From Ktedonobacterales bacterium (lineage in GTDB: Bacteria > Chloroflexota > Ktedonobacteria > Ktedonobacterales > JADMIN01), in assembly GCA_030167145.1 (NCBI GenBank), contig CP126532.1, positions 2,250,001-2,282,000 on the forward strand: DNA of 32,000 nt, written 5' to 3'. A program made the translations under genes and the position numbers. The notes beneath the pieces were generated by a model. The model saw nothing but the letters and a program-made list of their open reading frames with translations, searched no databases and had not been told where the DNA came from. This document shows, piece after piece, positions 1 through 32,000 of the stretch (position 1 is its first letter; the number at the start of each line of letters is the position of its first letter).

Positions 1-119
1 ACGAGCGCCGCGAGCGCCCAATCCGCGCCTGCCGCCGCCTGGGCGGCCAGCCGCTGCTCGCGCTCGCGCTCCACGTCAATATGCGGTCCGTTCTCCGCGA
101 AGACATCCTGCCAGATCAT
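1..119 (-). CDS. 5' end (about 39 codons) of an unidentified protein that continues past the left window edge
   Basis: ATG at 119-117 on the minus strand, with a GGGAGGG Shine-Dalgarno (complement of 129-135) 9 nt upstream. Reads MIWQDVFAENGPHIDVEREREQRLAAQAAAGADWALAAL with G/C-rich third positions. Probably missing from the ORF track because it is truncated. Function cannot be recognised from 39 aa. Confidence 0.4.
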   Translation of the reverse strand, partial: MIWQDVFAENGPHIDVEREREQRLAAQAAAGADWALAAL

Positions 120-627
120 ATTCGTCTACCCTCCCGGACGGCACGCAAGCGGCGGACCGCGATATGATGATAGAACGTATACGTACATTATCATGTACGG
201 CTTGCTCGCCCGTGCGAGCTTCTTCATCACAGGTATAGCAAAGTGGCGTGAAATTCGCCTCTGAAATAATGCCTAGCAGCGTCCCTAAACGGTGACGACT
301 GCACCTCATATCTGGCAAACAGCGGAATGTGTGCCCCAGTTTGGAACAACCATTATCGCTGCCCTGATGACCTGCCAATATGTCGCAACATTCGCGCCGA
401 AACGGACACATCGCGCGCATGGGATGCGCGAACAGGGGACGCGACCCGTACCGTCCCTCACTGCATAGGACGTTTGAGCGCCCAACTTTGCCACGCCAAA
501 ATGGCGAACGCGCTCGCCGTCGCGCTGCCTATCACCCAAATGTACGTGTAAGGCTGGCTATATGTTATGTGCCACATGTCACGGTCTTCTCACACGCACG
601 CGAGTGCGCGAGCAGGGCATATGTTGG

Positions 628-655
628 TTGACAGCGGCGGCCCGTTGGCGATAAT
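628..655 (+). promoter_or_regulatory. Candidate sigma70-type promoter upstream of comM
   Basis: TTGACA (628-633), 16 nt spacer, GATAAT (650-655), about 90 nt upstream of the comM ATG at 743. Sequence match only. Confidence 0.3.
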
Positions 656-742
656 GACAATATCCGTAATGGCTGCTCACTCTTGCGTGTACGGCAAGTC
701 GCGATGAGCAGCAGATGTGAGCCCAGGGGAAGGCGGCGGGAT

Positions 743-2293
743 ATGCTCGCGAAGGTCAGCACGTGCGCGGTGATCGGGCTGGAGGGCGCGCTGGTGGAGG
801 TGGAGGTGGATATCGGCCACGGGCTGCCCGCGTTCGCAATAGTTGGCCTGCCGGATGCCGCTGTCAACGAAGCCAAGGAGCGCGTGCGCGCGGCGATCAA
901 GAATAGTGGGGCGATCTTTCCACTGCGGCGCATCACCGTCAACCTGGCTCCTGCCGATCTGCGGAAAGCTGGGCCTGCGTATGATCTGCCTATCGCCGTC
1001 GCGATGCTGATGGCTTCGGAGCAGATCGCGCCGCTCAGCGCGACGGGTGGAGTGGGCGTGGCGGATGATTGCCTGTTCCTTGGCGAACTCAGCCTGGATG
1101 GCGGTCTGCGCCATACCCACGGCATTCTGCCGATGGTGGCGCTGGCGCGAGATCGTGGGATCAGCGCGGTGTACGTCCCGGCGATGGATGCGCCTGAGGC
1201 GGCGCTGGTGGAAGACGTGGCGGTGTATCCGGTGGAGCATCTGGCGCAACTGGCGGCACATCTGCGCGGCGAGCAGGGCATCGCGCCGTATGTGCCTGAT
1301 CCGGCGCTGCTGGCGCCCGGCGGCGATAAGACGTACCCGTATGATCTGGCCGATGTACGCGGGCAGGAGCATGTGAAGCGGGCGCTGGAGGTGGCGGCAA
1401 GCGGTGGGCATAACATGCTCATGAAGGGTCCGCCGGGGTCGGGGAAAACGCTGTTGGCGCGCACGGTGCCTTCGATTCTGCCGCGCCTGACGCTGCCAGA
1501 GGCGCTCGAAACGACCAAACTCTACAGCGTCAGCGGGATGCTCGCGGCGGAAGAGCCGCTGGTGCGGCAGCGTCCGTTCCGCGCGCCGCACCACACGACG
1601 AGCCATGCGGGGCTGGTCGGCGGGGGACGCTGGCCGCGGCCGGGCGAGATCAGTCTGGCGCATCGCGGGGTGCTGTTTTTGGATGAGCTACCGGAGTTCG
1701 GTCAGAATGTGCTGGAGGTGCTACGCCAGCCATTGGAAGATCATTGCGTGACGATCAGCCGGGCGCAGGGGACGGTGACGTTCCCGGCGAACTTCATGCT
1801 GATCGCGGCGATGAATCCGTGTCCGTGTGGCTACGCAGGCGATCCGACGCGGGAGTGTTCGTGTTCGGCGGGGAACATTCTGCGCTATCAGAAGCGCATC
1901 AGCGGGCCGCTGCTCGACCGCATTGACATCCACGTGGAGGTGCCGCGCGTGGAGTATGAGAAGCTGACCGACCGGCGCGAAGGCGAGCGTTCGGCGGAGG
2001 TGCGGGCGCGGGTGCAGGCGGCGCGTGAGGTGCAGGCGCGGCGCTTCGCGGGCACACGCGCAACCTGCAATGCGGATATGGGGCCAGCGGAGGTGCGCAC
2101 ATTCTGCGACGTTGAACCCGCCGCGCAGCCGTTGCTAAAAGCGGCTACGCAGCGCCTGCAACTCTCGGCGCGGGCGTTCCACCGCGTGCTGAAGCTGGCG
2201 CGCACCATTGCCGATCTGGCGGGCAGCGAGAGCATCGGCGCGCCGCATATCGCCGAGGCGCTGCAATATCGCCCGCGAGTGGAGGTGGGGTGA
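743..2293 (+). CDS. comM: Mg-chelatase-like AAA+ ATPase, YifB/ComM family
   Basis: ORF 683..2293 trimmed to the ATG at 743 (MLAKVSTCAVIGLEG), which follows a GGGGAAGGCGGCGGG purine tract. Walker A GPPGSGKTLLA, Walker B VLFLDELPEF, Cys cluster NPCPCGYAGDPTRECSCS, C-terminal RTIADLAGSE..IAEALQYR. Confidence 0.9.
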   Translation: MLAKVSTCAVIGLEGALVEVEVDIGHGLPAFAIVGLPDAAVNEAKERVRAAIKNSGAIFPLRRITVNLAPADLRKAGPAYDLPIAVAMLMASEQIAPLSATGGVGVADDCLFLGELSLDGGLRHTHGILPMVALARDRGISAVYVPAMDAPEAALVEDVAVYPVEHLAQLAAHLRGEQGIAPYVPDPALLAPGGDKTYPYDLADVRGQEHVKRALEVAASGGHNMLMKGPPGSGKTLLARTVPSILPRLTLPEALETTKLYSVSGMLAAEEPLVRQRPFRAPHHTTSHAGLVGGGRWPRPGEISLAHRGVLFLDELPEFGQNVLEVLRQPLEDHCVTISRAQGTVTFPANFMLIAAMNPCPCGYAGDPTRECSCSAGNILRYQKRISGPLLDRIDIHVEVPRVEYEKLTDRREGERSAEVRARVQAAREVQARRFAGTRATCNADMGPAEVRTFCDVEPAAQPLLKAATQRLQLSARAFHRVLKLARTIADLAGSESIGAPHIAEALQYRPRVEVG

Positions 2294-2393
2294 GAAGCGG
2301 ACCGAGTAGAGTGGATGACTGGGACAATGGTGTCGCTTGCATAAGGGGTGAGTTGGGAGAAGGCGAGCCAGGTCGCCTCATGCCATTTGTGCG

Positions 2394-3323
2394 TCATTTG
2401 CGCACCGTGAGCCAGCAGAGGTCGCGAGGCGGCTTGACACCGAGGACGTGAAAGGGTAATTCGGGCCGGGCGGTGGCATCGAGATGACTCGTGGCCGCCA
2501 GCCCATAGAATCGTGTAGCGACCTCCCAGGCGTCCTCAAGCGTTGGGAAGGTGATGGTGAGATGACCGGGCAGCACGGTGTAGGTAAAGCCCTGAGCGAT
2601 AAACCAGGTGGGGTCACTGGGCCATATGATGACAATGCGCCCACCGGGACGGGTGACGCGCATGAGTTCGTCGAGGCCGCACTTGCCCCCACGCGCCTCA
2701 TCCGGGCCGAACGCCGAGCACGCGACAACCGCATCTACGCTGTTGTCAGGCAGCGGCACATGGCGGAAGGCGCCGCGATGGAGCTCAACGTTGCGAAGAC
2801 CGGCTGCGGCTAGTTTGCAGTCCAGGAGGCGGAGCAGCGGCAGAGATGGATCCAGCGCGTAGACCGTTCGGGCGCGCCGCGCCAGGGGAAGCGTGACACG
2901 CCCAGTGCCTGCCCCCGCATCTAATACCACTGCGCCATCCACCCGCGCCACATCGAGTGCGCCCAGGTGGATCTGCTCGCCCGCCGTGAGCCGCTCGTAC
3001 TCCTTGGGGGTCTTCCAATAGGTCAGTTCCCAAAACAGGCGGTCGAGCACGGTGCGGCGCGCTGATTCACGCTCGTTCGTGGTGATAGCCCGCTGGCGTG
3101 CTTGGGCGAAGATGGCGCGGTCATCCGGTGGGAGCGCGCGCGCGATACGTTGCCCCAGGTCGTCCAGTGGCAGTGTCTCCCGCGTCCCATCGCTGGCGAA
3201 GGCCCGTCCAGCAAGCGCTGGCGGCACCGCGCCGGAGGCAGTAGTGATAACCTCGCGCCAGTGGGTCGCGTCGAAAACGGCCAGATCGCCAAGGGAGAAT
3301 GCCGCCGCGGCGTCTATGCGCAT
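2394..3323 (-). CDS. Class I SAM-dependent methyltransferase with an approximately 130 aa N-terminal extension
   Basis: 309 aa ORF with the SAM-binding motif I VLDAGAGTGRVTLPLA and a downstream LRPGGRIVII-type motif (VTRPGGRIVIIW). Substrate unknown. Confidence 0.8.
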   Translation of the reverse strand: MRIDAAAAFSLGDLAVFDATHWREVITTASGAVPPALAGRAFASDGTRETLPLDDLGQRIARALPPDDRAIFAQARQRAITTNERESARRTVLDRLFWELTYWKTPKEYERLTAGEQIHLGALDVARVDGAVVLDAGAGTGRVTLPLARRARTVYALDPSLPLLRLLDCKLAAAGLRNVELHRGAFRHVPLPDNSVDAVVACSAFGPDEARGGKCGLDELMRVTRPGGRIVIIWPSDPTWFIAQGFTYTVLPGHLTITFPTLEDAWEVATRFYGLAATSHLDATARPELPFHVLGVKPPRDLCWLTVRK

Positions 3324-3539
3324 AGAGATACCCGCCTAGCAGGACTCAGGCCGAGGGCCGTTACTGGCTAAACCAGCCGATAGTCCGCCATTGATACTGT
3401 GGCCAAAAATATCGTGGTCGGCGCTGGTGGCGGCGCGTGGGTATGCGCTGGTATCTGTCTTCTGACCGCGACTTCACCAGCACCGTCTAGTTTTGCGCCG
3501 CCCCATCACCAACATGCTGTGTTCTAACTGTTGTTGTGA

Positions 3540-3944
3540 CTAGCGTCCGCGATAGGCGTCGGCGATGGCGGCTGTATTGTCATAGCCGACGAAGCGCGCT
3601 ATCTTGCCATCGCGCACGGTCAACACATGCGCGCCGTCGCTGATGACCTCGCGGTTGGTGCGCGTGAGAGTGGATTCACCATGCAGCAGCACCACCACCG
3701 TGTCACCCTGGGCGATGAACTCGCGCGGCTCAAACGCACGGAACTGTGCATTCTCGCCCATCGTCCCCAGCCACTGCTGCACACCAGCCTTGCCACGATA
3801 CGTTCCGAAGAGGGGTACGTCAGCGGGGCCAGGCAAGATCCACTCGACATCGTCGGCGAGGGCGTCCATGAATGCGGGGATATCGCCCCGACCAAACGCG
3901 GCATAGCCTGCCTGAACGCGTTGCAAATTCTCTTGCTCGGACAT
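3540..3944 (-). CDS. SnoaL-like / NTF2-fold (ketosteroid-isomerase-like) small protein
   Basis: ORF 3540..4010 trimmed to the ATG at 3944 (MSEQENLQRVQAGYAAFGRGDI...), preceded by GGGAGAG. The N-terminal AF.RGD, central F.G..G and C-terminal V.DGKI pattern is typical of the SnoaL_2/NTF2 family. Confidence 0.7.
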   Translation of the reverse strand: MSEQENLQRVQAGYAAFGRGDIPAFMDALADDVEWILPGPADVPLFGTYRGKAGVQQWLGTMGENAQFRAFEPREFIAQGDTVVVLLHGESTLTRTNREVISDGAHVLTVRDGKIARFVGYDNTAAIADAYRGR

Positions 3945-4067
3945 TGTTCTCTCCCTTGTTTGTTGCGTCTGGGCATCTCTTGCGCCTGGCGCGGTTATGA
4001 GCCGGACCACACGCCTACTCGATACTGGAATCAGCGATTTCGGCTACCGTGGCCCAAGACAATCTGG

Positions 4068-4370
4068 TCAAACACAGAATCGCGACGCCCATGCGGCGCA
4101 CAATTCTGCCCCGCTCCCCAGACGCACCCACCAGCGGCCATCCGCCGCGCGGAAGGCGCCCACATCGCCGCCAGAGTAGGCCATCTCGAGTAGGCAGCCA
4201 CGTGCCGGCCCGTCGGACAGCTCCTCCCAGGGGATCGCCGCGACGCTCGCGACGTTGCGCGCCATGATCACATTGTTCGGACTGGTCGCACTATTTGCGC
4301 TGTCTGCGATGGGCGTGTGGGTCGCGGCGCCATCGCTCATACCAGGCTCGCCGCCGATATCGTCGGCCAT
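4068..4370 (-). CDS. Hypothetical protein (100 aa), no family recognised
   Basis: ORF with G/C-rich third positions. Its ATG sits immediately downstream of the 4x 12-bp repeat. No motif recognised, so coding status is uncertain. Confidence 0.4.
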   Translation of the reverse strand: MADDIGGEPGMSDGAATHTPIADSANSATSPNNVIMARNVASVAAIPWEELSDGPARGCLLEMAYSGGDVGAFRAADGRWWVRLGSGAELCAAWASRFCV

Positions 4371-4378
4371 GTCTTCCC

Positions 4379-4426
4379 CTTCCTCATCTGTTTCCTCATC
4401 TGTTTCCTCATCTGTTTCCTCATCTG
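4379..4426. repeat. Tandem 12-bp repeat, 4 copies: (T/C)TTCCTCATCTG on plus, CAGATGAGGAA(A/G) on minus
   Basis: Read directly. Units lie at 4379-4390, 4391-4402, 4403-4414 and 4415-4426. Only the first base of unit 1 differs. Confidence 0.95.
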
Positions 4427-4432
4427 TGCGGA

Positions 4433-4461
4433 CAGGGCGCCCAATGAAATAGCGCGCCCTG
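4433..4461 (-). terminator. Hairpin 10 nt downstream of the ABM-like gene stop (possible terminator, no U tract)
   Basis: Perfect 8-bp GC-rich stem, CAGGGCGC (4433-4440) pairing with GCGCCCTG (4454-4461), and a 13-nt loop. No T/U run follows on the minus strand. Confidence 0.3.
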
Positions 4462-4470
4462 CCGTGGGTC

Positions 4471-4746
4471 TTAGCGAGTGAAGAAGTGAGCGAGAGGCGA
4501 ATACTGGATTGCAGGCGGATCGGTCATACCGGCTCGCTGCATTGTCGGCGCGATGACCTCGCGCACCCAGCGCTCATGCGCCTCTTGTGTCTCCCACACT
4601 TCAGTGACCTGAAAGCCGCCTGAGACTGGGCCTGAGGCGTTGGCCAGGAAGCCAGGGAAGACCTTGAGCTGGTCAATCACTGGCGCAAAGAGGACTTCGA
4701 ACTGCTCCGAGGTCATGCCAGGAACCTCTGTGCGCATCAAGATCAT
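4471..4746 (-). CDS. Small ABM-like (dimeric alpha+beta barrel, antibiotic-biosynthesis-monooxygenase-like) protein, 91 aa
   Basis: ORF 4471..5106 trimmed to the ATG at 4746 (MILMRTEVPGMTSEQFEVL...), preceded by GAAAGGGA. The discarded upstream 120 aa is Arg/Ala-rich and looks non-genic. The F.E....V.E.WE..EAH..W pattern resembles the ABM fold. Confidence 0.6.
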   Translation of the reverse strand: MILMRTEVPGMTSEQFEVLFAPVIDQLKVFPGFLANASGPVSGGFQVTEVWETQEAHERWVREVIAPTMQRAGMTDPPAIQYSPLAHFFTR

Positions 4747-5000
4747 GGTTTGTCCCTTTCTTCGTGCGCTACGTGTTCTACGCGCGCTACGTTCTTGCCC
4801 CGGCGCACGCGTTTGGCGCCGTGGGCTTCGATGCCCCAAGTGTGCCCGAACGCGGCTCGTGTTTCCAGACGCAACCAACGCTGCCACCCACGCAATCACC
4901 CACGCATTCGAACCGCCGCGTGCTATCATGAGCGCGTAATTTCGTGCGGCGCGACGGTTGGGGATGCCAGCCACCGCGCGTGGCAAAGGTCGTGGGCGCC

Positions 5001-7439
5001 ATGACGGATGAAGCGAGCGTAGAATTTGGCGAATTTCTGCGGCGTCGGCGGCGGGCGGCAGGCCTGACACAAGAGGAACTCGCCGCGCGAGCGGGGCTGA
5101 GCGCACGCGGCATCGCCGACCTGGAGCGGGGAGTCCGGCGGACTCCCCGCCGCGACACCGTTACTTTGCTCGTTCGCGCGCTGGGAGGATCAGCAGAGGA
5201 CGAGGCGGCCTTCATAGCGGTGGTTCGCAGGGCCACTGTGCCGCCGCTCGTCGCGGCGAGTTCGCCTGCGGATGACGGTCCAGACACGGGAGGAGGGCAC
5301 CGCCAGGGCGGAGCATCTGGCCGAACGCCTCACAACCTGCCCATACAGCCCACCCCTTTGCTTGGTCGCGACGAGGCGGTCCGTGCGGTCGTCGCGTTAG
5401 CGCGTCGCCCGGATGTGCGGCTCGTCACGCTGACGGGATCTGGTGGCATCGGCAAGACACGCCTGGCTATCCGGGCGGCAAACGACCTGCTGGATGACTT
5501 CGCTGATGGCGTCTGGTTTGTGCGTCTCTCGCGACTGACTGACCCCAGCCTGGTCATTCCCACAATCGCTGAGACGCTGGGCTTGAAGGAGGTAGGCGGA
5601 CAGACAATCGCCGAGACGCTGCGCCTCTACTTGCGCGAGCAATGCACGTTGCTCGTGCTGGACAACTGTGAGCATGTCGCCGCCGCCGCTCCCAGTGTGG
5701 CCGACCTGCTGGAGACATGCCCCGCGCTCGCCGTGCTGGCGACAAGTCGCATGGCGCTGCATTTGCGAGGCGAGCACGAGTATCTGGTCGCCCCGCTTGG
5801 GTTGCCCCCCGCCACAGCACGCGCAGAGCTGATCAACGCTCCGGAGCGCCTGCTGGAGTATCCAGCGGCGGCGCTGTTTGTCGAGCGAGCGCGGGCGGTT
5901 CGTCCTGACTTTGCGCTGACGGAGACCAGCACGCTGGCGGTAGCGGAGATCTGTGCCCGACTGGACGGACTGCCGCTGGCCATCGAGTTGGCCGCCGTCC
6001 GCGTCAAACTCCTTCCGCCTCCTGCCCTGCTCATCCGGCTGGAGCATAGTCTCGGATTCCTCGTGGGCGGCGCACGCGACCTTGCTGAGCGGCAGCAGGC
6101 GATGCGCAGTACGATAGCCTGGAGTGAGAATCTGCTCTCCGCTGGGGAACGTGCGCTGTTCTGTCGGATGGGGGTCTTCGCCGGAGGATGCACGCTGGAG
6201 GCGGCAGAGACCGTTTGTGCCGCGCCAGAAGGGGCAGAGCCGCTGGGCATCGAGGTGCTGGGAGGTTTGGGCGCGCTGGTAGATCAGAGCCTGGTACAAC
6301 AGCGCGAGGAAGGCGGCGAGCCGCGCTTTGGCATGCTGCAGGTCATTCGCGAGTACGCGCTGGAGCGGCTGGAAGCGAGCGGGGAGGCCGAGGCGTTGCG
6401 CCGAGCGCACGCGGCGTTCATGCTGGCGCTGGTCGAGCGGGCGGAGCCGAAGCTCACTGGATCGGATGCGGGGGCATGGCTAGACCGGCTGGAATGCGAG
6501 CACGACAACCTGCGGGCGGCGCTGAGCTGGGCGTGGCAGCGGGGCGAGGTGGAGACGGGACTGCGAGTGGTGGCGGCTGTGTTCCGATTTTGGATGGTGC
6601 GCGGTTACTTGCGCGAAGGGCGCGTGTGGGCAGAGCGGCTACTGGCGTTGGAGCCGAAGGACGCGGGCACAAGCTTGGGGGAAATACGGGCGCAGGCTCT
6701 GCGTGCGGCCGGTGTGCTGGCTCTCTATCAAGGGGATGAGGTTGCGGCAGGGAACTGGCTCGAACAGGCGGCGGCGCTGGGTCGGGCGGTCGGCGACCTA
6801 CGAACAGTGGCGAACGCGCTGAGCAGCCTGGGTGTCATGGCGCTGGGCCAGGGCGACCTGGCGCGGGCGGAAAGCTGCCTGGAGGAAAGCCTGGCGCTCA
6901 TGCGCGCGGTGGGTGAGCGCCGGGGCGTTGCGACCGTGCTGACAAACTTGGGAATCGTCGTCTATATGCAGGGGGATATAGAGCGGGCAGCGGCCGTCTT
7001 CGCGGAGGCGCTCGCGGTCAGCCGCGAGGTGGGCGACCGCGACCTTATCGCCACCAACCTTGCCAATCTGTCGTCTGTGGCGCTGCGCCAAGGCGAGGTG
7101 GCCAGGGCGGAGGCGCTGGGGCGCGAAGCGCTGGCGCTGTACTGGGAACTAGGCGACCCCCGCCGGTGCGCTGTGGGCCTGGAAGGATTAGCGAGCGCGG
7201 CCGGGATGGCAGGGCTGGGAGTGCGCGCGGCGCGGCTGCTGGGGGCGGCGGCAGCGGTGCGAGAGGCGCTGGGTACCCCGCAACCACCACAGGAGCGGGA
7301 GGAAGTCGAGCAAGCGACTGATGAGGCGAGGTCAAGCTTAGGTGAGGCGGCGTGGGCGGCGGCGCTGGCGGCAGGTCGGGCGCTAACGCTGGAGCAGGCA
7401 GTCGCCGAGGCGCTAGGCGACGACGGAGGGAACGGCTGA
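5001..7439 (+). CDS. STAND-type regulator: N-terminal XRE-family HTH, NB-ARC-like P-loop NTPase, C-terminal TPR array
   Basis: ORF 4944..7439 trimmed to the ATG at 5001 (MTDEASVEFGEFLRRRRRAAGLTQEELAARAGLSARGIADLERG = HTH_XRE). Walker A GSGGIGKTRLA, Walker B LLVLDNCEH. Repeated 40-aa TPR-like units (ANALSSLGVMALGQGDLARAE..., ATVLTNLGIVVYMQGDIERAA..., ATNLANLSSVALRQGEVARAE...). Confidence 0.85.
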   Translation: MTDEASVEFGEFLRRRRRAAGLTQEELAARAGLSARGIADLERGVRRTPRRDTVTLLVRALGGSAEDEAAFIAVVRRATVPPLVAASSPADDGPDTGGGHRQGGASGRTPHNLPIQPTPLLGRDEAVRAVVALARRPDVRLVTLTGSGGIGKTRLAIRAANDLLDDFADGVWFVRLSRLTDPSLVIPTIAETLGLKEVGGQTIAETLRLYLREQCTLLVLDNCEHVAAAAPSVADLLETCPALAVLATSRMALHLRGEHEYLVAPLGLPPATARAELINAPERLLEYPAAALFVERARAVRPDFALTETSTLAVAEICARLDGLPLAIELAAVRVKLLPPPALLIRLEHSLGFLVGGARDLAERQQAMRSTIAWSENLLSAGERALFCRMGVFAGGCTLEAAETVCAAPEGAEPLGIEVLGGLGALVDQSLVQQREEGGEPRFGMLQVIREYALERLEASGEAEALRRAHAAFMLALVERAEPKLTGSDAGAWLDRLECEHDNLRAALSWAWQRGEVETGLRVVAAVFRFWMVRGYLREGRVWAERLLALEPKDAGTSLGEIRAQALRAAGVLALYQGDEVAAGNWLEQAAALGRAVGDLRTVANALSSLGVMALGQGDLARAESCLEESLALMRAVGERRGVATVLTNLGIVVYMQGDIERAAAVFAEALAVSREVGDRDLIATNLANLSSVALRQGEVARAEALGREALALYWELGDPRRCAVGLEGLASAAGMAGLGVRAARLLGAAAAVREALGTPQPPQEREEVEQATDEARSSLGEAAWAAALAAGRALTLEQAVAEALGDDGGNG

Positions 7440-7524
7440 TCAGACTTTCCCTATCTTCGACCTGAAACCTGACAGTCTGCGCTATCCGCTCTCTTGGCAT
7501 CAAGGCGCATGCGCTTTCTATAGC

Positions 7525-7686
7525 ACACACGCCCGCGAACACCTTCCATTGTTACTCGTGTTACTCGCATGGGTGTCCGTGTAGCTACGCGGGCGACCTG
7601 ACGCGCGAGTGTATATGTTCGGCGGACACCATCGCCGATCTGGCGGGCAGCGAGAGCATCGCCGCGCCGCATATCGCTAGTTATTA
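7525..7686 (+). pseudogene. Decayed remnant of a second comM/yifB copy (two homologous blocks joined by an in-frame ~330-nt deletion, no start codon)
   Basis: 7573-7625 aligns to comM 1819-1871 (about 85% identity by eye) and encodes CPCSYAGDLTRECICSA versus CPCGYAGDPTRECSCSA. 7627-7677 aligns to comM 2203-2253 (about 95%) and encodes TIADLAGSESIAAPHIA versus TIADLAGSESIGAPHIA. Weaker similarity extends back to about 7525. The frame is kept across the junction and ends at TAA 7684-7686. Confidence 0.7.
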
Positions 7687-7700
7687 AGGCTCCCAATCCT

Positions 7701-8441
7701 TCACTCTGCTGGGTAGAGCGCCTGGAATGCGGGAAGCGTGCGCAGCGAATCGAGGTCGGTGTCTTGTTTCGACCACTCGATCAGCGACGGATTCAGCGGC
7801 AGCGCCTGGTGTAGCGCCGAGATGGCGCGCTCTGGCTCAGCGTTGCGCGCGTAGTAGCAGCCGAGGTTGTAGAGCGCATTGGCGTAGGCGGTGGACTGGC
7901 CGAATAGCTCGCCGATGGTCGCTACTGCCGCCTGTTGCTGCGCCTCGGCACGGGCTGTATCGCCGCGCTCGCGATAGAGTTGCGTGTAGTGTTCGGCGGG
8001 ATGCTCGAAGTAGTTGCCGGTGAGCGAGGTGGCGAGTGGCTGCCCGTTGCGCCAGGGATAGCGCTGTGGATCGGTGAGTTCATCATCCGTGAAGCCTGCC
8101 AGCAGGTCAGTGGCTTCGGTGAAGAGACGCTCAGACTCCGCAACCTGGTCGGCCCAGGGGGTTTGCTGCTGCTCCGCGAAGGTGCGCGCGTTGAGCGCCT
8201 CGAAGTCATCTTCGTTGGGCGGTTCCGTGCCGTCTTTTGCCGCCGCCAGCCGGATGACCGACTGCCGCCGCCAGAAATTCAGGTGCGCCAGGTGATCTTT
8301 CACTGCCCAGGCGCTGGCTGTGCCGGTGGCCATGCGCTCTGCTTCGCTGAGCGTGGCGATGAAGTCGCGCTGGTCTGCCGCGCCGCGCTGAATCAGCGCC
8401 ATCAGCTTCGCCCGCATCGTATCGTTCGCGCTTGATCCCAT
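7701..8441 (-). CDS. DinB-like four-helix-bundle domain protein with a C-terminal TPR-like segment
   Basis: 246 aa ORF. The N-terminal part (WAVKDHLAHLNFW...) resembles DinB/ClbS-type bundles. The C-terminal YANALYNLGCYYARNAEPERAISALHQAL..NP is TPR-like. The start (8441 or 8417) is uncertain. Confidence 0.55.
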   Translation of the reverse strand: MGSSANDTMRAKLMALIQRGAADQRDFIATLSEAERMATGTASAWAVKDHLAHLNFWRRQSVIRLAAAKDGTEPPNEDDFEALNARTFAEQQQTPWADQVAESERLFTEATDLLAGFTDDELTDPQRYPWRNGQPLATSLTGNYFEHPAEHYTQLYRERGDTARAEAQQQAAVATIGELFGQSTAYANALYNLGCYYARNAEPERAISALHQALPLNPSLIEWSKQDTDLDSLRTLPAFQALYPAE

Positions 8442-8702
8442 CGGTGTTGCGCTTTCTCTCTCTGCGATCCACGGCGCCCACCGCGCCCGCTCGCCAGCAT
8501 ATCACATCGGCGGCGCTCAGCAGGTCAGAGCCGCAAAGCTATTGGCGCATGTTCTGAATGGGGCTGGCATACGTTGTGGAGATAGAGTACACTGCATCCA
8601 CCCGACGTGCGCCTGGTACGTGGTGGGCTGGGGGACGGCAGCACGTTGGGGCTGAGCAGCGCGGCATTTTCTCGGTACAGGTGGGGTGGAGGACGCTAGC
8701 AT

Positions 8703-10346
8703 ATGCGGAAGAAGACCGTCCTGGTCGGGGTCATCTTGTTTGTGATCGTCGCGCTGCTGGCGCCGCTGGCGCTGGTGCAATGGCAGAGGTATCGCTCGCT
8801 CATCGCGCTGGCTGGCGCTCAGGCGCAAGCGGCTAATCCAATTGTCGCCGAGAACCAACTTCCTGGCACGCGCGATTGGCTGCCTACGAATCCGGTAAGC
8901 TATAGCACGACAACGCACCGTATGGCTGCTATCGAGGGATATGCGACAAAGACGAGTGTGGCCCCTGGCGAGAGTATCGGGTTCGCCGTCAGCACTACGG
9001 CGTCATCGTATCAGGCTGATATCTATCGTCTCGGCTGGTATGGTGGCACGGGCGCGAGGCTGCTCAAAACGGTCGCGCATCTGCCAGGATCGTTCTACGC
9101 GCTGCCGACTATGGATACGTCTACTGGATTAGTCGAGGCGCATTGGCCTGTGACTTTCTCGTTGACCATCCCCGCAAGCTGGACGACCGGTATGTATCTG
9201 GTCAAACTGACCTCGTCGGTGGGTAAGCAATCATACATTCCTTTCACACTGCGCAGCCTCCAGTACGCTGATCTCGCCTTCATCCATGCCAGCAACACCG
9301 AAAATGCCTACAACAGTTGGGGTGGCGCTTCGCTCTATAGCGATGAGACCGGAACATTAGCGGTGGGCCGCGCGTTCAAGGTGTCGTATGATCGCCCGCT
9401 GGCGAATGGCTCGCTCTATCTGCCCGGCAGCGGCAATCTGCTGCTGTGGGAATATCCGATGATTCGGTGGCTGGAGATGCATGGCTACAACGTCAGTTAT
9501 TACAGCGATGTGGATCTCGAAACCAATCCAGGGTTGGCGCTCCAGCATCGGGCGGTGCTGATCGTGGGGCACAGCGAATATTGGAGCAAGGGCATGCGCG
9601 ACGCGATCACGCAGGCCATCAGCCAGGGTATCAGCATCGGCAACTTTGGCGGCAATGACATCTATCGCCAGGTGCGTTTTGAGCCAGAGGTGAGCGGACA
9701 ACATCTGCCGGATCGCGTGGTGGTCTGCTACAAGGACTGGCACTACGATCCGCTGTATGGGAAAGACAATGCGCTGGTCACGGTCGGCTGGCGCGATTTT
9801 CCCGTCGAGCAGCCGGAGCAAGCATTTCTCGGTTCGATGTGGGAGAGTTGGTTTACCGACAAGCTGCCTGGGGCCGCCTGGGTGGTGGCGGATGCCACGA
9901 ACTGGGTCATGAACGGTACGGGCCTACGCAATGGCGATAGCATTCCGGGCATTGTGGGCTACGAATTCGATGCGGTATCGTCCACTGCGCCACAGCCGCC
10001 CGGAGTGGATGTCATTGCCGCCTCGCCCGTTACCGATGATAGTGGCGCGCACGACATCGCGAACACGACGGTCTATACGGCGGCCAGCGGAGCCACGGTC
10101 TTCAATGCGGGAACGATCTGGTGGCCGTGGGGGTTGGATGGCTTCAACCAGGCTGACCATCATACGCGCGTCGTCAGTCCGTACATCCAGCGCATCACGC
10201 AGAATGTGCTGAGCCGGTTTCTGCTGAGCAACCGACTGCGCGTGCCCCACGCCTCCACGCCCACAGTCACACTCACACCGATGAGCGTGCCAAAAGGCTC
10301 GGCCTCGCCTTCGGATCCCACTATGACGCTGGTGTGGGGCTATTGA
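8703..10346 (+). CDS. Membrane-anchored/exported protein of the N,N-dimethylformamidase beta-subunit-like family
   Basis: 547 aa with GGTGGAGGA upstream. N-terminal TM/signal anchor VLVGVILFVIVALLAPLALV. ENQLPGTRDW...IEGYATKTSVAPGESIGFAVSTTASSYQADIYRLGWYGGTGARL and later VGHSEYWSKGMRDA...FGGNDIYRQVRFE match my memory of this family. Not verified by search. Confidence 0.55.
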   Translation: MRKKTVLVGVILFVIVALLAPLALVQWQRYRSLIALAGAQAQAANPIVAENQLPGTRDWLPTNPVSYSTTTHRMAAIEGYATKTSVAPGESIGFAVSTTASSYQADIYRLGWYGGTGARLLKTVAHLPGSFYALPTMDTSTGLVEAHWPVTFSLTIPASWTTGMYLVKLTSSVGKQSYIPFTLRSLQYADLAFIHASNTENAYNSWGGASLYSDETGTLAVGRAFKVSYDRPLANGSLYLPGSGNLLLWEYPMIRWLEMHGYNVSYYSDVDLETNPGLALQHRAVLIVGHSEYWSKGMRDAITQAISQGISIGNFGGNDIYRQVRFEPEVSGQHLPDRVVVCYKDWHYDPLYGKDNALVTVGWRDFPVEQPEQAFLGSMWESWFTDKLPGAAWVVADATNWVMNGTGLRNGDSIPGIVGYEFDAVSSTAPQPPGVDVIAASPVTDDSGAHDIANTTVYTAASGATVFNAGTIWWPWGLDGFNQADHHTRVVSPYIQRITQNVLSRFLLSNRLRVPHASTPTVTLTPMSVPKGSASPSDPTMTLVWGY

Positions 10347-11295
10347 TGCTCGCCGATTCGAGATCTTCCGCTTTCGCATCGGGCTTGGGCGGGCGCGCCA
10401 GCGAGAGGACGATGGATGCGCCCAGGATGGCGACAATCAGCCCCAGCCAGAGCGCGAGCGGGGGATGGTAGAGTTCGGCGACGAGCATTTTGATGCCCAC
10501 CAGCACCAGCACCGCCGACAAGCCATAGCGCAGATAGGCGAAACGGCTGACGGAGCCAGCCAGCAGGAAGTAGAGCGAGCGCAGACCGAGAATCGCGAAG
10601 ACGTTCGAGGTGTAGACGATGAATGGGTCGGTGGTGACGGCGAAGATCGCCGGAATCGAGTCGAGCGCGAAGATGATGTCGGTCGTCTCTACTACCAGCA
10701 GCACGATGAGCAGCGGCGTGATGTAGAGCAGCCCGTGACGCCGCGTGAAGAAGCGCGCCCCCTCGTAGCCGTCGGTGACGGGGAAGATGCGCCGCGCCAG
10801 CCGCACGACGATATTGCGATTCGGGTGGATCTCGCCTTCTTTATGGAAGGCCATGCGCGCGCCGGTGATGACCAGGAACGCGCCGAAGACGTAGAACACC
10901 CAGTCGAAGGTGGAGATCAGCACCGCGCCAAAGGCGATGAGCAGCCCGCGCATCACCAGCGCGCCGAGCACGCCCCAGAGCAGCACGCGCTGCTGGTATG
11001 CGGCGGGGACGGCGAAGGCGGAGAAGATCAGCACGAAGACGAAGATGTTGTCTATGCTGAGCGTCTTCTCGATGATGTAGCCGGTGAAGAACTGTAGGCC
11101 AACGTCGGGTCCGCGCCAGAAGAAAATGAACCCGTTGAAGAGCAGCGCCAGCCCAATCCAGACGGCGCTCCAGATGGCCGCCTCTTTGAATGAGACCACG
11201 TGCGCCTTGCGGTTGATGACGCCGAGGTCGAGGGCCAGCAGACCCAGGACGAAGATATTGAAGGCCACCCATGCGACGAGCGTGCCCGATGCCAT
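10321..11295 (-). CDS. TerC/Alx-family integral membrane protein
   Basis: 324 aa polytopic ORF with the family signature FFTGYIIEKTLSIDNIFVFVLIF and a second ...ALDSIPAIFAVT... repeat. Its 3' end overlaps the convergent gene by 26 nt. Confidence 0.85.
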   Translation of the reverse strand: MASGTLVAWVAFNIFVLGLLALDLGVINRKAHVVSFKEAAIWSAVWIGLALLFNGFIFFWRGPDVGLQFFTGYIIEKTLSIDNIFVFVLIFSAFAVPAAYQQRVLLWGVLGALVMRGLLIAFGAVLISTFDWVFYVFGAFLVITGARMAFHKEGEIHPNRNIVVRLARRIFPVTDGYEGARFFTRRHGLLYITPLLIVLLVVETTDIIFALDSIPAIFAVTTDPFIVYTSNVFAILGLRSLYFLLAGSVSRFAYLRYGLSAVLVLVGIKMLVAELYHPPLALWLGLIVAILGASIVLSLARPPKPDAKAEDLESASINSPTPAS

Positions 11296-11568
11296 CGTGT
11301 CGCTCCAAACTCACTGCGCCAGCAAGCGCGCCACGTGCATGCCTCTCATGCCAGAGCATACGGCATAGAGGATACCAGGATTTCATAGGAGCCGGATGAG
11401 AGTTCCGCGACGGCGCTATACCCCTGACTTGGGCTGTGGTAAAATCGCCGTGGTATGCGCGCGGCGATGCCGCTGCGTGCGACAAAGCGAAGTAGCGGAC
11501 GGAAAGGGGGATGGGGCCGGGTATACGCAGGTACGGGCATGAGCGCGGCTGGCTGGCCCCAGCTTGAT

Positions 11569-12063
11569 ATGGCAGAACAACGCAAGATTCGCGTGCTGGT
11601 GGCGAAGCCGGGCCTGGATGGGCACGACCGTGGGGCGAAGGTGATCGCGCGGGCGCTGCGTGACGCGGGCATGGAAGTGATCTACACCGGTATCCGCCAG
11701 ACGCCGCAAATGATTACCGAAGCGGCGATTCAGGAGGATGTGGACGCGATTCTGATGAGCATTCTCTCCGGCGCGCATATGGCCATCTTCCCCAAAGTGA
11801 TGGAACTCTTGCGCGAGAACGGTGTAGATGACGTGCTGGTGATGGCGGGCGGCATCATCCCCGATGAAGATATTCCGGCCATCGAGGCGATGGGCATCCA
11901 GGGCAACTTTGGCCCTGGCACGCCGATGAGCGCGATCATTGAGTACGTGCGCGCGCATGTCCACTCCGACCGGTTGAGCCAGCAACTCGCGCCGATGAGC
12001 ACGGCGGGCACGGCTATCGAAACACCGGGCACGGGCGATGCGGCGGGGCAGGCGGCGCAGTAG
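11569..12063 (+). CDS. Methylmalonyl-CoA mutase-type cobalamin (B12)-binding small subunit/domain protein
   Basis: ORF 11455..12063. The conserved part starts [41 protein letters not shown] (the DxHxxG B12-binding motif). An alternative start at 11539 cannot be excluded. Confidence 0.85.
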
Positions 12064-12064
12064 C

Positions 12065-13048
12065 ATGGCAGCGACCACATACCTCCCTATTGTCGAGCGG
12101 CTGCTCGCGGGCGACCGGCGGGCGCTGGCGCGGGTCGTCACCCTGATCGAGAACAACGCGCCGGACACACGGCGCATTCTGGCGCAGTTGCACGCCCACG
12201 GCGGACGCGCGCACGTCGTCGGTTTCACCGGCTCGCCAGGGGCGGGCAAGAGCACGCTCGTCACGGCGACGGCGCGCGAGTTGCGCAAGCGCGGCCAGCG
12301 CGTGGGCATCGTGGCGATTGACCCCAGCAGCCCCTTCACCGGCGGCGCGATTCTAGGCGACCGCATCCGCATGATGGAACTGGCCGGTGACCCCAACGTT
12401 TTCATACGCAGCATGGCTAGCCGGGGCAGTCTGGGCGGGCTTGCCGTGGCGACGCGCGATGTGGTGCGCGCGCTGGACGCGGGCGGCTTCGATACGATCA
12501 TCATCGAGACGGTGGGCGCGGGACAGGCCGAGGTGGAGATCGTGCGCGCGGCGCAGACCGTCGTCGTGGTGACGGTTCCCGGCATGGGCGACGACATCCA
12601 GGCGATCAAGGCGGGCATCCTCGAAATCGCCGATGTTTTCGTGGTCAACAAGGCGGACCGCCCCGGAGCGGACCAGACGGCGGCGGAGTTGCGGATGCTG
12701 ATGAGCCTGGACGAGCGCCGGAAAGAGCGCGGCTGGCGCGTGCCCATCGTCAAGACCAGCGCAGCCAGCGGCGAGGGCGTGCCAGAGCTGGTGGATAAGC
12801 TGGCGGAACATATCGCGTGGCTGCGCGAGAGCGGCCAGCTTGCCAGCCGTAGCGGACGCCAGGCGCGCAGCGAGATGCTGGCGCTGCTGCATCAGGCGCT
12901 TCTGGCGAAGATCGAGGCGACGGTCAGCCCCGACGAGTGGCAGCAGTTGATAGACGAAGTAGTAGACCGCCAGCGCGACCCGTACACCGCCGCCGATGAG
13001 ATTGCCCGCCGCATCGGCCTTGCCCCGTCGCTGGGCGGGTGGGAGTGA
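12065..13048 (+). CDS. meaB: MeaB/ArgK-type G3E GTPase (methylmalonyl-CoA mutase chaperone)
   Basis: ORF 12038..13048 trimmed to the ATG at 12065, 1 nt after the upstream TAG. P-loop GSPGAGKSTL, IIETVGAGQAEVEI, VVNKADR. Confidence 0.9.
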   Translation: MAATTYLPIVERLLAGDRRALARVVTLIENNAPDTRRILAQLHAHGGRAHVVGFTGSPGAGKSTLVTATARELRKRGQRVGIVAIDPSSPFTGGAILGDRIRMMELAGDPNVFIRSMASRGSLGGLAVATRDVVRALDAGGFDTIIIETVGAGQAEVEIVRAAQTVVVVTVPGMGDDIQAIKAGILEIADVFVVNKADRPGADQTAAELRMLMSLDERRKERGWRVPIVKTSAASGEGVPELVDKLAEHIAWLRESGQLASRSGRQARSEMLALLHQALLAKIEATVSPDEWQQLIDEVVDRQRDPYTAADEIARRIGLAPSLGGWE

Positions 13049-13052
13049 GCGC

Positions 13053-14363
13053 TCATCCTTGCGGCGGTGCGAGATCCGATTCCGCATGCGGCACTGGCAT
13101 GGGCGCATAGGCCAGCGCCTGACGTAGCCGCATGTGTGCCAGCGCGGGGGCGCGCAGCCGCAGCGTATAGCGCCGCAGACGACGGGGCGCGGTAGCGCGT
13201 GCTTCTTGCTCGCGCCGGAGCAATGCGCGCCCGAAGAGTGGATAGAGCACCGCGCTGAGAATCGCGACGCAGAGGACCGCGCCGTGCGTGCTGGCCTGAA
13301 GTTGTCCCAGGTTGATGCCCACCTGCGCGATGGCGACCATCAGGGTGAGCGGCGCACCCAGCAGCAGCGCGGCGGGCAGCGACGCCCGCCAGGAGAGTCC
13401 CGCCAGGGCGAGCAGCGGCAGCGCCACCAGTCGCACCAACAGCATCGCGATTAGCAGCCCCAGCACCAGCTTGATAGCGTCGCCGCGCAGCAGGTCGGTG
13501 AACCGCAGGCCCATGCCAACGGTAATGAAGAAGATTGGTACGAAGAATCCCTGGCCCATGGTCGTCAGTTTCTTCGTCAGCGTGTTTTGCCCACGGAAGG
13601 CGAAACTGCACACTGCGCCCGCGATGAAGGTTGCCAGGATCTGCTCGACGTGCAACAGCACGGCGATACCCGCGAACGCCAGCATGAAGGCCAGCGCGGC
13701 ACGCACGCCTAGCTCCGTTTCGTCGCGCAGAGCGAAGAGGCGGCGGAATGGCCCCGGATTCTCGCCCGCCGCGCGATTCAGCCAGCGCAGCATGACGTAG
13801 CCGGCCAGCAGCAGCGCGAGCAGTTTGAGGATTGCCAGCGCCAGCGGCCAGCCGACGCCATAGCGGCTTACCAGATCGTAACCAGTGACTTCGAGGATCG
13901 TGAAGAACTCGCCAATTGCGCCAATCACCAGCAAGGTCTGCCCGAAGGGGGTCTGCGCGAGGTTCATTTGCTTGAGCACGACGAGTAGCAGGCTGATCGA
14001 GAGCGCGCCGAGCAGCAGGATGTAGATTGGTGGCAGCCGGAAGAGGACGCCCAGCAAGAACGCGATAGCCTGCAACCCCAGCGCGGCCAGCCCCGAACGC
14101 GCCAACAGCAGCGGGCCACGCCGTTCGAGCAGGGTGAAGTCTATCTCCAGGCCTGCCAGGAAGAGCAGCAGCAGAAAGCCGAACTGCGCCAGTGTGGTGA
14201 TGAAGACGCCGGGATGGTCCGCGCCGGGGAGCAGATTCACCACGAGGATGCCGTAGAGCATCTCGCAGGGAGCGGTAAACCAGCCAATGCGCTCGCTGAC
14301 CAGCGGCACGAGGAACGCGCCCGCCGTCAGCACCAGCAACATCAGCGCCTGCCGATCATTCAC
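13053..14363 (-). CDS. Cation:proton antiporter (CPA2/Kef-like Na+/H+ exchanger family membrane protein)
   Basis: ORF 13053..14468 trimmed to the GTG at 14363, which has GGAAGGAGG 6 nt upstream. About 12 hydrophobic helices. The ...GLEIDF..L... and FFVPIFFITVGM motifs are typical of the Na_H_Exchanger family. Confidence 0.8.
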   Translation of the reverse strand: MNDRQALMLLVLTAGAFLVPLVSERIGWFTAPCEMLYGILVVNLLPGADHPGVFITTLAQFGFLLLLFLAGLEIDFTLLERRGPLLLARSGLAALGLQAIAFLLGVLFRLPPIYILLLGALSISLLLVVLKQMNLAQTPFGQTLLVIGAIGEFFTILEVTGYDLVSRYGVGWPLALAILKLLALLLAGYVMLRWLNRAAGENPGPFRRLFALRDETELGVRAALAFMLAFAGIAVLLHVEQILATFIAGAVCSFAFRGQNTLTKKLTTMGQGFFVPIFFITVGMGLRFTDLLRGDAIKLVLGLLIAMLLVRLVALPLLALAGLSWRASLPAALLLGAPLTLMVAIAQVGINLGQLQASTHGAVLCVAILSAVLYPLFGRALLRREQEARATAPRRLRRYTLRLRAPALAHMRLRQALAYAPMPVPHAESDLAPPQG

Positions 14364-14582
14364 ACGCGCCCTCCTTCCCACATCAACCGGGTTGACAGCA
14401 GCGTAAACCGCCAGCTTAAGAAGCAGATGAGGAACGGCTGAAGGGGAGTTAAGGATTGGGCGCGGCATGTCGCCGCAGATTGCGGGCGCTGCGACTTTTG
14501 TCGCGGCATTCGCAGGCCATGATGCGGCATGCTCTACGGTGAGAAGTCAGGCAATTCATACTGCTGTGGAAAGAAGGCATGT

Positions 14583-14855
14583 ATGCGGTGCGAGGAATGT
14601 GAGGCAACGCTCTGGCAGGCGGGCGAGGTGGCTCCGGCGGGCGTCTATATGCGTGTGGACGACGATACGCACGCGCTGATCCATCTCGATGAAGCGGGGC
14701 CGCTGCCGCCGTCGTTCGACGGCTACATCGCCGTGTATCGCAGCGCGGCGCACCCCTGCGCCTGCCCGGCGCGCACGGGGCAGCCATGCGATGGGCGGGC
14801 GTGCGCTATGGCGCGAAGCGCCACCAGCGCCAGCGATGCGGCGAGTAGCGCATAG
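14583..14855 (+). CDS. Small Cys-rich hypothetical protein (about 90 aa)
   Basis: ORF 14529..14855. The likely start is MRCEECEATLWQ at 14583 (a CxxC knuckle). G/C-rich third positions. No family recognised. Confidence 0.35.
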   Translation: MRCEECEATLWQAGEVAPAGVYMRVDDDTHALIHLDEAGPLPPSFDGYIAVYRSAAHPCACPARTGQPCDGRACAMARSATSASDAASSA

Positions 14856-15158
14856 CAACATCTGGTGGCATACTTTCCGCTGATTCCTGAGCACTAGGGC
14901 GTACCACTTACCGTACTCACCTGATGACAATGCAACGCATGCAATGATACGATGAAGCAAATGTGCGTTTGGTCGTGTGTCCTCATGGACATGCGCGCTG
15001 CGTCTGTTTGGGCGGCAGACCGCCGCAAGGTCGAGGATATTCTGTGAGTGGTCCGTGATGCCAGCGCATACGATTAACTCATCGGCATCGCTATTATAGA
15101 GGAGACGCGGGAACGATTCTTCCCGCATCTGCGGCAAGTATCGGAGGGAGGCGGCCCA

Positions 15159-16331
15159 ATGGCACAGGTGAGCATATCGCGGGAGGAACGCGGCGACATC
15201 CCCGCCACGCCAACGGTGGTCGCACGGCGCACCAGCCAGCGCACCCGCGCCGTCATCTTCGGCGTGCTGGCGGCGGCGGCGCTGGTGCTGCTGATCGCGA
15301 TTGGCTCGCGCGGCTTCCACTGGTTCGACGCGGCGCTGATCGGCTATGCCGTTGCCTCCGTCTTCGCGGTCGCCGCCGTCACCTACAAATACACGTTCTG
15401 GCTGATGCGCCCGCAGACGGGGCGCTACTTCTGGCGTAGCTGGCGGCTCTTCTTCTCGTTCGCGAACTTCCGCCGCTATGCCGCGCTGATTCCCACCGCC
15501 ATCTTCACCGACCTGCTCACGCAGCAATTTATTCGCCGCCGCGCCACCTATCGTTGGGTCACGCACCAGCTTATTTTCTGGGGCGTCGTACTCTCCTGCG
15601 CCATCACCTTCCCGCTCACCTTCGGCTGGCTGCGCTTCACACAGACCACCACTGGCGAGTATCATCTCTGGGTCTTCGGCTTCCAGTTCTTCATCTTTGG
15701 CCCGAACTCCATCCTGGGCTTCCTGATCTACCATGGGCTGGTCATCACTTCGATTCCGCTCTTCATCGGCCTGATTATGGCGTTCCACCGGCGCTTTCAC
15801 GATCTCGCGCTGATCGCCATCCAGCGGTTCCGTTTCGACCTGATGCCGCTAGCGCTGCTCTTCGCCATCGTCTTCACCGGGCTGGCGCTCACCGCAGATA
15901 GCACCTTCTTCGGCGGCGCGTATTACTGGTTCATCTCACTCACGCACGAGGCCGTGGTTGTCTTCTGGCTGATCTCGCTGCCATTCGGCAAGTTTTTCCA
16001 TATCCTCGAGCGGCCCGCTACTGTGGGCATCGAACTCTACTGGCGCACTGGCGAGGATAGCGAACAGCACACCTGCCCGCGCTGCGGCGAGCCATTTGCG
16101 CCGGAACGCTTCATCCGCGACCTGAAGCGCACGACGTATGACATCGGCCAGAACTACGCCGTCACCCCCGCCGCTTCGCAACTGCCCGCTGGTACGCCGC
16201 GTGAGAGCATCCCGCGCGAGCGCGCCGCCAGCGCTATCTGGTGGCAGGATTTCTGCCCAGACTGCAAACGCATCATGCGCGCCGAGGCCAACCTCGCCGC
16301 GCTGGGCCGCGACGGTAATCAATTCTTGTAG
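15159..16331 (+). CDS. Polytopic membrane protein, NarI/DsrM/TcuB-like (putative di-heme quinol-interacting subunit) with a C-terminal CxxC...CxxC zinc-ribbon-like tail
   Basis: 390 aa with GGAGGGAGG upstream and about 7-8 TM helices. Conserved His residues lie in helices (WVTHQLIFWG, LIYHGL, ISLTHEA). The LPFGKFFHILERP motif resembles the PF(S/G)K..H signature of the nitrate-reductase-gamma-like family. Tail: HTCPRCGE...DFCPDCKR. Family call is from memory only. Confidence 0.5.
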   Translation: MAQVSISREERGDIPATPTVVARRTSQRTRAVIFGVLAAAALVLLIAIGSRGFHWFDAALIGYAVASVFAVAAVTYKYTFWLMRPQTGRYFWRSWRLFFSFANFRRYAALIPTAIFTDLLTQQFIRRRATYRWVTHQLIFWGVVLSCAITFPLTFGWLRFTQTTTGEYHLWVFGFQFFIFGPNSILGFLIYHGLVITSIPLFIGLIMAFHRRFHDLALIAIQRFRFDLMPLALLFAIVFTGLALTADSTFFGGAYYWFISLTHEAVVVFWLISLPFGKFFHILERPATVGIELYWRTGEDSEQHTCPRCGEPFAPERFIRDLKRTTYDIGQNYAVTPAASQLPAGTPRESIPRERAASAIWWQDFCPDCKRIMRAEANLAALGRDGNQFL

Positions 16332-16384
16332 ATTGATAAATAGATTGACGAACCGCCTACATCGCCAGGAAGGCCAGGATTCCC

Positions 16385-18679
16385 ATGAGTGTAGATAAGG
16401 GGCTTTTCAACCCACGCCAGACCGATACCTATGATTTCTACGAGGGCAAGCCGGCGCCGTGGAACTCCGAGGAGGAGATCGAGCGCCTGGTGCCGACGCA
16501 TTGCTGCTATTGCGGCGTGCAGTGCGGTATGTATCTCAAGGTCGCGAAGGGTAAGGTCGTCGGCGTAGAGCCGCGCTATGACTTCCCGCTGAATCACGGC
16601 ATGCTCTGCCCCAAAGGCACCACCGCGTACCAGACCGTCAACCATCCCGACCGGCTGACCTATCCGCTAATGCGCCGCAACGGCAAGAACAGCCCGCTGG
16701 AGCGCGCAAGCTGGGATGAGGCGCTCGACACCATCGCGCGGCGCTTCCGCGAGATCCAGGGGCAGCATGGCGCGGATGCTGTCGCGGTGTATAGCGGCTC
16801 TTCGATGACCAACGAGAAATGCTACCTGATGGGCAAGTTCGCCCGTGTGGGGCTGGGCACGCGCCACTGCGACTACAACGGGCGGTTGTGCATGTCTTCG
16901 GCTACCGGCGCGAATGACCGCTCGCTGGGCATTGACCGCGCCGCCAACCCCATCAGCGATATGCTGCACTCGGACGTGATCTTCGTCATCGGCGCGAATG
17001 TCGGCGAATGCTTCCCCATCGTCACCAGCTATCTCTGGCAGGCGCGCGACCGGGGCGCGAAGCTGATCGTCGCCGATCCGCGCCAGACGCCCATCGCCCG
17101 CACCGCCGACGTCTTCCTGCCGCTGCGCTCCGGCACGGACTCGGCGCTGCTCAATAGTATGCTCTACGTGCTGATCACCGAGAATCTGGTGGATGAGGAT
17201 TTCATCGGCGCGCGCACCAACGGCTGGGAAGAAACCAAAGCTGAGGCGCTGAAGTATCCGCCAGAGCGCGCGGCCAAGGTCTGCGGACTGAAGCCGGAGA
17301 CGATCATCGAAGCGGCGCGGCTCTACGGGCAAGCCAATGCGGCGATGATCTACACGGCGCGCGGCCTGGAACACCAGAGCAAAGGTGTAGATAACGGCGT
17401 GGCCTGCGCGAACCTGGCACTGGCGACTGGCAACTTTGGCAGGCCGGGCGCGGGCTATATGACGCTGACCGGCCAGGGCAACGGTCAGGGCGGACGCGAG
17501 ATGGGCCAGAAGGCATCGCAACTGCCGGGCGAGCGCGAGATCGAAGATCCCGAAGACCGCGAATATATCGCCTCGATCTGGGGCATCGAAGAGGTGGACC
17601 TGCCACATGCGGGCTACCCCGCGACGCTGATGATTCCGGCAATGGAGCGCGAGGAGATACGCGCCTGCCTGATGATCTGCTCGAATCCGATGGTCTCGCT
17701 ACCCGATCAACATACGGTGGAGCGGGCGCTGCGCGGGCTGGATCTGTTCGTGGTGATAGACTTCTTCCTTTCTGAGACGTGCGAGCTGGCCGACATTGTG
17801 CTGCCGGGCAATGTCTGGGCCGAAGATGAGGGAACCACCACCAGCCTCGAAGGGCGCGTCATCAAATACAACCAGGCCGTTGAGCCACCTGGCGAGGCCC
17901 GGCGTGACTGGGAGATCATTGGCGATCTGGCGAAGCGGCTGGGCAAGGGGCAGTATTTTCCCTACACCTCGGCGCGCGACATCTTCGACGAGATGCGCCT
18001 GGCGACCAAGGGCGCGAAAGCCGACTACTTCGGCATCACCTACGAGAAGATCGAGGAGCAGAACGGCGTCTTCTGGCCCTGCCCCACGCCCGAAAGCACT
18101 GGCACACCGCGGCTCTACGAAGAACGCTTCGGCTTCCCAGATGGCAAGGCGCGCTTCCACCCCATTCCGTACATCCCGCCCGCTGAGGAGCCGGACGAGG
18201 AGTATCCGCTGGTGCTGACCACGGGACGAGTGATCTATCACTATCTCTCTGGCAACCAGACGCGCCGCACGCCGTTCTTGCTGGAACAGGCGCCCTGCCC
18301 CTGGGTGGAGTTGCACACGACCATGGCGCAGAAGCTCGGTATCAATGATGGCGATTGGGTGACGGTGCGCACACGGCGTGGTGAGATGACCGTGCCCGCG
18401 CTGGTGGTGCGCTCGATCCGGCCCGATACGCTGTTCATCCCGTATCACTACGGGCATACGCAGGCGGCGAACATCCTGACCAATCCGGTGCTGGAGCCGA
18501 TGAACAAGATTCCCGAATACAAGGTCTGCGCGGCCTCGGCGGTGCGGGCGGAGCGTGCGCCAGACTGGGCGAAAGATCTCGACCCGGAGTTGCTGAAGCA
18601 AGCGCGGCGCAGCCGTAAGACGCTGCCCAGCGCGGGGGCGAACGTGGGACCGCGCGTGCCGGGAGTTCCAGGCGCGTAG
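16385..18679 (+). CDS. Molybdopterin (bis-MGD) oxidoreductase catalytic subunit, Nap/Nas (nitrate-reductase)-like, no Tat signal
   Basis: 764 aa. N-terminal 4Fe-4S motif HCCYCGVQCG...LCPKG (Cx2Cx3Cx~27C). Probable Mo-ligand segment YNGRLCMSSATGA, resembling the R.CMAS motif of Nap/Nas enzymes. C-terminal molydop-binding barrel (GDWVTVRTRRGEMTVPALV). No twin-arginine motif at the N-terminus. Confidence 0.85.
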   Translation: MSVDKGLFNPRQTDTYDFYEGKPAPWNSEEEIERLVPTHCCYCGVQCGMYLKVAKGKVVGVEPRYDFPLNHGMLCPKGTTAYQTVNHPDRLTYPLMRRNGKNSPLERASWDEALDTIARRFREIQGQHGADAVAVYSGSSMTNEKCYLMGKFARVGLGTRHCDYNGRLCMSSATGANDRSLGIDRAANPISDMLHSDVIFVIGANVGECFPIVTSYLWQARDRGAKLIVADPRQTPIARTADVFLPLRSGTDSALLNSMLYVLITENLVDEDFIGARTNGWEETKAEALKYPPERAAKVCGLKPETIIEAARLYGQANAAMIYTARGLEHQSKGVDNGVACANLALATGNFGRPGAGYMTLTGQGNGQGGREMGQKASQLPGEREIEDPEDREYIASIWGIEEVDLPHAGYPATLMIPAMEREEIRACLMICSNPMVSLPDQHTVERALRGLDLFVVIDFFLSETCELADIVLPGNVWAEDEGTTTSLEGRVIKYNQAVEPPGEARRDWEIIGDLAKRLGKGQYFPYTSARDIFDEMRLATKGAKADYFGITYEKIEEQNGVFWPCPTPESTGTPRLYEERFGFPDGKARFHPIPYIPPAEEPDEEYPLVLTTGRVIYHYLSGNQTRRTPFLLEQAPCPWVELHTTMAQKLGINDGDWVTVRTRRGEMTVPALVVRSIRPDTLFIPYHYGHTQAANILTNPVLEPMNKIPEYKVCAASAVRAERAPDWAKDLDPELLKQARRSRKTLPSAGANVGPRVPGVPGA

Positions 18680-18772
18680 ACGCATGCGCGAGAGCGTCCA
18701 CCGGACGCATTGGCGTATGCTTGGAGACGGGCGTCCACCGGACGCCCCTACGGGGAGGTGGAAGTCTCACCT

Positions 18773-19579
18773 ATGGCGGTAAAACGCATCTTTCTCGATC
18801 CGTCGCGCTGCATCGGCTGCCGCTCATGCGTGGCCGCTTGCCGCGAGTGCGACACGCACAAGGGCGAGACGATGATCTTCATAGACTATCTGAATCGCGG
18901 CAACACGGTCGCCAGCTCGCCGACGCTCTGTATGCACTGCGAGGAGCCGCTGGCCCCGTGCGCGCAGGTCTGCCCGGCGCAGGCGATTCTGGTCAGCCCC
19001 GATGGCGTGGTGCATCAGGCGGACGAGACACGCTGTGTGAACATTCGCAACTGTGTCTACGTCTGCCCCTTCGGCGTGCCGAAATTTGATGGGCCAGGGC
19101 GCTATATGCGCAAGTGCAACCTCTGCTATGACCGCACCAGCATCGGCCTGCCACCGATGTGCGCTTCGGTCTGCCCGACGCAGGCGATCTTCTACGGCAC
19201 GTATGAGGAATGGATTCAGTCCGGGCGGGCGCAGCAGGGGGCAAAGCCGGTGAATGTCTTTTACTTCGGCAAGCAGCGCGTGCGCACGCGCAACTATGTG
19301 GTGATGCGCGAGGAGCAGGACGCGCTGGACCTGATGGCGCTGGCGGCGGAGGCGAGCCTGGGCAACCTCTCGACAACGCCCGCCGCGACCGCCGATGGTG
19401 AGGTTGAGCCGTGGGTGGAGGCTGATAGCGCAGGCATTCCAGAGCGCATGGCGCCGCCACAGCCCTGGGCGCCGCGCACTCCAGCGCCGCTGCCCGCACC
19501 CGTCGCCCCACCTGCCCCCGCGCCCGCGCCCGAACGCGAGCCAGCCCCCGTCGGACCAGAGCCAGTCCCTGTACCATAG
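18773..19579 (+). CDS. 4Fe-4S ferredoxin-type electron-transfer subunit (DmsB/NrfC-like, four Cys clusters) with a Pro/Ala-rich C-terminal tail
   Basis: ORF 18710..19579 trimmed to the ATG at 18773 (GGGGAGGTGGAAG upstream). Clusters: CIGCRSCVAACREC, CMHCEEPLAPCAQVCP, CVNIRNCVYVCPFG, CNLCYDR...PPMCASVCP. Tail: PQPWAPRTPAPLPAPVAPPAPAPAPEREPAPVGPEPVPVP. Confidence 0.85.
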   Translation: MAVKRIFLDPSRCIGCRSCVAACRECDTHKGETMIFIDYLNRGNTVASSPTLCMHCEEPLAPCAQVCPAQAILVSPDGVVHQADETRCVNIRNCVYVCPFGVPKFDGPGRYMRKCNLCYDRTSIGLPPMCASVCPTQAIFYGTYEEWIQSGRAQQGAKPVNVFYFGKQRVRTRNYVVMREEQDALDLMALAAEASLGNLSTTPAATADGEVEPWVEADSAGIPERMAPPQPWAPRTPAPLPAPVAPPAPAPAPEREPAPVGPEPVPVP

Positions 19580-19626
19580 CTGTGTGTAGGGGCGTGCGGC
19601 ATGCGCCCACGGAGGAATGCAAGACG

Positions 19627-20205
19627 ATGGATGATGAATATCTCGACAATGCGGCGGTATCCGACACGACTGCTGCCTCGGACGCGGGCAAGCCAGCCGG
19701 CGCGGCGGAATCTCAGCCGCCGCAGCATCAGGAGTGGCGCGAAGAGTTCCCGTACCACTGGCGCGCGGACGATCTGGTGACACGGCGCGATACATTGCGC
19801 TTCCTGGTGGCGGGGAGCGGCGCGCTCTTCATCGCCACTGCTGGCCTCGCGCTGGTTGGCGCGGTGCGCCCGGATGCCACCGCACAGCGTGTCGCGGTGG
19901 CGCGGGTGGGTGAACTGGCCGTCAACGAGGCGCGGGTCTTCGACTTCCCCGACCAGTATGGCCAGGGCATTCTGGTGAATCTGCCGGGCAAAGGGCTGGT
20001 GGCGTACAGTGACGTCTGCACACATCTCTCGTGCGCCGTGCTGTACCAGGCTGACCAGCGCAAGTTTCACTGCCCCTGCCACGAAGGCTACTTCGATGCC
20101 TTTACCGGCGAGCCACTTGCAGGGCCACCGGTGCGCCCGCTGCCGCTGATCGAGTTACAGATCGAAGACGGCATGATCTATGCCGTGCGGGAGGTAGAGC
20201 GATGA
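19627..20205 (+). CDS. Rieske [2Fe-2S] protein with a twin-arginine motif and N-terminal membrane anchor
   Basis: ORF 19582..20205 trimmed to the ATG at 19627 (GGAGGA 10 nt upstream). TRRDTLRFLVAGSGALFIATAGLALVG is Tat-like RR plus a hydrophobic helix. Rieske boxes CTHLSC and CPCHEG are 17 residues apart. Confidence 0.85.
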   Translation: MDDEYLDNAAVSDTTAASDAGKPAGAAESQPPQHQEWREEFPYHWRADDLVTRRDTLRFLVAGSGALFIATAGLALVGAVRPDATAQRVAVARVGELAVNEARVFDFPDQYGQGILVNLPGKGLVAYSDVCTHLSCAVLYQADQRKFHCPCHEGYFDAFTGEPLAGPPVRPLPLIELQIEDGMIYAVREVER

Positions 20206-20555
20206 GCGTGGATACCAGTGGAATGGACAATGCGAGCCGCGACGCTAGCACTCAGGCTGAGGTCAGGCGGGTCGCCAACCCGGACGATCCGCCCGTCCCA
20301 CCGCGACGCAGCACCTACGCTACGGCGGCGAGCGAATCCAGCGGCGCGCCAGGGCGAGTGGCCATCGTGCAGGGGCAGGTCTACATTGTCGGCGCGATCC
20401 TCATCGCGCAACTCTTTCTCTGTACAACGGCGCTCTTCGAGCTACTCTCCGGCAATAAGGATGTCCTCTGGGGCATCGCGGCGGCCAGCCTGGGCGGTTT
20501 CCTCGTCGCGCTGCTGGTGACGCTGTGGCCGCGCCGCCGCAGCAAGGGCTATTGA
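20202..20555 (+). CDS. Small two-TM membrane protein, translationally coupled to the Rieske gene
   Basis: The ATGA overlap at 20202-20205 joins its start to the Rieske stop, with GGGAGG 7 nt upstream. 117 aa with two hydrophobic helices (VYIVGAILIAQLFLCTTALF, IAAASLGGFLVALLVTLW). No family recognised. Confidence 0.55.
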   Translation: MSVDTSGMDNASRDASTQAEVRRVANPDDPPVPPRRSTYATAASESSGAPGRVAIVQGQVYIVGAILIAQLFLCTTALFELLSGNKDVLWGIAAASLGGFLVALLVTLWPRRRSKGY

Positions 20556-20683
20556 AGGCTATTGATCGGAGCGCACCCGTGGCCGAGAACGAGCGAAACG
20601 ACGAGACTGATAAATCGCCCGCGCCGCCTCCCGGTGAGGGCTATCGCTACCGAATTGACCGCGAGCACCCCATCGGCGGCGAG

Positions 20684-21307
20684 ATGTCGGATGTGCTGCG
20701 CGGCATCTTCGTGCGCCTGCGCCTACCGTGGCTCTTGCGCCACTACTCACAGACACCTGTGCTGGCGATCTTCTCGTTCCTGAATGGTGTGCTTAGCATC
20801 GGCATCATGTCGGTGCTGGCGGTCATCACCGGCTCGCCCTTCATCTTCCCGTCGCTTGGCCCGACGGCGTTTCTCTTCTTCTATACTCCCACTGCGCCGA
20901 CTGCCTCGCCGCGCAACACTATCTGCGGCCATCTGATCGGCGTGCTCGCCGGCTACTTCGCCTTGGTGGTCACCGGGCTGACCAACGCTGGCCCCGCGCT
21001 GGCTACCGGCGTCACCTGGCCGCGCGTGATCGCCGCCGCGCTCTCGCTGGGCCTCACCGCCGGGCTGATGGTGCTGCTCAAGGTGCCGCATCCGCCCGCT
21101 GGCGCGACCACGCTGATCATCTCGCTCGGCATCCTGACCCATTTTTCTCAATTGGTCATCCTGATGGCCGCCGTGGTACTGCTGACGGTGCAGGCATTCG
21201 TCATCAACCGACTTGCGGGTATAGATTACCCGCTGTGGAGTCCACGACAGGCGTCGGCATCAGGGGCAGCGGCATCCAGCGCGAGCACTATGCGCCTGCG
21301 CTCGTGA
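20684..21307 (+). CDS. HPP-family membrane protein (family that includes nitrite transporters)
   Basis: ORF 20525..21307. The eponymous motif LKVPHPPAGATTLI is present, with four hydrophobic helices. The start is set to the ATG at 20684 (MSDVLRGIF) because the upstream 53 codons overlap the previous gene and are hydrophilic. The start remains uncertain. Confidence 0.75.
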   Translation: MSDVLRGIFVRLRLPWLLRHYSQTPVLAIFSFLNGVLSIGIMSVLAVITGSPFIFPSLGPTAFLFFYTPTAPTASPRNTICGHLIGVLAGYFALVVTGLTNAGPALATGVTWPRVIAAALSLGLTAGLMVLLKVPHPPAGATTLIISLGILTHFSQLVILMAAVVLLTVQAFVINRLAGIDYPLWSPRQASASGAAASSASTMRLRS

Positions 21308-21358
21308 TGATATACTTGAGCAATGCATGCCGTATGGTAGTCAAGCCGAGGTGATGAG

Positions 21359-21670
21359 ATGAACTATACGATAGAACTATCTGAGCACGCCGAACGTGTC
21401 ATCGCTGCGGTAGCAGCTTTGCACGGCGTGACTCCTGATGAGTATATCCAGCAGTTTATCACGGCTTGGGCTGCCGAACTCACCACAGATGAAGAACTCG
21501 ATCCTGAACAGGCATGGTTTTGGGCGCCGGAGTGGCAGGCAGGTGAGCGCAAAGCGGATGCGGATTATGCTACGGGTCGCACCACACACTACGACAGCGA
21601 TGAGGCGTTTCTGAAGGCGTTGGAGGAACATATCAGCGACGCCACTGAGACTCCTGATGCCGACTCGTGA
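21359..21670 (+). CDS. Putative type II antitoxin (RHH-like N-terminus, acidic C-terminus)
   Basis: 103 aa with GAGGTGATGAG upstream and lower GC than its flanks. It overlaps the downstream toxin-like gene by 14 nt. The N-terminal beta-strand/helix pattern YTIELSEHAERVIAAVAALHGVTPDEYI is RHH-like. Confidence 0.55.
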   Translation: MNYTIELSEHAERVIAAVAALHGVTPDEYIQQFITAWAAELTTDEELDPEQAWFWAPEWQAGERKADADYATGRTTHYDSDEAFLKALEEHISDATETPDADS

Positions 21671-21950
21671 GATTCTTGATACGTTCTGGAAGGACTGGAG
21701 CAAGCTCACTCCCGCGCAGCGGAGCCTCTTTCTGGACGCGGTACGCCAATTCGTTGATGATCTGAAACGTGGCCAGGGATTTCGTGGCGGGCTGCGAGTA
21801 AAAGGTGTACAAGGTCATCGTGGTGTTTATGAAATGACCTGGGCTCCCGTTGGCCGCGCGACCTTCGCATATGGAACATCACCGCAAGCTGGTGATGTGC
21901 ATATCATCTGGCGACGCATTGGCGATCATAGCATTTTCAAGAATCCCTAG
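21657..21950 (+). CDS. RelE/ParE-superfamily toxin-like protein
   Basis: 97 aa. The LRVKGVQGHRGVYEMTWAPVGRATFAYG....GDVHIIWRRIGDHSIFKNP pattern matches my memory of RelE/ParE-family toxins. It is paired with and overlaps the upstream small gene. Confidence 0.6.
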   Translation: MPTREILDTFWKDWSKLTPAQRSLFLDAVRQFVDDLKRGQGFRGGLRVKGVQGHRGVYEMTWAPVGRATFAYGTSPQAGDVHIIWRRIGDHSIFKNP

Positions 21951-22903
21951 CCCCGTTGCGCGAGATACAGGCTTGCAAGGATGACCAGCCCGCCCGCTAC
22001 CGTCGGCAATGTGATGCGCTCGCCCAGCAACGCCGCGCCCAGCCCCAGCGCCACCACCGGCTCCAGATACAGCCAGACCGCCGCTTTGCTCGCCGCGATG
22101 CGTGTTAGGGCAGTGTTGTAGCAGAAATACGCCAGCACCGAACACACTATCGCGAGATAGAGTATCGCCAGCCACTGCCCGGCGGAGAGCGCCGCCAGGG
22201 TGCGCCAGTCGCCAGAGAACGCCGCCAGCGCCAGCAGGCCAAGCGTGCCAGCGATCATCGTGCCGCCGGTCACGGTCAGCGGTGTGTAGCGCGCCCGCAG
22301 CCCGCGCACCAGCGTGGAGTAGACCGCGAAGCAGAGCGCATCGGCCACGAGACAGAGCGCGCCCAGCAGAAATCCGCCGTGTACCTCAATTGCGATGCCC
22401 TGCTGCCCCGCGACCACGCCCACGCCGACCACGCCCAGCAGCAGCGCCACCACCTGTCGCGCGCCCAATGACTCGCGCAGCGCCACCCGCGCCACCACCA
22501 GCGTTGCCAGCGGAATCAGCCCCACTACCAATACCGCCGCGATGCCCGCGTTCGTCAGGCGCACGCCCGTATATTGCAGCCAAAAGTAGACCGAGATGCC
22601 CAACTGGCCGAGCAGCAAGAATAGCGGTAGGTCCGCGAGCTTCAGCCGCTGCTCTGTCATCTGTTGCCGCGCCAGCAACGGCAAGAAGATCGCCGAGGCC
22701 AGCAGGAACCGCACCGCTGCCAGCAGTGTGGGGCTGAGCGCGGTGGCGTGCGCGCCCTCCGGAGAGAGAATCATCCGCGCGGCGACGAACGACCCACCCC
22801 AGACCAGCACGACGAAGAGCAGCAGGGCATACACCCCATAGCGTCGCGCGATGCTGCTCCGCGTCGCCACAAGCGGCGCGCTCTCCACGACCGGCTGACT
22901 CAT
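21947..22903 (-). CDS. DMT-superfamily (EamA-like) transporter
   Basis: 318 aa with 10 predicted helices in two EamA-like halves (LLLFVVLVWGGSFVAARM...; second half ...LYLAIVCSVLAYFCYNTALTRI...). Confidence 0.85.
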   Translation of the reverse strand: MSQPVVESAPLVATRSSIARRYGVYALLLFVVLVWGGSFVAARMILSPEGAHATALSPTLLAAVRFLLASAIFLPLLARQQMTEQRLKLADLPLFLLLGQLGISVYFWLQYTGVRLTNAGIAAVLVVGLIPLATLVVARVALRESLGARQVVALLLGVVGVGVVAGQQGIAIEVHGGFLLGALCLVADALCFAVYSTLVRGLRARYTPLTVTGGTMIAGTLGLLALAAFSGDWRTLAALSAGQWLAILYLAIVCSVLAYFCYNTALTRIAASKAAVWLYLEPVVALGLGAALLGERITLPTVAGGLVILASLYLAQRG

Positions 22904-22936
22904 CCGCCACCCTCACCAATTACTTTATGCGGCTCA

Positions 22937-23158
22937 TTACACGCCCACGAATGCGCGGGGTTGCGGTAAAGGCCAGCCATGCTCTTGCGCAATCTCGACC
23001 CACTCCGCAATCAGCCGTTGCTCTTCTTCCCCCGCTGCCGTATAGGTATCCGCATGTGCGCGTGCGCCAGGCAATTCGGGGATGGTCACAATGAAAATAT
23101 CATCTTCATCTGACCATTCGATCACCATGGAATAATGTGCCTGACTCATATCACCCAT
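22937..23158 (-). CDS. Short HicB-like (UPF0150) antitoxin-family protein lacking a DNA-binding domain
   Basis: 73 aa. YSMVIEWSDEDDIFIVTIPELPGARAHADTYTAAGEE....IAEWVEIAQEHGWPLPQP fits the HicB N-terminal domain pattern. Its ATG overlaps the stop of the upstream DUF488 gene (ATGGGTGA). Confidence 0.65.
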   Translation of the reverse strand: MGDMSQAHYSMVIEWSDEDDIFIVTIPELPGARAHADTYTAAGEEEQRLIAEWVEIAQEHGWPLPQPRAFVGV

Positions 23159-23525
23159 TCGCCAGCAGTTCGCGCAGCACCGTCGCGTTCGCGTGTGCGG
23201 TGTCGTGCGCGGCGAAGACCAGCGTCACCTGACCCTCTGTGGCCAGTGTACGCAGGCGCGCCAGCGCCGATGCCCCTGGCTCCTCGGCCAGTTCGGCTTC
23301 GTAGCGGCGGCGGAACTCTGGGTATTTCTCTGGGTCGTGGCCGTACCAGGTGCGTAGCTCGGCACTGGGCGCGACATCTTTCAGCCAGAGGTCCACCTTT
23401 GCGCGTTCCTTCGAGATGCCGCGCGGCCAGAGCCGGTCCACCAGTACGCGCGTGCCGTCCTCCGGCTCCGCTGGCTCATACGCACGCTTGATCTTTACCG
23501 CAATCGCCGCATTTTGCTTCGCCAT
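23151..23525 (-). CDS. DUF488 (YeaO-like) family protein
   Basis: 124 aa. IKRAYEPAEPEDGTRVLVDRLWPRGISKERAKVDLWLKDVAPSAELRTWYGHDPEKYPEFRRRY is the characteristic DUF488 pattern. Confidence 0.75.
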   Translation of the reverse strand: MAKQNAAIAVKIKRAYEPAEPEDGTRVLVDRLWPRGISKERAKVDLWLKDVAPSAELRTWYGHDPEKYPEFRRRYEAELAEEPGASALARLRTLATEGQVTLVFAAHDTAHANATVLRELLANG

Positions 23526-23719
23526 GCTCGTATCCTCCTGGCGCGAACTGATGATTGACCTGTTCTATCGCACGCATCTCCATCACTGTACGACAAATCC
23601 TGCAGGAAGCGTCACCCCTGTATCTGGCAGCCAGGAAGCGCCGCGCGGTAGACTCAGGAATGCGCCCACCGTGGCCGGAGTTAATCTGAACCATCTCATT
23701 CGATACTTTTGGAGCATAG

Positions 23720-24781
23720 ATGAACAGCATAGAAGCGATATGCGCGGGAATTGGGCCGCTGGATAGCGCGGCCATAGCCCAGGCCGAGGCGCGGCAGCAG
23801 CAATTGACGAAGCCAGCGGGGAGCCTGGGGCGGCTGGAAGAACTGGCGATCCAGATCGCGGGTATCACCGGCAATCCAGTGCCGAGCGTGGAGCGCAATG
23901 CGGTGATCGTCATGGCCGCCGATCATGGCGTCGTGGCTGAGGGCGTCAGCGCCTATCCCGCCGAGGTCACGCCGCAGATGGTCCTCAACTTTCTGCGTGG
24001 CGGCGCGGCGATCAACGCGTTGGCAGGGCAGGTGGGCGCGCGGGTCGTGGTCGTGGATATTGGCGTCGCGAGCGCTATCGAGCATCCGCAACTCGTCTCG
24101 CGCAAGATCGCGCACGGCACGGAGAACATGGCGGCTGGTCCGGCGATGACCCGTGAGCAGGCGCACGCCGCCATCCAGGTCGGGCTGGATGTGGTGGAAG
24201 CCGAAGTTGCGCGCGGGCTGGATCTGGTGGCCATCGGCGAGATGGGCATCGGCAACACCACCGCCGCCAGCGCTATCGTCGCGGCCTTCACCGGCGCGCC
24301 CGCCGCCAGCGTCACCGGCCACGGCACGGGCATCGGCGAGGAGCAACGCGCGCACAAAATCGCGGTGATCGAGCGTGCTCTGGCATGCAACGCACCGGAC
24401 CCGCAGGACGCGCTGGACGTGCTGGCGAAGGTCGGCGGCCTCGAAATCGCGGGGCTGTCGGGTGTGGTGTTAGGCGCTGCCGCGCGGCGCGTGCCGGTAG
24501 TGATAGATGGTCTGATCGCCAGCGCCGCCGCGCTGGTCGCCGCCGAACTCTGCCCCGCCGTGAAGCCGTATCTCATCGCGGGGCATGCCTCGGTGGAACG
24601 CGGGCATCGGCTGATCCTCGAACGGCTGGGGCTGCGGCCGCTGCTGGACCTGGATTTGCGGCTGGGCGAGGGGACGGGCGCGGCGCTGGCGATGGGCGTC
24701 ATCGCGGCGGCGGTGCGCGCGCACCGCGAGATGGCTACTTTCGGCGAGGCGGGCGTCAGCGAGCGCGACGAAACCGATTAG
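23720..24781 (+). CDS. cobT: Nicotinate-nucleotide--dimethylbenzimidazole phosphoribosyltransferase
   Basis: 353 aa. LTKPAGSLGRLEELAIQIAG, VMAADHGV, GEMGIGNTTAASA and LRLGEGTGAALA are all hallmark CobT segments. Confidence 0.9.
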   Translation: MNSIEAICAGIGPLDSAAIAQAEARQQQLTKPAGSLGRLEELAIQIAGITGNPVPSVERNAVIVMAADHGVVAEGVSAYPAEVTPQMVLNFLRGGAAINALAGQVGARVVVVDIGVASAIEHPQLVSRKIAHGTENMAAGPAMTREQAHAAIQVGLDVVEAEVARGLDLVAIGEMGIGNTTAASAIVAAFTGAPAASVTGHGTGIGEEQRAHKIAVIERALACNAPDPQDALDVLAKVGGLEIAGLSGVVLGAAARRVPVVIDGLIASAAALVAAELCPAVKPYLIAGHASVERGHRLILERLGLRPLLDLDLRLGEGTGAALAMGVIAAAVRAHREMATFGEAGVSERDETD

Positions 24782-24818
24782 CTGGTATCACGCGTCGTCA
24801 TCGGCGAAATCACGCGCC

Positions 24819-25511
24819 TCACTCATTGGCGTCGAATCCAAGTTGACGCGCTGCTGACTCTTCCCATGCGCGGGCTAGCGCCTTCAGTTCTACAGGCAGC
24901 CCCGCTAACATGAACAGCACGGCGTCCGCCTCGCGCGCCAGCCGCGCATTGGCGCGCCCCAGCAGATCACGGTAGACGCGACCGAGCGGATATGGCGGCA
25001 CCAACCCCATGCCCACCTCATTCGAGACGAGGATCAGCGAAGCTGGTAGTTGGCGGTAGGCCGCGAGCAGGTCTGCGATAGCCCGCTGAACCCGCGTGTC
25101 GGCCACGGCCGCATCGAATCGCTCTTCATCCATCTCGTGACCCGCGCTATCCAGCAACAGATTCGAGACGAGGAGTGTCACACAATCGAGCAGCACGACG
25201 CCTGCCGAAGCGGCGCGCGCATCGTCTAGCAGCGCGTGCGCGGGATCGAGCGGCGCTTCGAGCGTGATCCAGTCCGCTGGGCGCTCAGCGCGGTGGCGTG
25301 TGATGCGCTGACGCATCTCGTCGTCGTCCGCCGTCGCCGTGGCAACATATGCGACCATTCTGCCCTGCGCCATCTGCCCCGCCAGCCGCTCCGCATAGGC
25401 GCTTTTGCCGCTGCGCGCGCCACCGAGAATGAGCACCAGCCGCTTCGGACGCATGCCATGCGCCCCTACTAGTCCACCCATCCCCTCGCGCGCATCGTCT
25501 GGTTCGCTCAT
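24819..25511 (-). CDS. cobU: Bifunctional adenosylcobinamide kinase / adenosylcobinamide-phosphate guanylyltransferase
   Basis: 230 aa with GAGGAGGG 5 nt upstream of the ATG at 25511. P-loop LILGGARSGKSAYAERLA, YVATATADDDEMRQRITRHRAERPADWITLE, VSNEVGMGLVP. Confidence 0.85.
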   Translation of the reverse strand: MSEPDDAREGMGGLVGAHGMRPKRLVLILGGARSGKSAYAERLAGQMAQGRMVAYVATATADDDEMRQRITRHRAERPADWITLEAPLDPAHALLDDARAASAGVVLLDCVTLLVSNLLLDSAGHEMDEERFDAAVADTRVQRAIADLLAAYRQLPASLILVSNEVGMGLVPPYPLGRVYRDLLGRANARLAREADAVLFMLAGLPVELKALARAWEESAARQLGFDANE

Positions 25512-25566
25512 CGTGCCCTCCTCTCTGTGCCGCTGCCCATATAGCGTATACTACCGCCAGAATGGG

Positions 25567-26130
25567 ATGCGCAGACGAATGGGGAGGAGTGCGATAGCGG
25601 TGACGGTGGAGGAGATCGAGGCGTATGTCGCACCGAACTACGCGGCGAAGGACGAGATGCACAATCTGGCGCACATCCGGCGCGTGTATGCCCTGGCGGA
25701 AGAGATTGGCGGTCATCATCCACATGACACGGAGCTGCTGATGCTGGGCGCGTATTTGCACGGTATCATCTATGATGAAGGGCGAGAAGACGACATACGG
25801 CGCTTCCTTCAGAATGCACACCTCACGCCCGAACGCATCGAGCAGGCTATCCAAATTGCGTGGGAATCTCAGAAAGAGGGCGTGCCCGATATGATAGAAG
25901 GGCGATTGCTGCATGACGCACACCTGCTCGAAGGCGGCAAAACGTTCATCATCGTCAAATCGTTGGTGACGGGAACGGCGCGCGGGCAAACGCTGGCGGC
26001 GACGATTCGCTATATCGAAGAGCGTGTGCTGGGTCAGTTCGCGTGCTCGCTGCCAGAGGCGCAACGGCTATATGCGGAAAAAGAGCGCTGTGCAAGAGAG
26101 TTCCTCGCCGACCTGAAGCGCCATCTTTAG
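25567..26130 (+). CDS. HD-domain-like putative phosphohydrolase
   Basis: ORF 25405..26130. The upstream part lies antisense to cobU, so the start is moved to ATG 25567 (alternatives: ATG 25579 or GTG 25600 after GGGGAGGAG). His/Asp pattern HNLAHIRRV...YLHGIIYD...LLHDAHLLE suggests an HD-type metal site. It ends 9 nt before cobS. Confidence 0.5.
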   Translation: MRRRMGRSAIAVTVEEIEAYVAPNYAAKDEMHNLAHIRRVYALAEEIGGHHPHDTELLMLGAYLHGIIYDEGREDDIRRFLQNAHLTPERIEQAIQIAWESQKEGVPDMIEGRLLHDAHLLEGGKTFIIVKSLVTGTARGQTLAATIRYIEERVLGQFACSLPEAQRLYAEKERCAREFLADLKRHL

Positions 26131-26139
26131 GTAGCTACC

Positions 26140-27018
26140 ATGAATCACAACGGTCCCAATCACACGCCAGCGCACGACAAGCTCCACCCGCAAAGGCGCG
26201 GCGGCCCCTTCGACGGGCTGGCGCTTGCGCTGCAATTCCTGATGATCTTGCCGGTGCGCTCCAAGCGGGCGAATACTACGCTGGATGGGCCGCCGGAGAT
26301 GGCTGCCGCGCTGCCGTGGTTTCCGGTGGTCGGCGCGCTGCTGGGGGGACTGCTGGCGCTGACCGATTGGGCGCTCACGCCGCTCTTTGCCGCGAATGTG
26401 CGCAATGTGGCGCTGCTGGCGCTGGCGGCGCTGCTGACAGGCATGCTGCATCTCGACGGCTTCATTGATTGCTGTGATGGGCTGCTTGGCACACGCACCA
26501 TCGAACGTCGGCTGGAGATTCTGCGCGACAGCCGCGTGGGCGCATACGGCGTGATCGGCGGCGTGCTGCTGGTGCTGGCCCAGTTCGCCGCGCTGGGCGC
26601 GCTGCCCGCAAGCATGCGCCTCTTCGCGTTGGTCGCCGCGCTGCTGCTGGGCCGCTGGGCGATGGTCTACGCGGTGGTGGCGTATCCCTATGCGCGTGCG
26701 ACTGGCGCGGGGGCGGGCTTCCATGCGGGCGGGCGGCATCTGGCGCTGGCGACGCTGGCGACGCTGGCGACGCTGGCGCTGCTGGCGAGCGCATCGCTCT
26801 TGCTCCCTGGCGGATGGTGGACTCCCTCGCACTTCGCGCTGGCGGGCGCGGTCGCGCTGGTTGCGCTGGTTGTCGCGCTGGGGTGGGCGCGCTGGGCCAG
26901 CCACCGGCTCGGAGGCGGTCTGACCGGCGACACCTACGGCGCGCTGAACGAACTGGTGACGCTGGCTGTGCTGGCGCTCCTGCCACCGCTGGCGCACCTG
27001 CTCGTGCGCCTCGCCTGA
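26140..27018 (+). CDS. cobS: Adenosylcobinamide-GDP ribazoletransferase (cobalamin synthase)
   Basis: 292 aa polytopic ORF. N-terminal LALALQFLMILPV, central LHLDGFIDCCDGL and C-terminal GGLTGDTYGALNEL match the CobS/CobV signature segments. Confidence 0.85.
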   Translation: MNHNGPNHTPAHDKLHPQRRGGPFDGLALALQFLMILPVRSKRANTTLDGPPEMAAALPWFPVVGALLGGLLALTDWALTPLFAANVRNVALLALAALLTGMLHLDGFIDCCDGLLGTRTIERRLEILRDSRVGAYGVIGGVLLVLAQFAALGALPASMRLFALVAALLLGRWAMVYAVVAYPYARATGAGAGFHAGGRHLALATLATLATLALLASASLLLPGGWWTPSHFALAGAVALVALVVALGWARWASHRLGGGLTGDTYGALNELVTLAVLALLPPLAHLLVRLA

Positions 27019-27053
27019 GGCAGAAGGAATTCCAATCAAAAACTACGGACCCC

Positions 27054-27081
27054 TTGACATCTTCTAGCTGGTCCGTATAAT
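27054..27081 (+). promoter_or_regulatory. Near-consensus sigma70-type promoter directed into the heptamer array
   Basis: TTGACA (27054-27059), 16 nt spacer, TATAAT (27076-27081). Both hexamers match the consensus perfectly. It lies in the cobS to 27487 intergenic region, about 50 nt before the array. Confidence 0.55.
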
Positions 27082-27129
27082 AGTGGGCGAGAGGCGACTC
27101 CTTCCACTCATTCTGCGCAGTGAGGGAGC

Positions 27130-27458
27130 GCTATCCGCTATCCGCTATCCGCTATCCGCTATCCGCTATCCGCTATCCGCTATCCGCTATCCGCTATCCG
27201 CTATCCGCTATCCGCTATCCGCTATCCGCTATCCGCTATCCGCTATCCGCTATCCGCTATCCGCTATCCGCTATCCGCTATCCGCTATCCGCTATCCGCT
27301 ATCCGCTATCCGCTATCCGCTATCCGCTATCCGCTATCCGCTATCCGCTATCCGCTATCCGCTATCCGCTATCCGCTATCCGCTATCCGCTATCCGCTAT
27401 CCGCTATCCGCTATCCGCTATCCGCTATCCGCTATCCGCTATCCGCTATCCGCTATCC
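27130..27458. repeat. Perfect tandem heptanucleotide array (GCTATCC)x47
   Basis: Read directly. Units start at 27130+7k for k=0..46, giving 329 nt with no mismatch. All three plus frames read AIRYPLS repeats; the minus frames hit TAG. Confidence 0.98.
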
Positions 27459-27486
27459 TGTCATGAGCAGGTAGCACATTCACAGC

Positions 27487-28440
27487 ATGGAGGGTACAGT
27501 GCAAGTTTCCAACCGCATTCTACTCAGGCTTTCGCTTGCGTTGTTTGTTGTGTCAAGTGCTGTGATCTTTGGCGTAGTTAGCCAGGGATTCACTTCTGCA
27601 CCTCATGCTTTTGCTTGTTGTAGCGGCTCCTTTTATGGTGGTGATACCACGAAAGTAGATAATGCGACCCAATCCATTTTTCCGCAATTGCAGGGTGCGT
27701 ATTGCGGCATCACGGATGCTATGGCGGTTACAAACTATGCTGACGAGGACAAAGGCGTAAGTATGGTCTTTACGTCGCAAAATCAGCAGAAGACCGTCGC
27801 GAGCGATAACAAGAATGTCGGTGCGGCAAGTCAATGGGGAGGGGAAGGCAATGCTTATGCGGGAGTGACCAATATATCCGGGGATTTTGGAACAGATCCG
27901 CGATCAGAAGCATATATGTCATACCACTATACTCCAATCGGCTACTATTACCACAACTTTATCTATCGCTGGCAATTTGTACACAGTTCCGCCCCGTCTC
28001 ACAGTCAGCAAGTGCTTGAGGCGACTAGTCTCATGGGACATCAGTTGGTCAACTGGCACGAACCGCTCATTGTGGCCGTTAACGAGGGCTTGCACTTCCT
28101 GTTGGTCACTGGCGTGTACTCAACCAATGATCCTTTCACTTTCTTTCCAGCCGGTATAACGGGACTCACATATCGTGATCCTCAGGATGCCACTCATCAC
28201 ACTGTATCCATCAGTGACTGGACAAATGGTATTTCAGGGGGCTATGACCTGTGGAAATACACCTATGGGAACCCGAATGACCCAGACCCAAACATAGGGC
28301 CTTATACTCCTGGTCCTGGGCAAGAGCATTGGTCAGGCGGGTTCGACTGGATTTCGCGAGATGCGAATACCACGGGCAACCAGTGGAGTCCTGATTGGGC
28401 CTTCAATGCCTACAACAACGCACAGTTGACCACGCCGTAA
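27487..28440 (+). CDS. Signal-anchored/secreted protein with a C39-like (papain-fold) cysteine-peptidase-type motif arrangement
   Basis: 317 aa with markedly lower GC than the flanking genes. N-terminal hydrophobic helix LLRLSLALFVVSSAVIFGVV. Candidate catalytic arrangement: Q(L)QGAYCGITDAMAVTNY ... PLIVAVNEGLHFLLVTGVYS ... GLTYRDPQD, i.e. the Q..C / H / D order seen in the Peptidase_C39-like family. An alternative start is GTG 27499, just after GGAGGG. Confidence 0.55.
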   Translation: MEGTVQVSNRILLRLSLALFVVSSAVIFGVVSQGFTSAPHAFACCSGSFYGGDTTKVDNATQSIFPQLQGAYCGITDAMAVTNYADEDKGVSMVFTSQNQQKTVASDNKNVGAASQWGGEGNAYAGVTNISGDFGTDPRSEAYMSYHYTPIGYYYHNFIYRWQFVHSSAPSHSQQVLEATSLMGHQLVNWHEPLIVAVNEGLHFLLVTGVYSTNDPFTFFPAGITGLTYRDPQDATHHTVSISDWTNGISGGYDLWKYTYGNPNDPDPNIGPYTPGPGQEHWSGGFDWISRDANTTGNQWSPDWAFNAYNNAQLTTP

Positions 28441-28554
28441 CCCGCAAAAGGCCGTGTCGCACGCTAAAAGTGAAGCATATGGTGTAGCGCCCGGAACTCA
28501 TGAATGATCGCCAGAGCCGGATTCGCACACCGAAAAGAAAGGATCCGTGTCAGC

Positions 28555-29412
28555 ATGAGCCATCTATCTCGAACACATCAGAAAAAACCATCGCGTGCTA
28601 GGAAAGGTGGGGCAGCAGCGCCGCCAAAGGCTTCAACCGCAGTAGTGTCGCTCGCCGTGTTCGTGGCGGCGGTCATCTTTACCTTTGGCGCAATAGGGTT
28701 TGCAGGGAGAAATATGTCCACCGTTGCCGCATCCGGCGGCGGAACACCAGTGAGTAGCCCTGGTCATCCTTTCGACCCCGCTAATGCCCAGCATACATGT
28801 GGATTTCCTGGGCTTCCGGCCTGTCCAGCCAATGACATCCAATGGATTCCACTCAAGTCGTCCTCAGCAGGTGATATCATTGCTGCCGCAAAGCAGAGCG
28901 ATTTGTTTACTATCAACGCTTCTGGCCAGGGCGATACCATGAGCCTTGCCAAACTGGGTAATCCAGAGTTGGTCTTGTCAGTACGATCGCCCAGCATTGC
29001 TAATCCAGTAGACTACTACCTGATCCCAGTACTGGATAGCGCGAATGAGACAGCAGGCGTTGCTATGCTTGCGCTTAATCCAGCGCATACAGCCATCCAC
29101 GTGGCTGATATCGTGCAATATTCGACCCCACGCCCGGCTGGGACCATTTCGCTTGTGGGCAAACAATCGGCATTGAACGCGGTTTCGACACAGCGCCATA
29201 TCGCATTGCGAGCAAACACCAGTCCATATCTGATTTATTTTCCTGCAAATTGGGCAGCGGAGGAAACAGGTAAGGTGATATGGGTCGCGGGAGGCGCCAT
29301 GCCATATGATCCGCTGTGGTGTATACCAGGGGCGAATGGTCAAGACTATGTCGTCGGGACTGACCATGCGGTCTACACGATAAGCCAGCTTCCGGTAGCG
29401 TCTAACGCATAG
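28555..29412 (+). CDS. Membrane-anchored extracytoplasmic protein of unknown function
   Basis: ORF 28504..29412 trimmed to the ATG at 28555 (MSHLSRTHQKK...). Basic N-terminus, then a TM helix AVVSLAVFVAAVIFTFGAIGFAG, then a roughly 230 aa extracytoplasmic part made of two similar-looking modules. Low GC. Confidence 0.55.
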   Translation: MSHLSRTHQKKPSRARKGGAAAPPKASTAVVSLAVFVAAVIFTFGAIGFAGRNMSTVAASGGGTPVSSPGHPFDPANAQHTCGFPGLPACPANDIQWIPLKSSSAGDIIAAAKQSDLFTINASGQGDTMSLAKLGNPELVLSVRSPSIANPVDYYLIPVLDSANETAGVAMLALNPAHTAIHVADIVQYSTPRPAGTISLVGKQSALNAVSTQRHIALRANTSPYLIYFPANWAAEETGKVIWVAGGAMPYDPLWCIPGANGQDYVVGTDHAVYTISQLPVASNA

Positions 29413-29582
29413 TTTTTGTATCCGCACGTGCTGCACGTTGGGTATAGATTGTAGGTTGGTGCAGGCATCCTTCGTCCAAATATGCTCTTGAAGGGTGCTT
29501 CTCTTCTTCCTTTCGCTGGCGTAGTTGGGGGCAAGTGTCTCAAGCCCCCTATGCGCGCTGAACACAGAAGATAGGGTGTGGC

Positions 29583-30818
29583 ATGCTCCAGATTTCCAAG
29601 CCAGTAGGTCTGCTCGTCTGTGTGCTTGCGCTCCTGCTGGGCGGCTGCGCGCTCTTTGGCAGCGGCACATCATCTACTTCATCAAAATCCGCCACCGCGA
29701 CGCCACAGCAGCCGGGCCTCACGCCTGGACCACAAAGCACCGCGCAACCGCCAGACGGCTGGTATCGCGTCGCCAATGGCGAACGGTTTGTGGATGACAT
29801 CAATACGCGTGGTCTTACAGTGAGTCCCGCCGATCGGGGACGCCTGGTTGGGTGCATGTTGCCCGCTGGCTATCGCACGGCGGGGCATCCATTTTTTGCC
29901 CTGAGCACGGATGGTGGGCGTACCTGGCAAGCACGTCCGCTTCCTGGCACCTTGCAAGTCGTGGTTTGCCAGGTTGTGGCTGATACGCAACAAGCCGATA
30001 CATTTGTGGTGCATTTGGAAACGCTTGGCTCGCAAACGCTCGCTACTGCGCCAACATATCTCACTACTGATGCCGGCCTGACGTGGCAACTTCTCACGCC
30101 ATCGGACTCAGATGTGCGCAGCATCAGGCCCTGGCCCACAGGATTGGTTGCTGGGCATCTGTTTGCCACGCTCTGCTGCGATCCGCTTACTCCCACTGGG
30201 CAAGATACGGTCGAGCGATTCCCCAATGGGAGCTGGCAGATAGTGAATACCCAGCCACACGATGCGCACCTGCCCTCTCTGCAATCCGCCAACTCGTTCG
30301 CAGTAGACCCGGACGATCCGCAGCGGCTGTATATCGCCGCGAACTATGGAGATGCAAATACTGGCGGGATGGGGATCTTTGCCTCCACTGATGGAGGTGC
30401 GACGTGGAAAGCCATCTATCACATCACCAATTTGAACCTGGCAGTGATCTGGACAGAGCCAGATGGGCGCATCTACGTGCAACAGACCGTGGGCACTGAA
30501 ACACCAACGCAGTACCAGCTCTATTACGGCGCGAATCATGGCGCTAGCTGGACGCCAATCGCGCTGCATGATCGTAGCTCCGGCGGCGAGCAGGTCATCA
30601 CAAGCGCGGCGAATCGCGTCGTCACGGTCACGGCAGGACACGTATTCAGTCTCGACCCATCAACAGGTGTTTACAGCTTGCTGGGCACTGCCCCCGAATT
30701 TGGCGGCGATATTCATGTCGCGGGCTTCTTTCAATGCACCATTGCAGAGGGGACGACGCCGACGCTGGTGTGTGGCAGCCAGTCGGACATCTACGCCCGT
30801 CCACTTCCAGCAGCCTAG
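29583..30818 (+). CDS. Lipoprotein with BNR/Asp-box repeats (beta-propeller, sialidase/Ycf48-like fold)
   Basis: 411 aa. Signal peptide with lipobox LLLGGC. Asp-box repeats STDGGRTW, TTDAGLTW and STDGGATW, plus a degenerate GANHGASW. Confidence 0.75.
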   Translation: MLQISKPVGLLVCVLALLLGGCALFGSGTSSTSSKSATATPQQPGLTPGPQSTAQPPDGWYRVANGERFVDDINTRGLTVSPADRGRLVGCMLPAGYRTAGHPFFALSTDGGRTWQARPLPGTLQVVVCQVVADTQQADTFVVHLETLGSQTLATAPTYLTTDAGLTWQLLTPSDSDVRSIRPWPTGLVAGHLFATLCCDPLTPTGQDTVERFPNGSWQIVNTQPHDAHLPSLQSANSFAVDPDDPQRLYIAANYGDANTGGMGIFASTDGGATWKAIYHITNLNLAVIWTEPDGRIYVQQTVGTETPTQYQLYYGANHGASWTPIALHDRSSGGEQVITSAANRVVTVTAGHVFSLDPSTGVYSLLGTAPEFGGDIHVAGFFQCTIAEGTTPTLVCGSQSDIYARPLPAA

Positions 30819-30913
30819 CCGGCATTGCACGGCGCCTCACCTCCCCGGACTATAATTGCTGGCAGATTGAACAAATCGTTGACCAGCAAGAGCGCATGAC
30901 CGAGGAGGCTGCG

Positions 30914-32000
30914 ATGATGGCAGATGTGCAGAGCTACGACGCGATTATAATCGGCGCGGGGCAGGCGGGCATGCCCCTCTCCATGGCGCTCGCCAGAGCA
31001 GGCCGCCGCACCGCGATCATCGAGTCCACCCATGTCGGCGGCACCTGCATCAACGAAGGCTGCACGCCCACCAAGACGATGATTGCCAGCGGACGCGTCG
31101 CGTACCTCGCCCGGCGCGGCGCGGACTACGGGGTGCATACCGGCGCGCTGAGTGTGGATATGGTGAAGGTGCGTCAGCGCAAGCGCGACATCGTCAACAG
31201 CTTCTGCGATGGTGACCAGCGCCGCATCGAAGATACCCCCGGTGTAGATCTGATCTTCGGGGAGGCTAGCTTCATCGCCCCCAAGACGCTGGCAGTGCAG
31301 GGCAACGATGGCACGCTGCGCCACCTCAGCGCGCCAACCATCCTCATCAACGCTGGCGCACGCCCCAGCACACCCAACCTCCCCGGACTCGACACTGTAT
31401 CCGCGCTGAATTCGACCAGCATCATGGAGCTAGATACTGTGCCAGAGCATCTGCTGGTGCTTGGCGGCGGCTATGTCGGTCTGGAGTTCGGTCAGCTTTT
31501 CCGACGGCTCGGCAGCCGTGTCACGATCATCCAGCGTAGAACCCACCTGCTCGCCCGCGAAGATGACGACGTAGCTGAGGCGGTCGCGGACATTCTGCGC
31601 CAGGACGGCATCGAAATCCTGCTCAATAGCAGCGCCACGCGCGTCGCACAGGATGCCTCCGGCGCGGTCGCGCTTCGCGTCATGTCGCCCGCTGGCGAGC
31701 GCACACTGACTGGCTCGCATCTGCTGGTCGCGGTTGGCCGCATGCCCAATAGCGACCGGCTGAATCTCCCCGCGGCGGGCATCATGACCGATAGCCACGG
31801 CTTCATCCATGCTAATGACAAGCTCGAAACCAGTGTACCAGGCATCTACGCCCTGGGTGACGTGAAAGGTGGCCCAGCTTTCACGCATATCTCCTACGAC
31901 GACTTTCGCATCATCCGCACGAACCTGATCGAAGGCGGCAACACCAGCATTGCCGGGCGGCTGGTGCCCTACACCGTCTTCATTGATCCACAGCTTGGCC
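30914..32000 (+). CDS. FAD-dependent pyridine nucleotide-disulfide oxidoreductase (class I, mercuric-reductase/RclA-like), 3'-truncated by the window
   Basis: My own translation from ATG 30914 (GAGGAGG 5 nt upstream) gives MMADVQSYDAIIIGAGQAGMPLSMALARAGRRTAIIE..HVGGTCINEGCTPTK (FAD GxGxxG plus the redox-active CxxxxC). A second NAD(P)H fold LLVLGGGYVGLEFGQ follows, then GIYALGDV. The frame is open to 32000. Confidence 0.85.
   Translation, partial: MMADVQSYDAIIIGAGQAGMPLSMALARAGRRTAIIESTHVGGTCINEGCTPTKTMIASGRVAYLARRGADYGVHTGALSVDMVKVRQRKRDIVNSFCDGDQRRIEDTPGVDLIFGEASFIAPKTLAVQGNDGTLRHLSAPTILINAGARPSTPNLPGLDTVSALNSTSIMELDTVPEHLLVLGGGYVGLEFGQLFRRLGSRVTIIQRRTHLLAREDDDVAEAVADILRQDGIEILLNSSATRVAQDASGAVALRVMSPAGERTLTGSHLLVAVGRMPNSDRLNLPAAGIMTDSHGFIHANDKLETSVPGIYALGDVKGGPAFTHISYDDFRIIRTNLIEGGNTSIAGRLVPYTVFIDPQLG

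Follow-up and report, generated by a model that had tools for sequence, protein, structure and literature searches.

The locus described here raises the question of how a molybdoenzyme related to assimilatory nitrate reductases comes to be encoded next to a membrane protein, a ferredoxin and a Rieske protein, and on which side of the membrane such an assembly would act. In the window, a stretch of 32,000 nucleotides from a Ktedonobacterales genome, six closely packed genes on the plus strand encode a NarI-like protein, a molybdenum (Mo) subunit, a ferredoxin, a Rieske protein, a DUF6755-type protein and an HPP-family protein (Table 1). The first four are separated by 53, 93 and 47 nt, and the Rieske and DUF6755-type genes share an ATGA overlap; co-transcription is predicted from this spacing, which was re-derived from the sequence. 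Shine-Dalgarno-like GGAGG or AGGA motifs precede the chosen start codons, as illustrated by GGAGGTGGA ahead of the ATG at 18773 of the ferredoxin gene. The start of the HPP reading frame, which ends at 21307, is ambiguous, with a GTG at 20525 overlapping the DUF6755-type gene and an ATG at 20684 as candidates. The domain assignments are borne out by Pfam and NCBIfam.

Table 1. Features of the six-gene cluster, with positions in the window.
Feature	Position	Strand	Length	Signature
NarI-like membrane subunit gene	15159..16331	+	390 aa	
Cys4 domain of membrane subunit (C-terminal, predicted cytoplasmic)	16056..16301	+		CxxC...CPxC
Catalytic Mo-bisPGD subunit gene, NasC-type	16385..18679	+	764 aa	
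Four-cluster ferredoxin gene (FdnH/NrfC/HycB family)	18773..19579	+	268 aa	
Rieske [2Fe-2S] protein gene, respiratory (bc/AioB) type	19627..20205	+	192 aa	
Small 2-TM DUF6755-type subunit gene	20202..20555	+	117 aa	
HPP-family membrane protein gene	20525..21307	+		Pfam TM_HPP

We propose, with a probability of about 0.55, that the five core genes encode a single membrane-bound quinol:nitrate oxidoreductase with a catalytic half of the Nas/FdhF-HycB type, whose layout resembles NarGHI although its parts are of the Nas/FHL type. Support is provided by the subunit families, the strict co-occurrence and order of the genes, a nitrate-reductase motif at the active site, homologies to NarI and HycF, a Tat-type Rieske protein and the linkage to nitrate/nitrite carriers.

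The catalytic subunit contains the C-x2-C-x3-C...C motif of the FS0 [4Fe-4S] cluster and, within DYNGRLCMSSA (GRLCMSS), the Mo ligand Cys169. It matches Molybdop_Fe4S4, Molybdopterin and Molydop_binding in Pfam and scores 811 bits against the NCBIfam model of NasC versus 670 bits for FDH-alpha. The family motif DYNGRLCM(S/V)SA harbors a Cys-Met pair as found in NasC and NapA, whereas formate dehydrogenases carry (Cys/Sec)-His. In a neighbor-joining tree, the cluster-linked Mo subunits form their own clade (bootstrap 99.3%), which groups with NasC/NasA proteins encoded next to nirB (95.3%), apart from the formate dehydrogenases (86%), although the latter provide the closest solved structures. 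No signal peptide was seen in the protein and a genuine Tat motif was found in none of 66 relatives. Nevertheless, the term assimilatory describes the ancestry of this subunit rather than a demonstrated role, since it is not linked to a nitrite reductase: a search of 81 loci yielded no convincing nirB or nirD gene, the matches being confined to 5 of them, weak (30-137 bits) and in every case separated from the core by more than 1 kb, and nitrite-reductase families are absent from the 25 commonest Pfam families of 108 neighboring ORFs.

The membrane subunit contains six transmembrane helices, an additional N-terminal one and the five of NarI, with both termini predicted to be cytoplasmic. The assignment of the N terminus is based on relatives from several lineages where NarK is fused to the NarI-like protein, and that of the C-terminal domain on the same fusions and on the distribution of Lys and Arg, with 21 in predicted cytoplasmic compared to 2 in outer loops. 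The protein has no match in Pfam or NCBIfam and its similarity to NarI is remote, as its family profile identifies NarI (1q16_C) among PDB sequences with E=3e-4; a comparison with E. coli NarI by hhalign gave 94.2% (E=1e-7). In an AF2 model (pLDDT 89.5), NarI chains alone reach Foldseek probabilities of 0.97-1.0 at a TMt of ~0.5, with E-values of ~0.1-0.4 that are not significant. His136, His263 and His281 are invariant, and the latter two align with His187 and His205 of NarI, the His-x17-His pair of helix V. Position 191, a proposed distal-haem ligand, is semi-conserved as His or Asn, and its replacement by Asn in ~40% of relatives counts against our proposal.

At its C terminus, this subunit carries four cysteines (Cys306, Cys309, Cys366 and Cys369) that are each invariant or conserved to 90% or more among 37 diverse relatives. 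The initial annotation had recognized this Cys4 domain as a zinc ribbon; its profile instead matches residues 115-165 of 7z0s_F (E=0.003; hhalign 88%, E=3e-6), which identifies it as a likely, though remote (E=3e-3 against PDB sequences), homologue of the metal-binding C-terminal extension of HycF/HyfH. In formate hydrogenlyase, the HycF module holds one metal ion, tentatively assigned as Fe, touches HycB and faces FdhF (PMC9474812). By analogy to this site, where HycB and FdhF are docked, we propose that the homologous Cys4 domain may dock the ferredoxin and the Mo subunit. The remoteness of the NarI and HycF similarities and the non-significant Foldseek E-values also weigh against our reading.

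The ferredoxin matches Fer4_11 and other Pfam families and, in the PDB, FdnH (1e-19), NrfC (1e-16), HycB3 (5e-16) and HycB (2e-13). It lacks a signal peptide and a transmembrane helix, and no signal peptide was found on any ferredoxin in an alignment of 64 relatives. In the same alignment, the second Cys of group III is missing in this lineage, for which reason this group probably holds a [3Fe-4S] cluster. The Pro/Ala-rich tail (~19440-19579), which had been considered unusual, is real but lineage-specific, as whole ferredoxins outside Ktedonobacterales measure ~207-220 aa compared to 254-277 aa, and it is probably unimportant.

At the N terminus of the Rieske protein, a cytoplasmic segment containing the conserved FPYxW motif precedes TRRDTLRF, a single transmembrane helix and a cluster domain with the sequence CTHLSC...CPCH including the disulfide cysteines; this domain is predicted to be exposed at the outer side of the membrane. 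TRRDTLRF with its helix is the only Tat-like motif among the cluster proteins, and the Rieske motifs, including the twin arginine, are retained in all 62 relatives. Besides Pfam Rieske, its best NCBIfam matches are actinobacterial QcrA and AioB, and in the PDB it matches the Rieske protein of the Thermus bc complex (8e-16) and AioB (8e-13), where the match to AioB extends over the signal region. The conserved Tat motif and disulfide cysteines place part of the complex on the outside and count against our proposal. The DUF6755-type gene is translationally coupled to the Rieske gene by their overlap. Its small 2-TM product matches DUF6755 weakly (20.6 bits at a cut-off of 27 bits), and an iterative search leads to a D. 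wulumuqiensis protein named DUF6755 by PGAP. In 57 of 61 loci a gene of this type begins less than 400 nt from the end of the Rieske gene, and in the remaining four the matches fall on over-extended ORFs. In our reading, the DUF6755 subunit and the Rieske centre would both belong to the complex as integral components.

The mixed composition that had led to the description of this cluster as atypical was confirmed, and the cluster is not a local oddity. The order NarI-like, Mo, ferredoxin, Rieske is kept in 60 of 61 related loci with sufficient flank and the arrangement is thus far above chance expectation. It extends over at least nine phyla (Chloroflexota, Acidobacteriota, Actinomycetota, Gemmatimonadota, Deinococcota, Planctomycetota, Myxococcota, Cyanobacteriota (Obscuribacterales) and Pseudomonadota), plus Brevibacillus, as a widespread conserved module of many soil bacteria. 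The HPP gene (Pfam TM_HPP, 94 bits), encoding a putative nitrite carrier, occupies the equivalent position in 15 related loci and is replaced by TDT/SLAC1 or NarK-family carriers in others. The three carriers are interchangeable: one of them is adjacent or fused in 41 of 55 loci and located less than 3 kb away in most others. The neighbors include Fnr/Crp regulators and Usp, which hint at hypoxic use, as well as hemerythrin and YwiC, and in Brevibacillus the cluster is immediately preceded by narK and an fnr-like gene, which resembles the narK-fnr locus of B. subtilis. Collectively, the subunit assignments made initially from the sequence were upheld, and topology and physiological role had rightly been left open.

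In the mechanism we propose, menaquinol would be oxidized on the outward side of the NarI-like cytochrome b, beside the Rieske cluster and a conserved TFPL(T/V)FGW motif with a beta-sheet, and its protons would be released to the outside. Electrons would traverse the membrane via b haem(s), with His191/His263 as distal and His136/His281 as proximal ligands, to the ferredoxin, which would sit together with the Mo subunit on the Cys4 domain, and would continue via FS0 to the Mo centre, where nitrate would be reduced to nitrite in the cytoplasm. Nitrite might leave or be exchanged via the neighboring HPP, TDT or NarK carrier, and the whole would act as an energy-conserving redox loop. A NarGHI-like loop needs no Rieske centre, which also counts against our proposal; the one found here might act as first acceptor for electrons at the quinol site or take up electrons from outside. 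The physiological role is probably the production of nitrite from quinol under oxygen limitation, with assimilation possibly as an additional use.

The same mechanism would be compatible with an alternative assimilatory nitrate reductase that only feeds nitrite to unlinked NirBD or NirA under control of the nitrogen status, a role we regard as possible though distinctly less probable. It would agree with the sister relationship to true NasC/NasA and with the fact that many host lineages are aerobes; conversely, the core is not accompanied by convincing nirB or nirD genes, as are genuine Nas genes, its neighbors include the Fnr/Crp, Usp, hemerythrin and YwiC-like proteins and the Brevibacillus narK and fnr-like genes described above, and Deinococcus species contain a separate standard nasA-nirBD-narK locus. 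An assimilatory role was suggested for part of the cluster, the nasC-FeS-Rieske linkage of Bacillus bataviensis, where this nasC is the only one found and NarGHJI is also present (Heylen and Keltjens, 2012; PMC3475470), and Pyrinomonas was credited with assimilatory NaR, NiR and NNP genes (PMC5900883).

Co-export of the catalytic unit, in the way that AioA is carried by AioB, is in our view unlikely: the Mo subunit and ferredoxin would be folded in the cytoplasm, associate with the Rieske protein and cross the membrane by means of its Tat signal. In such an outward-facing unit, the Rieske centre would pass one quinol electron to the ferredoxin and Mo subunit, and the NarI-like haems would provide the low-potential branch of a mechanism akin to the Q cycle, as was reportedly proposed for the haloarchaeal pNar with NarB/NarC. 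Nitrite formed outside would be taken up through HPP, NarK or TDT and assimilated. The restriction of the twin-arginine motif to the Rieske protein and its resemblance to AioB, signal region included, would fit this scenario. HPP proteins are nitrite importers, and this role, which would suit periplasmic reduction followed by uptake, counts against our proposal. Rieske/cytochrome b genes are also said to occur within nitrate-reductase loci of haloarchaea. Another precedent is found in the nitrate-reductase locus of Caldithrix (PMC5317091). However, co-export would leave the cytoplasmic HycF-like domain without a partner, the known function of a NarI-type cytochrome is inward electron delivery, and the fusion of a NarK-family nitrate/nitrite carrier to the membrane subunit is expected for a cytoplasmic active site. 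Moreover, Tat-proofreading chaperones of the NapD/TorD/NarJ type are absent from the 25 commonest families of the 108 neighboring ORFs, a nitrite reductase is not linked, and all characterized enzymes closely related to the Mo subunit are cytoplasmic.

Finally, nitrite oxidation with electrons passed out to the Rieske centre, the reduction of chlorate, selenate or iodate, or formate oxidation appear highly improbable: despite an outer-face Rieske protein of a high-potential type typical of chains ending in cytochrome c or oxidases (Aio, bc complexes), the NarK-like carriers also found in nitrite oxidoreductase loci, a score barely over the cut-off of the broad FDH-alpha model TIGR01591 (670 versus 666 bits) and the structural proximity to formate dehydrogenases, the active site is of the Nas/Nap Cys-Met type without the His of the separately branching formate dehydrogenases, neither a cytochrome c nor a cupredoxin recurs as a partner in the neighborhood, known nitrite oxidoreductases are Nar-type enzymes and the host lineages are not known as nitrite oxidizers.

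No characterized orthologous complex of this composition was found. In current gene surveys the catalytic subunit is counted among ordinary assimilatory nitrate reductases; it belongs to a conserved but uncharacterized complex of five subunits that most likely delivers electrons from the quinone pool to nitrate.

The subunit composition that had led the initial annotation to propose an atypical Mo-enzyme operon was borne out in this study, and its cautious interpretation is supported. The spacing of the genes proved to be the same upon re-examination: the first three gaps measure 53, 93 and 47 nt, and the next junction is an ATGA overlap. Searches of Pfam and NCBIfam assigned the domains Molybdop_Fe4S4, Molybdopterin, Molydop_binding, Fer4_11, Rieske and TM_HPP, together with a weak match to DUF6755, and returned no family for the membrane protein. 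The mechanically defined reading frame of the ferredoxin begins at TTG 18710, and a ribosome-binding site (GGAGGTGGA) lies before the ATG chosen as its start. The best homologues are found in Ktedonobacterales (Chloroflexota), and the window is assigned to this order accordingly. The flanks of the cluster contain unrelated genes, coding for a Na+/H+ exchanger, MeaB, proteins of cobalamin salvage and an EamA transporter, with neither a nitrite reductase nor a nitrate transporter among them, and a scan of promoters and terminators gave no signal above that of shuffled sequences.

Genes of the cluster and their positions in the window
Gene product	Position	Strand	Length and remarks
Membrane protein	15159-16331	+	390 aa
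Molybdoenzyme	16385-18679	+	764 aa
Ferredoxin	18773-19579	+	268 aa; ATG 18773 chosen
Rieske protein	19627-20205	+	192 aa
Small 2-TM protein	20202-20555	+	117 aa
HPP-family protein	20525 or 20684 to 21307	+	up to 260 aa

Several features of the surrounding DNA were recorded independently of the encoded complex. The spacer between the genes of the molybdoenzyme and the ferredoxin harbors an exact 15-bp direct repeat (GCGTCCACCGGACGC, 18694-18708 and 18731-18745), whose two copies are the only ones in the window and each enclose a small inverted repeat (GTCC...GGAC). This direct repeat may act in RNA processing or translational control, or represent a remnant. Genes related to cobalamin are located on either side of the locus, a protein with a B12-binding domain and MeaB upstream (11455-13048) and members of the CobT, CobU and CobS families downstream (23720-27018), with no evident link to the nitrate reductase cluster. 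Immediately behind the HPP gene, two small overlapping frames on the + strand (21359-21950; 103 and 97 aa, no Pfam match) resemble a toxin-antitoxin pair in their layout. Finally, the region 27001-30000 shows a G+C content of 0.52-0.56, compared to 0.58-0.70 elsewhere in the window, and may be recently acquired DNA; its reading frames 27487-28440 and 28504-29412 gave no Pfam match.

The described arrangement is a conserved module and not a local accident. The family of the membrane protein comprises 919 clusters at 50% identity (E <= 1e-3, 1.84 billion representative proteins scanned), and a scan of one genome per species identified at least 588 related loci. Among the best 80 of these, on which the analysis of gene order was based, the succession of NarI-like protein, Mo subunit, ferredoxin and Rieske protein is kept in 60 of the 61 loci whose downstream sequence was long enough. 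The sole exception, a Dehalococcoidia MAG (L021, 9935-13368) in which the first two genes are not followed by those of the ferredoxin and the Rieske protein, may be a degenerate or rearranged variant. In an iterative search, a DUF6755-type gene encoding two transmembrane helices was found to begin at or just past the Rieske stop codon in 57 of the 61 loci, with the matches in the remaining four falling on over-extended reading frames. The hosts include Ktedonobacteria and other Chloroflexota, Acidobacteriota (among them the cultured Pyrinomonas methylaliphatogenes K22), Actinomycetota, Gemmatimonadota, Deinococcus, Phycisphaerales, Polyangiaceae, Obscuribacterales and a sphingomonad MAG, and a plasmid collection added Brevibacillus laterosporus and megaplasmids of Deinococcus. 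Besides P. methylaliphatogenes and B. laterosporus, culturable hosts are Deinococcus wulumuqiensis, Thermogemmatispora aurantia, Dictyobacter kobayashii and Ktedonosporobacter rubrisoli. In D. wulumuqiensis, the products assigned by PGAP, none of which gives the complex a functional name, read, from the first to the sixth gene, 'MFS transporter', 'molybdopterin oxidoreductase family protein', '4Fe-4S dicluster domain-containing protein', 'Rieske 2Fe-2S domain-containing protein', 'DUF6755 family protein' and 'nitrate/nitrite transporter'. The first of these labels, a misnomer, was found on the NarI-like cytochrome of the D. wulumuqiensis plasmid pDrdI (L082, 6820-7932) and on two related proteins (P0013 and P0035), all of which lack an MFS domain, and it was probably carried over from relatives with a fused NarK-type MFS.

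A remote relationship of the membrane subunit to NarI is suggested by its sequence and by its predicted structure. NarI (PF02665) contains a five-helix core with two bis-His haem sites (His56/His205 and His66/His187). A profile of 37 diverse relatives of the window protein matches E. coli NarI in the PDB sequence set (E=3e-4), and an hhalign comparison (94.2% probability) covers helices III-V, where the haem ligands His187 and His205 of NarI find their counterparts in two invariant residues, His263 and His281, at an equal spacing of 18 residues, and the motif PFGK(F/L)FH corresponds to PFSRLIH of NarI. Weak matches of the relatives to Pfam Nitrate_red_gam and to the QmoC and TcuB models were also found. 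With a confident AF2 model of the subunit (pLDDT 89.5, pTM 0.85), Foldseek returned NarI chains as sole matches at a probability of 0.97-1.0 and a target-normalised TM-score of about 0.5, with non-significant E-values of about 0.1-0.4, compared to a TM-score of 0.23 for the cytochrome b of bc1. The invariant His136 resides at the cytoplasmic end of the helix that matches NarI helix II by position, in a region that did not align. His66, the fourth ligand of NarI, is without counterpart at its position and the only candidate for this role is His191 on the next helix, which is an Asn in about 40% of the relatives. His136, His191, His263 and His281 are thus candidate ligands of possibly one or two haems. 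With respect to topology, the predicted inner loops contain 21 Lys and Arg residues and the outer ones 2. Fusions of a NarK-family MFS to the N-terminus of the NarI-like protein occur in several lineages (as in P0128 and P0161, with TIGR00886 scores of 232-234 bits), and since transporters of this type contain 12 helices with both ends in the cytoplasm, the fusion to six additional helices places the N- and C-termini of the NarI-like module on the cytoplasmic side.

The C-terminus of the membrane subunit had initially been described as a zinc ribbon. A Cys4 domain is indeed present in this region, and it is homologous to the metal site of HycF in formate hydrogenlyase (FHL), where the ion has tentatively been assigned as iron. 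Residues 115-165 of E. coli HycF (7z0s_F) were matched by the CxxC...CPxC domain with a profile E-value of 0.003 and an hhalign probability of 88%. In the window, the quartet reads C306-P-R-C309-GEPFA ... C366-P-D-C369-KR, with a neighbouring Arg and a PFA motif as in the extension of HycF and HyfH, and the spacing between both pairs, which amounts to 30-36 residues in most relatives, is increased to 56 by an insertion. As defined by cryo-EM of FHL, the HycF extension (CxxC-x34-CPxC) binds a single metal ion via Cys117, Cys120, Cys155 and Cys158, touches the poly-ferredoxin HycB and contains a basic patch opposite FdhF (PMC9474812). The neighbours of the domain in the cluster are a HycB/FdnH-type ferredoxin and an FdhF-related Mo subunit, which suggests, via remote homology, that it may serve as cytoplasmic dock of the catalytic dimer. 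It is mainly this reading of the Cys4 domain as a HycF-like dock that argues for an active site facing the cytoplasm, an orientation of the catalytic unit that we infer with moderate confidence.

The catalytic subunit scores 811.5 bits with the NCBIfam NasC model, below the equivalog cut-off of 1100, and just passes the broad model of formate dehydrogenase (FDH) alpha subunits (TIGR01591, 670 bits at a cut-off of 666). The narG model of NCBIfam yielded 75.6 bits at a cut-off of 1084, and the NapA models 272-281 bits at cut-offs above 900. Its nearest solved structures are FDHs, with Nas chains absent from the matches. For alignment, we used as references validated by their context Paenibacillus NasC, which adjoins nirB and narK, D. 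grandis NasA, which adjoins nirBD and narK, Nas of Tsukamurella and Roseibium, NapA of E. coli and Paracoccus, four FDHs and AioA as outgroup. The segments HCCYCGVQCG...C and DYNGRLCMSSA of the window protein align with those of the four Nas proteins and NapA. As in Nas, a C-x2-C-x3-C...C motif for a [4Fe-4S] cluster is present together with a Cys ligand of Mo followed by Met (C-M-[AS]-S). The sequence DYNGRLCM(S/V)SA is found in all cluster-linked Mo subunits, and its Cys-Met arrangement is common to Nas and Nap, whereas FDHs contain (Cys/Sec)-His or, in the ForC type, Cys-Gln at the same site. In a neighbour-joining (NJ) tree based on 679 columns, 300 bootstraps and few references, the cluster-linked proteins including that of Brevibacillus form one clade (99.3% bootstrap), which groups with Paenibacillus NasC and D. 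grandis NasA (95.3%), separate from the group of FDHs (86%). The Cys-Met motif and the placement in this tree therefore identify the subunit as a probable nitrate reductase of Nas ancestry in a distinct, partner-specific subclade. The Nas-like character ascribed to the subunit in the initial annotation thus stands, since the placement among FDHs, which was checked, was not found. A formate dehydrogenase was rejected in view of its different ligand motif and separate clade, and an arsenite oxidase in view of the tree and of model scores (arsenite_ox_L 164.6 at a cut-off of 359, with 27% identity to AioA). A Tat motif or signal peptide was found in none of the 66 relatives of the Mo subunit. The N-terminal [4Fe-4S] motif (FS0) is preceded by a conserved hydrophilic extension of about 35-45 residues (16385-16510 in the window and equivalent in relatives), which reads MSVDK...YDF in Chloroflexota and MSKVENL...FGPHLHD in Acidobacteriota.

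The ferredoxin contains its first cluster motif right at the start in every relative and lacks a signal peptide and a transmembrane helix. The narH model of NCBIfam gave 35.5 bits at a cut-off of 524. Its third group of cysteines (residues ~97-108) reads C-x2-(I/A)-x2-C-x3-CP in the window and in the three closest relatives (L003, L004 and L024), all other relatives retaining the second of four Cys, and the change is limited to one Ktedonobacterial subclade. Where such a Cys is replaced, as in NarH and DmsB-C102 variants, the result is a [3Fe-4S] cluster. It is thus probable that the group binds a [3Fe-4S] cluster in the window protein, at the position that faces the membrane anchor in NarH and DmsB.

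The Rieske protein is of a different kind. All 62 relatives share an N-terminal FPYxW, a twin-arginine motif (T/S)RR(D/E)(F/T)(L/C)xF, a single helix and the signature CTHL(S/A)C...CPCH(E/D)G with both disulfide cysteines. Its best matches of known structure are the Rieske protein of the Thermus bc-complex (8e-16) and AioB (8e-13, in an alignment that spans the signal region), and it scores 52.7 with the model of the arsenite oxidase small subunit at a cut-off of 95.65. Motifs and best matches thus identify a respiratory-type Rieske protein, and its cluster domain is expected at the outer face of the membrane. A soluble Rieske protein of the NasG/NirD type was rejected in view of the Tat anchor, the disulfide cysteines and the best matches to bc-complexes and AioB. 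The FPYxW motif stands in the cytoplasmic segment ahead of the Tat motif, and this motif and the N-terminal extension of the Mo subunit may both participate in inter-subunit contacts. The small subunit consists of two helices with basic ends and a conserved QLW(L/I)L(T/S)A motif. In the window it scores 20.6 bits with DUF6755 (PF20540), below the cut-off of 27, and an iterative search joins it to proteins that pass this threshold (including the D. wulumuqiensis PGAP protein, and two neighbours at E=1e-15).

The carriers that accompany the cluster give an indication of the transported species. The HPP protein of the window, a putative nitrite carrier, contains a PF04982 domain (94.1 bits, cut-off 27.2). 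One carrier gene is found directly behind the DUF6755 gene in 36 of 55 loci, distributed among the HPP (15), TDT/SLAC1 (10) and NarK-type MFS (11) families; in four further loci NarK is fused to the membrane subunit, in one it is located immediately upstream, and in most of the remaining loci a carrier of this kind is encoded within 3 kb. The appearance of three unrelated anion carriers at one position, one of them from a nitrate/nitrite family, points to nitrate and nitrite as the transported species, and nitrate is very likely the substrate of the enzyme. References of NirB and NirD gave only weak matches (30-137 bits) in 5 of 81 loci, none of them adjoining the core, and there are no nitrite-reductase families among the 25 most frequent Pfam families in 108 neighbouring reading frames. 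Unlike the cluster, genuine Nas genes adjoin nirB. The partners of the catalytic subunit are membrane proteins, and we found neither a soluble donor of the Nas type (NasB/NirB, ferredoxin or flavodoxin) nor linkage to nitrite reductase.

Regulators of the Crp/Fnr family were detected by phmmer in 13 loci, several of them immediately upstream, and other recurrent neighbours are universal stress proteins, hemerythrin-domain proteins, DUF488 and a YwiC-like protein. A narK gene and a divergent crp/fnr gene stand directly before the Brevibacillus cluster, and in the unannotated record of B. laterosporus B9 (L083, 4642-11232) they are followed by the NarI-like, Mo, ferredoxin and Rieske genes. Similar company in the B. 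subtilis region narK-fnr-ywiC-arfM-narGHJI and in mycobacterial hypoxia regulons is typical of oxygen-limited nitrate respiration. The neighbourhood of Fnr/Crp- and Usp-type genes would fit such a process as circumstantial evidence, and a hypoxic role is weakly inferred; the Ktedonobacterial locus itself has none of these regulators nearby. The DUF488 genes of Chloroflexota are located immediately upstream of the cluster in three loci (L001, 9280-9642; L018, 8113-9225; L019, 8990-9502), and in the window 2 kb downstream on the - strand (23151-23525).

The identity of the parts and their linkage are settled. For their mechanism, we consider a Nar-like redox loop assembled from different parts as most likely, with a probability of about 0.55. 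In this process, the NarI-like protein would oxidise quinol at its outer face, electrons would cross the membrane via the b haem or haems to the ferredoxin and the Mo subunit residing on the cytoplasmic Cys4 domain, nitrate would be reduced inside and nitrite would exit via HPP. A plain Nar scheme does not account for the Rieske centre, which is the real difficulty. This centre might act at the quinol site as primary one-electron acceptor, serve as a store that permits two-electron quinol oxidation, or admit electrons from outside. In the main alternative to the Nar-like loop, ferredoxin and Mo subunit would be co-exported on the Tat signal of the Rieske protein, together with bc-like bifurcation, periplasmic nitrate reduction and nitrite uptake via HPP or NarK. 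Despite the precedents for such a reading in arsenite oxidase, haloarchaeal pNar and the Caldithrix nap locus, we regard it as unlikely, since it is disfavoured by the cytoplasmic HycF-like domain, the NarI-type cytochrome and the NarK fusions, and no Tat chaperone family is found among the frequent neighbours. A cytoplasmic, quinol-driven enzyme as in the Nar-like loop could serve in respiration, redox balancing or assimilation.

The distinct character of the complex becomes evident in comparison to known systems. With NarGHI it shares a predicted b-type cytochrome of NarI-like fold, a four-cluster FeS subunit with one probable [3Fe-4S] cluster in the window lineage that resembles FS4 of NarH, a Mo-bisPGD subunit without export signal, and the linkage to NarK carriers and Fnr-type regulators. 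However, its catalytic subunit is Cys-ligated and of the NasC type in contrast to NarG, an Asp-ligated type II DMSOR, its short ferredoxin is of the HycB/FdnH type compared to the 500 residues of NarH, and NarJ is absent. Its membrane subunit differs from NarI by an additional N-terminal helix and the HycF-like Cys4 domain, with three out of four haem-ligand positions conserved, and the Rieske and DUF6755 proteins are two subunits not found in NarGHI. The closest relatives of the Mo subunit are Paenibacillus NasC (45% identity) and Deinococcus grandis NasA (41%), and the FS0 and Cys-Met motifs are shared with NasC, NasA and NarB. Nas enzymes reside in the cytoplasm, as predicted for the Mo subunit of the cluster; they are soluble, their electron source is either NADH, through NasB/NirB, or else ferredoxin or flavodoxin, and they are encoded beside nitrite reductase genes. 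Unlike Nap, the cluster contains no Tat signal on the Mo subunit and no accessory genes (NapB/NapC/NapGH). Its resemblance to FHL (PDB 7Z0S) extends over the FdhF-like Mo subunit, the HycB-like poly-ferredoxin and the putative single-metal domain (CxxC-x(30-56)-CPxC). This domain belongs in FHL to a soluble, NuoI-like subunit within a complex I-type hydrogenase, whereas it is here fused to a NarI-like cytochrome b; the substrate of FHL is formate, compared to the probable nitrate in our case. AioAB and IdrAB similarly combine a Mo-bisPGD enzyme with a Tat-bearing bc-type Rieske protein containing disulfide cysteines, but AioA, which is exported with AioB, holds Mo without protein ligand and a [3Fe-4S] cluster, and AioAB lacks the membrane cytochrome and the four-cluster ferredoxin that are both encoded in the cluster. 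A Rieske protein and a b-cytochrome are encoded with nitrate reductase also in haloarchaeal pNar (NarB/NarC) and at the Caldithrix Nap locus, where a coupling of quinol oxidation to nitrate reduction was proposed, yet in these systems the cytochrome b is of the bc1/b6f type and NarG or NapA is exported via Tat, compared to a NarI-type cytochrome and a catalytic subunit without export signal in the cluster. Of the properties of bc1/b6f complexes, the Tat-anchored Rieske protein with disulfide is matched, but not the cytochrome b with 8 (or 4+3) transmembrane helices and a Qo site.

In the literature searched by full text, which leaves most subscription journals outside, we found no description of the complex and nothing on DUF6755 or on the combination of 'NarI-like', Rieske and nitrate; for a NarI-type cytochrome b acting with a bc-type Rieske protein no characterised precedent was found. 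In Bacillus bataviensis, nasC was reported to be linked to genes of an iron-sulfur and a Rieske protein, an arrangement shared with other bacilli that was read as alternative assimilatory system (Heylen and Keltjens, 2012, PMC3475470). Judged from the description in that paper, its authors very probably encountered a portion of the cluster discussed here, which was found in full in B. laterosporus; they noted it in passing and described neither the NarI-like, DUF6755 and carrier genes nor the Tat anchor or the wide distribution. Two large phylogenies of the MopB/DMSOR family treat NasC/NasA as purely assimilatory and cytoplasmic (PMC10100899).

Collectively, these features point to a widespread and uncharacterised membrane-bound nitrate reductase with an unprecedented set of subunits. 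We tentatively propose, at somewhat less than even odds, that it constitutes a fourth prokaryotic nitrate reductase architecture in addition to Nar, Nap and Nas. In this quinol-dependent complex, a new quinol-oxidising module, formed by a NarI-type cytochrome b, a bc-type Rieske protein and DUF6755, would feed a cytoplasmic NasC/HycB-type unit on a HycF-like metal domain, in an energy-conserving manner. The combination of NarI and Rieske proteins bears on the evolution and recombination of quinol-oxidising modules, and the HycF-like domain hints at a portable dock for enzymes of the FdhF/Nas type. Owing to the culturable hosts and the large family, the question is directly testable, with Brevibacillus laterosporus, a cultured species of the Bacillota, as convenient genetic host. 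Surveys of the nitrogen cycle classify by the catalytic subunit, which in this cluster is filed as nasA/nasC or 'molybdopterin oxidoreductase'. Pyrinomonas was scored with assimilatory nitrate reductase genes, and some Acidobacteria reduce nitrate to nitrite with only nasA and no recognised dissimilatory enzyme (Eichorst et al., 2018, PMC5900883); the cluster could explain this activity in the absence of Nar and Nap. If our proposal is true, aerobic soil phyla (Acidobacteriota, Chloroflexota, Actinomycetota, Gemmatimonadota, Deinococcota and some Bacillota) would hold a hidden dissimilatory capacity for the conversion of nitrate to nitrite that is currently scored as assimilatory nasA, and if the enzyme is quinol-linked and used under hypoxia, the contribution of abundant soil phyla to dissimilatory nitrate reduction and to the release of nitrite would be underestimated.

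Follow-up and report, generated by a model that had tools for sequence, protein, structure and literature searches.

Tandem repeats with a unit of seven nucleotides are over-represented among the simple-sequence repeats (SSRs) of many bacterial genomes, possibly as a consequence of polymerase slippage (PMC4692102). The GGGNATC arrays of Xanthomonas and Nostoc are intergenic, and most of them are transcribed; inverted pairs can occur, and array length goes up to 26 copies, the longest being a 26-mer in Nostoc (PMC4692102). TAACTGA arrays, which are found in Beggiatoaceae, Cyanobacteria and Bacteroidetes with up to 43 copies, have been proposed to serve as protein-binding sites (PMC4679880). In H. 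influenzae, the (ATCTTTC)n repeats of hmw1A and hmw2A (11-63 copies) are transcribed as part of the 5'-UTR, and expression is inversely related to copy number (PMC12721329). The effect of these repeats needs a long RNA hairpin, in which 10 repeats are paired to a G-rich arm and which is cleaved by RNase III (PMC12721329). A sequence-only reading of the DNA studied here had stated that heptamer arrays in a leader position had no described function; the hmw1A/hmw2A repeats, which tune expression from the 5'-UTR, show that this statement was wrong (PMC12721329).

We analysed a stretch of 32,000 nucleotides (the window) from a soil Ktedonobacterales bacterium, located in a single contig of 5.07 Mb (JGI 3300045419 Ga0494333_323; NCBI Ktedonobacterales MAG, locus tags OJF49_). 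Positions 27130-27458 of the plus strand read (GCTATCC)x47, a perfect heptanucleotide simple-sequence repeat of 329 nt with zero variant bases (sense-strand composition C141, T94, A47, G47). Tandem Repeats Finder (TRF) delimits the array at 27129-27458, with a period of 7, 47.1 copies, 100% matches and 0 indels, so that the perfect 47-copy array first noticed from the sequence is borne out. GCTATCC occurs 55 times in the 32-kb window, where 4.6 occurrences are expected, and the head-to-tail arrangement of 7-nt copies far above chance identifies the array as a heptanucleotide SSR. It is the one strong period-7 array in the ~42 kb of the 5.07-Mb source genome that were examined.

The array is placed between a predicted promoter and the start of an operon for exported proteins. 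On its 5' side are cobT, cobU, an HD-domain gene and cobS (26140-27018, plus strand; CobS profile match 3.7e-48), the last gene of a cobalamin cluster and the left boundary of the locus; no terminator-like site was found from the cobS stop codon to the array. The predicted sigma-70 promoter (27054-27081, plus strand) agrees with the consensus TTGACA-16 nt-TATAAT at 12 of 12 positions, and transcription would start near 27088. A perfect TTGACA-N16-18-TATAAT is present only once in the window and in 0 of 100 shuffled sequences, which substantiates the earlier description of a textbook promoter ~50 nt 5' of the array; the distance from the end of the -10 hexamer to the array is 48 nt. Between this promoter and gene 1, the first gene of the operon, the scan for predicted sites returned neither a second promoter-like site nor a terminator-like one. 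If the promoter fires, the array would form the bulk of a 5' leader of ~410 nt, in line with the ~400 nt proposed before. The array had been described as ending 28 nt before the first gene, which is right for the ATG at 27487 (the GTG at 27499 lies 40 nt away). The GTG is probably the start of gene 1, as the Shine-Dalgarno sequence GGAGGG (27489-27494, plus strand) is found 5 nt upstream and the 313-aa NCBI call agrees with it.

Rho loads on C-rich, G-poor, unstructured RNA. Over its 329 nt the array contains 43% C and 14% G (C/G ~3.1) with 94 YC dimers, and it represents the strongest C-over-G skew on the plus strand (window median C/G 0.94, 95th percentile 1.70). The folding energy predicted for the leader (27088-27520) is -68.7 kcal/mol, compared with -104.5 ± 5.4 kcal/mol for shuffled sequences (z = +6.6), and 100 of 100 shuffles fold better. 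The sense RNA is thus predicted to be long, unstructured, C-rich and G-poor, as the sequence-only reading had anticipated, and its composition corresponds to that of rut-type sites (at least 80 nt of C-rich, G-poor, unstructured RNA). In the centroid structure only two short hairpins are kept, one per array edge. The 3' arm of the predicted 5'-proximal stem-loop (27093-27132, plus strand) takes in the first bases of the array, and the small hairpin predicted at the other edge (27452-27475, plus strand) consists of the last repeat unit and the 3' flank (GCUAUCCUGUCAUGAGCAGGUAGC), leaving the Shine-Dalgarno sequence uncovered. A 104-nt segment with the 3'-edge hairpin does not fold better than shuffles (z = 0.05). 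A hairpin with a complementary arm, like that of hmw, is absent from the predicted leader folds, a search of the window against Rfam yielded no known RNA family, and no rho gene is located within the 32 kb.

The start codons ATG, GTG and TTG are absent within the repeat array, and all three sense frames are open. Directly after the array, two frames are closed by TGA at 27464 and TAG at 27472, and the third overlaps gene 1 out of frame. The combination of a 7-nt unit with these two stops rules out an in-frame fusion to gene 1, and a translational fusion or frameshift switch was rejected because of the two closed frames and the out-of-frame overlap of the third. Two open reading frames run through the array (27083-27466, 127 aa; 27120-27581, 153 aa), both starting with GTG and lacking a Shine-Dalgarno sequence. 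The 127-aa frame on the plus strand, which would specify an (RYPLSAI)n peptide, was called as a gene by the JGI pipeline. We judge this call spurious, an annotation artefact, because the GTG at 27083 precedes the inferred transcription start and has no Shine-Dalgarno sequence.

On the 3' side of the array there are three co-directional genes, and export signals can be read from all three translations: an N-terminal hydrophobic segment ending in AFA for gene 1, a TM anchor for gene 2 and the lipobox LLGGC for gene 3. The designation as a secreted-protein operon is therefore supported. Genes for exported or surface proteins are the usual targets of SSR switching. Gene 1 (27487-28440, plus strand; 313-317 aa, with GTG 27499 as probable start) has no match in Pfam or NCBIfam. 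In an alignment of 39 family members, C69 and H199 are invariant and Q63 is nearly invariant, with the Q-x5-C spacing found in papain. An AlphaFold model of the protein (pLDDT 84.7) gave papain-like cysteine proteases as best fold matches in the PDB, all of them weak (best E = 0.011, probability 0.98). Because the fold-search matches are only weak, we assign gene 1 tentatively as an exported protein with a papain-like cysteine-peptidase-type fold. Gene 2 (28504-29412, plus strand; NCBI start near 28555, 285 aa) encodes a membrane-anchored protein to which no function is assigned, and it always adjoins gene 1 at homologous loci. Gene 3 (29583-30818, plus strand) encodes a putative lipoprotein with BNR/Sortilin-type repeats (BNR 1.6e-9, Sortilin-Vps10 3.6e-8), and follows genes 1 and 2 also in the homologous loci L122 and L127.

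The operon had been called foreign-looking. Its GC content is indeed lower (0.547 for 27487-30818 versus 0.642 for 1-27000), but the source names of the family comprising gene 1, gene 2 and sometimes gene 3, including those of the 46 homologues of gene 1, are all Ktedonobacterales, and the cluster appears to be native to this order. A mobile element or MITE with heptamer arms was considered and rejected: there are no conserved flanks in 132 GCTATCC arrays, and no direct or inverted repeats bracket the low-GC segment at 27-31 kb.

We compared five kinds of homologous locus (L122, L123, L124-126, L127 and L128/129). Gene 1 and gene 2, and in some cases gene 3, are kept, with upstream intergenic regions of 155-525 nt, and none of the five kinds has a heptamer array upstream of the operon. 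L127 has a promoter-like TTGACA-18-TACCAT, 153 nt upstream of the start. Similarity between the leaders of the homologous loci and the array leader does not go beyond that of shuffles; the match 'GAGGGA..CGCTATC' in L122 had a score of 20, below the maximum of 24 reached by shuffles, and with no array at these loci a conserved leader element was rejected. Since the homologous operons have long leaders but no array, the array seems to be a recent, locus-specific expansion. On this sequence comparison, a long leader would be the family trait, inside which the array has expanded recently and locally.

Arrays with the same unit are widespread. A scan for at least four GCTATCC copies, with one genome per species, listed at least 120 stretches at unrelated loci in Gemmatimonadota, Gammaproteobacteria, Planctomycetota, Acidobacteriota, Omnitrophota, Verrucomicrobiota, Actinomycetota, Chloroflexota and others. 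Gammaproteobacterial sources among the matches listed are Steroidobacteraceae, Ferrimonas, Oceanisphaera, Hahella and Azomonas, and array length among the matches listed ranges from 4 to 18 copies; the source genome is not one of the matches listed. No flanking positions are conserved across 132 arrays. Control heptamers of matched composition are as common or commoner; in viral contigs, three of them gave 6, 29 and 15 hits versus 6 for GCTATCC. The hypothesis that GCTATCC is a special recognised motif was rejected on this basis. The sequence-only reading had itself named identical arrays at many unrelated loci as an outcome that would speak against its interpretation, and in other genomes this is what we found.

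TRF, applied to 840 kb around the matches listed, detected 230 period-7 arrays, 146 of GCTATCC and 84 of other units; any other period accounts for at most 62. Among the matches listed, many arrays are paired in inverted orientation on the two sides of a GC-rich hairpin that precedes a T-run, and neighbouring arrays use many variant units. A crude ORF heuristic places the arrays, again among the matches listed, between convergent genes in 34 cases, tandem genes in 44 and divergent genes in 8. The arrays elsewhere are thus mostly near gene 3' ends, often flanking terminator hairpins, which argues against a general promoter or leader role for this class of repeats. A recurrent layout of promoter followed by array, suggested by an apparent TTGACA ahead of the array in L135, L136 and L138, was also rejected, as the L136 array is actually located between convergent genes. 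That array abuts the stop codon of a 315-aa ORF, which by eye looks Ppx/GppA-like.

At one orthologous locus elsewhere, copy number differs between two metagenomes (13.9 versus 18.9 GCTATCC copies). In a collection of 241 M metagenome records that does not include the source contig, arrays of at least 12 copies were found in 15 records, and perfect arrays of at least 20 copies in none of them. A protein-database search with the array ORF retrieved 80 array-derived 'proteins', and Ktedonobacterales does not appear among their source names; in those inspected, near-perfect runs extend to ~20 units at most. A literature text search with 14-mer repeat strings found no paper. The array thus belongs to a generic and hypermutable class of heptamer SSRs, in which it is a very long example, and is not a new type of element. 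With 47 copies its length is exceptional, and it is the longest perfect GCTATCC array found in these searches. The scarcity of long arrays partly reflects the limits of short-read assembly: assemblies break at perfect heptamer arrays that exceed short-read k-mers in length, and most of the metagenome arrays of at least 12 copies are at contig ends. Outside long-read data, the true length distribution is therefore badly under-sampled.

We hypothesize that the array is a hypermutable SSR in a transcribed leader, the length of which lowers expression of the envelope operon, plausibly via Rho loading, and we consider the chances of this proposal to be evenly balanced. The array would have expanded recently and in situ through strand slippage. 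Transcription from 27054-27081 would put all 47 units in a presumably untranslated leader of ~410 nt, and each added repeat would increase the amount of naked C-rich RNA that precedes the first ribosome-binding site. Such exposed C-rich RNA could allow Rho loading and premature termination, or attack by RNases. Length-dependent damping (a 'rheostat') would be the most likely consequence, in which case 47 copies may represent a low-expression state, and slippage would yield cells with other copy-number settings. We infer transcription through the array, the role of Rho or RNase, copy-number heterogeneity at this locus and any selective value.

The damping hypothesis is suggested by the perfect array, the unique 12/12 promoter without another promoter- or terminator-like site and the predicted unstructured C-rich leader, by the lack of start codons inside the repeat and the two frames closed after it, and further by the array-free homologous operons, the copy-number difference at another locus, the hmw precedent and the genes for exported proteins. 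What argues against it is that composition-matched heptamer controls are as common or commoner, so that nothing marks GCTATCC as a recognition motif, that the unit is found mostly near gene 3' ends in other genomes, and that the hmw-type hairpin is absent from the predicted leader folds. We speculate, as an extension that we deem unlikely, that the array is an evolved, slippage-tunable Rho-loading leader, acting as a stochastic copy-number rheostat of the operon for an exported papain-like peptidase in a free-living soil Chloroflexota.

The main rival is a strong one. The array could be a neutral passenger, a generic heptamer SSR that has undergone runaway slippage in an insertion-tolerant spacer; it would then not have been selected for any function, and its effect, if any, would hardly go beyond a longer leader. 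The 47 units could represent such a runaway neutral expansion, and we consider this a serious possibility, somewhat short of an even chance. It is in agreement with the occurrence of GCTATCC at 120 or more unrelated loci in many phyla without conserved flanks, with the 84 arrays that other heptamer units form in these 840 kb (among the matches listed) and with control heptamers that are equally frequent or more so. The lack of an array upstream of any homologous operon, and the general over-representation of heptamers among SSRs, possibly caused by polymerase slippage (PMC4692102), are likewise consistent with a passenger. Conversely, 329 nt of naked C-rich RNA that separate the first ribosome-binding site from a strong promoter are unlikely to leave expression unaffected. 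The array is also an extreme outlier in length, in view of the 0 perfect arrays of at least 20 copies in 241 M metagenome records and the ~20 units of the longest near-perfect runs among inspected array-derived ORFs, and its site before genes for exported proteins fits known contingency loci.

We regard as improbable a third explanation, in which the array provides a multivalent platform, either as 47 DNA sites recognised by a sequence-specific protein or as an RNA sponge, made of sense (GCUAUCC)n that would capture a single-strand RNA-binding protein or of antisense (GGAUAGC)n that would capture a CsrA-type GGA binder. The sense RNA is predicted to be single-stranded with regular spacing, the antisense strand carries 47 GGA motifs, and a protein-binding role has been proposed for the TAACTGA heptamers (PMC4679880). 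Yet the GGA motif is present on the minus strand only, which means that an antisense transcript is needed, and no promoter-like site was found on the minus strand in 24-32 kb to make it; this speaks against the GGA-motif sponge put forward earlier. The missing Rfam match, the frequency of GCTATCC, which is not enriched over composition-matched controls, and the homologous loci without an array all speak against a platform, and the many variant units in neighbouring arrays elsewhere argue against one cognate binder.

It is very improbable that the long-read assembler created the array, or the figure of 47 copies, as an assembly or consensus artefact. The array is spanned by one assembly only, and the contig has a length of 5,069,600 nt in the JGI record and 5,069,607 nt in the NCBI record, a difference of exactly 7 nt. 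However, run SRR22113990 has been assembled separately in Logan, and this assembly matches with 100% identity across 10,983 nt and terminates exactly at the 3' edge of the array. A break at this point is expected for a perfect repeat longer than k, and the reads therefore very probably contain the repeat. In addition, GCTATCC arrays are common in assemblies from many different pipelines, and a perfect consensus through 329 nt suggests good read support. The array is very probably a genuine repeat, with the copy number of 47 taken from one spanning assembly. Finally, a coding repeat, translated as an (AIRYPLS)n peptide, is the least probable reading: the three sense frames are open and both ORFs described above exist, the first with its JGI gene call, but the GTG at 27083 is upstream of the inferred transcription start, neither ORF start has a Shine-Dalgarno sequence, the 8 of the 80 'homologues' that were inspected, one of them a eukaryotic record, derive from other heptamer arrays whose contexts are unrelated, and we concur with the earlier argument that a 7-nt unit speaks against selection at the protein level, perfect nucleotide identity being a sign of DNA slippage.

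What is new here is a remarkably long heptanucleotide SSR in a position with known functional precedent; the observation made from the sequence is confirmed, and the interpretation attached to it is partly supported. To date, SSR contingency regulation has been described mainly in host-adapted pathogens with small genomes. If the length-dependent rheostat is correct, the locus would be a natural test case in which the repeat length of a leader sets expression without RNA structure, and would give the first hint of SSR-based phase variation in Chloroflexota. If the array is an evolved, slippage-tunable Rho-loading leader, SSR contingency regulation would extend to environmental bacteria, by a hairpin-independent mechanism distinct from that of hmw. 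If the array is only a passenger, it would be a curiosity, the longest perfect GCTATCC array found by these searches. In either case, the 127-aa ORF of JGI illustrates that heptamer arrays are mis-called as genes.

The dispersed heptamer families (cyanobacterial STRR-type, GGGNATC and TAACTGA) share with our array the period of 7, the intergenic location, variable copy number and the existence of long perfect arrays. As with GCTATCC, one unit is found in distant phyla, and inverted pairs and rarity between divergent genes, both characteristic of these families, are seen for GCTATCC in other genomes. In contrast, the families are defined by many copies per genome, and one array is present in the ~42 kb that we read. 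The minus-strand unit GGATAGC differs from GGGNATC in having one GG run and no run of 3 or more G, and the G-quadruplex rationale of GGGNATC is therefore not applicable. TAACTGA arrays are located a few nt from start codons, whereas the GCTATCC array ends 28-40 nt upstream of the start of gene 1. The leader resembles rut sites in that it would offer a probably untranslated RNA stretch of more than 300 nt, in which C/G is ~3, 94 YC dimers are present and almost no structure is predicted, but rut sites are not normally perfect tandem repeats.

The 5'-UTR rheostat of hmw1A/hmw2A is the closest functional precedent (PMC12721329; PMC8262952). At both loci, genes for exported or surface proteins are preceded by a perfect 7-nt tandem array that separates the start codon from the promoter (a predicted one in our case), and 47 copies fall inside the natural hmw range of 11-63. 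The decrease in hmw expression with rising copy number is the behaviour that we propose here. The two differ in the sequence of the unit and in the host, a host-adapted pathogen in the case of hmw and an environmental Ktedonobacterales bacterium here. The hmw repeats are conserved across strains and paralogues, whereas no homologous locus has the array studied here. They are also part of a hairpin cleaved by RNase III, whereas our leader is predicted to be less structured than shuffles and to lack a complementary arm. Because the hmw hairpin is absent from the leader, the array may work like the hmw repeats without belonging to the hmw system.

The number of GCTATCC units varies between copies of a single metagenomic locus. 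Two contigs from different JGI metagenomes, L135 (584-680) and L136 (7416-7547), have near-identical flanks and represent one locus, where the array comprises 13.9 and 18.9 units, respectively, which is a direct copy-number polymorphism. The array is placed between convergent genes and directly adjoins a 315-aa ORF at its stop codon; this ORF was judged by eye to be Ppx/GppA-like. In most of the 15 metagenome contigs with at least 12 copies (L134-L148) the array lies at a contig end, which indicates that short-read assembly truncates such arrays and that the assembled lengths may fall short of the real ones. The two records of the source contig differ in length (5,069,600 nt in JGI, Ga0494333_323, versus 5,069,607 nt in NCBI) by exactly 7 nt, one repeat unit's worth, counted over the entire 5.07-Mb contig.

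In Gemmatimonadales and gammaproteobacterial MAGs, the heptamer occurs in an inverted-pair arrangement, (GGATAGC)n ... (GCTATCC)n, at L034 (5301-5412), L043 (2026-2136), L067 (2576-2681), L009 (4920-5054) and L018 (890-1037). The inverted pairs enclose a GC-rich hairpin and a T-run, which by appearance look like a bidirectional terminator. With the heptamers flanking this terminator-like hairpin on both sides, read-through RNA could gain a much longer stem. Dense heptamer arrays with many differing units (including CTCCGCT, GCTGACA, TCCGCTA, TTTCCGC, TTAGTAC and GGTAAGA), some of them side by side or inverted, were also observed at 2349-8018 of a 24-kb 'viral' contig (L133, IMG/VR UViG 3300047160_011294).

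The JGI gene caller places a 127-aa (RYPLSAI)n protein on the array in the window (27083-27466). A protein-database search with this ORF as query gave 80 matches, and all eight that were inspected are similar array-derived 'hypothetical proteins', among them partial Aeromonas proteins and one Chlamydomonas entry. Both the ORF and the inspected matches look like heptamer arrays mis-annotated as genes. Two other short repeats in the window lie, or may lie, in coding sequence. The 12-nt repeat TTCCTCATCTGT, present in four perfect copies (4380-4427), reads as (TDEE)n on the minus strand, directly after a possible ATG, and may encode, in frame, an acidic N-terminal repeat of a protein. Within cobS, the 9-nt repeat CGCTGGCGA (five copies, 91%, 26744-26788) codes for LATLATLATLA in a predicted membrane segment.

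The GC content of the three-gene cluster downstream of the array (27019-30900) is 9 points below that of its surroundings; in its relatives the offset is just 1-4 points. No flanking repeats were found around the cluster in the window. Two relatives (L122, 2510-2848; L127, 12503-13915) carry a transposase gene no more than a few kb away from it (DDE_5 and IS66, respectively), which, together with the GC offset, suggests that the cluster moves within Ktedonobacterales.

All source names in the family of gene 1 (27499-28440) are Ktedonobacterales. The family matches no Pfam or NCBIfam model and is uncharacterised. Gene 1 is always accompanied by a gene for a membrane-anchored partner, possibly an inhibitor or a chaperone. 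The family alignment (A1, 39 members) displays a papain-like signature, Q-x5-C ... H, and the predicted model of the gene 1 product, which is confident, has papain-like proteases as its best matches in the PDB, all of them weak.
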